This document shows positions 1 through 64,000 of a stretch of DNA of 64,000 nucleotides, piece by piece. The DNA is taken from NCBI GenBank assembly GCA_964016885.1, contig OZ024740.1, positions 90,830,001 through 90,894,000 on the forward strand. The letters are read 5' to 3'. This stretch comes from Eledone cirrhosa (taxonomy: Eukaryota). A program made the translations under genes and the position numbers. The notes beneath the pieces were generated by a model, which saw nothing but the letters and a program-made list of their open reading frames with translations, had not been told where the DNA came from and did not search any database. Position 1 is the first letter of the stretch. The number at the start of each line of letters is the position of its first letter.

Positions 1-902
1 TATTGCTAAAGCCTTACTAAACCTAATGGACTCTATTATAATTGCTCTTTTCAGAGCAAACCACCACTTGTTGTTGACGACGGCCCCCGTCAACGCTAAC
101 TAACTAGTTTTCTAATCCGGTCTCCGTAGGCCTTGCGCGCTGGTAAGGACGCGTTTAGCTTCCTGTAGCCAGGTCCTCGTCTATGAAGCATATCTAAGTC
201 AAGCACACAGATCACGAATTTGTGGTCCGTGTAGTTGACTATCTTGAATTTAGGACAGACTATGCTAGACCTATCTATTTCCCTACAAAATACTCTATCT
301 AGATATGATCTGGATGACCCTATCCGATTTGTCCAAGTCAACATTGGCACATTCGGGAAATCCAATCGGTACCTGTCAGACAGTTTAAAACGCCTGAGCT
401 GGTTGGTGAGGCTCATGCGCCCTCCTCCCCTATCCGTTAATCCCACACAGTCCCAGCGTGCATCTAAGATCTCGTTCCAGTCGCCCACTAACATTTAAGA
501 GCGGGACGTTCCAAGAAAGGTCTCCAGACGCCGGAAGAAATCAGGCCGCCCTGCTCCTGTTGGGTCATAGACGGCCACTAGCCTGAAAGCTTACCCGTCT
601 CCGCTGGTCACGTCTAATACCACCAAGTTACCTTCTGGGTCCATGGAGATGGCCCGTATGGCGAGATCCAAACCTCTTCGAAAAAGCACAGCAACTCCAC
701 CCCCCGATCACGGACGGCTGGGAGGAGCGTACACATCGTAGCCGCTGAAGATCGGTGCATCCGCCCATGCTTCGAAGATTCTGGTCTCGCTGATGGCCAC
801 TACATCTATGTTTAGTGACCCGAGGTCGTTGAGCAGGTGGCCCTGCTTCCATGACGACCCCAAGCCACGCGCATTTACGCTGCCTATTCTGAGTGAGGTC
901 AT
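1..902 (-). pseudogene. Tx1 ORF2 N-terminus (APE endonuclease), disrupted
   Basis: MTSLRIGSVNARGL...ISET, GDWN, YLDRVF and YTDHK APE motifs are split across ORFs 708-902 and 96-494 by stops. Confidence 0.9.
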
Positions 903-936
903 GTTGAAATGTAGTGGAAAAGATGGGAAAGACCAC

Positions 937-2311
937 TTACCTTACTTCTCGTAGAGGGAGGATGGTTTGTCCATCCTTTTCACTGCTTGTGGCCTCCTCC
1001 GGAAGGATGTCCTTATAAATCATCCTGGAGTGTGTTTGTCGGAAGTAACCGATGTCTTTGGGGAATTTTTGTTTTAGTGTCGTGTACGTTTTCTGTGTGA
1101 TGCGAGTGATTTGTATGTGTGGAGGTGGTGTGAACTTTTGGGTTGTTGTGTAATATTTTTCTGTTATGCTGGTGTTGTGTTGCATGTAGTGTAATAATTG
1201 GTCGTTGTTCAAATTTAATGCTGTGTAGTGTGTATCGTTTTGATTGTTTTGTTTTGTTTGCGATTGTTGTGGGTTTGTTTCTGTTACGCTTTTGGGTGAC
1301 TTTTGTGGTGTTGGTGATGGGGGTGTTGGGGTTAATGATGGTGATGCTGTTGGTGTTTGTGGTGATGGGGTTGGTGATGCTGGTGTGGATGGTGGCTTAT
1401 CTGCCCTTACTTTTTTGATTGATAAGTTATTTGTTTCCCTCTGTATTTTGTTTTTGGAGGGGGAAGGAAGAGAATGTTTTCTTTTTCGATGGCGGGTGGA
1501 ACGTGGGTCACCCTGATCTTGGGAAGTCTCTGGCCACAATAGCTTGGGACGAGTGTGAAGTCGTCACCTGTTAATGGGGCCATGGAGTTTTCTCTGGCCT
1601 CCTGTGGTGTTTCAAAGAACACGTCCACAGTTCCATATTTTTGCCTACGTCTAATCTGGGTTTTTTTTGCCCACACATGTCCCAAAGATTTTTGGATTTG
1701 GGACTCGGATGCCCGTTCCACTCAGCGCGATTTTATGTTAATTGTTCGATAAGACACGGTGCTTAGGCGCCGATGCTCCATTTTATTAGATGGGTGTGTG
1801 TGAGGCTGACACTGTAACCATCTTTCTTTACCATTTTTTTGTCTTCTTCTAATTCCTCCTGAGTTACCTGAAATGGTTCGCACTGTTTTGCTACTCTGGC
1901 AAAACTCAGGGTAGTTTTCCTTAATTTCATTGTTGCTGTTGTTGTTATCGTTATTTTTGTTATTGTTAATTTTAGTTTCAGTTGTGGTGGTGGTGGCGTC
2001 AGTGGTGCTCGGTGTGGAAGAGTTCAATTTGCTTGAATTCATTTTGATATCATCACGAGTTAATTAATTTTTTTCTTTTGTTTCTGTTGTCGCGGTGGTG
2101 GTGGGGTGGTGTTTGTCGCGGTGGTGGTGGTGGCGGCGGCGTTAACAACTGCAGTCATTGGTAATGGCGGGAAATTAATGTCTGCCTGAGACAAATTTAA
2201 AATATTGCTACTACTTATATTTATAGTGTTCGCAAAGGTAGTAATATTTACAATCGTGGTGTCGGTGTGAGGTGTTAGTTTGTGAAGAAGGAGTGAATCT
2301 GAGTCGTCCAT
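937..2311 (-). pseudogene. Tx1 ORF1 remnant, frameshifted and internally deleted
   Basis: The fragment ERASESQIQKSLGHVW...VPSYCGQ aligns with T2 ORF1 (ERATEAQIQKALGSVW...VPSYCGQ). The CCHC knuckle region is absent. Confidence 0.75.
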
Positions 2312-2564
2312 GATTTTTCCAAGAACAACTTTTGTTTGATAATTATAAAAGTATAAATTTTGGGCTCAAGGCCCCACTCTTTCCGGGTGTCCGTGTGAGA
2401 TAACAATGTGTGTGCACTTATATACAGTTAACAATAACAATTTTCCATAAATGGCAATTTTAAACTACTGAAAATAACAAACATCTGCGGAGCCCACGGT
2501 GATAAGAATTACTACGTAGGTAGTCAATAATAATAATAATAATATTACTAATAATAATAATAAA

Positions 2565-3730
<1,166 letters not shown>

Positions 3731-3952
3731 AATAATAATAATAATAGTAATAATAATAATAATAATAAGAAGAAGAAGAAGAATAAGGGAAGAAGACGCA
3801 CGAGGTGACGGAGGTCATGAAATCGCTCCCGTAAGTTTTGAATTTTTAACATATTTAAATCATTTGTGAAATAACAACTCTTAGTACAAATGCTACGTAA
3901 AGCACCCGGCTTGAGCCCCCCAAAAAGTCGGACCCAAAATATATTGTTATAA

Positions 3953-4595
3953 GGCTCAAATATTCAAATATTCAACTTTGTATTGTACACTGTATATCCC
4001 AAAAAAAATGGCTATAAATGGAAGAAGAAGAACCCCCCCCCCTCCTCTCCTCTGGCTACACTATATAGGACAGCTAAACTCACCAACACCAGAAACTAGA
4101 TACACCACCCACCCCATCATCTGTGTACACTAAACACAAAAGCATTTTCACCTTCACCGCCACCGCTCACTACGGCCATCATTACCACCACTATCCCATC
4201 ACCGCCGCCACCACCCCTTGACTCCTTCACTGCTGCTGCCACCGCTACAGCACCATCACTACAGTAATACGGCTCAAATATTCAAATATTCAACTTTGTA
4301 TTGTACACTGTATATCCAAAAAAAAATAAAACGGCTATAAATGGAAGAAGAAGAACCCCCCCCCCCCTCCTCTCCTCTGGCTACACTATATAGGACAGCG
4401 AAACTCACCAACACCAGAAACTAGATACACCACCCACCCCATCATCTGTGTACACTAAACACAACAGCATTTTCACCTTCACCGCCACTGCTCACTACGG
4501 CCATCATTACCACCACTATCCCATCACCGCCGCCACCACCCCTTGACTCCTTCACTGCTGCTGCCACCGCTACAGCACCATCACTACAGTAATAC
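3953..4595 (+). repeat. Tandem duplication (2 x ~320 bp) in the family A leader
   Basis: The unit GGCTCAAATATTC...CAGTAATAC starts at 3953 and 4271. The same duplication is at 22457 and 22775. Confidence 0.9.
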
Positions 4596-5170
4596 GGTCG
4601 CATCACCGCCACCACTGCCTCGGTATCGACATCACCACCACCACTGTCTCAGTATCGCCAACGCCGCCAGTCTCTGCTGGCTGCCACTTCCACATTATAG
4701 AATTCCTACTACTAACAAAGAGGAAGGCATCAAAATATATAGATAGACTCAAAAGAAAAAAGAAAAAACAAACAACAAAAGCAGCACAGCAACAACAGCA
4801 AAAAACGAGAAAAACAAACAGAGAAAAACAAAAACAAAAAAAGACACCCCAAAAACGTAAAGAAAATAAGAATGAAGAGAGAAGCAGGCGGACGGACAGA
4901 GAAGAGGGGGGAAAAAGTAAAACTTAAAAAACAAAAACTAAGTCAGACATTCGAATACTACATTACAATGAAACTTATGCTTATTCATTTTTGGGGCCCT
5001 TTCTGCCCGTGTGTTTGTTTGTTTATGTGTGTCCGTATACAGCGTGGTGATAATGCCACACAAGGGCCAAGTGGGATGGCGGATCCACAGATGGCTATGT
5101 AAACATACATTCGCCAATCCTCGATAAGAGTGTTTAAATATCGAACATAAACAGTTCGAATAACGGTGAA

Positions 5171-8116
5171 ATGGAGACTAGAACGTCATGTGACAGACTC
5201 TCACCCAACAGGTGCCCCCTGGCTCAGCAGCAGGAACCTGACTGTCAACCAAATACTGCTGATGTTGGAGGAAGAAGAAGAAGGAAAGGGGCCAGAACCA
5301 ACTGGACGAAAGATTTGAATAGAACTGTTATGCAATGCTACCTGAAATGTAACCCCAAGGAGAGGGGCTACAGGAGACGGATGCATAACATCTGGAACGA
5401 GATTGGTTTATTTAAATTAGATGAACAAAAATTGGCCGGGCAGGCTCGGGTAATAAGAACTAATGGGTGGATAAGCGAGCTGGAACTGGAGGAACTGAGC
5501 AGAGAGAATGGCTTGGAGATGGCGGGTGTAGTATGCCAGACAAAGCTTGAGTCACTACTGAATGGGACACTAAAAAACATAGGCACTAAAAATAGACTGG
5601 AAATAAAATACAAAACTAGGAGTAAAAAGCTAAATATTATCATAGAGGAATTGAAGCAACGCATTGTAGCAAAGAGTGCCAAAATCAGGCGATACGAGAA
5701 CAGAGTCAGTCAGTATAAACAGAACCGCATGTTCGACAACAACCAGAAGATGCTGTTTGGACAGCTTGAGGGGAAAGAAAGAGGCAACGACTTGATCCCT
5801 GGGGCGGAACAAGCTAAAACATTCTGGAGAGGAATATGGGAGCAGGATGTTAGACACAATGCCCAGGCAGGGTGGATTGAGACAGTACAGAGGGAGATCG
5901 GTGAGCAGGCACAGCAACAGACTGATTTGAGTATCACAGTTGAAACTCTTAAGGGGCAAGCCAAAAAACTAACCAACTGGAAATCACCAGGCCCAGATGG
6001 TGTGCAGGGGTATTGGATTAAACATTTAACATCCCTCCACCCGAAGCTGACGGCCATGTTCAATGACTGCTTGGTGTCGGGTGAGGTGCCAGAGTGGTTG
6101 ACAAAAGGTACCACAGTTCTGATAATGAAAGACCGAATCAAGGGTAATGATGTTACCAACTATAGACCTATCACATGTCTGCCCGTAATGTGGAAACTGT
6201 TGACGAGCATTGTGTCTGAGGAAATCTACCATCACCTCCACACAAACAACTTGTTGCCGGACGAACAGAAAGGATGCCGAAAGAAGTCACGTGGTACAAA
6301 GGACCAGTTGCTTATTGATAAGATGGTAATGGGGAATTGCAGGAGGAGACACACTGATCTTGCCATGGGATGGATAGACTACAGAAAGGCATTTGACATG
6401 GTGCCTCATTCCTGGATCACCAAAAGCCTGGAGATCTTCAGGTTGGCAGATAACATCAGACAGTTGCTGGGCAGGAGTATGGGGTCCTGGGCGACAGAGT
6501 TGACATCAACTGGAGTATCCTTGGGAAGCGTGAAGATCAAGAGAGGTATCTTCCAGGGAGATAGCCTGTCCCCTCTGTTGTTTGTCCTTGCCCTGATGCC
6601 CTTGACCATTATGCTGCGAAAAGTGAGAGCAGGATACAAGTTGGGAAGGGGAGAGCTTACCATCAATCACCTCCTCTTCATGGACGATCTTAAGCTCTTC
6701 GGGAAAAGTGAGAAGGAGTTGGATGTGCTTGTTGACACTGTCCGTATTTTCAGCAGTGATATATGTATGCAGTTTGGTATTGGTAAATGTGGAGTCATTG
6801 TGATGAGGACGGGTAGGTTGAGCAGAAGTAACGGGATCCAGATACCAACAGGTGAGATGATAAAGGAAATTGACTCTGAGGAAGGATACAAGTATTTGGG
6901 CGTTCTGGAGGCTGATGGCATAAAGAACAAAAAAATGAAGGAATTGTTAAGAACTGAATACATTCGGAGAGTAAGGAGCGTATTGAAGTCACATCTGAAC
7001 AGCAGAAATGCCATAAGCGCAGTAAATTCCCGAGCTGTGTCTATTATTAGGTACAGTGCGGGAATTCTGAGATGGAATGTTGCTGAACAAAAAGAAATGG
7101 ATAGGAAGACTAGGAAGCTATTGACTATCTACAACATGTTCCACAAGAGGAGTGATGTCGATAGACTCTACCTAAGGAGATCTGAGGGTGGAAGAGGTCT
7201 TATCAGCATAGAGGACTGTGTTCAGATGGAGAAAAACAACCTATACAAATACGTGACCTATAGTAAGGAGCCAATGCTCAGAGCTGTACTGAAGGAGGGG
7301 ACAGTAGGCCAGGGGATATCCAAGGAGGAAATAACATCAAGGAGGAAGAGCAGCCTTAAGGGAAAATCCCTTCATAGTACCTTCTTTGAGAAAACTGAAT
7401 TTAGAGATCCACAGACATGGAACTGGTTGAGAAGAGGAGACCTCAAAAAGGCTACAGAAGGAATGCTAATGGCTGCGCAGGAGCAGGCCCTCAAAACGAA
7501 GTGGTTGAAGCACCATATCTACAAGGAGGAGGCTAGCCCACTGTGCAGGATCTGTGGAGAGAGAGAGGAGACTGTGGCTCACATTGTGTCCGAGTGTAAA
7601 CACCTAGCCCAGACCCACTATAAGGGCTGGAGACACGATGTGATGGGCAGGGTGATCCACTGGCACCTGTGCAAAGTAAACAATCTACCACATTCTGAGA
7701 AATGGTATGAGCATAGGCCAGAGGCGGTGATGGAGAACAGTCAGGTGAAGGTGCTGTGGGATTTTAGGATACAGACGGACAAAAAACTGGAACACAATAG
7801 ACCTGACCTGGTGGTTGTGGACAAAGAAAAAAGATCGTGCCTGATTGTGGATGTGGCCTGCCCGTTCGACACGAGAGTGCAAGAGAAGGAGAGGGAGAAA
7901 ATTAACCGATACCAGGACCTAAAGTGGGAGGTGAAAAGGATTTGGAACTGCCATGAAGTCAAAGTGATCCCGATTGTCATAGGCGCACTGGGGACTATCT
8001 CCAAAGGTTTCCAGGGATGGTTAAAGAAAATCGGACCCTTCACGCTTTTTGGAACGCTTCAAAAGGCATGCTTGCTTGGAACGGCAAGAACCCTCCGATA
8101 CGTCCTGAATATCTGA
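5171..8116 (+). CDS. RT-RLE protein (R4/Dong clade), 981 aa, internally deleted
   Basis: SPGPDG, YRPI, AFD, QGDSLSP and FMDD RT motifs; CRIC..H...EC knuckle; RPD..D..K RLE. Confidence 0.9.
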   Translation: METRTSCDRLSPNRCPLAQQQEPDCQPNTADVGGRRRRKGARTNWTKDLNRTVMQCYLKCNPKERGYRRRMHNIWNEIGLFKLDEQKLAGQARVIRTNGWISELELEELSRENGLEMAGVVCQTKLESLLNGTLKNIGTKNRLEIKYKTRSKKLNIIIEELKQRIVAKSAKIRRYENRVSQYKQNRMFDNNQKMLFGQLEGKERGNDLIPGAEQAKTFWRGIWEQDVRHNAQAGWIETVQREIGEQAQQQTDLSITVETLKGQAKKLTNWKSPGPDGVQGYWIKHLTSLHPKLTAMFNDCLVSGEVPEWLTKGTTVLIMKDRIKGNDVTNYRPITCLPVMWKLLTSIVSEEIYHHLHTNNLLPDEQKGCRKKSRGTKDQLLIDKMVMGNCRRRHTDLAMGWIDYRKAFDMVPHSWITKSLEIFRLADNIRQLLGRSMGSWATELTSTGVSLGSVKIKRGIFQGDSLSPLLFVLALMPLTIMLRKVRAGYKLGRGELTINHLLFMDDLKLFGKSEKELDVLVDTVRIFSSDICMQFGIGKCGVIVMRTGRLSRSNGIQIPTGEMIKEIDSEEGYKYLGVLEADGIKNKKMKELLRTEYIRRVRSVLKSHLNSRNAISAVNSRAVSIIRYSAGILRWNVAEQKEMDRKTRKLLTIYNMFHKRSDVDRLYLRRSEGGRGLISIEDCVQMEKNNLYKYVTYSKEPMLRAVLKEGTVGQGISKEEITSRRKSSLKGKSLHSTFFEKTEFRDPQTWNWLRRGDLKKATEGMLMAAQEQALKTKWLKHHIYKEEASPLCRICGEREETVAHIVSECKHLAQTHYKGWRHDVMGRVIHWHLCKVNNLPHSEKWYEHRPEAVMENSQVKVLWDFRIQTDKKLEHNRPDLVVVDKEKRSCLIVDVACPFDTRVQEKEREKINRYQDLKWEVKRIWNCHEVKVIPIVIGALGTISKGFQGWLKKIGPFTLFGTLQKACLLGTARTLRYVLNI

Positions 8117-8196
8117 GGCTGCAGGTAGTGGCTTGATATTCAATCCAACGGACTTTACAGTTAACCAACATCAATGACTGAGATTCAAGGAATAAC

Positions 8197-8241
<45 letters not shown>

Positions 8242-8244
<3 letters not shown>

Positions 8245-11200
8245 GGAAGATGACGCACGAGGTGGTAGAAGGTCATGAAATCGCTCCCGTAAGTTTTTAA
8301 TATTTAACGTATTTAAATCAATTGTGAAATAACAATTCTTAGTACAAATGTTGCATAAACCACCGAATCATGTCCCATAAAATTTCGGAATATATGATAT
8401 TGTTATATCGTTCAAATATTCAATTTTGTATTATATATTTTGTATTCAAAAAAGAAAATTGTTATAAATGGAAGAAAACACCCTCTGTCTACACTATATA
8501 GAACATCCAAATAACAGCAAGTTCACCAACACCAGAAACTTGATACACCACCTACCCCATCACACTAAATATAACAGCCAGATAAGGCAATTTCACCACC
8601 ACCACCACCAATCCCAGCATCATAATAATAATTACTATTATTATTGTCTCAAGTTTTAACAAAATGTTTAATTCCAATTTTACGGGAATATGTCAACACA
8701 ATTTATATTAAACATACGCGTCACAAACTCATAGATACTACATATCACAAAACTCAGTAACGACAACGCCACCGCCGCCACCATTCCATCCATCATTGCT
8801 ACCACTATCCCATCACCGCCGCCACCACTCCTTCATTGCTACCACCACTATTCCCCTGTTAACTTGAGAGAGAAAGGGGAAGGTGGCGGTATCACTAGAC
8901 AAGGGAGAGGCTAGCAAAAGATATAAATAGATTGACTTAGTGACCTGGCCAACGGCCAAACGTCAACATCAACAACTATGGCACTGCTGGCTCACCCCTT
9001 CCTCACCAACAATATAAAAAGCCCCAGCACCACCACCGACATAGCCAACAACTATAACAGGCACCTTCAGCAAAAAGCATATTATATTATTGTAATGCAC
9101 TGGGTGATTGCTGGCCTTGTGCCTGGAGACAATTATTAATAATTTCATTCTTAAGCCATGCAATGCTCACATTAAGGAACCACTCATGATAATAACAATT
9201 TAAAAAAAACAACAAAAAGAAAACCCCGTGACCAAGAAATACCGGGATGGCGGCCGGCGGGGAATAGCCGTGTCTCTAGGGGAGAACGACCCCCTCTAGT
9301 CTTGGTTGACACTCGTTCTAGAAGTGGTAACACGAAATGATTACCCCTTGGCGGATAAGGATAACACGCGACAAAATGAAGTAAATGTCTAATGATAAAA
9401 TCTCATACCGGATCGGCCGTCACCCGGGTAAAAAAGGGCCGCGTCCCTCAGAGAGGAACCAGACTGGGGTCGAAAAATCAGCTAATGGTTCAAACCTTCC
9501 CATCACTTCGGAGCTGGAGACCTCCCTTAACCGGAATACTCCTACTGTTGGCCCTCCATGCTCACCACCAAGAAATCCAAAGAAAAAGAGAGAAAAATGG
9601 TCAAGGGAAGATAATAAAGAAGTCCTTGAGGATTTCTACACTGCCATGTACTACCCATCAAATACATCAAATACAGAACAGACATATATCAACTGGAAAA
9701 AGAAACATCCCCAAAACAGAGGCTATATTGACAGTAACAAACTAGCCAATATACGAAGAAATATTGTAAGAAAAAAGTTACTAACTGATATAGAAATTGA
9801 TCAGATCAAGCTATCGGCAAAAAGTCAGCGAAGGGAAAATGAAACATGTGTCAGTGAAAACGAGGTAAATTGTAACACTTCGAATCCCAGGGTTGGGGTG
9901 GAATCACTGGCAACAGAACAAATTAAAGAAAGGATCGAAAAAGTGGAGGGAGTGCATGCTCAAGATGAAACTCCAAATGAAAATAATGAAATGGTAAATG
10001 ATAAAGAAATGAATGAGAATGGACTTGCCAACTTGAAGGATGAAATTATGATCGAATGGATGAAAATGAAAGAATCTGACATGGGGCAACGAGACACCCT
10101 CCGTAAGATCCAGAACTCCAAACAGAACAAAAAGATAATACACAATACTAACATAATTCTCAAAAACATTATCATCACAAACAAACTAAACATTACTGAT
10201 TTAAATCATCTCTATTATGTATCGGCTAAAGTCACCACTCACTTATGTGGAGTGAAGATTAAAAAACAAAGGAATTCCCACAAGAAATCTACTTGGCAAG
10301 AGAACATCAATCGCCAAATAAACCTTCTCCGATCTGACATAGAAATTTTAACAAACTATAAAGTAGTTGAACATGTTAATCAAACTAAACTTAGAAATTT
10401 GAAAAAAAAGTACAGTATAAAATCAACAAGTGACATAGACATGCTGATAGAAATAATCAAGCAAAAAGTGTCGGCCAAAGCTGCTCGTATAAGGCGCTTT
10501 GAAAAACGATCTAGATTCTATAAGGACAATAATATGTCAAAAACAACCAAATAAACATCTACAGAAAAATTGGTAAGTCAACAATAACTGCTCAATCAAT
10601 ACCACCCAAGGAGGAAGTGCAAGAATTCTGGGAAAAGATCTGGGCCGAAGAAAAAGTTCATAACATACATGCCCCATGGATAGACAGACAAATGAAAGAT
10701 ACAGCTCACCTTGAGGAACAAATATGGGAAAATATAACAGTTGAATAGTTGCGCTTGGCTCTAAGAAAAACCAGCAAATAGAAATCCTCAGGAAAAGACA
10801 AAATACAAAACTTTTGGATAAATGCCTTCACAGAGTCTCATGAGCTGTTAGCCCAACTTTACCATGAAATAGTTAAGGAGCCAGAAAAGATACAATCATG
10901 GCTAGATAACGACATTACATTCCTGCTTCCGAAGAATGATGAGACAAACAATCACAAAAATTACAGACCGATAACTTGCTTGACCACAATGTATAAAATT
11001 TTAACATCAGTCCTCACTGAATACACATATGACCACCTGATAACAAATGACCTATTTCCCATTGAGCAGAAAGGGTGTAAACGAGGCTTATATGGCTGTA
11101 AGGATCAGCTTCTGGTTAACAAAATGCTACTGGAAGATTGTCATTATAGACACAAACATCTATCGATTGCTTGGATAGATTATAAAAAAGCATTCGATAG

Positions 11201-13178
11201 TTTGCCACACAGTTGGATTGAAAAATGTTTAGAGATTTTCAAAATATCCCCCGTTGTCAGGAGGTTTGTGTCATTCAGTATGAAGACATGGAAAACGACA
11301 CTCCTTTTGAATAGTGAAACAAAATCACTGGAAGCTGGAGAAGTTAATATTAATTGTGGAATTTTTCAGGGTGACTCTTTATCACCGCTTTTATTCTGCA
11401 TCGCCCTTATACCATTAAGAAAAATGCTCAATGAAACAAAACATGAATATAAAGTCTATGACAAAACCATTAATCACTTGTTCTACATGGATGACCTGAA
11501 ACTATTTACGAAAAATGATGGACAATTGCAAGGGCTATTATCCACTGTGGAGCAGTTCAGTGATGACATTAAAATGGAGTTTGGACTAGATAAATGCGCC
11601 AAAGCAACGTTCACCAGAGGAAAGCTGCTGAAGAGTTCAGACATTAATCTTGATTGGGGGAACGTGATAAGAGAACTTGATCAAGAAAAAAACTTACAAA
11701 TATCTAGGTGTTTGTGAAGGAGACGGAATCAAGCACTCGACAATGAGGGAAAGGATAAGGAAGGAATGTTACCGCAGAGTAAGAGCAATCTTAAGAACGG
11801 AATTGAATGCAAGGAATAGGATCGATGCCATAAACACGCTTGCCATACCAGTAGTAACCTACAGTTACAATGTCATCAACTGGTCAAGCACAGAGATCCG
11901 TAGGCTCGATACAAAAATTTGAAAATTCTTAACCATGCACAGAATGCATCTCCCTAAGGCAGATATAGATAGAATATATCTCCCTAGGAAAGAAGGAGGA
12001 CGTGGGTTAATCCAGTTAGACATTGCGTTGAAAACTGCAACAATTGGATTATCTACATATCTAAGGGAATCACATGATTGGGTGATCAAACTGGTTTTGA
12101 AACACGAAAGCATCAAAAGATCATATTCCATTACAAAAGATGCACAAAGATACAGTAATGGACTACAAATTTCAGAAGTCCCATTTACTGCTGAAATGGA
12201 AAACACAGAAAAAGCAAAGCAGGTAAAAGTAACTGCAAAGAAAGAACTGCTACCAAAGCTGGCTAAGAAATGGCAAGAAAAGCCTCTGTATGGAAAATAC
12301 CCAGAGCGAGCTAACAATCCTGATGTTGACAAAACTTTAACCCATCAGTGGTTGGCATCCTCTGGACTGAAATCGGAGACTGAAGGACTGATTATATCAG
12401 CACAAGATCAGTGTCTGCCAACAAAATATTACCAAGCCAACATAATAAAAAATGGGTGCAGCCCATTATGCCGTGAATGCAAAAAACAACCAGAGACCAT
12501 TGACCATATAATTTCAATGTGCAGTCCTATAGCTCTAACCGAATACCTAAACAGGCATGACAGAGCTGCACAATACATACATTGGATAATGTGTAAGCAT
12601 TTTGACCTGCCCTATCAAAAGAATTGGTGGGAGCATCAACCACCTCCCATACTTGAAAAAGATCACATCTCAATCTTGTGGAACTTTAGCATCCAAACAG
12701 ACCGAAAAATAGATGCAAATAGACCTGATATAATATTGAAGGACTTTAAAAAGAGGGTATGCTTGCTAATTGATATGTCTGTTCCAATAGACAAGAATGT
12801 ATCTATAAAAACATTTGAAAAATTGAGCAAGTATAAGGACCTGGAGAGAGAAATTGGAAAAATGTGGAAATTGAGAACTAAAACAATACCAGTGGTTGTA
12901 GGCGCTCTGGGAATGATACCTAAGGGGTCTAATGATTACATATCGCAAATCCCAGGAAACCCGCGTATAGGAGAAATACAAAAGATAGTACTAATGGGAA
13001 CTGCCCATATACTAAGGAAGATTCTGTCAATATAAGTACATCACCAGTCTAAACACTAACGATGCATGTGTGAATATGTATGTTCTTTCTTGAACATGGC
13101 GGACCTTGTTGTCTCTTGAGGTCACTGGTTGTGACTTGGTGATAACTCGTATGAACATAAAGCAAGATAAATGCAACT

Positions 13179-13180
<2 letters not shown>
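8242..13180 (+). mobile_element. R4/Dong-like family B, apparently full-length defective copy B1
   Basis: Leader, broken ORF, 3' UTR and TAA tail. The 5' boundary is inferred from the preceding TAA tract. Confidence 0.85.
9385..13035 (+). pseudogene. RT-RLE ORF of family B with frameshifts and stops
   Basis: ORF pieces 9385-10554, 10980-11717, 11677-11922 and 11935-13035 give QGDSLSP, YMDD, CREC..H...C and RPD..D motifs. Confidence 0.92.
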
Positions 13181-13225
<45 letters not shown>

Positions 13226-13241
13226 TTTAATAATAATAATT

Positions 13242-16237
13242 AAACAAACTAAACATTACTGATTTAAATCATCTCTATGATGCATCGGCTAAAATCACCA
13301 CTCACTTATGTGGAGTGAAGATTAAAAAACAAAGGAATTCCCACAAGAAATCTACTTGGCAAGAGAACATCAATCGCCAAATAAACCTTCTCCGATCTGA
13401 CATAGAAATTTTAACAAACTATAAAGTAGTTGAACATGTTAATCAAACTAAACTTAGAAATTTGAAAAAAAAGTACAGTATAAAATCAACAAGTGACATA
13501 GACATGCTGATAGAAATAATCAAGCAAAAAGTGTCGGCCAAAGCTGCTCGTATAAGGCGCTTTGAAAAACGATCTAGATTCTATAAGGACAATAATATGT
13601 CAAAAACAACCAAATAAACATCTACAGAAAAATTGGTAAGTCAACAATAACTGCTCAATCAATACCACCCAAGGAGGAAGTGCAAGAATTCTGGGAAAAG
13701 ATCTGGGCCGAAGAAAAAGTTCATAACATACATGCCCCATGGATAGACAGACAAATGAAAGATACAGCTCACCCTGAGGAACAAATATGGGAAAATATAA
13801 CAGTTGAATAGTTGCGCTTGGCTCTAAGAAAAACCAGCAAATAGAAATCCTCAGGAAAAGACAAAATACAAAACTTTTGGATAAATGCCTTCACAGAGTC
13901 TCATGAGCTGTTAGCCCAACTTTACCATGAAATAGTTAAGGAGCCAGAAAAGATACAATCATGGCTAGATAACGACATTACATTCCTGCTTCCGAAGAAT
14001 GATGAGACAAACAATCACAAAAATTACAGACCGATAACTTGCTTGACCACAATGTATAAAATTTTAACATCAGTCCTCACTGAATACACATATGACCACC
14101 TGATAACAAATGACCTATTTCCCATTGAGCAGAAAGGGTGTAAACGAGGCTTATATGGCTGTAAGGATCAGCTTCTGGTTAACAAAATGCTACTGGAAGA
14201 TTGTCATTATAGACACAAACATCTATCGATTGCTTGGATAGATTATAAAAAAGCATTCGATAGTTTGCCACACAGTTGGATTGAAAAATGTTTAGAGATT
14301 TTCAAAATATCCCCCGTTGTCAGGAGGTTTGTGTCATTCAGTATGAAGACATGGAAAACGACACTCCTTTTGAATAGTGAAACAAAATCACTGGAAGCTG
14401 GAGAAGTTAATATTAATTGTGGAATTTTTCAGGGTGACTCTTTATCAGCGCTTTTATTCTGCATCGCACTTATACCATTAAGTAAAATGCTCAATGAAAC
14501 AAAACATGAATATAAAGTCTATGACAAAACCATTAATCACCTGTTCTACATGGATGACCTGAAACTATTTGCAAAAAATGATGAACAATTGCAAGGGCTA
14601 TTATCCACTGTGAAGCAGTTCATTGATGACATTAAAATGGTGTTTGGACTAGATAAATGCGCCAAAGCAACGTTCACCAGAGGAAAACTGCTGAAGAGTT
14701 CAGACATTAATCTTGATCGGGGGAACGTGATAAGAGAACTTGATCATAAAAAAACTTACAAATATCTAGGTGTTTGTGAAGGAGATGGAATCAAGCACTC
14801 GACAATGAGGGAAAGGATAAGGAAAGAATGTTACCGCAGAGTAAGAGCAATCTTAAGAACGGAATTGAATGCAAGGAATAGGATCGATGCCATAAACACG
14901 CTTGCCATACCAGTAGTAACCTACAGTTACAATGTCATCAACTGGTCAAGAACAGAGATCCGTAGGCTCGATACACAAATTCGAAAATTCTTAACCATGC
15001 ACAGAATGCATCACCCTAAGGCAGATATAGATAAAATATATCTCCCTAGGAAAGAAGGAGGACGTGGGTTAATCCAGTTAGACATTGCGTTGAAAACTGC
15101 AACAATTGGATTATCTACATATCTAAGGGAATCACATGATTGGATGATCAAACTCGTTTTGAAACACAAAAGCATCAAAAGATCATATTCCATTACAAAA
15201 GATGCACAAAGATACAGTAATGGACTACACATTTCAGAAGTCCCATTTACTGCTGAAATGGAAAACACAGAAAAAGCAAAGCAGGTAAAAGTAACTGCAA
15301 AGAAAGAACTGCTACAGAAACTGGCTAAGAAATGGCAAGAAAAGCCTCTGTATGGAAAATACCCAGAGCGAGCTAACAATCCTGATGTTAACAAAACTTT
15401 AACCCATCAGTGGTTGGCATCCTCTGGACTGAAATCGGAGACTGAAGGACTAATTATATCGGCACAAGATCAGTGTCTGCCAACAAAAAATTACCATGCC
15501 AACATAATAAAAAATGGGTGCAGCCCATTATGCCGTGTATGCAAAAAACAACCAGAGACCATTGACCATATAATTTCAATGTGCAGTCCTATAGCTCAAA
15601 CCGAATACCTAAACAGGCATGACAGAGCTGCACAATACATACATTGGATAATGTGTAAACATTTTGACCTGCCCCATCAAAAGAATTGGTGGAAGTATCA
15701 ACCACCTCCCATACTTGAAAAAGATCACATCTCAATCTTGTGGAACTTTAGCATCCAAAAAGAACGAAACATAAATGCAAATAGACCTGATATAATATTG
15801 AAGGACTTTCAAAGGAGGGTATGCCTGCTAATTGATATGTCTGTTCCAATAGACAAGAATGTATCTATAAAAACATTTGAAAAATTGAGCAAGTATAAGG
15901 ACCTGGAGATAGAAATTGGAAAATGTGGAAATTGAGAATTAAAACAATACCAGTGGTTGTAGGCGCTCTGGGAATGATACCTAAGGGGTCTAACGACTAC
16001 TTATCGCAAATCCCAGGAAACCCGCGTATAGGAGAAATACAAAAGATAGTACTAATGGGAACTGCCCATATACTAAGGAAGATCCTGTCAATATAAGTAC
16101 ATCACAAGTCTAAACACATAAGGATGCATGTGTGAATATGTATGTTCTTTCTTGAACATGGCGGACCTTGTAGTCACTTGAGGTCACTGGCTGTGACTTG
16201 GTGATAACTCGTATGAACATAAAGCAAGATAAATGCA

Positions 16238-16238
<1 letters not shown>
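13242..16238 (+). mobile_element. Family B 5'-truncated defective copy B2
   Basis: Starts at the position equivalent to 10179. RT/RLE is in ORF 14043-15935, with a frameshift near 15925. TAA tracts on both sides. Confidence 0.92.
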
Positions 16239-16284
<46 letters not shown>

Positions 16285-16544
16285 TTTCTTTATTAACCAC
16301 AAGGGTTTACATAAAGTAGACATTAAGGACAGTGCAGGACAATGCAGGACGGTACAAATGGGCATTTCTGCGTGTAAAAAAACAAAAACAGAGGATGTAA
16401 CAAAAATAACAATGAAAATAACAATGAAAAATTCCCCAATAGGGGGGAGACTTCGGAGGGACATTTGTGGAGAAAGCCCAGTAAAAAGCCACAATGACCC
16501 TGACCACCAAGGCAAGTGCCCTCTCCCAGTTTTCCACCTTTACT

Positions 16545-19500
16545 TTACAGATATATACTCAGAGTCGGCCCATTCACTCGGGCCATTCTTGCTTCTCTCA
16601 CCCATCTTTCAACAAAATGCTGGGAAGAGAGCACTTCCTTCTCTACTCTGATTTTCCTTTTCAAATGAAATTTGAAAAAGTCAATCAGAGCATCACCGAA
16701 GAGGTAAGTGCTCGTCTTCAGCCCTTTCAAACGTGTCCACCATACTATCTCTTTCGCCATGGCCACCAGGCAGATAAAAACTGCCTGCCCTTCCCGGCTA
16801 AAGGAGGAGGGCGGGGCAATCCTCACGATGGACTCAGATGATAGCCGGATCCGTCCTAAACGCGACAGCAGGTGTTCGACATAAACCCACAAGTCAGCAA
16901 TTTTCGGACACTGGACGAGTGCGTGCAGGACGGTTTCGTCGCCCTGCGCGCATCTCGGACATGCCCGGCTGACGGCACCTCCATGCCTGTAGAGTTTATC
17001 CCGAACTGGCAAGGCTCCTCGGTAGCACTGCCAGGCCAGAGATTTCTGGAAGTTGTCCATAGGCCCTGGCCCGAAAGTTCTTCCGAAGAGATTGGCTAGT
17101 TGATTTTCGTCGACGCCTAGAGTTTCCCCAAGTACGTCGTCGCTCTTCCCCTCCACTAATCCTCTATAGAACGCCGAGGTGGAGTTTCCACCGATCACAT
17201 TGCCCGATTGGTCGAGGGCTGTGAGCGCCTGAAGACATTCCAGTCTCCAGGCGCTCCCTCTCGGTCTTCGCTTGACCCAGGACTGCAGCTCCGTCAAGGA
17301 AACGAGCTGGGGAAACACGCGTCTAGCAAACGGCGACCACACCTGATCACCGTCGAGGAAGAGGTGGAGATGTCGTAGCCTGAGCGCGTGCCTGCGCATC
17401 ATCAGCCACGGCATGCCCAGCCCTCCACGTAGCGGGTGTTGACAACAGATGGACCGCCTGACCATCGGAGCGCGTCCCTTCCACAAAAAGCGAAAGAGCA
17501 AACGCTCCATCACAGTCAGGCGAGGCTTAGGACAAGGTACGACGGTCAGGCGGTAGCAGATGACGGACGCGATGTACGCGTTAGCCACCTCCGCTCGACC
17601 TTTCAGGGATAGCTTCCTCTCGGCCCATTTCTGGGTGAGAGAAGCCACCCTGCTCGTCACCTCGTCCCAGTTTTTGTCCGTCTGGAGGTCCGGACCGAAC
17701 CAGACCCCTAGCAATTTAACCGGTCCGTCCGTCCAGCGTCCGACGACGCTGTTGGACGGCATGGACCTGCCTCTCCAGGTGCCGAGCTGCAGGCCCACTG
17801 ACTTTTCCTGGTTGATCATTGCTCCTGTCACCGCTTCGTATTCTCTTAGTGTAGTGCCGATCGCCTCGATGTGTTTGGCGTTCGACACCACTACGGTGAC
17901 ATCGTCCGCATATGCTGATACGGATCTTCCGCATCCTAGTTCGCGCGGGACCCCCCTCAACGTCTCCAGTTTGTGCAGTAATGGCTCGAGAGTCAATACG
18001 TACAAGAGGGACGAGAGGGGACATCCTTGGCGGACCGAGCGCATGATGTTGAACGGTTCCGACAGGTGACCGTTCACTCTCACCACAGAGCAGATGTCGC
18101 TGTGCATGGCAGCGATCCAGCCTCTGAAGACGGGCCCAAAGCCAGCCACCCTCAGGACTGCCGCTAGGTAACGATGGTCGACCCTATCGAAAGCTTTCGA
18201 CTGATCTAAATTGATCAAGGACCCACCCGTGCCAGGTTCCCTAGCTACCCTCTCTACGATGTATCGCATGAGGTGGAGGTTGTCGTGGATGGATCTGTCG
18301 GGAATGGCGCATGTCTGCGCCTCTCCCATCAGACCACCAACGACAAGCGCCAACCTCTTTGCTAGCATCTTGGCCAAAATCTTAAACTCTGTGTTTAGCA
18401 GAGTTATGGGCCGGAAATTGTCTATGTTATCCCCCTTGTTCGGATCCTTTCTCAGCAGTGCCACCGCTCCTCGGCTCACAGAACTGGGAATTCTCCCGTT
18501 CTGTTGCCAGTTGCAGTAGACGTCCGCCAAGAGGCCTCCGAACAAGTCTGGCATCTGTACGTAAAGTTCATAGGGCAGACAATCCAAACCAGGCGATTTA
18601 CCCCTTGTGCAGCCAGTCATTGCCTCCCTTACTTCAGCGGCTGTTATCGGCTTTTCGCAACACTTCGCCTCAGTGGCCGAGAGCCGCGGCAGTCCGTCGA
18701 GGTAGACACTAAAGTCCATCCCTCTACCCGGCCCCCCGCTGCCCCCGAACAGCTGAGCGAAGTGTCGCTGAAAAGCTTCACACATTTGCCCGGGATCGAG
18801 TAGCATGCGCCCGTCGTGGTCCACCAAAGACCGGATCGTGGCTTTGTTGCCACGACGCGCCTCCGCCACTCGGGCCCATTGAACGGCTTTCGTCCCCTCG
18901 TGTCTGAGAGCACGCACCCTAGCTCTGACAACGCAGCCTTCGTGCTTTGCATTGAAGAATTGGTCAAGGGCCAATTTCGCCGCAAGCACGTCGGTCGCAA
19001 TGCCTTTGCTAAGCGCCTCGTCTAATTTTCTAACTAGTTCTCCCTCTGCTCTATTTTTCTCTATTGCTAAAGCCTTACTAAACCTAATCGATTCTATTCT
19101 AATCGCTCTTTTCAGAGCAAACCACCACTTGTTGTTGACGATGGCCCCCTTCAACGCCCGCTTAACTAGTTCGCTAATCCGGTCTCTGTAGGCCTTGCGC
19201 GCTGGTAAGGACGCGTTTAGCTTCCAGTAGCCGGGTCCTCGTCTATGAAGCCTATCTAAGTCAAGCACACAGATCACGAATTTGTGGTCCGTGTAGCTGA
19301 CTATCTTGAATTGTGGACAGCCTATGCTAGACCTATCTATTTCCCTACAAAATACTCTATCTAGATATGATCTGGATGACCCTATGCGGTTTGTCCAAGT
19401 CCACATTGGCACATTCGGGAAATCCAATCGGTACCTGTCAGACAGTTCAAAACGCCTGAGCAGGTTGGTGAGGCTCTTGCACCCTCCACCCCTATCCGCT

Positions 19501-19964
19501 AATCCCACACAGTCCCAGCGTACATCTAAGATCCCGTTCCAGTCGCCCACTAACACTAAAGAGCGGGACGTTCCAAGAAAGGTCTCCAGACGCCGGAAGA
19601 AATCAGGCCGCCCTGCTCCTGTCGGGGCATAGACGGCCACTAGCCTGAAAGCTTGCCCGTCTCCGCTGGTCACGTCCAGCACCACCAGCTTACCCTCTGG
19701 GTCCAGGAAGATGGCCCGTATGGCGAGATCCAAACCTCTCCGAAAAAGCACAGCAACTCCTCCACCCGATCCAGGACGGCTGGGAGATGCGTACACATCG
19801 TAGCCGCCGAAGATCGGTACGAAGGCCCGTGCTTCGGAGATTCTGGTCTCGCTGATGGCCACTACATCTATGTTTAGTGACCTGAGGTCGTTGAGCAGGT
19901 GACCCTGCTTCCATGACGACCCCAAGCCACGCGCATTTATGCTGCCTATTCTGAGTGAGGTCAT
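16545..19964 (-). CDS. ORF2: APE endonuclease, reverse transcriptase and C-terminal zinc knuckle, 1139 aa, uninterrupted
   Basis: NARG/SET/GDWN/LDR/TDH APE motifs; FRPITLLN, KAFD, RQGCPLS, YADD; GGLG; CPRC...H....C. Confidence 0.95.
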   Translation of the reverse strand: MTSLRIGSINARGLGSSWKQGHLLNDLRSLNIDVVAISETRISEARAFVPIFGGYDVYASPSRPGSGGGVAVLFRRGLDLAIRAIFLDPEGKLVVLDVTSGDGQAFRLVAVYAPTGAGRPDFFRRLETFLGTSRSLVLVGDWNGILDVRWDCVGLADRGGGCKSLTNLLRRFELSDRYRLDFPNVPMWTWTNRIGSSRSYLDRVFCREIDRSSIGCPQFKIVSYTDHKFVICVLDLDRLHRRGPGYWKLNASLPARKAYRDRISELVKRALKGAIVNNKWWFALKRAIRIESIRFSKALAIEKNRAEGELVRKLDEALSKGIATDVLAAKLALDQFFNAKHEGCVVRARVRALRHEGTKAVQWARVAEARRGNKATIRSLVDHDGRMLLDPGQMCEAFQRHFAQLFGGSGGPGRGMDFSVYLDGLPRLSATEAKCCEKPITAAEVREAMTGCTRGKSPGLDCLPYELYVQMPDLFGGLLADVYCNWQQNGRIPSSVSRGAVALLRKDPNKGDNIDNFRPITLLNTEFKILAKMLAKRLALVVGGLMGEAQTCAIPDRSIHDNLHLMRYIVERVAREPGTGGSLINLDQSKAFDRVDHRYLAAVLRVAGFGPVFRGWIAAMHSDICSVVRVNGHLSEPFNIMRSVRQGCPLSSLLYVLTLEPLLHKLETLRGVPRELGCGRSVSAYADDVTVVVSNAKHIEAIGTTLREYEAVTGAMINQEKSVGLQLGTWRGRSMPSNSVVGRWTDGPVKLLGVWFGPDLQTDKNWDEVTSRVASLTQKWAERKLSLKGRAEVANAYIASVICYRLTVVPCPKPRLTVMERLLFRFLWKGRAPMVRRSICCQHPLRGGLGMPWLMMRRHALRLRHLHLFLDGDQVWSPFARRVFPQLVSLTELQSWVKRRPRGSAWRLECLQALTALDQSGNVIGGNSTSAFYRGLVEGKSDDVLGETLGVDENQLANLFGRTFGPGPMDNFQKSLAWQCYRGALPVRDKLYRHGGAVSRACPRCAQGDETVLHALVQCPKIADLWVYVEHLLSRLGRIRLSSESIVRIAPPSSFSREGQAVFICLVAMAKEIVWWTRLKGLKTSTYLFGDALIDFFKFHLKRKIRVEKEVLSSQHFVERWVREARMARVNGPTLSIYL

Positions 19965-19999
19965 GTTTAAAATAGAGTGGAAAAGATGGGAAAGACCAC

Positions 20000-22074
20000 T
20001 TACCGTACTTTTGGTAGAGGAGGGATGGTTTTTACATCCCTTTTCACTTGATCGTCTGGTGAAGGGACCGTTGAATCGTCCCTTCGGCTGGTCGTCGGCT
20101 CTTCTAAGAGAATGTCTGAGTATACTCTTCGATTGATGGTTCCTCCTAGGTCCCTGAAATCACCAACTGCGTTGGGGAATTTCGTTTTAATGTTTGTGTA
20201 TTGTTTCTGTGCTATTTTTAGCAGTCTTATGTTAGTTGGCGTTTTGATTGGTGCTGGTATTATGTAGTCCTGTTGTGAAATGTCTGTGTGTTCAATTATG
20301 TAAGTCATTAGTTTCTTGTTGTGTGTATTTATTGCCGTGCATTTGTTTTTCTGGGGGTGGGGTGTGGTTCTGCTATTTTCTTGTCGTTGTTGCTGGGTGT
20401 GTGTGTTTTGTTGTTGTGTTTGCGATGTTGGTGCTTGTGGTGGTGGTGTTGAAGGTGTTGTTGGCGGTGGGGTTGTCGCCGGTGGTGATGGTGGCGCTAG
20501 TGTGGGTGGTGATGGTGTTGGTGTTGTTGCTGCTGTGGGTCTCTTTGCAGTAGACTTTACCCTTTTCTCATTTCTTTCCTCCCTTTTCAAAGGCGACGAT
20601 GCGCTGCTTCTGCGTTTGTGCCTTCTTACGACCTTTTGCCATCTCTCTCCCACCTCACACTCCATGTCTGATTCTGTGAGGTCGGGGAGGGGTACCAACT
20701 CCACTCTTTCACTTGTTGTTGTTGGTGATGTTTGCACTGGAGTTTCTGTTGCAGCTGCATTTGGTATTGCTGTTGTTGTTGTTAGTATTTCCACTGCTGC
20801 TGCTGTTTTTGATTTCCGTGGAGTGGGTATGGGGGCCACGGGCCTATCGTTCCTGGTTGCCGCTTGTCCTGTTGCTGGTAGCCGTGGAGCCGGATTCGGA
20901 AGGAGGGGGGTTTTCTCCTTTCTCAGGGTCTTCTCGTTGCAGAAGGCCCTGAGGTGAGTCTTCGATCCACAGCGAAAGCATTTCGGGCGTTTGCCCTCAA
21001 CACTTATGGGCAGTTGAGTGCCGTTATCGAAGTCTATCACATCCGGGATAGCTTCGATGCACTCCTGGTTGGTTTGGATTAGCATCTCAATGGAGGAGCC
21101 GACCCAATCTTCTCTTACTTTTTTCTGTACTTGCAGTACAGTTGTTTTGTCCTCGATTCCGACGAGGACAGACGCGGCCAGCCAAGAAGGGGTCATTCCG
21201 GGGGGGGGGGGACGTGGGTCAGTTTGACCCTCACAGTTTTTTGCCCACAGTAGGAGGGCACCAACACCATTTCCTCGCTCCTTAGGGTCACTACTGATTG
21301 GGCCTTTGCCTCCTGGGGTGTGGCAAAAAGTACGTCTACGGTGGCATATTTTTTGCCTCGGGTGATGTGCGTTTTCCGCTGCCACACAGACCCCAAGGCT
21401 TTTTGTATTTGGGCCTCTGTGGCTCTTTCCACCCTACGGGATTTTGTACTTACTGTACGGTACGTGACCGTACAGTGCTCTTGGGTTTCGAAAAAAATTT
21501 TCGCTGCCTTGCAGATTGCTCGGTGTCCGTTCTTTGTCACCATCTTCTTCGCTTCCTCTAATTCCTCATTTGTTATGAGGATTGTTTCCAAGTTTTTCGC
21601 AATACCTGCAAATGAGATTGGTTTTTCTCTGCTGTTGTTGTTGTCGTCAGAGCTGCTGGTACTGTTGTTGTTGCTGCAGGTACTACGACTACTGCCTCCG
21701 CCGCTGTTGCTGTGGTTGTTGTTGTTGTTGCTGCTGCTAATGCTGTTGTTGTTTATGCTGCTGGTGATGCTGTTGCGGCTGCTACTGTTGTTTTCATTGT
21801 CACTGTTGCTGTTGTTATTACGGCTGCTACTGCTATTATTCCAGACGTCAGACGAATGAACTGGGTTTTCGTATTTCCCGCACACCTGTTTCGTCGCTGT
21901 CGTCGTCGTCGTGGAGAAACCTTGCACGCTTTGCACGAGACTTTTCTTTTCTTTCGTCACTTGCGAAAGAGAAGGGAGGGAGAGAGACAATCTTCTCTCT
22001 GCTGTAGTGATGATTGAGGAAGAAGAAGACGGAATGAGTGGGAGTGACGTATGAAATTTCTTTTTCGTAGCCAT
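20000..22074 (-). CDS. ORF1 (gag-like, CCHC knuckle) split by one frameshift at a G12 run
   Basis: ORF 21193-22074 joins ORF 20000-21385 at the homopolymer 21200-21211. Contains the CFRCGSKTHLRAFC knuckle and N/S- and P/T-rich tracts. Confidence 0.8.
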
Positions 22075-22310
22075 GTTGTTTTTTGTTTAAAATGAAATTT
22101 TGGGTACAAAACCCCAATAACTGGTTATTTAACCCCGAAGCGCCAAATAACGGACAGAAAGACCCCTCTCACGAGGAGGAGGGTGTCTTTATCAACAATT
22201 TGGTTCAAGTTTTAAACAATTTACAATTGTTTTAACGGTTAAAAATTACTATACCTTACAGAGCCGAGCCTCCGTCAACCATGGCATTCAATAATAATAA
22301 TAATAATAAT

Positions 22311-25300
22311 GGAAGGGAAGATGAAATCGCTCCCGTAAGTTTTGAATTTTTAACATATTTAAATCATTTGTGAAATAACAACTCTTAGTACAAATGCTAC
22401 GTAAAGCACCCGGCTTGAGCCCCAAAAAAATTCGGACCCAAAATATATTGTTATAAGGCTCAAATATTCAAATATTCAACTTTGTATTGTACACTGTATA
22501 TCCAAAAAAAATGGCTATAAGTGGAAGAAGAGGAACCCCCCCCCCCTCCTCTCCTCTGGCTACACTATATAGGACAGCTAAACTCACCAACACCAGAAAC
22601 TAGATACACCACCCACCCCATCATCTGTGTACACTAAACAAAACAGCATTTTCACCTTCACCGCCACCGCTCACTACGGCCATCATTACCACCACTATCC
22701 CATCACCGCCGCCACCACCCCTTGACTCCTTCACTGCTGCTGCCACCGCTACAGCACCATCACTACAGTAATACGGCTCAAATATTCAAATATTCAACTT
22801 TGTATTGTACACTGTATATCAAAAAAAAAAATAAAATGGCTATAAAATGGAAGAAGAAGAACCCCCCCTCCTCCTCTCCTCTGGCTACACTATATAGGAC
22901 AGCGAAACTCACCAACACCAGAAACTAGATACACCACCCACCCCATCATCTGTGTACACTAAACACAACAGCATTTTCACCTTCACCGCCACCGCTCACT
23001 ACGGCCATCATTACCACCACTATCCCATCACCGCCGCCACCACCCCCTGACTCCTTCACTGCTGCTGCCACCGCTACAGCACCATCACTACAGTAATACG
23101 GTCGCATCACCGCCACCACTGCCTCGGTACCGACATCACCACCACCACTGTCTCAGTATCGCCAACGCCGCCAGTCTCTGCTGGCTACCACTTCCACATT
23201 ATAGAATTCCTACTACTAACAAAGAGGAAGGCATCAAAATATATAGATAGACTCAAAAGAAAAAAGAAAAAAACAAACAACAAAAGCAGCACAGCAACAA
23301 CAGTAAAAAACGAGAAAAACAGAGAAAAACAAAAACAAAAAAAGAAACCCCAAAAACGTAAAGAAAATAAGAATGAAGAGAGAAGCAGGCGGACGGACAG
23401 AGAAGAGGGGGAAAAAGTAAAACTTAAAAAACAAAAACTAAGTCAGACATTCGAATACTACATTACAATGAAACTTATGCTTATTCATTTTTGGGGCCCT
23501 TTCTGCCCGTGTGTTTGTTTGTTTATGTGTGTCCGTATACAGCGTGGTGATAATGCCACACAAGGGCCAAGTGGGATGGCGGATCCACAGATGGCTATGT
23601 AAACATAAATTCGCCAATCCTCAATAAGAGTGTTTAAATATCGAACATAAACAGTTCGAATAACGGTGAAATGGAGACTAGAACGTCATGTGACAGACTC
23701 TCACCCAACAGGTGCCCCCTGGCTCAGCAGCAGGAACCTGACTGTCAACCAAATACTGCTGATGTTGGAGGAAGAAGAAGAAGGAAAGGGGCCAGAACCA
23801 ACTGGACGAAAGAATTGAATAGAACTGTTATGCAATGCTACCTGAAAAGTAACCCCAAGGAGAGGGGCTACAGGAGACGGATGCATAACATCTGGAACGA
23901 GATTGGTTTATTTAAATTAGATGAACAAAAATTGGCCGGGCAGGCTCGGGTAATAAGAACTAATGGGTGGATAAGCGAGCTGGAACTGGAGGAACTGAGC
24001 AGAGAGAATGGCTTGGAGATGGCGGGTGTAGTATGCCAGACAAGCGAGCCGGCGGGAAATGAAGGTGAGGAGGTCCTGAGAACGGAGGAACCACCCGAAG
24101 CAGACAATGATCTGAATACTGAGATAAATAATACCTGGAACAGAGATACGGCCACTGAGGAGATGAATGCTGACGGGCTAGGACAAGATTCGGTTGACAT
24201 CCTAAATTTAGTGGTAGATGAGTTGAACAATGATAGTGGGAGACCTATGAACCTGAGATTTGTAGACAGGAAAAAGTTAAAAGAAACAACAGCTAAGGTA
24301 AACAAAGTCATCCCATACCTTGAGGCGAGGATTCTTCACCAGTGCAACAATATCCTCAAAGCAACAGCAAATACGGTGAGGAAACTACTTGGTATAAAAG
24401 CGAGAGGAAACAACAGACAAGAAAGAGCAGAGCCGTGGTGGAGGAAGCGACTGAGTGGGCAAATCGGGGAAATGAGAAATGACATAGGAAAGCTTGAGTC
24501 ACTACTGAATGGGACACTAAAAAACATAGGCACTAAAAATAGACTGGAAATAAAATACAAGACTAGGAGTAAAAAGCTAAATATTATCATAGAGGAATTG
24601 AAGCAACGCATTGTAGCAAAGAGTGCCAAAATCAGGCGATACGAGAACAGAGTCAGTCAGTATAAACAGAACCGCATGTTCGACAACAACCAGAAGATGC
24701 TGTTTGGACAGATTGAGGGGAAAGAAAGAGGCAACGACTTGATCCCTGGGGCGGAACAAGCTAATACATTCTGGAGAGGAATATGGGAGCAGGATGTTAG
24801 ACACAATGCCCAGGCAGGGTGGATTGAGACAGTACAGAGGGAGATCGGTGAGCAGGCACAGCAACAGACTGATTTGAGTATCACAGTTGAAACTCTTAAG
24901 GGGCAAGCCAAAAAGCTAACCAACTGGAAATCACCAGGCCCAGATGGTGTGCAGGGGTATTGGATTAAACATTTAACATCCCTCCACCCGAAGCTGACGG
25001 CCATGCTCAATGACTGCTTGGTGTCGGGTGAGGTGCCAGAGTGGTTGACAAAAGGTACCACAGTTCTGATAATGAAAGACCGAATCAAGGGTAATGATGT
25101 TACCAACTATAGACCTATCACATGTATGCCCGTAATGTGGAAACTGTTGACGAGCATTGTGTCTGATGAAATCTGCCATCACCTCCACACAAACAACTTG
25201 TTGCCGGACGAACAGAAAGGATGCCGAAAGAAGTCACGTGGTACAAAGGACCAGTTGCTTATTGATAAGATGGTAATGGGGAATTGCAGGAGGAGACACA

Positions 25301-27137
25301 CTGATCTTGCCATGGGATGGATAGACTACAGAAAGGCATTTGACATGGTGCCTCATTCCTGGATCACCAAAAGCCTGGAGATCTTCAGGGTGGCAGATAA
25401 CATCAGACAGTTGCTGGGCAGGAGTATGGGGTCCTGGGAGACAGAGTTGACATCAACTGGAGTATCCTTGGGAAGCGTGAAGATCAAGAGAGGTATCTTC
25501 CAGGGAGATAGCCTGTCCCCTCTGTTGTTTGTCCTTGCCCTGATGCCCTTGACCATTATGCTGCGAAAAGTGAGAGCAGGATACAAGTTGGGAAGGGGAG
25601 AGCTTACCATCAATCACCTCCTCTTCATGGACGATCTTAAGCTCTTCGGGAAAAGTGAGAAGGAGTTGGATGTGCTTGTTGACACTGTCCGTATTTTCAG
25701 CAGTGATATATGTATGCAGTTTGGTATTGGTAAATGTGGAGTCATTGTGATGAGGACGGGTAGGTTGAGCAGAAGTAACGGGATCCAGATACCAACAGGT
25801 GAGATGATAAAGGAAATTGACTCTGAGGAAGGATACAAGTATTTGGGCGTTCTGGAGGCTGATGGCATAAAGAACAAAAAAATGAAGGAATTGTTAAGAA
25901 CTGAATACATTCGGAGAGTAAGGAGCGTATTGAAGTCACATCTGAACAGCAGAAATGCCATAAGCGCAGTAAATTCCCGAGCTGTGTCTATTATTAGGTA
26001 CAGTGCGGGAATTCTGAGATGGAATGTTGCTGAACAAAAAGAAATGGATAGGAAGACTAGGAAGCTATTGACTATCTACAACATGTTCCACAAGAGGAGT
26101 GATGTCGATAGACTCTACCTAAGGAGATCTGAGGGTGGAAGAGGTCTTATCAGCATAGAGGACTGTGTTCAGATGGAGAAAAACAACCTATACAAATACG
26201 TGACCTATAGTAAGGAGCCAATGCTCAGAGCTGTACTGAAGGAGGGGACAGTAGGCCAGGGGATATCCAAGGAGGAAATAACATCAAGGAGGAAGAGCAG
26301 CCTTAAGGGAAAATCCCTTCATAGTACCTTCTTTGAGAAAACTGAATTTAGAGATCCACAGACATGGAACTGGTTGAGAAGAGGAGACCTCAAAAAGGCT
26401 ACAGAAGGAATGCTAATGGCTGCGCAGGAGCAGGCCCTCAAAACGAAGTGGTTGAAGCACCATATCTACAAGGAGGAGGCTAGCCCACTGTGCAGGATCT
26501 GTGGAGAGAGAGAGGAGACTGTGGCTCACATTGTGTCCGAGTGTAAACACCTAGCCCAGACCCACTATAAGGGCTGGAGACACGATGTGATGGGCAGGGT
26601 GATCCACTGGCACCTGTGCAAAGTAAACAATCTACCACATTCTGAGAAATGGTATGAGCATAGGCCAGAGGCGGTGATGGAGAACAGTCAGGTGAAGGTG
26701 CTGTGGGATTTTAGGATACAGACGGACAAAAAACTGGAACACAATAGACCTGACCTGGTGGTTGTGGACAAAGAAAAAAGATCGTGCCTGATTGTGGATG
26801 TGGCCTGCCCGTTCGACACGAGAGTGCAAGAGAAGGAGAGGGAGAAAATTAACCGATACCAGGACCTAAAGTGGGAGGTGAAAAGGATTTGGAACTGCCA
26901 TGAAGTCAAAGTGATCCCGATTGTCATAGGCGCACTGGGGACTATCTCCAAAGGTTTCCAGGGATGGTTAAAGAAAATCGGCCCCTTCACGCTTTTTGGA
27001 ACGCTTCAAAAGGCATGCTTGCTTGGAACGGCAAGAACCCTCCGATACGTCCTGAATATCTGAGGCTGCAGGTAGTGGCTTGATATTCAATCCAACGGAC
27101 TTTCCAGTTAACCAACATCAACGACTGAGATTCAAGG
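22311..27137 (+). mobile_element. R4/Dong-like family A copy A3, full length, intact
   Basis: ~1.36-kb leader, intact ORF, short 3' UTR, then (TAA)n(GAA)n to 27315. Confidence 0.92.
23671..27063 (+). CDS. RT-RLE protein (R4/Dong clade), 1130 aa
   Basis: N-terminal RTNWT..LN...M.CY (Myb-like, inferred), complete RT (FMDD), CCHC knuckle, PD-(D/E)xK RLE. Confidence 0.95.
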   Translation: METRTSCDRLSPNRCPLAQQQEPDCQPNTADVGGRRRRKGARTNWTKELNRTVMQCYLKSNPKERGYRRRMHNIWNEIGLFKLDEQKLAGQARVIRTNGWISELELEELSRENGLEMAGVVCQTSEPAGNEGEEVLRTEEPPEADNDLNTEINNTWNRDTATEEMNADGLGQDSVDILNLVVDELNNDSGRPMNLRFVDRKKLKETTAKVNKVIPYLEARILHQCNNILKATANTVRKLLGIKARGNNRQERAEPWWRKRLSGQIGEMRNDIGKLESLLNGTLKNIGTKNRLEIKYKTRSKKLNIIIEELKQRIVAKSAKIRRYENRVSQYKQNRMFDNNQKMLFGQIEGKERGNDLIPGAEQANTFWRGIWEQDVRHNAQAGWIETVQREIGEQAQQQTDLSITVETLKGQAKKLTNWKSPGPDGVQGYWIKHLTSLHPKLTAMLNDCLVSGEVPEWLTKGTTVLIMKDRIKGNDVTNYRPITCMPVMWKLLTSIVSDEICHHLHTNNLLPDEQKGCRKKSRGTKDQLLIDKMVMGNCRRRHTDLAMGWIDYRKAFDMVPHSWITKSLEIFRVADNIRQLLGRSMGSWETELTSTGVSLGSVKIKRGIFQGDSLSPLLFVLALMPLTIMLRKVRAGYKLGRGELTINHLLFMDDLKLFGKSEKELDVLVDTVRIFSSDICMQFGIGKCGVIVMRTGRLSRSNGIQIPTGEMIKEIDSEEGYKYLGVLEADGIKNKKMKELLRTEYIRRVRSVLKSHLNSRNAISAVNSRAVSIIRYSAGILRWNVAEQKEMDRKTRKLLTIYNMFHKRSDVDRLYLRRSEGGRGLISIEDCVQMEKNNLYKYVTYSKEPMLRAVLKEGTVGQGISKEEITSRRKSSLKGKSLHSTFFEKTEFRDPQTWNWLRRGDLKKATEGMLMAAQEQALKTKWLKHHIYKEEASPLCRICGEREETVAHIVSECKHLAQTHYKGWRHDVMGRVIHWHLCKVNNLPHSEKWYEHRPEAVMENSQVKVLWDFRIQTDKKLEHNRPDLVVVDKEKRSCLIVDVACPFDTRVQEKEREKINRYQDLKWEVKRIWNCHEVKVIPIVIGALGTISKGFQGWLKKIGPFTLFGTLQKACLLGTARTLRYVLNI

Positions 27138-27149
27138 AATAACAATAAC

Positions 27150-27287
<138 letters not shown>

Positions 27288-27591
27288 AAGAAGAAGAAGA
27301 AGAAGAAGAAGAAGACGAATTAAAATGGAAGAATATTTTAAAGTTAAACACACTGTGGCTATAAAATGGGAAAATAAATCTAGAAAACAAGCCCATAAGA
27401 AAACCTCAAATTCGGGTAAGAAATGAGAAATTATGATGCAGTAAACAATCTTTCAACCAGAGATCACTGGATCTCCAAAACACACATATATAAACAGATT
27501 TAATATTAAATAACCGAAGAAGATAAAACCCCTAACAAATCCCACAAAACAACTACAAGAAGAAAAATGAAAAACACTACTCTTAACACAT

Positions 27592-27960
<369 letters not shown>

Positions 27961-27968
27961 TATATATG

Positions 27969-27999
<31 letters not shown>

Positions 28000-28085
28000 G
28001 TGTGTGTGTGTGTGTATGTGTGTGTGTGTGTGTGTGTATCTCTGTGTTTGTGTGTGTGTGAGTGTGTGTGTGTATGTGTGTGTGT

Positions 28086-28775
28086 GTGTCTAAAATTACG
28101 AGGGTTGGAATACCACATTGGTTCGACAAATTTAACCTGTCCGTTTGCTTCACGTTAAATTTGTCAAACCAATGTTATATTTCAACCCTCGTAATTTTAG
28201 ACACACTATTCACTGTGTTTATTACTACATATGTTATTATATGATTCTCAGTATGTATATGTTGTGCTTTTAAATTACAGGGTATCAATATGAGTTAGTA
28301 ACTCGGAATTTTATTTGTATTTCGGCTCCCTAACTTGGTGAGCTTATAAGTTGGGTGTATTAAGGTTATTGCTTTTAGCATATCCACTCACACCACTTTT
28401 GACGTCCAGCGCACGAGGTGATATATTCACTCGTGTGCCTTTTATTTGTACATGTTTGTCGCATTTGATCTAATCTCTCGCTGATGAATGTCTACGGATT
28501 ATCTGTTACTAACACAATTTTCAGGGCGAAACAGATTAAATTTCTAATCTGTCCGAGAGATGAAATAGTTATTTAGACGGTCAGTATATTTATTCTACAT
28601 TTTACGTTTGTTTCAGGTTAAATTTGTCAAACCAATGTGGTATTTCAAACCTCGTAATTTTAGACAGAATTTACTGTGTTTATTACTACATATATTATTA
28701 TATACCGCTCAGTATTTATACTTTGAGTTTGTTAATTACAGGGTATCAATATGAGTTAGTAACTCGGAATTTTAT
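28086..28775 (+). mobile_element. Non-autonomous PLE/retrozyme-like repeat (~463-bp unit, ~1.35 copies, 5' inversion)
   Basis: 28154-28313 recurs at 28617-28775. 28086-28130 is an inverted copy of ~28154-28204. A hammerhead lies within the unit. Confidence 0.7.
28473..28561 (+). ncRNA. Type I hammerhead ribozyme motif (GUC site)
   Basis: ATCTCTCG-CTGATGA-[weak stem II]-GAAAC-AGATTA/TAATCT-GTC-CGAGAGAT. Stems I and III pair perfectly. Confidence 0.8.
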
Positions 28776-29646
28776 GTGTGTATATATATTTATATATATA
28801 TATACATTTATGTATACGCAAGATATTGCCTTGTATGTGTTGTATATATATATATGGGGGGGGGGGGTATGTGTGTACTTTAGCTGCACACTGGTCGGCA
28901 AAACCACACTCGGGACTATGATGAACAACGGGGTAATTATCGTCTATTGTTTCTCCAAATTTATAAATAGCTCTGATTAATTTATTATTTATTTAGTTAA
29001 TCTATCGAGGCAATGGCGGAAAATAAGGTAATTATTTTCTATATGTTCTGATAATTATATATATATATATATAACTCAAAATAGTACTTTACATATATTT
29101 ATGTGCGTGCAGTTTTTGTGTGTTTACGTGCTTGTATTTGCATAGCCATGGCGAGCGTTTTCGCGTATGCTTGTGTATGTACGTATATGGATGCGTACTT
29201 CTGTATTTTATCTACTTTATTCTTAACTGTGAAGCCGAGAATCATTCGCTTTCCTAAATAGAATTTTAGTTTACAACTTCAGTAATACCATTTACGTGGT
29301 TTTGTGTTTGCGTGTAATTGTTCTCAACATTCCACATATGACGTATTGTCTTTTTTTTTTTTCGGTCATTGCCAGAGAACGTCTCCATGAACCACCTAAT
29401 AGAATATTAGTCTACGACTATTTTTATACCGTAAACGTGGTTCACCGCGCCAAATAATGACGTTAATTTCCGTTCTTTTCCAGGGAACGTTCCCACGAAC
29501 CAAAGTATCGTCTTCCTGTCTGCCTTCGGTTGCAAGGTTTTGGGAAATATTTACTTCTGCGATCACAGGTTGACTTTTTTAGTTTGAGAAGGTCCCGTTA
29601 AGGGTGAAAGCCGCGATTCTTTGCTTAAACTTTAATCTGTTATTTT

Positions 29647-29694
<48 letters not shown>

Positions 29695-29697
<3 letters not shown>

Positions 29698-29790
29698 TTT
29701 CCTGCTCAAGGACATAACGCATCATTCGGTGCGGGAATCGACACACAACCTCACTATTGCCAGTCCAATTATCTAACAATGGGATGTAAG
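29695..29790 (-). mobile_element. Degenerate tRNA-related SINE fragment
   Basis: GCTCAAGGACATAACGC...GGGAATCGA (reverse B-box-like). Similar to ~35380-35470. Confidence 0.5.
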
Positions 29791-31249
29791 ATCACACTTA
29801 AAATGCCGAATATTTACTGAGAAGTTAAAACGTACTGGGTAGAGCATGTGGTTGAAGGGGGGAGGAAATAATTATTGACGTTGCTTTTCAAAATTTTTAA
29901 ATTCTATTTTCCAGGAATGCCAAGACACAGAAGAGAATTCCTGAGGCAAGTTGAACAACGGAAGACGCAGGATGAATAGAATGTACAGAATTGCAAATGT
30001 AAAAAGTTGTGTCAAAGCCGTAAATCCGCTTTATATCATTCAGTACAAGAACATGTAATCCAAATTATATTTTGTTAATGCTTTACTATTGAATCGAAAT
30101 CCGAGAATGAAAATGTCAATTGTACTCTTAATGCAATCCTTTTTACTATTGTATTGTTTACGGATCGAAATATTCTCTGCTGCAAAAGAGATGTTAATAA
30201 ATTATTATGGATACATATTGGTGTTAAATTCAGCATAGCTTTCTTTGTTACTCGTTATATATTAAAGATAAAAAACATAACAATAGTTAATTTGCTGCCA
30301 CTTATTTATTGATCTGTCCGGAATAATTGGTGAATACAAAATATATATCTTGCATTTAAATTAAAACCCCATATATATATGTTTTCTAAAATACAAAGTC
30401 CGAAAATGAAATAATAATAATAATATAATGTACTTTTTTTTTCAATTAATCTCCAAATTGACAGCACCGTATCTAACAATGTTTTTAGGTGGCGCCATAT
30501 GAATTAATTGCCTGGATATTGAACATTTAGAATGATAATATTGTGGGTATTGTGGGTATAATGTAAACATGATAATGATACGTTATAAATACTAATGGAA
30601 TTATCAATAATTACAACAATTGTGTATGAAGGTTTCTGATGTGTAAAACAACATTAAAAATGTAATCAAAAATGCATATAGAACTCTAAATATATAGTTT
30701 TAATTCGTTTCATTTTAATGTCATTGTACTCTCATTCATTTTAAATTGCCGATAAACTAGTGAGAGCGAGGCAACAATCAATTTAATTTTCGGGGTCGCT
30801 GAGACATAAGTAAGCAGTTAATTTAAATATTAATTATATGAAAGAGGAAATTTACGATACTAATTAAGGTAATGTAGAAATAGGTAAATGTGACATATGT
30901 AGACGCAAACGAAATTATATAACCTTTTTTTAAATCATTTTATATTTATGCAAGTCAATTCATATAGAAGATCGGAATACATGAGCATATATATTCTTGG
31001 CAATGAAAATACATGTGATAATACAAGAGAAAGAATGAATAACGAAATAGAAAAGGACAAAAGGAATAGCGAAAGAAAGGGAACGCTTTGCTCTACATCA
31101 CCATCTTGGTGGTATATCGCTGATGTTCCCTTCAGATAAAAATGACATAGCCATTACCTCGATGAAAAAAAGCAACAACTACTGTGTTAATCACACTAAC
31201 TCATGGGGTGATTTCATAACGTGGGTTGAATTCCTCCAAATTTTGCGTA

Positions 31250-33130
31250 GGAAAATTGCAGTTGAGAAAGCTTGATCAACCAAGGCCACGACAGGGGCAA
31301 AACGGATTTAGGTATTTCAGGCAACAATATTTGGCTGACTTCCGTTCTTCTACGTTATGTTCGGCAGCACTTTAGCATATTCATCGAAACGAGAATGTTG
31401 GAAGCGGTTTCAATTGACGCAGCACTTTCAATTTACATTAGAACGTTACCTTCTTCACACAGGAAGAGAGTAATCATTTCTGGGCTCTTACCATCACGAC
31501 TGAGACCGGCAGGAACCAGGTATAACGTGAAACTGACTCCATCGTGGTTTATCATTTGACACCGTTCAACAGTGGCTGCCGAAAGAACAGACATACACTG
31601 CGATGACAGGGTAGCAGTAGTAGTCCTCATTCATCGTTATTAGTTCCTCACCCGCCTTTGTGAGGCACTACAAGCGCAGGCAGGGAAATTGAGAGAAATC
31701 TATGATGTTTTACTCATAAAAAAAGAAGAGCACTGTTTTATGCGGGAGGTGCCGAAACGTGTTACATACCTCTGATTGACTGTGAGGCATAATAAAGGTA
31801 GATTAGGTGATGTTGGCTCTAGCAAGACTCAAGGAATACGGAGATTGGCATGCACCTGATATCGCTCATGGCGTTGAAAACCTGCAGTGGGGTCGCTAAA
31901 GATCGTGTCAACCAAAATAGTCAGAGCTGACTGGATCTACGGCATCACATCAGGTTTTTATACGATGTGTAGTTGCGTTGTTTTCGTTAAAACAATCCAT
32001 TTGAGCGTGACAAGTGTGCAACTACAGAGAGAGAAAATGGAATAGTGAAGTATTTCCTCATGAGGAAGTAAAGTATTTCATGACGCTTGAGTTGAGTGGA
32101 ACTCCAAGGTGCGACATGACCTGGATGAAATACTACAATGCATCATCGACGGATTAAACTGAGCCAACTATGTTTGTTTCGACCAGATATCACACATTGA
32201 CGTTCAAGCAGATTGTGATTACAATGTGCGAGTTACATTCCTGGACTGCTGTGGTGGGTTTGATATTGTTGCCCCCATAAAGGTTTGTGCTGTTTGTCTC
32301 TTAATAGATATTTGCCAGAGAGAACCCTATTTAGATGCGTTTCAAAGCTTTAGGTTTTCCAGGAAGTGATGTGAAGATAGGAACATATGCACAATATAAA
32401 AGCAGGTCCCATGGGTATTAGCCCTGAACCGGCACAACCATTTCACCGAACGCGATTTGATGCAGTTCCTCATAAAGTTAGTGCGTGGCTAGGCTAAGAT
32501 GCTGGCTACCTAAGTAGCAAATCGGTTAGCTCCATCTTTCACATTAAACGCAATGACACTGGCTACAAAGAATATATATCTGCTATGAGATTATTTATCA
32601 AAACAAAAATCAACTGATGTAGATATATTTCAACGTCAGTGGAGTATGGTAAAATAAGTTATCTAATTGACCGTGTTAGAGATCATCGAATGTAATTATA
32701 ATTATAATAGAAGCAGCTATCACCTTCGCACCAGAAGCATTCAATTTGATACCACGGGCTTGAGTTTGGTAATAAACTATAATAACAGGCGGTCTAAAGG
32801 CTTGATTCTTAGATCTATCAATACACCCACAGCAACAAAAATAACATTCACGGACATGTATGTTTGTGTGCGATATCGGTGTCAGAGGGAAGCTTGTGAG
32901 AATGGAGAGACTATTTTCATAGAGAGGGTAGAAGTGATGTATCTGAGCCTCGGAATAAATGAGAGGACCAAGCCATCTCAGGCCATCTGAATCTGGATTG
33001 TGACATTCAAAATATTCTCTGACTTCTTTCTTTCAGATTCTTGACAAAGCTCGCACTTGAGCTGCACGTATACCGGATGCTTTCGGGCCCTGATGAACAC
33101 GCATTTTAACTGCCAAATGAGGGAGGTTAC
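31250..33130 (+). pseudogene. Possible heavily decayed non-LTR (R2/NeSL-like) relic
   Basis: Higher GC than the flanks, an FDAVPH-like RT motif near 32455 and a GG motif near 33120. No long ORF. Confidence 0.25.
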
Positions 33131-33696
33131 TATGAAAATCTCAATTAGTTCGGATGGTAGAGGTTAATGATATTTCGAGTCACTGAATCATTTTCGTAAT
33201 TGTTTCTGCATCTCCACTAGAGAGAGAGGCATAAAACGGAGACTAATTTAATGGTATGCATAGAACGCAATTTTTAGCCAGCACGTAATTTTATCGTTGC
33301 TAACTCTATCGAATTTATCTAACTGTATTAAACCAAGAAGCGACTTTTTATCCCAAATAGTCTTATAAATATACGTCATGTCTTTATGTCTCGAGCACTA
33401 CAATGATGTGAGGTCTTCTGTTCATCGAACAGTAATAACTGCATGACGATGCAATATACAATATTTGTCACTAGTTGACATTATTATCGAAACTTTTGAT
33501 GTTGTTGGTTATGATGTCGTCGTCGTCCTTGTTGCTATTGTCGTTGTTGTTGTTGTTGTTTTGTTGTTCTCGTTGTTGTTGTTGTTGATTTTGTTGTTTT
33601 TGTTGTTGTTGTTGTTGTTCTTCTTCTTCTTCTTCTTCTTCTTCTTCTTCTTCTTCTTCTTCTTCTTCTTCTTCTTCTTCTTCTTCTTCTTCTTCT

Positions 33697-34123
<427 letters not shown>

Positions 34124-34125
34124 TA

Positions 34126-34162
<37 letters not shown>

Positions 34163-34204
34163 GTTATAGGAATAACCAAAGAGTGCTTAGAAATATATTG
34201 TTCT

Positions 34205-34257
34205 ATTAGCTAACAGTGTTTCATCCATACCACATGGCAGGATTCATCAGAGCCTAT
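34205..34257 (-). ncRNA. Minimal type I hammerhead motif (GUU site)
   Basis: On -: GGCT-CTGATGA-ATCC..GGAT-GAAAC-ACT-GTT-AGCT. Confidence 0.65.
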
Positions 34258-34433
34258 AAACAAGAGTATGTCAATAGTTGCATGCTCCATCGACCTGCGT
34301 CGCCAGAACAAGGTTAAAGGACCAGCACGGGGTCCCCAGGCCAGCGTTATACGGAAAAAGACAGAATACATGATGCACATAATGTCATAAAAGGTATTAA
34401 AAAATTACATTAACAATAAAATAATAAAAATTA

Positions 34434-34495
<62 letters not shown>

Positions 34496-35269
34496 ATATT
34501 ATTTATAGTTATGTATATAGCAAAAACAACCATAAACAGGAAGGTCAGTAATATCTTAATTACCTCGTTACCAGTAAGTGAAATAGCTCAATGTATGAAC
34601 ATCAGCTGTTTTACAGACCAGTTAAATAAATAAATTATACAATTAGAGGTAATCGTACGATTATAGCACGTAAATATATCGCTTGCGTTTTCGTATACAT
34701 TCACATATGCAAATACATATGTGTGTTTTATTTTCTGGTGGTAAATGCATGATTCCTATTTATTTATTTTTTTTATTTATAATTTCATTTGTTTTGGTTT
34801 GCTTCACTTCATGAGAATATAGTTGCGTTATAATTTATTGACAATCTATCAGTGAGTTTAAGACTCAAAGTGAATATCTATGTAAATAGACAACACCGGT
34901 TTATAAATGGTTACATTGGTGTATGGGGATTCCATACATTTGTCACTAAATCAAAATCACACAAGCAGAAATATTTTAGTTTAAGAGTTGAAACGAAAAA
35001 CATCGAGATACGATGTTTTTGAAAGAAATGAACACAATACCGTTGGTCAGAGACTTTCGAAGAAAAATAAACACTCAGAAAGCAATATTTTACGAATGAT
35101 ACCCAATCTCATTCATTCCATCTTCCCTCATTCTCCTAATATAGTCAATGATGTTTACGCTCACAATACATCAACTAATCAATATGCGCAAAAACAATCT
35201 CACGGCTCATCAATAGTGTCGTTATCCATGTGCGTGCGTGTGACAGCTCACACCTATGCAGGTTAGCTG

Positions 35270-35475
35270 GCCTACTCCGAGGTATATCTCGTTGGGGGTG
35301 TCTTGAGTAATTTAATGATAGGGACCCCAGTCCTATCATCTCATTTCTAAAGCTGAGAAAACTGGAGAAAAGTGAAATAAAGTGTCTTGCGTAAGGAAAC
35401 AACATATCACCAGGTCCGAGAATGCAACTCACGACCTTTCGATTGCAAGCCCAATATTCTAACCACTAATCATGT
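35270..35475. mobile_element. Degenerate SINE fragment
   Basis: AAGTGTCTTGCGTAAGGAAACAAC...CTCACGACC...CTAACCACTA, a recalled mollusc SINE-type segment. Related to 29695-29790. Confidence 0.5.
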
Positions 35476-35609
35476 TCATTCATGCCTACCCATGAGCATT
35501 TAATACACAATACCTTTTTTTGTTATAGAATTGGCGTCTGCAGGAATAGAATAGTTTCATTCTTAAGAAATCATCAGGCAAGTCCTGATATATATATATA
35601 TATATATAT

Positions 35610-37663
35610 AGAAGTGGTTACACAACACTTAGTTCACCATACCGAGAACAATTGTTTCACCATAGCGGATCCTCAGCTCGTAATGGACATGTTTATACGG
35701 AACAGGAAGGATAACCGTATGAACGCGCATGCGTAGAAACCGTCACTTCACACACGCAATACAAAAAAGCGTGCGAGAGGTGTAAGGGAGATAACTGGGA
35801 AAGTCCAAGAAGTTTCTAGTTGATTAGAAAATTAGGAAGGTGTGATTCAATTTGGAGATTTGTAGTTATGTAAGAGGTGTTTCAAGACGTTCGGACAACG
35901 TGTGATGAATTCATATCTCGTGTTTAGGCATACCCTTTTGCATAATCGCTTTAGAATATTTATTCGTTCATCAATATATAGTCCACACGGCGGATTTCCC
36001 CTTGTGTATGGCTTGGACTAAGTGATGGCTTTCCATTGAATGGAGTAGTCTATAATTGAGTCCTTGAGCGAGCATACGGGGATCGCGAGTTTCGTGGATG
36101 AACGTCTGTCCGGGTACATAAAGGTCGACTGTTGGTTCAGGAAGCGTTCCTTAAACCGGCCCTCCGCCATACCCACATATGATTTGACCTCTCTGGTTGA
36201 TTTAGTCGATTGGAAGTGAACATAGCTTCATAAATTACAGCGGGTATGTTGCATTGCTGTTGAAGAGGACAGGCTTCGGACTTACGCAAGAGCACACTGG
36301 TGGGGTGTTGCTCTTAAGGCTGTTGGTGATGTGGGCCTTCATGTACTTAGCGCAGGAGTATCCTAGTTTTAGTTTATGTGATGGAGCGGGATTTATGACC
36401 TATGTGAATGTGTCTATCTAAGAGGGCTAGAAATATTTTGCCTATATTGGGTATAACGTTGAGTGAGAAGGGAGGAGTGAAGCAGATAGGTTGTCTATTG
36501 TTACGATTTCTTTTCTTATAGCTGTTGCTGATAGTGGGAGTGTAAGTGATAAGTTGCGAGAGCCGCTCGTAGCTAACGCTGTGTTATAGTAGGGTGCCGC
36601 CCTGTCAAAGATACCTTATTAGAGGAGAGGTTTGAGATTGTAGTACTGATATTATATACGAAGTTTCTAAAAACAGTAGGAGGGTGGTAGGAGTCCTTGT
36701 GAATGTAATTGAGTTTTTCGTTTAGCTTATGGAACGGTGTGTAGGTGTGTGTACGAAGGTCTAAATTAATGTCTAAAAATCTACGCTAGAGAGGTAGGTC
36801 GCTATTGTTAGCTTAAGTCCTAGCTCATTGAAGGTAGAAGCTAAATCTTTTTAAAACCGGTCGAGGTCGTGACCACTTTTATGGCTCGATAAGTTCAGTC
36901 TGTCATCGCGGTATATTCCCGTGTGGAATTCGGGGAATCTAACACGTAATATATCTAAAATAAATAGGCCAACCAAGTCGGATACGTCAGCAAAGTCAGA
37001 CGATCCCATGGAGACGTCGAATGGGTCTGAAGTTGTTAACTTCTTTGCCCAGCTACTCCGTCGTTGAAGAGGGGGATTTTCCGGCAGTGAGCGATGATTT
37101 CCCTGTCTAAACCATCGACGGTAGTGTAAGTTGTAGCGAAGTCCAACGCTTTGTTTAAAAGGGTCTCTGAGATCGACGCGTAACAATCAACAATGTCGAA
37201 TTGTGGGGACTTCGTTTTTTTTTATTTGAAGGAGTTGAACCACTTAATTACGTCCAACCTGTCACACTGGGACAGGTTGGACTTGATCCTAATGGTCTTA
37301 GCTATGTTTCTAAATATGGCCTTACTGACTAGTCCCATATCTGTGCGTGCCGGGTTTATTAGTCTACATGTGGGGTGGGAAGTAAAGTCTATCTTTGTCA
37401 TCTTTTAGAGTGAGGAACGTATCCAGCTTAGCTAGAGATTGTAGCTTTTTAAAGGCGGCGGCAAGTTCTTTGGCTCCTGTATTAATGTCGTGGTAGGCCA
37501 TAAGGTTAGCCTTCTTATATTTGGAAGTAATAGCGTTATGGGCCAGGTGGCGGAAAGTGGTGTTGTCGAATTCGTAAATATAATTAGTTTTGTCGGAAAG
37601 AACGAAAGTGTTATTAGAAAACGTAAATTTCTGACTACGGATATTACCCTCCAGTGCTCTACC

Positions 37664-37667
<4 letters not shown>
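35610..37667 (-). mobile_element. Decayed Hydra-type Penelope-like element
   Basis: FDVSMGSSD..DLVGLF..GIYRDD (ORF 36851-37186), GIY-YIG remnant YVGMAEGRFKERF near 36150-36180, and a 3' hammerhead. Flanked by (TA)n. Confidence 0.85.
35643..35680 (-). ncRNA. Minimal type I hammerhead motif in the PLE 3' end (GUU site)
   Basis: On -: CGAG-CTGAGGA-TCCGCTATGGT-GAAAC-AATT-GTT-CTCG. Confidence 0.7.
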
Positions 37668-37726
<59 letters not shown>

Positions 37727-38367
37727 AATTGAAAGAATAGGAAAATAATCATAACGTTTCGGAAACTATTCCTATAGCAGAAGATAGTTTGGTGAAAGAT
37801 GTGTTGACACCAATTTAGCGGAGAAGTATTTTAGAGGGTTGTAATGTCGCCACGAGGAACCAGGTTTGGTAGAAAGATGTGATAGGAATATCGTCAACGA
37901 CTTTAGCTTGGTGTTACATTATTTATTAACAGAGGTTGAGCTCGCATGCCAAGAGAAATGAAACAAATCAATTAAGATTACAAGAGAAAATACGGTCGAC
38001 TGGCTGAACGCGTTTGGCCAGGCTCGTAGGTAATGTTTTGTGTCGTTACATATTGTTTGTGCTGGCGGAGCAAAAGAACAAGTGGTGTTTACATTAGCAC
38101 GGTCTAGGTGGAAGTGATTGCGTCCTCAAATCTGTGCGGGCTATTTCACCCTCAGAACGCGTAGGGATACATCCTCGTCTACTGGCGCTGATTGGATGAG
38201 CTGAGCCAAATCAAGCACAGAGAATGTATGTGAGCCCGCGGAATGTAGGTCACTACAATAGAATTAGCAATAAATGATGAAATAGAAAAGGAATCAGTGA
38301 GTCGGGGAAGGAATGGAAAAAAATATGACAAAGAAATATTGTGCGTATTTACTCAAACATATATAAT

Positions 38368-38418
38368 ATTTTACTCTTTTACCTGTTCCAGCCATCCGAC
38401 TGAGGCCATGCTGGGGCA

Positions 38419-38420
<2 letters not shown>
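38368..38420. mobile_element. Short SINE-end fragment
   Basis: TTTACTCTTTTACCTGTTCCAGCCAT..GGCCATGCTGGGGCACC resembles a common octopus repeat end (recalled, not searched). Confidence 0.45.
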
Positions 38421-38496
<76 letters not shown>

Positions 38497-38602
38497 AAAT
38501 TGACTCTAAAATAGGGTATTCAGACGCGAGTGTATTAATATTCTCAGGAAAATGGGAAAACTCGGTGTATGGAAGCGAAGCTGTTAGAACAGCTAAATGG
38601 CT

Positions 38603-38739
38603 TTGAAGCAGTGCTGGGTGGAATATTACTTCGAAGCTCAGAGAACAGCGGCTAGATGTGAGTTGACTTGATTCAACTCACATCTAGCCGCCGATCTCTC
38701 GCCTTCGAGGTGATAATGTTTTACCCAACGCCGCTTCGA
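38603..38739. repeat. Hairpin with a perfect 19-bp core
   Basis: GCGGCTAGATGTGAGTTGA (38648-38666) pairs with 38673-38691 around a 6-nt loop, with an imperfect outward extension. Confidence 0.85.
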
Positions 38740-39739
38740 CGTAATTTTCCCGTTCCAATAATTCGACCCGTTTGCCGGCCGGTTTTACCTTTGTAAAATT
38801 CAGTGTTTTGTGTGTGAATATGTGTGTTGTATTTATATTTATGTTGCTTTGTATATGCGTATACAATTTTTTTTTATTCTGAATTGTTTTTAATCTGATT
38901 TTGATGTTGGCGTCAGTCAGTTTTGAATATTTTAAATATGTCTACGATATTATGAAAACAATATATGAATTATAAACGTAAATATGAAAACATGCATAGT
39001 GTAAAATATAGCTACTATTACTATAATTGAATTGGAGTGGAGAAAATACTACAATAAATATCAATAAATAGTTCGTTACTACTATTTCCTCGTTAAGTAT
39101 TCGGGACGATGTTTCGTTTGAATCGACAATATATTTTAATCAGCTCCTCTACGATATTGTTAAACTATGTAGTAGAATAAATTGAAGCTGACGAACAGGT
39201 ATATTTTGTCAGTATCGCATTCATACTCACGAACATGAACATAAGTCACATTCACGCCTGTCTCTTACTGCCGTTTACTTGTGTTGGCATATATACAGAA
39301 CGGGAGACACTAATGTATCAGGGTGATTACCCTTCATCCGTACTCTATACAGCTCACCTGCCAACATGACAACACAAGAGCAAGAATTGCGGTGTCATTC
39401 TACTTACCCGACTTAAAGAGGCTCTTTGCATAATTGCAAACGAATCTAATATATTATTAGTATTAGAAAAGCTCAGATTTACGTTTCTTGTTTCAGCCAT
39501 GTAGAGCGATAACACTATTTGTTAGTTATTTAACTATGGCAAAGCCGGCTACTAATCGCTTGTATACAGGAAACTGACTGGACTATCTCCTGATACGCAA
39601 ATCTGGCTCATCAGTGGGTCTGCTAATATGGAGATCTAATGAACAGCCAGTTTTCTAAAATGTATATCAGGCCGATCAGTCAGTGTATATTTCAGAATCT
39701 ATCATATAGTTTCACTAGGACTGAGACTTGGTAGGTAGG

Positions 39740-39796
39740 CAGTATACGGTACTGATGAAGGGCAAACACCCAGAAACATTGCTGTCTGTCATTCTG
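39740..39796 (+). ncRNA. Degenerate hammerhead motif
   Basis: CTGATGA-AGGG/CCCA-GAAAC-ATTGCT-GTC. Stem I is weak. Confidence 0.4.
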
Positions 39797-40564
39797 TTAT
39801 ATGACAATACATGGCTTAATGAGGTTGTTGGCATAATTGCGAATTAAATATTAATATTAATATACGAAAACCTCAGATTTACATTTCTTTTATATTTATG
39901 TATCTATCTATTGTATATATGTAGTAAAAGCGTAGGACCGGATGACGACCCTTTCTGCAGAGACTGCTCCAGAAACCTTTTGGACCACCCCCCCTCCCTT
40001 ATTTAAAGTCATATCTAATGAGGCACATTTTTTTCCTAACCATATAGCTCCGAAATATAAGAACGCGAGGCCACTACAAAAGCGAGCAAATTTGAACTCT
40101 GAAACTCTACGCGCACGAAAAATGTGGCAAATGCGTACACACGTATGCCGTTCTATTAATCGCGTCTCACATTTCTGATGTTATCCATACACCATCAACA
40201 TTCCATTTCACCAACCCTCTGTCTAACACCCCATGTCGCACATTTCCCTGATATCTCATCATTCATTGCCCCTGTAAGCACGTCAAGAATGTGGACATTT
40301 TGTCAGACTGGCAACCCACGAGTAAACTTACCCATCTGTTTTTATTCACCAGGAGAAGGCAGCAGATATAGATGCTCACCTGACTGCAAACAGAGCAGCC
40401 CTCGAAGGGATTAATGTTGTTCTACTTTTCATCAGACGAGACACTTTCCCACCATTTTGTTAGTTTAATTTAAAAAAAAACTTGACTTCTAACTTTTTTA
40501 TAATCGAATATTTTGTGTGCATACGTATGTATGTATGTATGTATATATATATATATATATATAT

Positions 40565-41171
40565 AAGCAAATTATAAACGTAAACATGTAAGTATGTTTT
40601 TGAAACGGTGCGCGAGTTTGAAATTAGAAATTAGAAATTATAAGCTTTCACCGTATTTTAGACTAAAGAAATTTCTAGCCTGATAGTGGGGTTTATAACC
40701 CTCGGAGAAATGGAAAAAGATGAGTGTTGCCGTACATGGGAATCGAACCCACATCTTTGGTTATCCAGACCACTGTGCTACCACTACACCAATACACATC
40801 CCATCTCCTTCCATTCGAATTAGAAGCTATGAACTTAGCAAGTAAATGATAAACAAGCAAATTATAAACGTAAACATGTAAGTATGTTTTTGAAACTCGC
40901 GCACCGTTTCATAAACATACTTACATGTTTACATTTATAATTTGCTTGTTTATCATTTACCTGCTAAGTTCATAGCTTCTAATTCGAATGGAAGGAGATG
41001 GGATGTGTATTGGTGTAATGGTAGCACAGTGGTCTGGATAACCAACGATGTGGGTCCGACTCCCATGTACGGCAACACTCATCTTTTTCCATTTCTCCGA
41101 GGGTTATAAACCCCACTATCAGGCTAGAAATTTCTTTAGTCTAAAATACGGTGAAAGCTTATAATTTCTAA

Positions 41172-41179
<8 letters not shown>
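40565..41179. mobile_element. Palindromic element with a tRNA-like segment in each arm
   Basis: Arms 40623-40896 and 40906-41179 are near-perfect reverse complements. A-box TGGTGTAATGG and B-box GGTTCGATTCC occur at ~41002-41074 (+, B-box mutated) and ~40727-40800 (-). Confidence 0.85.
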
Positions 41180-41217
<38 letters not shown>

Positions 41218-41261
41218 CCTTTCCTGACCGCCGAAATGCGATTCTCGCTGAATTTTATTTG

Positions 41262-41359
<98 letters not shown>

Positions 41360-41364
41360 TATAT

Positions 41365-41668
<304 letters not shown>

Positions 41669-42103
41669 TATAGTTGCATGGTTGAATGAAACATGTGTCC
41701 GTAGGCGATGTGCCGGTTGAACACTCGGTGCTTGCGCAGATTATTATACTATAACGATAAGGAATAATGATTTAGTGCTGCATGATAACATATCTAATAA
41801 CATATTGGAAGAGACTTTCGCCTTACTGCAGATAGAGAGCCACACCGACGCACCAGAGGTGAAGATTCACCCTCCAGATTTCTAAGACAGATATGAAAAT
41901 CCAATATGGGCACCCAGACCCGCCATCAATTTCGGGCGCATTGTGGGAACTGCGAATAACCCCAACTTTTCCGGGTCTTACCGGATATTGCAGCTAGTAC
42001 TTAGATATGTATATATAATTATTTATATCTATATCTATATATATACCTATATATATATATATCTTGCGCCCTCTCTCTCCGTCTCTCGCTCTCTCTCCCT
42101 CTT

Positions 42104-42217
<114 letters not shown>

Positions 42218-42222
42218 TATGC

Positions 42223-42324
<102 letters not shown>

Positions 42325-42975
42325 GGGGGGGTATATGTATATAGATATAGATATAGATGTATATATGTTTAAACACGTTTATTTGATCTGTATGTGTGAT
42401 TAGAAATATAATTGTCCCTTAGGTAATTTAATTACATTTTGAATGGACGAATACAAGAGAGTGAATAGCATGTCAAAGACAATGTTTTCTGTTTTGAAAA
42501 CAATTAATATGATGGTGCAGAATCATGCAAATCAATATTCATCAATGGATTTTCAACACAATAAATATAAATTGTTGTAGCCTACTATTTCTTCTGTATG
42601 TACATATATAACAATATTTATTTAAACAAATACAATAAATAAAACAATAAGCATTATTAAATGTTGAATCATATAGATAGACGAATAAAACATCGCAATT
42701 TTATTGTCATCCCTAATATGTATATTGGAACTGAGTTTTCAATAGAATTCGTTACGAAACAAAGAATTGTGTTTCAATTAATAACTTTATTTGAATTTTA
42801 GTTGTAATCTGAATTGCCTGGCTAGTAATTATCCTGAATAATCTAATTTCAATTTTCTACGATATCAATTAAATATGGGCATTAAATAGATTTAAATATT
42901 TCTAGGAAATTCTTCATATAATTACGATTACAGATATTTCAAAACAAACGTAATCATATAGTATATATATTTATG

Positions 42976-43038
42976 CATATGTTCACATACATAGGCAGAT
43001 ATAGGGTTACGTACATACAAATACAATCTGACTTACGT

Positions 43039-43118
<80 letters not shown>

Positions 43119-43143
43119 TATATATATATATGCACACACATAT

Positions 43144-43181
<38 letters not shown>

Positions 43182-43245
43182 GCATATGTTCACACGCATA
43201 GGCACATATAGGAATACGTACATACAAATACAATCTGACTTACGT

Positions 43246-43250
<5 letters not shown>
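42976..43250 (+). repeat. Two ~65-bp direct repeats separated by (TA)n
   Basis: CATATGTTCAC...ATCTGACTTACGTTGA at ~42976 and ~43183. Confidence 0.8.
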
Positions 43251-43295
<45 letters not shown>

Positions 43296-43446
43296 ATGTA
43301 TGTATATATATATATATATATATATATACATACTACTGTACCTCTGTATACATATATGTGTGTACGTATACATACATACATACTTATATTTAAGTAAGTC
43401 CCGTACTAAGAGTGAGAGATGAAATTTCGTTTCATTCTATTCTATG

Positions 43447-43624
<178 letters not shown>

Positions 43625-44539
43625 CACACACCACACACATATATATATTTTTGTGTGTATGTATGCATGTCATATATATTTCGATGCCTTGAGCTTTTGC
43701 CGGAGTGCTAATGAACAACATCCGTTACCAATTCTTCTTTTGAAAATAATATCAAGGACAGAATTATCAGACACATCTAATGATACATTAATAGTATATT
43801 TACTCTAGGAATTGAGTAATATGTACATTGTTCGAACTATTATTCGCTCGTAATTATATATGTATATATATATGTGTGTGTGAGTATTTGAGTAAGAGAA
43901 ATTGAGAGTGAATGTATACGTCTGTGTTTGCGCTTGCGTGTATATTTGTTTATGCATGTATGCGTGTGTATTTTGCGTATGTCGACACGGTGACAGTTAA
44001 TACCACATACTTTGATCATTACCTGTTTCCGATTAAATATGAAGCGACTCCATTTTACATCTAATATTTAGTGGTGCGTCTATTTGGTTATCCTCAGATT
44101 CCATATATATATGGTGCATGTATATTTTTTCTTGATTATTATTGTTGCGTTCCATAATAACGTGTGTCATTATAAATGTCATTCAATGGCAGACTGTATT
44201 ATAGGCTGTGATTATAAAAATGTATCTGAGCATTACGTTTAAATATTTAGGACATGGTCCAGTCTAAGCAAAATGATTTCGTATCGCAACACTAGCTTTT
44301 ATTGATTTTTACATATTTTGAAGAGAAGAGAATGCCGACATAAATTGTAGTTTTTCTATTTAATATAATACAAAACGCTGTATATTCCTGTCTCATACAT
44401 TAATTGTTACGCTGTCATATCAAATCTATTATATATAGGTACTTATATGGGGAAAATTAACGGCTTTGACACCGAACAGTTGTTTACGTGGTATCGCAGT
44501 ATGAACAATATTTGATTTTACTTCTTTAAGAAATTAAAC

Positions 44540-45160
44540 ATTCAGCAACTGATCTGCAAGACTTTCTGAATGTACTGGCCAAACGTTAGCTGTAGGCTGG
44601 CTTGCGCGTCAACATCTCCAAAACAAAGTGTTTGACAACTGATGGAAACAATGCCAATCTCCAACTCACAATCTACAAGCACCAAATTGCTCAAGTTACA
44701 GGGTTGAATATCTCGGTCTCAAACTATCATCAAACAACAGGGGAATGGTTGCTGCGCAGAATTGCACCACTCTAGGTTGGGCAGCTTTCAATAAAAAAAT
44801 GAAGTATGAATATCAAAACGAAATTCATACCAGTTTTATTATATGGTCTTTACTGTGTTAATTGGAAGACAAAGTCACTTTGGAAGCTCTCTACTTTACA
44901 GAACCACATCCAGAGACTTATATCTGGCAAGCGGCTCGGCGACCAAATCCACATTAGTGAGCTGCTAAACATTACCAGACTTAGACCAATTACATCAATT
45001 GTCACGTAAAGAGTATTCAAACTATACGGTCATATAAAAAGTTTAACTCGTGGTGTGAGTAGTTTATGCCAGGGAAGAAGTTTGGCTAGAAAGAGAAGCA
45101 GAGGCCGGCAGCAAAAACATGGCTTGATAATGTCAACCTATGGACTGGATTCAATCTTTT
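44540..45160 (+). pseudogene. Decayed RTE-like LINE 3' fragment
   Basis: Translatable remnants GLRVNISKTK, IPVLLYG...W and RSRGRQQKTWLDNV, typical of RTE ORF ends. Confidence 0.6.
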
Positions 45161-45240
45161 CTCTTTGAGCTCTGCTCTTTGTGGAGAAAAATATCTCATG
45201 TTGATGCGTAGTCTGTCTGCAACTGGGTCCCAAGTTCATA

Positions 45241-47205
45241 TTGAAAGAGAGACTGGACGACAGACTATGGCTCGACATAGAAACGAATTTGTGTCGGGCT
45301 GCCTACCAACTGAAATGGATATCGACTCTCGACAACAACACCACGGAATCCACCACACCCAGATTCCCGATATACAAACTAGATCGCCCACTCTATCCAC
45401 CGCCCGCCAACCGCGAGCTGGAAGAAAAACTCTCGAGACTAAAACATTCCGTATTTAACATCTTACGGAAACAGAAGAAGATGGCCCCAAACCTCTCCAG
45501 GACACAACAACTCGCCCTGAAGAACCTACGGAATAAGGAACTTATTTACTTACCATCCGACAAAGGTAAAGAGTTCTGCGTCATCTCTCAAGCCACATAC
45601 AATAACCTAGCCTTCGAACACCTAAGCGACAGTGAATTATACACAGTGATCCCATACATGACTGCAGCCCAAATCGAAAAACAGACCAACTCCATTTGGT
45701 TCGATATCTGTAGGAGAAGACAACTCACGAATAAAGTTAAGCTCAACTACACCACTAGAAATAGCAGACTGCCCACTTTCTACCACCTCATCAAGACCCA
45801 CAAGAATAGCACTAAGACGCAAATAAGACCCATCGTCTCTAGCATAGAAGGACCCCTATACAACATTTCCTGGCTTCTCTCCCAGGTCCTCAAGCCTCTA
45901 CTCTCCACCTTCCCCGGACATGTCAGTAGCTCCGACGAAGTTATACGTAGACTACACCAACTCCAGCCAGAACAACTTAAACTAAATAAATACGCTTTTA
46001 GCCTCGACGTTGTCTCCCTCTACACTACAGTCCCCGCTCACCCAGCTGTCGATTTATTGACGGACTGCGTGGTCGCAGAGAACATCCACAGCTACGGCCT
46101 CCATCCGACGGACATACACCAGCTTTTGTCCTTCACAGTAGACAACATGTACTTCACCTTCCACCACCACACATACAGACAGACAACACGATTACCCATT
46201 GGATCCAGCCTTTCGGGCCTGCTGGCCATCACCTACATGAACCAGCTAGAATGCCGAGCCCTCAACACCTGCCATTCCCATGCCTTCTTCACCCGATATG
46301 TAGATGACATACTCATCCTTACATCATCCCGTGAGGAGGCAGAGAAAATATACACAACATTCTCCAGCATGGACGCCAGTATAAAGTTCAGCATGGAACA
46401 CCCCGATGACCGCGGATCCCTATCCCTACTGGACTTCCAACTCAGGGTAACAGAGGAAGGCAACATCTACACCCGCTTCTATAAAAAATCCGCCAGCAGG
46501 GACCTGTTCGTACATTTCAGATCGGCCCTCCCACTCGGTGCCAAGTTCGGATACATAAAGAACGAACTGGCACGTATCAAGAACAAATGCACCGACGCCA
46601 GAGACCGAGACACACACACCACACATTTCCTGGAAGTACTCAAACTGAACGGATACACGACATCCACCACAAACGGTGCCAGAAAGAACAGAGGACACCA
46701 CACCCGAGGCACTAACACTTGCTTCCTGAAGCTCCCACACTTCAGTGAAGAAACAACAACAGCCATCCGCAGAGCCATCAGACGAGAGGGACTGTATATC
46801 CAACTGGCCCACTCGGGTCCTTCTCTGCGCGGACGGCTGGCCAAGAGACACTCCACCAGACATGACAACTGCTGCAGACTAGCCAACTACCCCATCAACG
46901 ACACAGACCTATGCCACCAGGCTTACGTAGTATACAGACTAGAATGTGACAAATGCAACAACTTCTACGTAGGTAGCACCACCAGACCACTCCACATAAG
47001 AATAAAAGAACACCTCAATACTAACGCTTCCTCATTTCAGAAACACCTAGTTAAATGCAAAAACACCGATAAAAACATAACAGTTAGGATAGAAACTAAG
47101 GAAAGAAACCTTGGCAATCTTAGAATTAAGGAAGCACTTATCATAGATAAAACACATCCTCCAATCAATAATAGACTAGAGCTCAACACCCAATTTATAA
47201 CCTGA
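45241..47205 (+). CDS. Penelope-like RT + GIY-YIG endonuclease, 654 aa, probably 5'-truncated
   Basis: SDKG, KTHK, RPIVS, LDVVSLYT, YVDD, LLD; VVY..ECDKC..YVGST..R..EH. No upstream ATG or pLTR. The 3' UTR runs to ~47763. Confidence 0.9.
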   Translation: MKERLDDRLWLDIETNLCRAAYQLKWISTLDNNTTESTTPRFPIYKLDRPLYPPPANRELEEKLSRLKHSVFNILRKQKKMAPNLSRTQQLALKNLRNKELIYLPSDKGKEFCVISQATYNNLAFEHLSDSELYTVIPYMTAAQIEKQTNSIWFDICRRRQLTNKVKLNYTTRNSRLPTFYHLIKTHKNSTKTQIRPIVSSIEGPLYNISWLLSQVLKPLLSTFPGHVSSSDEVIRRLHQLQPEQLKLNKYAFSLDVVSLYTTVPAHPAVDLLTDCVVAENIHSYGLHPTDIHQLLSFTVDNMYFTFHHHTYRQTTRLPIGSSLSGLLAITYMNQLECRALNTCHSHAFFTRYVDDILILTSSREEAEKIYTTFSSMDASIKFSMEHPDDRGSLSLLDFQLRVTEEGNIYTRFYKKSASRDLFVHFRSALPLGAKFGYIKNELARIKNKCTDARDRDTHTTHFLEVLKLNGYTTSTTNGARKNRGHHTRGTNTCFLKLPHFSEETTTAIRRAIRREGLYIQLAHSGPSLRGRLAKRHSTRHDNCCRLANYPINDTDLCHQAYVVYRLECDKCNNFYVGSTTRPLHIRIKEHLNTNASSFQKHLVKCKNTDKNITVRIETKERNLGNLRIKEALIIDKTHPPINNRLELNTQFIT

Positions 47206-47839
47206 TAGGGCCTCTAGCCCCATATTTACACACCCCACACACACGCACGCGCACGCACGCACGCTTACACCCCCACTTATTCTCTCTCACACATACACAC
47301 ACGAAACCAGTTCTAACACCAGATAACACCTACCCCCAACTTTTACGATTATACCTAACTTCCCACACTCACATACACACACCCACATACCTACACCTTC
47401 ATGCATTCTCCCACACACATATACAGGCACGTATATAAAATAAAAAAAATAAAAATAAAAAAAACCCTAAACAGACCCCTCTTAAAGGGAGACTACTCTT
47501 TATCCATCTAATTTTAATTCTTTGATATTAGAGTTAGAACAGATACTCTATACTATTTCCGGTCAGCATTGCTTGGCTAGAGATTTAAGACGATGGTTTG
47601 AGACCTTTATTTCCCTCCGAAGAAGAGATATTATCTCGAAAATTAAGGACATTTAAATAAATTCAAGGTGAAAGACGAATTCTCAACAATCTTTTACTAT
47701 TGCATTCTTTTTTCTATGTCCATACCTGCATTGTTTTGGCCTTATTACACATATTCAAACGTTTATATATATATATATAAAATATTAAAAAAATAATGAA
47801 TAAAAAAATGAAACAGTTCCTTATATTAAACAAAAAAAG

Positions 47840-47991
47840 TTCATTATTTAACGATCGTTTCTAGGATATATGTGTTAGAATTGGCATGCATATTCAACAG
47901 ATCTATGTACAAAATTATACAAAATTATACAAACTATCAAAATTAAATATACATACCAACACATATATATGCCGTCTTCAGAAATAATGAA
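47840..47991 (-). ncRNA. Type I hammerhead, inverted copy of 59316-59469
   Basis: TTCATTATTT-AACGATCGTTTC at 47840 and TCTTCAG-AAATAATGAA at ~47975-47991 on +. Confidence 0.8.
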
Positions 47992-48581
47992 ATATATTTA
48001 TTGATAATAACAACAATTCAAAATTACAGGTCTGTTTGGGAACAGAGTTCAAATTGACCAATGAAAACACAAAAAGTTTATACAGTTAGGTGTGTGTATA
48101 TATGTAAGTAACTTCGTTCACAGATATGCATAAAAATATATCTTCACATGCATACGCATGCCGAAAAGATGTATGTAAATACAAAAATTCAGGGCTAATG
48201 TCTCTGTATGTTTATAATCTACAGATAAAATATATATACGCATATAAACATATAAATATAAAAATAAATATATACACATTCATATACTCACACATATACA
48301 TACATTCACACACACACGCGCGTATACGCATAAACATACACACAACCACGAACATACATACACACACACACACCCACACACATATATGTGTATATACTAT
48401 TATCATAAGCATATGGACATTAATGCGCGCACGTAAACACTGCCACACATATTTAGATCCAGATACAGAAAGTAGGTGGGGGGGAAGAGGTTATTATTTA
48501 CTGGTGTCAGCAAACTGCCTATTTATAAATGTATCTATAAATTTAGAAATAAAAAGAAAAAGAAAAAAGAAAAATATTAAG

Positions 48582-48637
<56 letters not shown>

Positions 48638-48926
48638 CAAATAACGAAACGAAATTAAATTTCGTTTCGTTTGTAACTCACTTTTGTATGACTGACGCTT
48701 AAACAATTAAGTTAAAAAATGTACATCCACATATCTATACTGAAATACCAGTATGCATATGAATACACACACGTATACATATGTAGATGTACCAATTCTT
48801 TCACTGGTCACTTTACTGTGAGTGGCCAGCTATTCTGTATGTAAACACACAGACAAACCGGTTTTTAGAGTCATACTGGTTTTTGAGGAAACACCTTTCC
48901 TCTATTCGCCAGAAAGCCAGACAAGG

Positions 48927-48971
48927 AATATTGAACTAGTTTCGATGTTGTTACAACTCATCAGCAATATT
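48927..48971 (-). ncRNA. Minimal type I hammerhead (GUU site)
   Basis: On -: AATATTG-CTGATGA-GTTGT AACA ACATC-GAAAC-TA-GTT-CAATATT. Confidence 0.8.
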
Positions 48972-49391
48972 TACCTATCTACCGGCCTTTCTGGAGAATC
49001 GTAAAAGCACATATCGTTATATGCTTTTTCTATGAAAATTAGTAGTGGGCAGACTAATTTGCATAGAGTGTGAGTACGTACCGGTTCAACGGAGACGATA
49101 AAAACAAATAACGAAACGAAATTAAATTTCGTTTCGTTTGTAACTCACTTTTGTATGACTGACGCTTAAACAATTAAGTTAAAAAATGTACATCCACATA
49201 TGTATACTGAAATACTAGTATGCATATGAATACACACACGTATACATATGTAGATGTACCAAGTCTTTCACTGGTCACTTTACTGTGAGTGGCCAGCTAT
49301 TCTGTATGTAAACACAGACAAACTGGTTTTTAGAGTCATACTGGTTTTTGAGGAAACACCTTTCCTCTATTCGCCAGAAAGCCAGACAAGG

Positions 49392-49436
49392 AATATTGAA
49401 CTAGTTACGTTGTTGTTACAACTCATCAGCAATATT
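49392..49436 (-). ncRNA. Second hammerhead copy, core mutated (GAAA->GTAA)
   Basis: On -: AATATTG-CTGATGA-GTTGT AACA ACAAC-GTAAC-TA-GTT-CAATATT. Confidence 0.7.
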
Positions 49437-50551
49437 TACCTATCTACCGGCCTTTCTGGAGAATCGTAAAAGCACATATCGTTATATGCTTTTTCTATGA
49501 AAATTAGTAGTGGGCAGACTAATTTGCATAGAGTGTGAGTACGTACCGGTTCAACGGAGACGATAAAAACAAATAACGAAGCGAAATTAAATTTCGTTTC
49601 GTTTGTAACTCACTTTTGTATGACTGACGCTTAAACAATTAAGTTAAAAAAATGTACATCCACATTAATTGTTTATATATATATATATAAACAAGTAAAA
49701 TAAAAAATATACATCGATATACATACATATATATATGTATATAGATATATATATATATACATACATATACATACACATATACATAAACACATACATACAC
49801 ATACATATACATACACACACCATATATATACACATACACATACACACACGCATACATATAGAGACACATACATATACACATATAAATACATAGACATATA
49901 CATATATACACACATATATATATATACACACATACATATATACATACATTCACAACACACATATATATATATATATACATATATATCTATACACATATAT
50001 AAACACACTCATGTATATACACATATACACATACATACCGACAAATATATATATATATATATACACACACATATATGATAAATATATATATATATATATA
50101 TACACATATATATATACATACATATATATACATACTCATACATAGACATACATATATACACACACACATACACACATACATATACGCATATATACACATA
50201 CAGACATACATATACGCATATATACACATACATACACATCCATGTATGCGTATACACATACAAACACAACCACACGCTCACACAACTCAGACATACATAA
50301 ATAAAAGGATATACATACACATATATACATATATAAATAGAGATATATATACACATATAAATATATACACACATACACACACACACACATATACATACAC
50401 ACACATACATACATACATATATATACACGCATATATATACATATATATATATATATACATACATATATATAAAAATAAAGAAATAAAAGAAATAAATAAA
50501 TAAATTAATTAATACACACAGTCAGACAAATATGCACACACATACATATAC

Positions 50552-50589
<38 letters not shown>

Positions 50590-50626
50590 ATACACATATA
50601 TATACACATACACACATCAACTACAA

Positions 50627-50675
<49 letters not shown>

Positions 50676-50788
50676 CACTCACATATACATGCGCATATAC
50701 GTACATATATACACATACACACATATACACATAGACGTATATATGCGCATGCATATACATACACACATATACCCACATAAATACATAG

Positions 50789-50845
<57 letters not shown>

Positions 50846-51506
50846 ATCATACACCCTTATTTACATGCGCACATATGTATTTTTATACTCACATACAAAC
50901 ACCCAAACATACATACCTACCTACATATATATACATACATCCACGCTTACAAATACAAATAATAATAGGGGGATGGAGGAGGGGGAGTGGGGGGGGACAG
51001 GATTAGAGTAAATATAGGTTTCAAGAAACATAGAATATTAATCTGCATTTAGATCATAATATGTGTTTACATAGTAGTTTCAGTATTAGGAAATGTAAGA
51101 AAGAGGGCAAAATTATGCATTTTAATATAAGTAGACTATTAATTATAGGTTAACTAAATTAAAGATAGTTAATATATTGATTTCTAAGGTATATACTACT
51201 TAGGTTTATAATATTTGAAGCGGAATTTTGAAGTTAAATAGTAGTAGAGTATTAATTATAGTATAACTAAATTAAAATTATTAACGTTATGCTATCAATA
51301 TTAGGAAATTAATTTAGTAATAGGGAAAAATACCAAATAAAGTATTACATCGGTAGTAGAATATAAATTATAGGTTAACTAAATTAAAAATTATATATTA
51401 ATTTCTATAGTATATGTTAATTAATTTTATAATAATTAAAACAGATATTGTATTTTATCTATAGTAGAATATAATTATAGGTAAGCAAAAATTAAAGTTA
51501 ATATAT

Positions 51507-51595
<89 letters not shown>

Positions 51596-53696
51596 TATAT
51601 ATATATACATATTCTTTCAAAAATTGCAAAGAATATATTTACTAGGTATACATCCAAAACCTATCTCAGTCTATGATTACATGACACTCTGCAATCCATC
51701 TGTATTAGGATTTTAATTTTAAGCCAATTAAATTAAATGTTTAGGTTAACCAAATTAAAACCAAATTATAAATATATTTCTAAATTGTACATTAATTAGG
51801 TGTATAATATTAAAAAATATTTCTCTGTCATTGAATACACGATATTTTGTTATATTTTATATGTAAAGAAATTTTAATAAAAGTTTAAATAAATTAAAAT
51901 TAATCTATAAATTAATTTACAAAGTATATATTAGTAATATTTAAAAGTTTTTCACAATTTATGATTACACAATATTTTATAATCTCATCTGTAGTAGAAT
52001 TTTTATTAAATTAAATTTATAGGTTAACTAACATTTAAATTAAATTATATATTAATTTCTAAAATAATGTTATTAATTAGGTTTATAATATTTAAATGTT
52101 TTTCTTAGTTTATGATTACACGATATAATTAATTCCTGTCGTTTAATTAATAGGATATCCTTAGATTTCATTATTTTAAATAGTTCTTGGGAACATAATC
52201 TACATTCATTTCTATTATTTTGATAAGGGGTGGCTCTTTTGAGCACACTCCAGGTCATATCATATTCTATATTCTTATTTTTATAATTATTGATTTTTTC
52301 TGCTAGAGATGTTGTATTAGCCAGTGCGGCATTTTTAAAACTATGTTTGTGGGTATTAAACCTTACCTTAAAATTGTTAGAAGTAGCTCCTATATATGAG
52401 CAAATAGAATCTTTAGTTTTAACATTACATTTATAAACTATGTTGTTAACAAGACAATTTCCTTTTAATGGGCAGTTTGCTTTGTTTCTACAGTTACAAC
52501 CTTTCGTTAATTCTGTATTTGAGGAGATATTATGGTTAGTTTGATGTGTTGGTGGTATACTTATGGTATTCTTACATTTATATGCATTATAGGCACTTAT
52601 ATTTTGTTTTATGTTATTGGTTGTTGAGTATGAGAATTTAACTGTAGACCTATTTAAGATTTGATGGTATTTGTGGTTTGGCGGGAAGTTTTTATCTAGG
52701 ATATAAAAACATTTTTTAGCAATATTATCCTTAATTTGTAAATTAAATGGAGCATTATACCAAGTAACTCGTCTATTACGGTTTCTATGTTGTTTATTAT
52801 TTTTATAGGTTGTATCGTGATGTTTACTACGAGGATTAATGTTAATGATCTCACCACGCACATTTTTAGTTAGATTTATAGATTTAGGTGTTTTATCTTG
52901 TTTATTAGGAGTTTTATTATTAACATTTATTAGAGTTGTATGATGAGTAGTTTTTTGAGAGTTACTATACTTTATATTAGAAGAGTTGTTGGTATTTTGG
53001 GGTATAGTGTGGGTGGCATTTAGGTGTGTACTTTTCATTTGGTGTTTGTTGGTAATATTAGGTTGTGTGTTTATAGCATTTTTAGTAGAAGGTATATATT
53101 CTAATCTATTTTTGTGGCCACTTCTATCTAGAGCTTCGTTATAGAAGGTCGCATTTTTATCAAATACATCTTGGTTAGAAGAAAGGTTAGAAATTCTAAG
53201 TGATATATTATATGCAAGGTTTTTAAGGATAGATTTAGGGTGATTAGATTGTGAGTGTATGTAGTGTAAGTTTTGGTTGGGTTTATGGTAAGGTTGGTAG
53301 ATACCCGTAGCTAAGTCTAAAGTTATAACGATCGTTAAATAATGAACTTTTTTTGTTTAATATAAGGAACTGTTTCATTGTTTTATTCATTATTTTTTTA
53401 ATATTTTATCTTGACTCTGTATTCCGTTTATCTTTCACCGAAAGTGATTTTTCATTGCATCTCTTCTTTCCATGATATCCGGATTACATTGAGTTCTTCA
53501 TACGGATTGGACACTACCGTAAACTCTTGGTAGATTTATCTACATAATTTTGCTCCTATTTTCACGGAAATATTCGTATTTTTGTACTGTATGTGTGTAT
53601 TAATTTTATATTTATGTATATACATATATATGTATGATTTTGTAAACCCATATACATTTAGTTGAGCTCTTTCAATTGTCCATCATCCATATCACA

Positions 53697-56132
53697 ATGG
53701 AAAAACAATACTTGGGAACCTCTTTAAAGAATATACCAATACCTTCTAAGGATGACTTCTTACGCCTAATGATTCAAAAAACTAACCAATTTATCAAAAG
53801 AGTTAGATGGAGGGCCTACCACTTCGATAAAAAATCTAAATATGCAGATAGGAAATATATGTATGATTTCAATACTTACAAGAATCCACCACACAACTCT
53901 TTACTTGAAGACTTTGAGAAAGACCTTTTTAATTTAATTAAACACCTCAAATTTAAGAAGTATAAATCTGTCTTTCAAAAGGACCTTGATTCTACCCTAT
54001 TGGACCTAAAAAAGTCTAAAAAAATCCATGTCCACTCGGACAAAACTGGTAACATGTATCACATGGATATTGAAGATTATAATGAGTTCATATATAAAGA
54101 ACTCAGGAAAAATTATAAACAATCTAATAATGCGTCACTCACCAACATCAACAACAAAACACACAACATAGTAAAAAAACTAAACATTGAAGATAGAACT
54201 GAACCTTTGGCATTGAAAAGACCACACTTCAACCTGAAGGATCATAAATCAAACTTTAACTCAAATCCTTCTATAAGACTTATATGTCCCTCCAAATCTG
54301 ATATTGGAATAATTAGCAAAAAAATTTTGGATAGAGTCATCCCACAAATAAGAAAACACGTTAATTTACCACTCTGGGGAAACACTTCCCAGGTAATTAA
54401 CTGGTTTAAAAATATTAGATGTAAATCTTCTGCTTCATTTCTACAATTTGATATAGATAATTACTATTCTTCTATATCACCTATACTCCTGAACAAAGCA
54501 TTGATATTTGCTAAAAATAGATCTAACTTAACTTTGGATGACATTAATATTATTACACATGCTAGACTAACACTTATTGAATTTCAGAATGAATACTGGA
54601 CCAGAAACACATATAGTAATCTATTTGATATTACTATGGGTTCAAGCGATTACACCCAAATTACTGATCTTGTGGGACTCTTTCTCCTTTTCAACATAAA
54701 TGCCTCCTTTCCCCACCTTAAAGGTGGTTTATATCGTGATGAATGTCTTCTTCTTTCCAACAACCTTAGCCTTTCAGAAATAGAAAAAAACAAAAAGCAT
54801 ATTAGAACTTTCCTTAAAGACTATTATAGTCTTCATATTACTTTTGAAAAAACAAGTAAAGTAGTAAATTTCCTAGATATAACTTTAGACTTAGCTACGG
54901 GTATCTACCAACCTTACCATAAACCCAACCAAAACTTACACTACATACACTCACAATCTAATCACCCTAAATCTATCCTTAAAAACCTTGCATATAATAT
55001 ATCACTTAGAATTTCTAACCTTTCTTCTAACCAAGATGTATTTGATAAAAATGCGACCTTCTATAACGAAGCTCTAGATAGAAGTGGCCACAAAAATAGA
55101 TTAGAATATATACCTTCTACTAAAAATACTATAAACACACAACCTAATATTACCAACAAACACCAAATGAAAAGTACACACCTAAATGCCACCCACACTA
55201 TACCCCAAAATACCAACAACTCTTCTAATATAAAGTATAGTAACTCTCAAAAAACTACTCATCATACAACTCTAATAAATGTTAATAATAAAACTCCTAA
55301 TAAACAAGGTAAAACACCTAAATCTATAAATCTAACTAAAAATGTGCGTGGTGAGATCATTAACATTAATCCTCGTAGTAAACATCACGATACAACCTAT
55401 AAAAATAATAAACAACATAGAAACCGTAATAGACGAGTTACTTGGTATAATGCTCCATTTAATTTAAAAATTAAGGATAATATTGCTAAAAAATGTTTTT
55501 ATATCCTAGATAAAAACTTCCCGCCAAACCACAAATACCATCAAATCTTAAATAGGTCTACAGTTAAATTCTCATACTCAACAACCAATAACATAAAACA
55601 AAATATAAGTGCCTATAATGCATATAAATGTAAGAATACCATAAGTATACCACCAACACATCAAACTAACCATAATATCTCCTCAAATACAGAATTAACG
55701 AAAGGTTGTAACTGTAGAAACAAAGCAAACTGCCCATTAAAAGGAAATTGTCTTGTTAACAACATAGTTTATAAATGTAATGTTAAAACTAAAGATTCTA
55801 TTTGCTCATATATAGGAGCTACTTCTAACAATTTTAAGGTAAGGTTTAATACCCACAAACATAGTTTTAAAAATGCCGCACTGGCTAATACAACATCTCT
55901 AGCAGAAAAAACCAATAATTATAAAAATAAGAATATAGAATATGATATGACCTGGAGTGTGCTCAAAAGAGCCACCCCTTATCAAAATAATAGAAATGAA
56001 TGTAGATTATGTTCCCAAGAACTATTTGAAATAATGAAATCTAAGGATATCCTATTAAATAAACGACAGGAATTAATTATATCGTGTAATCATAAACTAA
56101 GAAAAACATTTAAATATTATAAACCTAATTAA
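53697..56132 (+). CDS. PLE RT + GIY-YIG protein (Hydra type); catalytic motif reads YRDE
   Basis: SDKT, LKDHK, FDI..YY, MGS, YRDE, FLDITL, SNHP; CNC....CPL.G.C, IVY..YIG, R...H, CRLC, NKR.E. First ATG at 53697. Confidence 0.88.
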   Translation: MEKQYLGTSLKNIPIPSKDDFLRLMIQKTNQFIKRVRWRAYHFDKKSKYADRKYMYDFNTYKNPPHNSLLEDFEKDLFNLIKHLKFKKYKSVFQKDLDSTLLDLKKSKKIHVHSDKTGNMYHMDIEDYNEFIYKELRKNYKQSNNASLTNINNKTHNIVKKLNIEDRTEPLALKRPHFNLKDHKSNFNSNPSIRLICPSKSDIGIISKKILDRVIPQIRKHVNLPLWGNTSQVINWFKNIRCKSSASFLQFDIDNYYSSISPILLNKALIFAKNRSNLTLDDINIITHARLTLIEFQNEYWTRNTYSNLFDITMGSSDYTQITDLVGLFLLFNINASFPHLKGGLYRDECLLLSNNLSLSEIEKNKKHIRTFLKDYYSLHITFEKTSKVVNFLDITLDLATGIYQPYHKPNQNLHYIHSQSNHPKSILKNLAYNISLRISNLSSNQDVFDKNATFYNEALDRSGHKNRLEYIPSTKNTINTQPNITNKHQMKSTHLNATHTIPQNTNNSSNIKYSNSQKTTHHTTLINVNNKTPNKQGKTPKSINLTKNVRGEIININPRSKHHDTTYKNNKQHRNRNRRVTWYNAPFNLKIKDNIAKKCFYILDKNFPPNHKYHQILNRSTVKFSYSTTNNIKQNISAYNAYKCKNTISIPPTHQTNHNISSNTELTKGCNCRNKANCPLKGNCLVNNIVYKCNVKTKDSICSYIGATSNNFKVRFNTHKHSFKNAALANTTSLAEKTNNYKNKNIEYDMTWSVLKRATPYQNNRNECRLCSQELFEIMKSKDILLNKRQELIISCNHKLRKTFKYYKPN

Positions 56133-56608
56133 TAACATTATTTTAGAAATTAATATATAATTTAATTTAAATATTAGTTAACCTATAAATTTAATTTAAT
56201 TAAAATTCTACTACAGATGAGATTATAAAATATTGTGTAATCATAAATTGTGAAAAACTTTTAAATATTACTAATATATACTTTGTAAATTAATTTATAG
56301 ATTAATTTTAATTTATTTAACCTTTTATTAAAATTCCTTTACAGATAAAATATAACAAAATATCGTGTATTCAACGACAGAGAAATATTTTTTAATATTA
56401 TAGACCTAATTAATGTACAATTTAGAAATATATTTATAATTTGGTTTTAATTTGGTTAACCTAAACATTTAATTTAATTGGCTTAAAATTAAAATCCTAA
56501 TACAGATGGATTGCAGAGTGTCATGTAATCATAGACTGAGATAGGTTTTGGATGTATACCTAGTTAATATATTCTTTGCAATTTTTGAAAGAATATGTAT
56601 ATATATAC

Positions 56609-56700
<92 letters not shown>

Positions 56701-57254
56701 ATATATTAACTTTAATTTTTGCTTACCTATAATTATATTCTACTATAGATAAAATACAATATCTGTTTTAATTATTATAAACCTAATTAACATATACTAT
56801 AGAAATTAATATATAATTTTTAATTTAGTTAACCTATAATTTATATTCTACTACCGATGTAATACTTTATTTGGTTTTTTTCCCTATTACTAAATTCATT
56901 TCCTAATATTGATACCATAACGTTAATAATTTTAACTTAGTTATGCTATAATTAATACTCTACTACTATTTAACTTCAAAATTCCGCTTCAAATATTATA
57001 AACCTAAGTAGTATACACCTTAGAAATCAATATATTAACTATCTTTAATTTAGTTAACCTATAATTAATAGTCTACATATATTAAAATGCATAATTTTGC
57101 CTTCTTTCTTACATTTCCTAATACTGAAACTACTATGTAAACACATATTATGATCTAAATGCAGATTAATATTCTATGTTTCTTGAAACCTATATTTACT
57201 ATAATCCCTTCCCCCCCACACTCCCCATCCTATTATTATTTGAATTTGTAAGCG

Positions 57255-57352
57255 TGGATGTATGTATATATATGTAGGTAGGTATGTATGTTTGGGTGTT
57301 TGTATGTGAGTATAAAAATACATATGTGCGCATGTAAATAAGGGTGTATGAT

Positions 57353-57391
<39 letters not shown>

Positions 57392-57534
57392 GTATATATA
57401 TATATATATATATATATGTATCTATGTATTTATGTGGGTATATGTGTGTATGTATATGTATGCGCATATATACGTCTATGTGTATATGTGTGTATGTGTA
57501 TATATGTACGTATATGCGCATGTATATGTGAGTG

Positions 57535-57576
<42 letters not shown>

Positions 57577-57621
57577 TAAATATTTGTAGTTGATGTGTGT
57601 ATGTGTATATATATGTGTATG

Positions 57622-57658
<37 letters not shown>

Positions 57659-57751
57659 GTATATGTATGTGTGTGCATAATTGTCTGACTGTGTGTATTA
57701 ATTTATTCATTTATTTATTTCTTTTATTTCTTTATTTTTATATATATGTAT

Positions 57752-57787
<36 letters not shown>

Positions 57788-58091
57788 GTGTGTGTATATA
57801 TATGTATGTATGTATGTGTGTGTGTGTATGTGTGTATCTGTTTATATGTGTATATATATCTCTATTTATATATGTATATATGTGTACGTATATCCCTTTA
57901 TTTATGTATGTCTGAGTTGTGTGAGCGTGTGGTTGTGTTTGTATGTGTATACGCATACATGGATGTGTATGTATGTGTATATATGCGTATATGTATGTGT
58001 GTATGTGTATATATGCGTATATGTATGTGTGTATGTGTGTGTGTATATATGTATGTCTATGTATGAGTATGTATATATATGTATGTATATA

Positions 58092-58134
<43 letters not shown>

Positions 58135-58203
58135 TATATATGTGGGTGTATATATATATATATATATATATTTTTGTATATGTGTATGTGTATATGTGTG
58201 TGT

Positions 58204-58258
<55 letters not shown>

Positions 58259-58318
58259 GGTATGTATGTGTATATGTGTATATACATGAGTGTGTTTATA
58301 TATGTGTATAGATATATG

Positions 58319-58350
<32 letters not shown>

Positions 58351-58548
58351 TATGTGTTGTGAATGTATGTATATATGTATGTGTGTATATATATATATGT
58401 GTGTATATATGTATATGTCTATGTATTTATAAGTGTATATGTATGTGTCTCTATATGTATGCGTGTGTGTATGTGTATGTGTATATATATGGTGTGTGTA
58501 TGTCTATGTACGTGTATGTATGTGTTTATGTATATGTGTATGTATATG

Positions 58549-58629
<81 letters not shown>

Positions 58630-58679
58630 ATATATATATATATATATATGTATATCGATGTATATTTTATATTTTACTT

Positions 58680-58724
<45 letters not shown>

Positions 58725-59215
58725 CTTAATATTTTTCTTTTTTATTTCTCTTTTTATTTCTAAATTTATAGATACATTTATGAATAGGAAGTTTGCTGAC
58801 ACCAGTAAATACTGACCTCTTCCCCCCCACCTTTCTTTCTGTATCTGGATCTAAATATGTGTGGCAGTGTTTATGTGCGCGCATTAATTTCCATATGCTT
58901 ATGATAATAGTATATAGACATATATGTGTGTGGGGGTGTGTGTGTGTATGTATGTTCGTGGTTGTGTGTATGTTTATGCGTATACGCGCGTGTGTGTGTG
59001 AATGTATGTATATGTGTGAGTATATGAATGTGTATATATTTATTTTTATATTTATATGTTTATATGCGTATATGTATTTTATCTGTAGATTATAAACATA
59101 CAGAGACATTAGCCCTGAATTTTTGTATTTACATACATCTTTTCGGCATGCGTATGCATGTGAACATATATTTGTATGCATATCTGTGAACGAAGTTACT
59201 TACATATATACACAC
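57255..59215. repeat. Compound (TA)/(TG)/(TATG) microsatellite block inside the PLE 3' region
   Basis: Mirrored in the inverted arm at ~48090-48630 and ~49676-50940. Confidence 0.9.
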
Positions 59216-59315
59216 ACCTAACTGTATAAACTTTTTGTGTTTTCATTGGTCAATTTGAACTCTGTTCCCAAACAGACCTGTAATTTTGAATTGTTGTTAT
59301 TATCAATAAATATAT

Positions 59316-59469
59316 TTCATTATTTCTGAAGACGGCATATATATGTGTTGGTATGTATATTTAATTTTGATAGTTTGTATAATTTTGTATAATTTTGTAC
59401 ATAGATCTGTTGAATATGCATGCCAATTCTAACACATATATATCCTAGAAACGATCGTTAAATAATGAA
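59316..59469 (+). ncRNA. Type I hammerhead with long stem II (GUU site)
   Basis: TTCATTATTT-CTGAAGA-[ATATATATGTGTTGG...CTAACACATATATAT]-GAAAC-GATC-GTT-AAATAATGAA. Stem I is a perfect 10 bp. Confidence 0.85.
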
Positions 59470-59663
59470 CTTTTTTTGTTTAATATAAGGAACTGTTTCA
59501 TTGTTTTATTCATTATTTTTTTAATATTTTATCTTGACTCTGTATTCCGTTTATCTTTCACCGAAAGTGATTTTTCATTGCATCTCTTCTTTCCATGATA
59601 TCCGGATTACATTGAGTTCTTCATACGGATTGGACACTACCGTAAACTCTTGGTAGATTTATC

Positions 59664-59718
<55 letters not shown>

Positions 59719-59829
59719 TACTCTACGTCTGTATACATATATGTATGTACGTATGCATGCTTATATTTAAGTGACATCCGTACTAAGAGTGAGAAATGAA
59801 ATTTCATTTTTTCCATATATATATATATA

Positions 59830-60061
<232 letters not shown>

Positions 60062-61694
60062 TGTAACCGCCAACACACGCACGTACTCACATACACACAC
60101 ACACACATATTGACATTACATAAGTATATATAATACTCTTCAGTATGTGATCGTGAAAAACGTTGCATATCTTTTTGACAGTATTCGATGTCTTAGAAAA
60201 ATGAGAATTTAATCTAACATGAAGTAGAGATAAATCAACAACCTAGAATTATTACTCTCTATAACTATATTTGAAATTTGATATTGAATGCACAGCATGT
60301 TTGTTCATTATATATATATAACAAATAAAATTAATACTTGCGTGTTTGTCTAACCCCAACTACATTTAGTATAACGTTTATTACATGTGAAAACATGTTC
60401 AAATTTAATTATTCGAAATGCTTTATTGTTACTAGCAGAAAAAAACACCTTCGAGTGGTCTGTATGCTAGCATGTTTAGTGTGCATCTTGATAGTATACG
60501 CAAGTATATATGCATGTATATATGACACATCAGATGAAATTGTAATTGACAATATACACAGAAATTGAACGACGACTACGTTACACTCTCTTACCTAATC
60601 AGTAATATAATCCATGATATATTAAAAAAAGACGATATTATATAGAAACTGCATTAGGAGTAAATTAGCGATGGAAATATATGGACGTTTATTTAAGCGA
60701 TCGCTAACCAGAAGTATTGATATTTGAAAATTTTAAAGAAGTGAATCTTAATATAAGTAACAAAATTATTTATATTTAATCAACAATAATGCAATTTAGT
60801 AGATAAATTATGGAATATTCGTTCATTATTTATTCAAAATAATCCAACTTATTTTACAAACGTCATAAACATATATATTCCGGACGCAGTCTTTCACTCC
60901 TTACTTTATCATAGATTTGCAAACGTGCTAGTGGTCAATGGTATAGTTATGCTTCATTTCTCTTGATAATTTTCTCTAACTTTTCCGGAATATTTTACAA
61001 ATTCTTTGTTATCACAAAGGAGATTATTCAATGTCTTTCTAGCACACACTAATGGGAATTCACTTTCTCCATGTTTAATGAATTTCATACGCGTATAATA
61101 CCGACAACGTATTGTTGAAGCAATTTATGTAATGCAATCTCCAGTCATGTCATGAAATTTACAACACCAAAATCAATTATGCATTACGTGAAAACAAACC
61201 AGCATAAATACTCACTTTATACTGCATAATGAAAACATCTACAGTTAATTAAGATAAATATCATGAACCCGTACCAGAATTTTCATCGAACTAACATTTA
61301 ATAGTACATGCAAATATAATCATTTGCCTGTATTTCAATAAATTTTATAATTCAAAATATAAAATTTTGCCGAAACATTGATATCCTGTTGGAGGTAAAA
61401 TTGCAAATCATTCAAGTATCCCAAGCCAGGAATTATGATTACATTTTTTATTTTTTCAATTTTTTTTTTATAGGTTTGTTGTGTCAATTACTTTATTGTT
61501 GATGGCAGTATTGGAGTTATAAACAGCCTTGAAATGTCCAGGCTATGAAGAAAAAGTACGATTCTAAAGATTTTACTTTATGTGTGCCGCTCCCTGGAAG
61601 TTATTATTTTTAGACGACCATCAAGCTATGGCCAGTTAACCCATTTTGTGCATTCATTGTTATTATTTGTTTACAAATTATTTGTTTAAAAAGG

Positions 61695-61870
61695 CTTGGC
61701 AGTGTCGGTTGAGGGTCGGACGCCATGCTTTAACGCATAGAGTTACGGCCTTTGCCATTCCGAGTTCACATCCCACCGAGGTTAACTTTGCCTTTCTTCC
61801 TTACGGAGTCGATAAAATAATGTACCAGTAATGCACTGAATTATTTCTGGCCTTATGCCTATAGTAGAAA
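61695..61870 (+). mobile_element. Degenerate CORE-type SINE
   Basis: B-box-like GAGTTCACATCCC followed by CCGAGGTTAACTTTGCCTTTC..GTCGATAAAATAATGTACCAG, resembling octopus SINEs (recalled). Confidence 0.6.
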
Positions 61871-64000
61871 CACTTATTTGTTTACAATTGCCCCTGGTCA
61901 AGTGTAAAACATACAAACTTGTGTTAAAATATTGAATATCAGCCTTGGTATCATCACACCAGTACTAATGCTTCCGCTTAGGGACGCTCAGTACTGATAA
62001 GAAGGATTTATAGGTGGAAGTTTTGAAGGTTTACTGAGATTATGCAATGACATCAGTTATCTGAACTGAATCAAGAGTGGCTTAAAATAGATATGATATC
62101 TCTTTCTTAATATCGTTGCTTTTTAATGGCAAAAATGTTGGCACATATGTGTTCCACACGTTGTATATACGCTTATTTCGAGAAATAAGAAATGGAGACC
62201 TAATTCGCAAATTATCATATTCCGGAATATAACAGATATTGTGGAATTAATTGCGGCGTATCTGTAAATCTCCTTCACGTCCTAATGCTTTATGTTTATG
62301 CCAATGATGTAATCTCGGATGTATCCAAGTTGTTTTAATGTTTTTAGTTTATGGTATTATCAGTTAGGTATTACATGGTCAACTATTTTGCAAAGGGAAA
62401 TAGGACGTAGGCTACTTGAGTTTGGTCATCATATTCTTGGCGGTTTATAGTCGGCGGCCATTCTTGAATGAATTCTAACATTAAAGCTAAATTGTTTTTA
62501 GTTTAAGTATGTGAGATGATTTTAATGAGCAGCTCATAATGTCATACTCTCTTGCCCTGGAATTGATATTCTTAGAGCGGAAGAACAAATTAGAATGGAC
62601 AATAATGTATTTCCAAATACAAGAGAGCAACAGGCATTGCTCAGTAACAGCAGAAAAGGAAAATATAACGATTCGCAAGATTTTAGTTAATGGCAAATGG
62701 AACGGCTTATAGTCTTGGAGCTTTTTCACTTTTACCGATAAGGATAAAATTGTGAACTCGATCAACTTCATTCAGCTGAGTGCTGGAGGAATATTTATGT
62801 TTCGATTAATTTCAAACCTCACATATAGAATATATTTTCATTTTCATATATGATACTTTCCTACATAACGACATACTTGTGTAATAGATACGACGCTCTA
62901 ATTCAGCAGAGATCGGGAAAATATCACATGGTATTTATGTACGGCATTTCATTTTCTAATTATGAAACCAAAATATCAGTACAGGGATATGCTATATCTA
63001 AGAGATTTTGTAAGATCGCACACTCAAGCGTCAACGTCATGTAAGATATCTATAATAATAAGATATAGCATCTTATGTTATAATATTACTAAGTATTTGT
63101 ATGATGTACACATCAATAATAAGTTTTAATTTAACCCGATGTGAATTACCACCCGCATTAGAATATTTACTAAATATATAATAATGATTTACTATGAACT
63201 AAGATTCATTTTATGCTGCTATTTCTGATGTTCTTTCGTCGTATCATTTAAAACAAGAACATACGCACTTCTGTCGTATTGTATTCTGATATTACTGCAA
63301 TTTGGGGAATAGTATAGCCAGAAAAAATAGGTACCTAAGTGTAATGAAATCATAGCAAAATGGAAATCCAGTATATCTTTGGCGAAAAATGCCCACTTAT
63401 ATATATATTTAAAGGTTTATCATAAAGACTAGCAATGATATAATACTAAATACCAAAATATCTCCGTGATATATGCTAACGCAATGTATTCTCCAACTCC
63501 TTCGATTTTATCCATTTACACCCTCACATAGATTGTTTAATTAACTTATGCAATAACTATTCTCATACACGTTAGATATGAGAATCATATGCAAACAATG
63601 TAGGCGAAGGTTAGTTTTTGAATAGTAAGAGTATCCATAATCAATTTCGATGAACTTGCATCCCCAGCATGCTATTTTGCTTTCGAACTCCACAGGGTGT
63701 GTTAAATATTTCGGCGAACTCTACAAAATCTTGTTCATATTGTAATATTGCACGTTTATTTGACTAACATGAAGTTATATGATTTTCCATTATATGACTG
63801 ATATATATGCATTGGGGTACAATACAATAATCTAAAAAATCAGGTACATGCTGTGGCGATGTGAAATAATATCATGGCATCAAAGGGCAATTCAGTTTTC
63901 TGTGCATAATGTATTAAAATAACCAAGCGAAATAGTTTAATGAAAGCTTGACTTTCTCTATACTTTCCGGTATTGTTCTCTTAAATAACTTCCTCACTGA

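Follow-up and report, generated by a model that had tools for sequence, protein, structure and literature searches.

The leader that stands in front of two distantly related retrotransposon families of Eledone cirrhosa, A and B, is almost certainly the true 5' UTR of both, and it is very likely that the two families have exchanged it repeatedly. Taken as a whole, we regard the leader as probably a 5' UTR/promoter module that passes between A and B and that was derived from Tx1.

The window, i.e., the whole 64-kb stretch of DNA that was analysed, belongs to a genome of 3.0 Gb, and its first 27 kb form a chain of non-LTR retrotransposons linked via (TAA)n runs. Families A and B, with one RT-RLE ORF each, lie on the plus strand, and the APE-RT elements T1 and T2 on the minus strand. 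The features are as follows, X and Y being the two types of leader.

1..2525, minus strand: 5' part of the Tx1/L1-like element T1, adjoining a (TAA)n run
3787..5137, plus strand: 5' UTR of family A with an X-type leader and an internal tandem duplication of ~325 bp (3946-4597)
5138..8196, plus strand: body of family A, copy 1, and 3' UTR, with an internal deletion of ~450 bp
8197..8241, plus strand: (TAA)n target run, flanked by element A (3' end) and element B (5' end)
8243..8902, plus strand: shared leader of family B, Y type, a recently homogenised tract
8243..8288, plus strand: first exon of the leader, the fixed 5' start of full-length copies
8289..8454, plus strand: 166-nt GT-AG intron of the leader, exactly missing in two independent full-length B copies elsewhere
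8243..8475, plus strand: part of the leader with likeness to Tx1-like 5' UTRs, ending where these have the ORF1 start codon
8900..8950, plus strand: older tract, ~70% alike, homologous to the tail of the A 5' UTR
9230..9319, plus strand: predicted multi-helix pseudoknot, specific to B and just 5' of its ORF, with one compensatory pair change
9385..13179, plus strand: body of family B (RT, CCHC and restriction-like endonuclease region, 3' UTR, then (TAA)n), interrupted by stops and frameshifts
16286..22289, minus strand: Tx1/L1-like element T2 (ORF1 and APE-RT); T2 and A copy 2 face each other head-to-head on either side of (TAA)n
22311..27149, plus strand: family A, copy 2, with an altered 5' tip of the leader and an open RT-RLE frame of 1141 aa (23638-27063)

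The leader as the 5' end of both families

The earlier note on this DNA had claimed that a common leader precedes A and B and that their ORFs do not align as DNA, and both statements are correct. Positions 3734-4164 of A and 8191-8609 of B align at 74.7% over 446 columns (E 8e-78), and the first 350 nt of A and B give a local score of 350, against a mean of 28 and a maximum of 42 for shuffled sequences. Self-BLAST of the window shows no match between the A and B ORFs, and at the protein level the identity is 44% for the RT regions and 34% for the C-termini. The 19-mer shared at 3817, 8275 and 22321 occurs 1512 times in the genome and its reversed control not once. The leader is found at 3787, 8242 and 22311 as described, but the first motif quoted from it is present only at 3795 and 8252 and is missing from the copy at 22311, in which ~20 nt of the 5' tip differ. 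The homology does run for several hundred bp, and it goes past the end that the note had assigned to it, to ~8902, with a fainter tract to ~8950.

We class A and B as Dong/R4-type LINEs by their architecture and (TAA)n target. Both have RVT_1 without Exo_endo_phos and a single ORF (the A frame is open over 1141 aa), and both insert into (TAA)n in the sense strand. A C-terminal CCHC motif and a PD-(D/E)xK restriction-like endonuclease are typical of such elements, and both were seen, read by motif, in the A and B translations. A homolog search returned almost only unnamed proteins, and P0001 (1710 aa), considered as an ORF1 fusion, turned out to be an internally duplicated RT-RLE protein. Dong is a known TAA-targeting group and is described together with DongAg and DongBg as TAA-targeted members of the R4 clade (PMC3812793); A and B resemble Dong in their single RT-RLE ORF and in their insertion in (TAA)n. 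Families of the Dong-R4 and L1-Tx1 groups are on the list of those recently active in Octopus vulgaris (PMC13282606).

The junction between leader and B is not unique to the window locus, as all of the 30 best B-leader matches continue into the B ORF, and likewise all of the 30 best A-leader matches continue into the A ORF. An unselected sample comprised 90 copies in genome order, namely the first 30 listed sites of the 19-mer and 60 of the 70 that follow. Within 1.8 kb, the A ORF is reached by 64 of them and the B ORF by 20. Of the remaining six, T2 interrupts one and two break off after ~100 bp; two more run on in A-type UTR, and one arrives at A at +1745, so that 85 of 90 run into an A or B ORF. 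Viewed from the side of the ORF, exact matches just before it numbered 1123 for B and 1891 for A, and the first 30 of each were taken. Seventeen copies of each family start at the leader tip, 6 B and 4 A copies are truncated in the first 240 nt of the leader, and 7 B and 9 A copies are truncated further down at scattered positions. No second fixed start downstream of the leader was found among these 60 copies, indicating that full-length copies do not start downstream of it. Moreover, the start of the leader is identical whatever sequence precedes it. Leaderless old B copies were sought among 20 copies of the older type, of which one was full-length and carried the leader, another had its start in the late part of the leader and all others were truncated.

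The possibility raised earlier, that the leader is a separate non-autonomous element or a host repeat standing in front of both families, is very improbable. Such a unit should be found alone, and 3 of the 90 copies (L084, L159 and L144) indeed have no A or B sequence beyond the leader, but their ends do not coincide or a Tx1 insertion interrupts them, and there is no stand-alone family with a common 3' end. Neither a TAA run nor a 3' tail lies between leader and ORF, and the entry of 85 of the 90 copies into an ORF speaks for the leader as a 5' UTR of A and B.

Several minor observations concern this region. A (GAA)n stretch that matches the first bases of the leader is often present between the (TAA)n run and the leader, e.g., at 3769-3786, possibly due to slippage at second-strand priming. 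The splice acceptor is part of a ~325-bp unit of the A leader that is in tandem at 3946-4597 and at 22450-23101, and A copies carry from 1 to 3 such units. In older A copies (L321, 1480-1520 on the minus strand, and L091) a short motif just 5' of the ORF shows a likeness to part of the first exon of the leader that may be due to chance.

Exchange of the leader between A and B

In a tree of 88 of the 90 sampled leaders, from which two short copies were left out, the leaders fall into two types with a support of 100/100: X, with 61 A and 2 B copies, and Y, with 18 B, 4 A and 3 unassigned copies. The Y-type A copies constitute their own ORF clade (in a tree with X rows thinned to 16), and X leaders were seen in the B copies L062, L085 and L196. 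The consensus sequences of A with a Y leader and of old B share 95.5% identity along 698 nt, after which they diverge abruptly; the X and Y types as such are ~79% alike. As this high identity of non-coding DNA, ending sharply, is found in families whose proteins are 34-44% identical, we conclude that the leader was exchanged and not inherited. That A and B each kept the leader of a common ancestor by selection is barely conceivable. Both are Dong-type and share a target, as descendants of one ancestor would, and yet the near-identical non-coding tract is too young for proteins so far apart, and leader types X and Y cross the A/B divide. The suggestion of a captured or exchanged module, also made in the earlier note, is supported by leader types that cross between the families, by the 698-nt near-identical tract and by hybrids that have amplified.

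The relative age of the UTR tracts was judged from BLAST identities, trees and alignments. By these measures the 50-nt tract of B that is ~70% like the tail of the A UTR points to an older layer of exchange. A recent capture from A by B has amplified. With queries spanning two junctions, 40 of 40 scored matches in one case and 31 of 40 in the other cover the joint of A leader and B body, ~70 in total and at least that many. In all 20 hybrids that were fetched, an A-type UTR and a B body meet at identical coordinates; their flanks differ and lie on several contigs, and the leader tip is X type in 14 of the 20, those in which it was called. The hybrids nest within the young B clade (99/95), and as their junction types do not separate in the tree they may go back to one capture followed by later deletions. 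The nesting of the hybrids in a young B clade, and their presence at dozens of sites, indicates that the A-derived leader supported further amplification of B.

The joints sit in repeated C/A-rich units, and in 52 of the 90 leader copies the 3' end of an A or B element lies just upstream. Elements with a restriction-like endonuclease are capable of template jumping. We propose that the reverse transcriptase would jump to the RNA of the sister family or of a neighbouring copy, or that the cDNA would anneal there, with the repeated C/A-rich units 400-700 nt into the UTR serving as the switch site. Deletion between head-to-tail neighbours would generate the same product and is nearly as likely. 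The position of the joints and the A or B 3' ends upstream fit both mechanisms, of which we slightly favour template switching.

Both 5' UTR recruitment and spliced retro-copies are already established in mammalian L1, where young 3' bodies acquire the 5' UTR of a co-existing family, the recombinants found subfamilies, and three candidate mechanisms including template switching and deletion between neighbours are discussed (PMC3600994). The exchange between A and B is similar in that a 5' UTR is recruited, recombinants seed subfamilies and the same mechanisms are open. Unlike the L1 exchange described there, which took place within one lineage, the partners here are RLE families at 34-44% protein identity, and the module likely came from an APE-type Tx1. 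We found no publication on 5' UTR exchange between RLE families or on capture from Tx1 in a literature search with little coverage of subscription papers and Repbase entries, and a prior description is possible. Most of what is known about the gain of promoters by non-LTR elements, and about trade in them between deeply diverged lineages, comes from mammalian L1, within a single lineage; in the present case, distant lineages appear to be brought together by a common insertion target. As parents, recombinants and spliced copies reside in one genome, they can be counted and dated. The relevance of these findings is to transposon biology, and they do not amount to a new kind of system.

Splicing and formation of the 5' end

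Contigs of run X1 showed a joint that skips 8289-8454, with GT and AG at the ends of the skipped sequence. Runs X5 and X6, which carry the labels of other organisms, yielded no more than scattered pieces at low depth. The exact 166-nt GT-AG segment is missing from two full-length B copies (L304 and L306) that belong to different B subfamilies, and the reversed control gave 0. A scan for copies leaving the sequence at the donor returned 8 matches, of which 4 are unrelated; the others are these two and a tandem pair whose joint lies 5 nt short of the acceptor. The spliced copies are two exact ones and one tandem pair 5 nt early among ~1500. Deletions starting at two control positions were not found (3 matches, none of them a deletion, and 0 matches). 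No microhomology was seen by eye at the joint, and donor and acceptor are present in the consensus of all six subfamilies. The exact loss of a GT-AG segment in two independent copies indicates that leader RNA was transcribed and processed by the spliceosome. In the tests of T5 and T2 no spliced Tx1 copies were found, and one of the 8 matches of a further splice scan of Tx1 heads was a 1-nt deletion seen in L049.

The spliced copies are reminiscent of SpIREs, the spliced retro-copies of human L1 that make up ~2% of full-length L1 (PMC5860796). In both cases rare full-length copies lack a GT-AG intron within the 5' UTR, with the donor near the 5' end, whereas the frequency here is ~0.1-0.3% and the element is of the RLE class.

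Given the fixed 5' start and the spliced retro-copies, the leader likely holds an internal Pol II promoter, a prediction made from sequence. Transcription would begin at +1 of the leader, and if so neither host read-through nor self-cleavage would be needed. Splicing could also happen in read-through RNA, and we considered that the leader is not a promoter at all, its RNA arising by read-through transcription and its 5' end being fixed by RNA processing or by a preferred stop of reverse transcription. The Dong element of silkworm, which like R4 carries a 5' HDV-like self-cleaving ribozyme, cleaves itself at its 5' end (PMC3774820), and the A or B 3' ends just upstream of 52 of 90 leader copies make read-through plausible. 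Nevertheless this explanation is improbable, as the start is unchanged whatever lies upstream, the first ~55 nt fold weakly and differently in the two leader types, and no HDV-like fold is found by descriptor in the 5' regions of A and B, nor any credible Rfam match. The descriptor scan for an HDV-like ribozyme gave 0 matches in A, B, T1 and T2, and Rfam scans of the 5' regions gave chance matches only. Whereas the silkworm element as described starts with a self-cleaving ribozyme (PMC3774820), A and B start with a UTR of 1.0-1.4 kb that holds the spliceable leader, in which no such ribozyme was found.

The four-helix pseudoknot predicted at 9230-9319 is specific to B, with 97.9% of the cells pairing across 16 copies. 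It shows one compensatory change, dividing the copies 7 to 9 and probably a single event, and judged by eye it lacks the usual catalytic junction. Possibly it is the original 5' structure of B.

The presence of parents, recombinants and spliced copies in one genome makes promoter capture, and a possible switch from self-cleavage to internal promoter in RLE elements, directly testable. The findings may bear also on RLE-based insertion tools, as a hint that a foreign 5' module can drive such an element.

Likeness of the leader to Tx1-like 5' UTRs

The families T1-T5 are regarded as L1/Tx1-like, a label that is given by architecture and microsatellite targeting. T2 has Exo_endo_phos and RVT_1, and ORF1/ORF2 of T1, T3 and T4 are homologous to it; T5 is known from its 5' 1.1 kb alone. 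T1-T5 begin directly after (ATT)n and run antiparallel to A and B within the same runs. T5 was recognised as a fifth Tx1-like family (L118, minus strand, 920-1135, and L260-L279) with 1980 candidates at first look. A natural comparison is with Kibi and Koshi, which we take to be members of the Tx1 clade. T1-T5 resemble these microsatellite-targeting elements (PMC3812793) in being APE-type LINEs in short tandem repeats, and differ from Kibi and Koshi as described there by their location in (ATT)n, where they share runs with A and B in antiparallel orientation.

In the Tx1-like families the 5' UTR ends after ~205-230 nt at the start codon of ORF1. At the corresponding position a start codon is present in the leader too, followed by C/A-rich low-complexity DNA with no long frame; in the B copy of the window this position is 8458-8460, the codon is mutated and no long frame follows. 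An intact upstream ORF in the leader was considered and rejected, as only short frames follow the start codon. In five Tx1 families the likeness extends collinearly through 230 nt, beginning at a common start and ending at a common start-codon position, and T2 has the 5' UTR that matches the leader best.

A profile of the leader was searched against masked loci totalling 668 kb. Labelled Tx1 5' heads on the same strand made up 11 of its top 16 matches (best E 0.07), and a twelfth was T5, recovered before it was labelled as Tx1-like. Within the window the best E was 0.23. The six leader consensuses reach summed Z values of 17.7-20.9 against five Tx1 UTRs, which is the range of the Tx1 families themselves against the other four (14.1-21.7), and the maximum among 2915 AT-matched genomic windows, which match base composition and not host signals such as the splice donor and the A-rich start context, is 12.6. 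A Tx1-only profile scored the B consensus at -1.7, inside the range of shuffles, and several pairs of leader and Tx1 are not significant under block shuffling.

Based on these likenesses we propose that the leader was probably captured from a Tx1-like 5' UTR. A transfer from Tx1 to Dong, and not the reverse, is suggested by the start codon, which serves ORF1 in Tx1 and is vestigial in A and B. A close donor was not found among the five Tx1 families examined. Leaders with (ATT)n in front of them, the arrangement expected of a Tx1-type donor, were looked for, and the 4 matches are all A-type leaders or elements; a second donor pattern found family T3 only.

It is also conceivable, if rather unlikely, that A and B exchanged the leader as shown while its likeness to Tx1 is convergent, or that A/B and Tx1 both took it from the first exon and intron of a host gene. 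The shared features are partly generic (a splice donor placed early, an AT-rich stretch and a start codon in A-rich context), the pairwise leader/Tx1 scores are modest, and a donor segment of this kind is also seen in a third family, C, with a summed Z of 10.6 against the Tx1 UTRs. Capture from Tx1 accounts better for a collinear likeness of 230 nt in five Tx1 families that exceeds all 2915 controls, and for the blind recovery of an unlabelled Tx1 family by the leader profile.

Extending the capture from Tx1 further, we tentatively envisage, with somewhat less than even confidence, that a promoter cassette captured from Tx1 would be shared among Dong lineages of the RLE class that use one microsatellite as a landing pad, replacing ribozyme-dependent read-through, that each swap could seed an expanding subfamily, and that family C may carry an older copy.

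Family C (L348-L392) was noted as a third Dong-like family with ~64% DNA identity to the RT of B. It has its own long 5' region, of which the part examined ends short of the 5' end, and the segment resembling the leader's first exon and donor lies internally. Many UTRs of family C contain an inserted SINE-like repeat, the same very abundant repeat of which a fragment lies at ~9092-9130 in the B 5' UTR (a spike in read depth with loose ends). Elsewhere in the window, at 45205-47205, 52073-56132 and 51000-57207, there are further long ORFs and a large inverted duplication.

What the first reader, a model, noticed from the sequence alone, without database searches (positions are those of the whole stretch)
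16239..22310. Candidate (TTA)n-specific Tx1-like element with intact ORF2
Seen: T2 sits inside a TAA tract with TAA on both sides, and T1's 5' end also abuts TAA. Both read ATTATTATTGA at the 5' junction on -. Known: Tx1-clade Kibi and Koshi target TC/TTC microsatellites. I do not recall a TTA-specific one, so this may be convergence on the Dong target from the opposite strand.
Basis: partly seen in the sequence, partly recalled or inferred. Interest (0 to 1): 0.75.

Follow-up and report, generated by a model that had tools for sequence, protein, structure and literature searches.

The report
Young LINE that inserts into (ATT)n
This 6-kb jumping gene is one of thousands of copies whose complete members almost all start directly after an ATT repeat and face the opposite way to Dong-type elements in the same repeats; it likely nicks that repeat with its own L1/Tx1-type enzyme, a known habit of such elements but a repeat target I did not find described for this group.

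Summary
Observation confirmed. T2 (16283-22290, minus strand) is a two-ORF APE-RT-zinc-finger LINE with (ATT)15 at its 3' end and (ATT)7 at its 5' end. Genome-wide, 1574 of 1625 exact T2-type 5' ends follow TTATTATTAT in one phase (background 65 of 220,000 positions). So do 1509 of 1677 5' ends of the T1 type, which has a different 5' module on the same ORF2. 11 of 28 5'-truncated copies also abut ATT (background 0.2%); 17 do not. Some copies have only 3-4 bases of tail, so ATT is not just a tail. Neighbouring Dong-type pieces face the other way (96 of 97). Corrections: ORF2 is open (1139 aa) but has a private G462C change, ORF1 is frameshifted, and the shared 'GA' at T1's junction is incidental. 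Tx1 membership is inferred; no tree with named references could be built. Nicking by the endonuclease is inferred, not shown. Microsatellite-targeting Tx1 elements are known (Kibi, Koshi, crocodilian families); an ATT target was not found in my searches, but Repbase and a key figure were not visible. The scan has noted this family at least nine times on other DNA.

The parts
16283..22290 (-). T2, full-length LINE (6008 bp), about 98.7-98.9% identical to young sibling copies
22291..22310 (-). 5' flanking (ATT)7 tract; beyond it the slightly truncated 5' end of a Dong-type element facing the other way
16238..16282 (-). 3' (ATT)15 tract, shared with the (TAA)n tail of the opposite-facing E element; preceded by AATAAA at the element's end
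22075..22290 (-). 5' UTR, 216 bp; the head begins TGAATG
20000..22074 (-). ORF1 (about 697 aa in siblings; CX2CX4HX4C knuckle; low-complexity linkers), split in this copy by a frameshift
   Evidence: no Pfam family above cut-off
21200..21211 (-). 12-C run (7 C in most siblings) that shifts the ORF1 frame
16545..19964 (-). ORF2, 1139 aa: APE endonuclease, RT, C-terminal zinc finger; private G462C
19245..19964 (-). APE endonuclease domain; catalytic N10, E39, Y112, D141, N143, D202, D226, H227 all present
17703..18434 (-). RT core (Pfam RVT_1, E 2.5e-28), YADD motif
1..2524 (-). T1: 5' part of a sister subfamily (other 5' UTR and ORF1, same ORF2 at 92.5%), degraded; (ATT)n at 2526-2563 on its 5' side
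22321..27138 (+). Dong-type RLE element D2 (1141-aa open frame, C-terminal CCHC and RPD..D motif), followed by (AAT)40(AAG)20
13242..16237 (+). 5'-truncated copy of second RLE family E, whose TAA tail T2 abuts
8275..13180 (+). RLE family E, longer copy between TAA tracts
3817..8190 (+). Dong-type element D1 between TAA tracts
2563..3730 (+). two 5'-truncated RLE fragments (Dong-type 2563-3267, E 3355-3730) separated by TAA tracts

Best explanation
T2 is a recent copy of an abundant two-ORF APE-type LINE, likely of the Tx1 clade, whose complete copies sit directly after (ATT)n in one fixed orientation, likely because its endonuclease nicks the AAT strand of the repeat and the RT primes there. 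Shown: the anatomy, the 5'-flank bias, the polarity against Dong-type elements, and the same target for two different 5' modules on one ORF2. Inferred: (1) the nick is at a TpA step of the AAT strand, as with L1-type enzymes, and a few AUU bases at the RNA end may pair with the primer; (2) the fixed 5' phase comes from a few upstream ATT bases carried on the RNA that anneal to the target, as described for R1/R2; (3) each insertion leaves ATT on both sides, so copies, a SINE and Dong-type elements (which use the TAA strand with an RLE enzyme) pile into shared arrays; (4) recombination inside arrays makes mosaics. This copy is probably dead on its own (ORF1 frameshift, G462C). Odds: ATT targeting about 0.92; endonuclease as main determinant about 0.7; Tx1 clade about 0.85.
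For: 1603 of 1625 heads follow ATTAT and 1574 follow TTATTATTAT. 1509 of 1677 T1-type heads follow the tract. Background is 65 of 220,000, and (AT)8+ runs outnumber (ATT)5+ 102 to 7 in 110 kb, yet none of 100 copies abuts (AT)n. 11 of 28 truncated copies abut ATT, in different phases and with 1-4 bases of microhomology. Tails as short as ATTA (L074) or ATT (L086, L079) occur. The 5' tract varies from 9 to 66 nt and is down to ATTAT in L137, so it is not a fixed part of the element. 12 of 50 full-length copies directly follow a family tail; 4 of 10 head-to-tail pairs have heads differing at 3-30 of 400 sites, i.e. separate insertions at one tract. Polarity: 96 of 97 Dong/E pieces opposite, 142 of 145 family pieces same. 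The endonuclease has all catalytic residues; its model (pLDDT 93.7) is closest to human L1 EN (TM 0.78). Only Tx1 and R1 among APE clades are site-specific (PMC6007223, passage).
Against: 17 of 28 truncated copies have no ATT within 14 bases of the 5' junction; four of them are young (L035, L067, L095, L124, 98-99.7% identical to T2). Three sit next to other trinucleotide runs (L079 and L124 ACT-type, L081 CTT). 745 of 3518 3' ends are not followed by a perfect 11-nt tract, although 96 of 100 inspected ends start with ATT. Tail-to-tail contact with Dong does not show which element came first. No empty (pre-insertion) allele was seen. No tree with named Tx1 families was possible. The endonuclease hairpin loop is L1-length and gives no sign of specificity by itself.
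Confidence: 0.78

Rival explanations
1. The endonuclease is a loose L1-like TpA nicker, and the choice of ATT tracts comes mainly from pairing of an (AUU)n RNA end with the nicked strand (and of 5' AUU with the other side). The outcome in the genome is the same, but the specificity is in the RNA.
For: Nearly all copies end in ATT (96 of 100). The fixed 5' phase points to annealing. Roles for 3' microsatellite pairing are discussed for RTE, I factor, R1Bm and R2Ol (PMC6007223, passages). The EN is closest to L1 EN and its loop is L1-length.
Against: Some copies have only 3-4 bases of tail (L074, L086, L079). In L061 and L134 the element's last base joins a GTT-initiated tract with no ATT, so a long paired tail is not needed. 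Crocodilian and teleost Tx1 families target repeats, and the EN is described as the main determinant (PMC4494074, passage).
Confidence: 0.15
2. No targeting: the RNA carries (AUU)n at both ends, the element inserts anywhere, and Dong-type elements and SINEs later pile into the tracts it creates (I factor has a TAA tail, PMC3747384 passage).
For: 17 of 28 truncated copies lack a 5' tract. Order of insertion cannot be read from tail-to-tail junctions.
Against: 11 of 28 truncated copies abut ATT against 0.2% by chance. Non-identical family copies sit head to tail. The 5' tract can be as short as 5 bases and is continuous with SINE or family tails. Two unrelated 5' modules show the same flank.
Confidence: 0.05
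3. The pattern is mostly made by recombination: a few founder junctions were amplified by tandem duplication or gene conversion, or by assembly artefact.
For: 5 of 10 head-to-tail pairs have identical 400-bp heads, and five have the whole spacer duplicated. Mosaic copies are common.
Against: Beyond the tract the flanks of 50 full-length copies are diverse: 25 Dong/E junctions at many different positions, 12 family tails, 5 SINE tails, 8 unclassified. Copies lie on many chromosomes.
Confidence: 0.02

Closest known systems
Kibi (TC)n and Koshi (TTC)n of teleosts; crocodilian Tx1 families in (TTCC)n/(TTTC)n (Tx1 clade; PMC4494074 passages and section 15, PMC3812793 passage)
   Same: APE-type LINE inserting into a short microsatellite.
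   Different: Target here is (ATT)n, which is not a pyrimidine-only strand. Relationship to Kibi/Koshi was not tested. Fig. 3 of PMC4494074 lists repeat units of other Tx1 families that I could not see.
Dong (Bombyx mori), DongAg, DongBg (TAA target, PMC3812793 passage; R4 clade and RLE enzyme recalled)
   Same: Same microsatellite; Dong-type elements are T2's direct neighbours here.
   Different: Dong-type elements here have a C-terminal RLE-type motif and no APE, and face the opposite way (96 of 97 pieces).
Human L1 ORF2p
   Same: Best solved-structure match for the whole ORF2 (E 3e-50, against 3e-20 for R2) and for the EN fold (TM 0.78).
   Different: About 22% identity in the EN. ORF1 has a CCHC knuckle, the tail is (ATT)n rather than poly(A), and more than half of the copies are full length.
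R1/R2 of Drosophila (PMC2718515, passages)
   Same: Tandem arrays formed by insertion into target left at the 5' end of an earlier copy; 5' junctions set by annealing of upstream target sequence.
   Different: Dispersed microsatellite target instead of 28S rDNA; EN closest to L1, not to R1-clade enzymes, among the rows shown.
L1-Tx1 and Dong-R4 families of Octopus vulgaris (PMC13282606, passages and Table 1)
   Same: 13 recently active L1-Tx1 and 5 Dong-R4 families in a genome of similar kind.
   Different: The word 'target' does not occur in that paper's main text. The host of this window was not established, and sequences were not compared.

Membership tests
APE-type non-LTR retrotransposon, L1 group | ORF2 with N-terminal APE, RT and C-terminal zinc finger | tested here: met
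   Pfam Exo_endo_phos, RVT_1 and zf-RVT above cut-off; catalytic residues present; fold nearest L1 EN
APE-type non-LTR retrotransposon, L1 group | ORF2 closer to L1 than to RLE elements | tested here: met
   phmmer: L1 ORF2p 174 bits, R2 proteins 53-75 bits
Tx1 clade | RT groups with Tx1L/Keno/Kibi/Koshi in a phylogeny | not testable with these tools
   No named Tx1 protein among the hits; Repbase is not held; no supplement for PMC4494074
Tx1 clade | Two ORFs; ORF1 with CCHC knuckle (feature recalled) | tested here: met
   27 of 33 sibling copies have one ORF1 of about 697 aa; CX2CX4HX4C is visible; Pfam gave no family above cut-off
Tx1 clade | Target-specific insertion (criterion in PMC4494074: more than 20% of flanks) | tested here: met
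   96.9% and 90% of 5' ends; 39% of truncated copies
Tx1 clade | Endonuclease cleaves the target sequence specifically | not testable with these tools
   needs a nicking assay
Tx1 clade | Defined target-site duplication | tested here: inconclusive
   Hidden in the repeat. L074 and L086 allow at most about 3-5 bp. Long duplications appear only beside a downstream copy.
Kibi/Koshi lineage | (TC)n, (TTC)n, (TTCC)n or (TTTC)n target | tested here: not met
   All 50 inspected full-length copies follow ATT; one truncated copy abuts CTT (L081)
Dong / R4 clade | Single ORF with C-terminal RLE | tested here: not met
   T2 has an N-terminal APE; the RLE-type motif is in the neighbours only
R1 clade | EN and RT closest to R1/TRAS | tested here: inconclusive
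   The top 12 Foldseek rows are L1 EN; no R1-clade EN among the rows shown; no tree

The most novel reading that the evidence does not exclude
An undescribed Tx1 lineage evolved an APE endonuclease specific for (AAT)n and shares the Dong target from the other strand, so two unrelated nucleases build common self-feeding arrays. In addition, new copies landing just upstream of an old one finish their 5' end by copying the spacer (33-196 bp) and the old head, which would explain the high share of full-length copies and the swapping of ORF1 modules on one ORF2.
Probability: 0.3. Interest if true: 0.68.

Novelty: new variant of a known kind. Interest (0 to 1): 0.45.

Why it matters
It adds a target to the short list of repeats used by site-specific APE LINEs, and it gives a case of an APE and an RLE enzyme using opposite strands of one microsatellite in one genome. 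How APE-type elements recognise microsatellites is described as not well understood (PMC3812793, passage). This family is young and has many copies with both ORFs open (24 of 33 sampled), so enzyme-versus-RNA targeting can be tested directly. It also explains large (TAA)n-linked retroelement stacks that take up tens of megabases of this genome (about 3,500 3' ends of one subfamily alone).

Tried and rejected
Single-sequence AlphaFold of the EN was unusable (pLDDT 33.7) and was replaced by a 72-row alignment. and the T1 translation were in the wrong frame and are not used. Searches for named Tx1 relatives gave only unnamed proteins or one plant LINE protein; the Atlas gave generic RT/EN clusters for a homologue. 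The search for related loci with P0002 in metagenomes found no relative. No RNA holder listed for the element. Contigs of runs X4, X6 and X7 cover the element, but the tool skipped the repeats, so flanks in other organisms and empty alleles were not seen; X22 gave 4 reads only. A long TSD in L122 was rejected because the two sides carry different Dong subfamily variants. The opposite-strand control (0 matches) tests one phase only and adds little. Literature searches found no ATT/TAA/TTA-targeting Tx1 family; one search returned 0 papers. Kojima and Fujiwara 2004, Christensen 2000 and Xiong 1993 are not held and were not read. Considered and rejected: T2 as a Dong element (wrong enzyme); T1 and T2 as one 5' sequence.
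Full report
1. What is in the window. The element spans 16283-22290 on the minus strand (6008 bp), with (AAT)15 at 16238-16282 and (AAT)7 at 22290-22310. ORF2 (19964-16545, 1139 aa) has Pfam Exo_endo_phos, RVT_1 and zf-RVT above cut-off. The APE catalytic residues N10, E39, Y112, D141, N143, D202, D226 and H227 are present and conserved in a 72-row alignment. An AlphaFold model (pLDDT 93.7) matches human L1 EN best (TM 0.78; the first 12 rows are L1 EN). The whole ORF2 scores 174 bits against L1 ORF2p and 53-75 against R2 proteins. T2 lies in a 27-kb stack: T1 (1-2524, minus), then five RLE-type pieces on plus (2563-3267, 3355-3730, 3817-8190, 8275-13180, 13242-16237), T2, and another RLE element (22321-27138), all joined by TAA tracts. 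The RLE-type neighbours have RT, no APE, and a C-terminal CCHC plus RPD..D motif; calling them Dong/R4 rests on recall and on the TAA target (PMC3812793, passage). The genome is 3.0 Gb.

2. Is this copy intact? Among 33 other full-length copies, chosen as best matches to T2's 3' ORF2 and so biased to young ones, 27 have a single ORF1 of 600 aa or more, 28 a full ORF2, and 24 both. T2's ORF1 is split by a 12-C run (7 C in most siblings; contigs of runs X4 and X6 also lack the five extra letters). T2's ORF2 has C462 where 31 of 33 siblings have G (one E, one unmatched). So the ORF2 frame is open, but the copy is probably not autonomous. The C-run could also be an assembly error.

3. Genome-wide 5' flanks. 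An exact 25-nt head pattern occurs 1625 times; 1603 follow ATTAT and 1574 follow TTATTATTAT, in one phase. T1 belongs to a second subfamily with another 5' UTR and ORF1 (no nucleotide match; ORF1 about 54% identical) joined to the same ORF2. Its head pattern occurs 1677 times, 1509 after the tract. In eleven hand-picked 10-kb regions the tract precedes 65 of 220,000 positions; (AT)8+ runs outnumber (ATT)5+ runs 102 to 7, and one of these regions itself held family copies. Three exceptions to the 10-nt rule that I fetched (L137-L139) and a fourth (L123) all still end in ATTAT; in L137 the tract is only those five bases at a SINE-like tail.

4. Tail or target? A 29-nt 3' pattern occurs 3518 times, 2773 followed by a perfect 11-nt tract. 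I inspected 100 loci: 40, 10 hits and 60 of the first 100 listed 3' ends, picked mostly for lacking an exact head. Of these 50 were full-length T2 type, 10 T1 type and 28 5'-truncated. Twelve were set aside: four cut by the locus edge, seven with family sequence continuing upstream, one 34-bp match. All 50 full-length copies follow a tract of 9-66 nt. The head was located in 6 of the 10 T1-type loci, all six after ATT. Of the truncated copies 11 of 28 have nine bases of ATT within 14 bases of the junction, against 459 of 219,692 positions by chance; their junctions fall in different phases with short microhomology. Against my reading, 17 of 28 do not: seven join the body of a reversed RLE element, three abut ACT- or CTT-type runs, and the rest other DNA. 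Four of the 17 are young. Target-site or later deletion would explain them but was not shown. On the 3' side 96 of 100 start with ATT, but L074 has only ATTA and L086 and L079 only ATT, so the long 3' tract is not a fixed tail and any duplication at those sites is at most a few bases. No copy abuts (AT)n. Beyond the 5' tract of the 50 full-length copies lie reversed Dong/E 5' junctions at many positions (25), family tails (12), SINE tails (5) or unclassified DNA (8). Order of insertion cannot be read from these contacts. But head-to-tail pairs with clearly different heads (4 of 10) need separate insertions at the same tract.

5. Polarity. In the 100 loci, 96 of 97 Dong/E pieces of 100 bp or more face opposite to the anchored copy (61 loci), and 142 of 145 family ORF2 pieces face the same way.

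6. Mechanism. Shown: structure, flank bias, polarity, one target for two 5' modules. That last point places the choice in ORF2 or the 3' end, not in ORF1 or the 5' UTR. Inferred: target-primed reverse transcription from a nick in the AAT strand. Where a duplicated spacer marks the start site it reads TT|ATT in four of six cases (L031, L043, L052, L068), a TpA step on the other strand as for L1 EN (PMC6007223, passage), and TC|ATT or TC|GTT in two; later recombination may blur this. I cannot separate enzyme specificity from RNA pairing.

7. Tandem pairs. Of 10 full-length copies followed within 250 bp by another head, five have identical first 400 bp (random pairs 14 of 1225; young-type pairs 14 of 496), and five have the whole spacer duplicated (196, 195, 41, 38, 33 bp). 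Bodies then diverge: L031/L131 no change in 1-3006, then 7; L061/L134 identical to 587, then 85; L134/L135 to 1298, then 147; L043/L133 to 689, 266 in all. These are not plain duplications. Completion of the 5' end on the neighbouring copy, or later unequal crossover or conversion, would both give this; I leave it open. It also means that the genome-wide counts are not all independent insertions.

8. Comparison with what is known. Kibi (TC), Koshi (TTC) and crocodilian Tx1 families (TTCC, TTTC) target microsatellites (PMC4494074, passages and section 15). Dong elements target TAA (PMC3812793, passage). Among APE clades only Tx1 and R1 hold site-specific elements (PMC6007223 and PMC4640811, passages). 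Eight searches found no ATT-targeting Tx1. Limits: Fig. 3 of PMC4494074 gives repeat units I could not see, its supplement is not held, Repbase is not available, and Kojima and Fujiwara 2004 is not held. No named Tx1 protein was available for a tree, so 'Tx1' is an inference from L1-group ORF2, ORF1 knuckle (recalled feature) and site specificity. It works like Kibi/Koshi; it is not one of them by target.

9. Verdict. A real, young, (ATT)n-targeting APE LINE; a new variant of a known kind unless Repbase already records it. Earlier scan notes (nine listed, eight from this genome) reached similar readings; they are not counted as support. Interest 0.45.

Noticed in passing
L031/L131, L043/L133, L061/L134/L135, L052, L068, L039: In head-to-tail pairs the spacer (33-196 bp) is exactly duplicated in front of the upstream copy, and the two heads are identical for 355 to 3006 bp before the bodies diverge. 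Random pairs have identical 400-bp heads in 14 of 1225 cases. Either the 5' end is completed on the downstream copy, or unequal crossover/conversion acts later.
   Followed up: partly
window 1-2524 versus 16283-22290; L077, L084, L090-L092, L101, L102, L110, L116, L130: Two 5' UTR/ORF1 modules (ORF1 about 54% identical over 100-185 aa, no nucleotide match) switch at one point about 80 bp before the ORF2 start and share ORF2 and tail; about 1,600-1,700 exact heads each.
   Followed up: partly
L043 3' flank, L034, L049, L062, L065, L098, L125: A short repeat with a B-box-like GTTCAAATCC, ATT tracts on both sides, the same polarity as T2 and a 3' end resembling the family's tail (CCTTGTG...GAAAC-ATT); likely a SINE moved by this LINE.
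   Followed up: partly
L133, L070, L120, L072, L089: A more distant sibling family with a related tail also lies in ATT tracts; L133 is a mosaic with a T2-type 5' 4.5 kb and a sibling-type 3' 1.5 kb.
   Followed up: partly
public runs X4, X6, X7 and list: Contigs under three further organism labels cover all 30 bins of the element, with long pieces about 99% identical in X4 and X6; nine runs under six labels hold half or more of its sampled words. Close relatives, mislabels or transfer were not told apart.
   Followed up: partly
window 3949-4597 and 22453-23101: The Dong-type elements carry two 325-bp direct repeats in their 5' region.
   Followed up: no
window 49675-58547: A 3.7-kb inverted duplication (94.6%) with further inverted pieces (47777-48623 / 58683-59532) and open frames of 427 and 828 aa without Pfam match.
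   Followed up: no
window 45205-47205 (+): Penelope-like RT plus GIY-YIG open frame (666 aa).
   Followed up: no
L079, L124: Two young truncated copies lie next to (ACT)n-type runs, suggesting some tolerance for related trinucleotide repeats.
   Followed up: no
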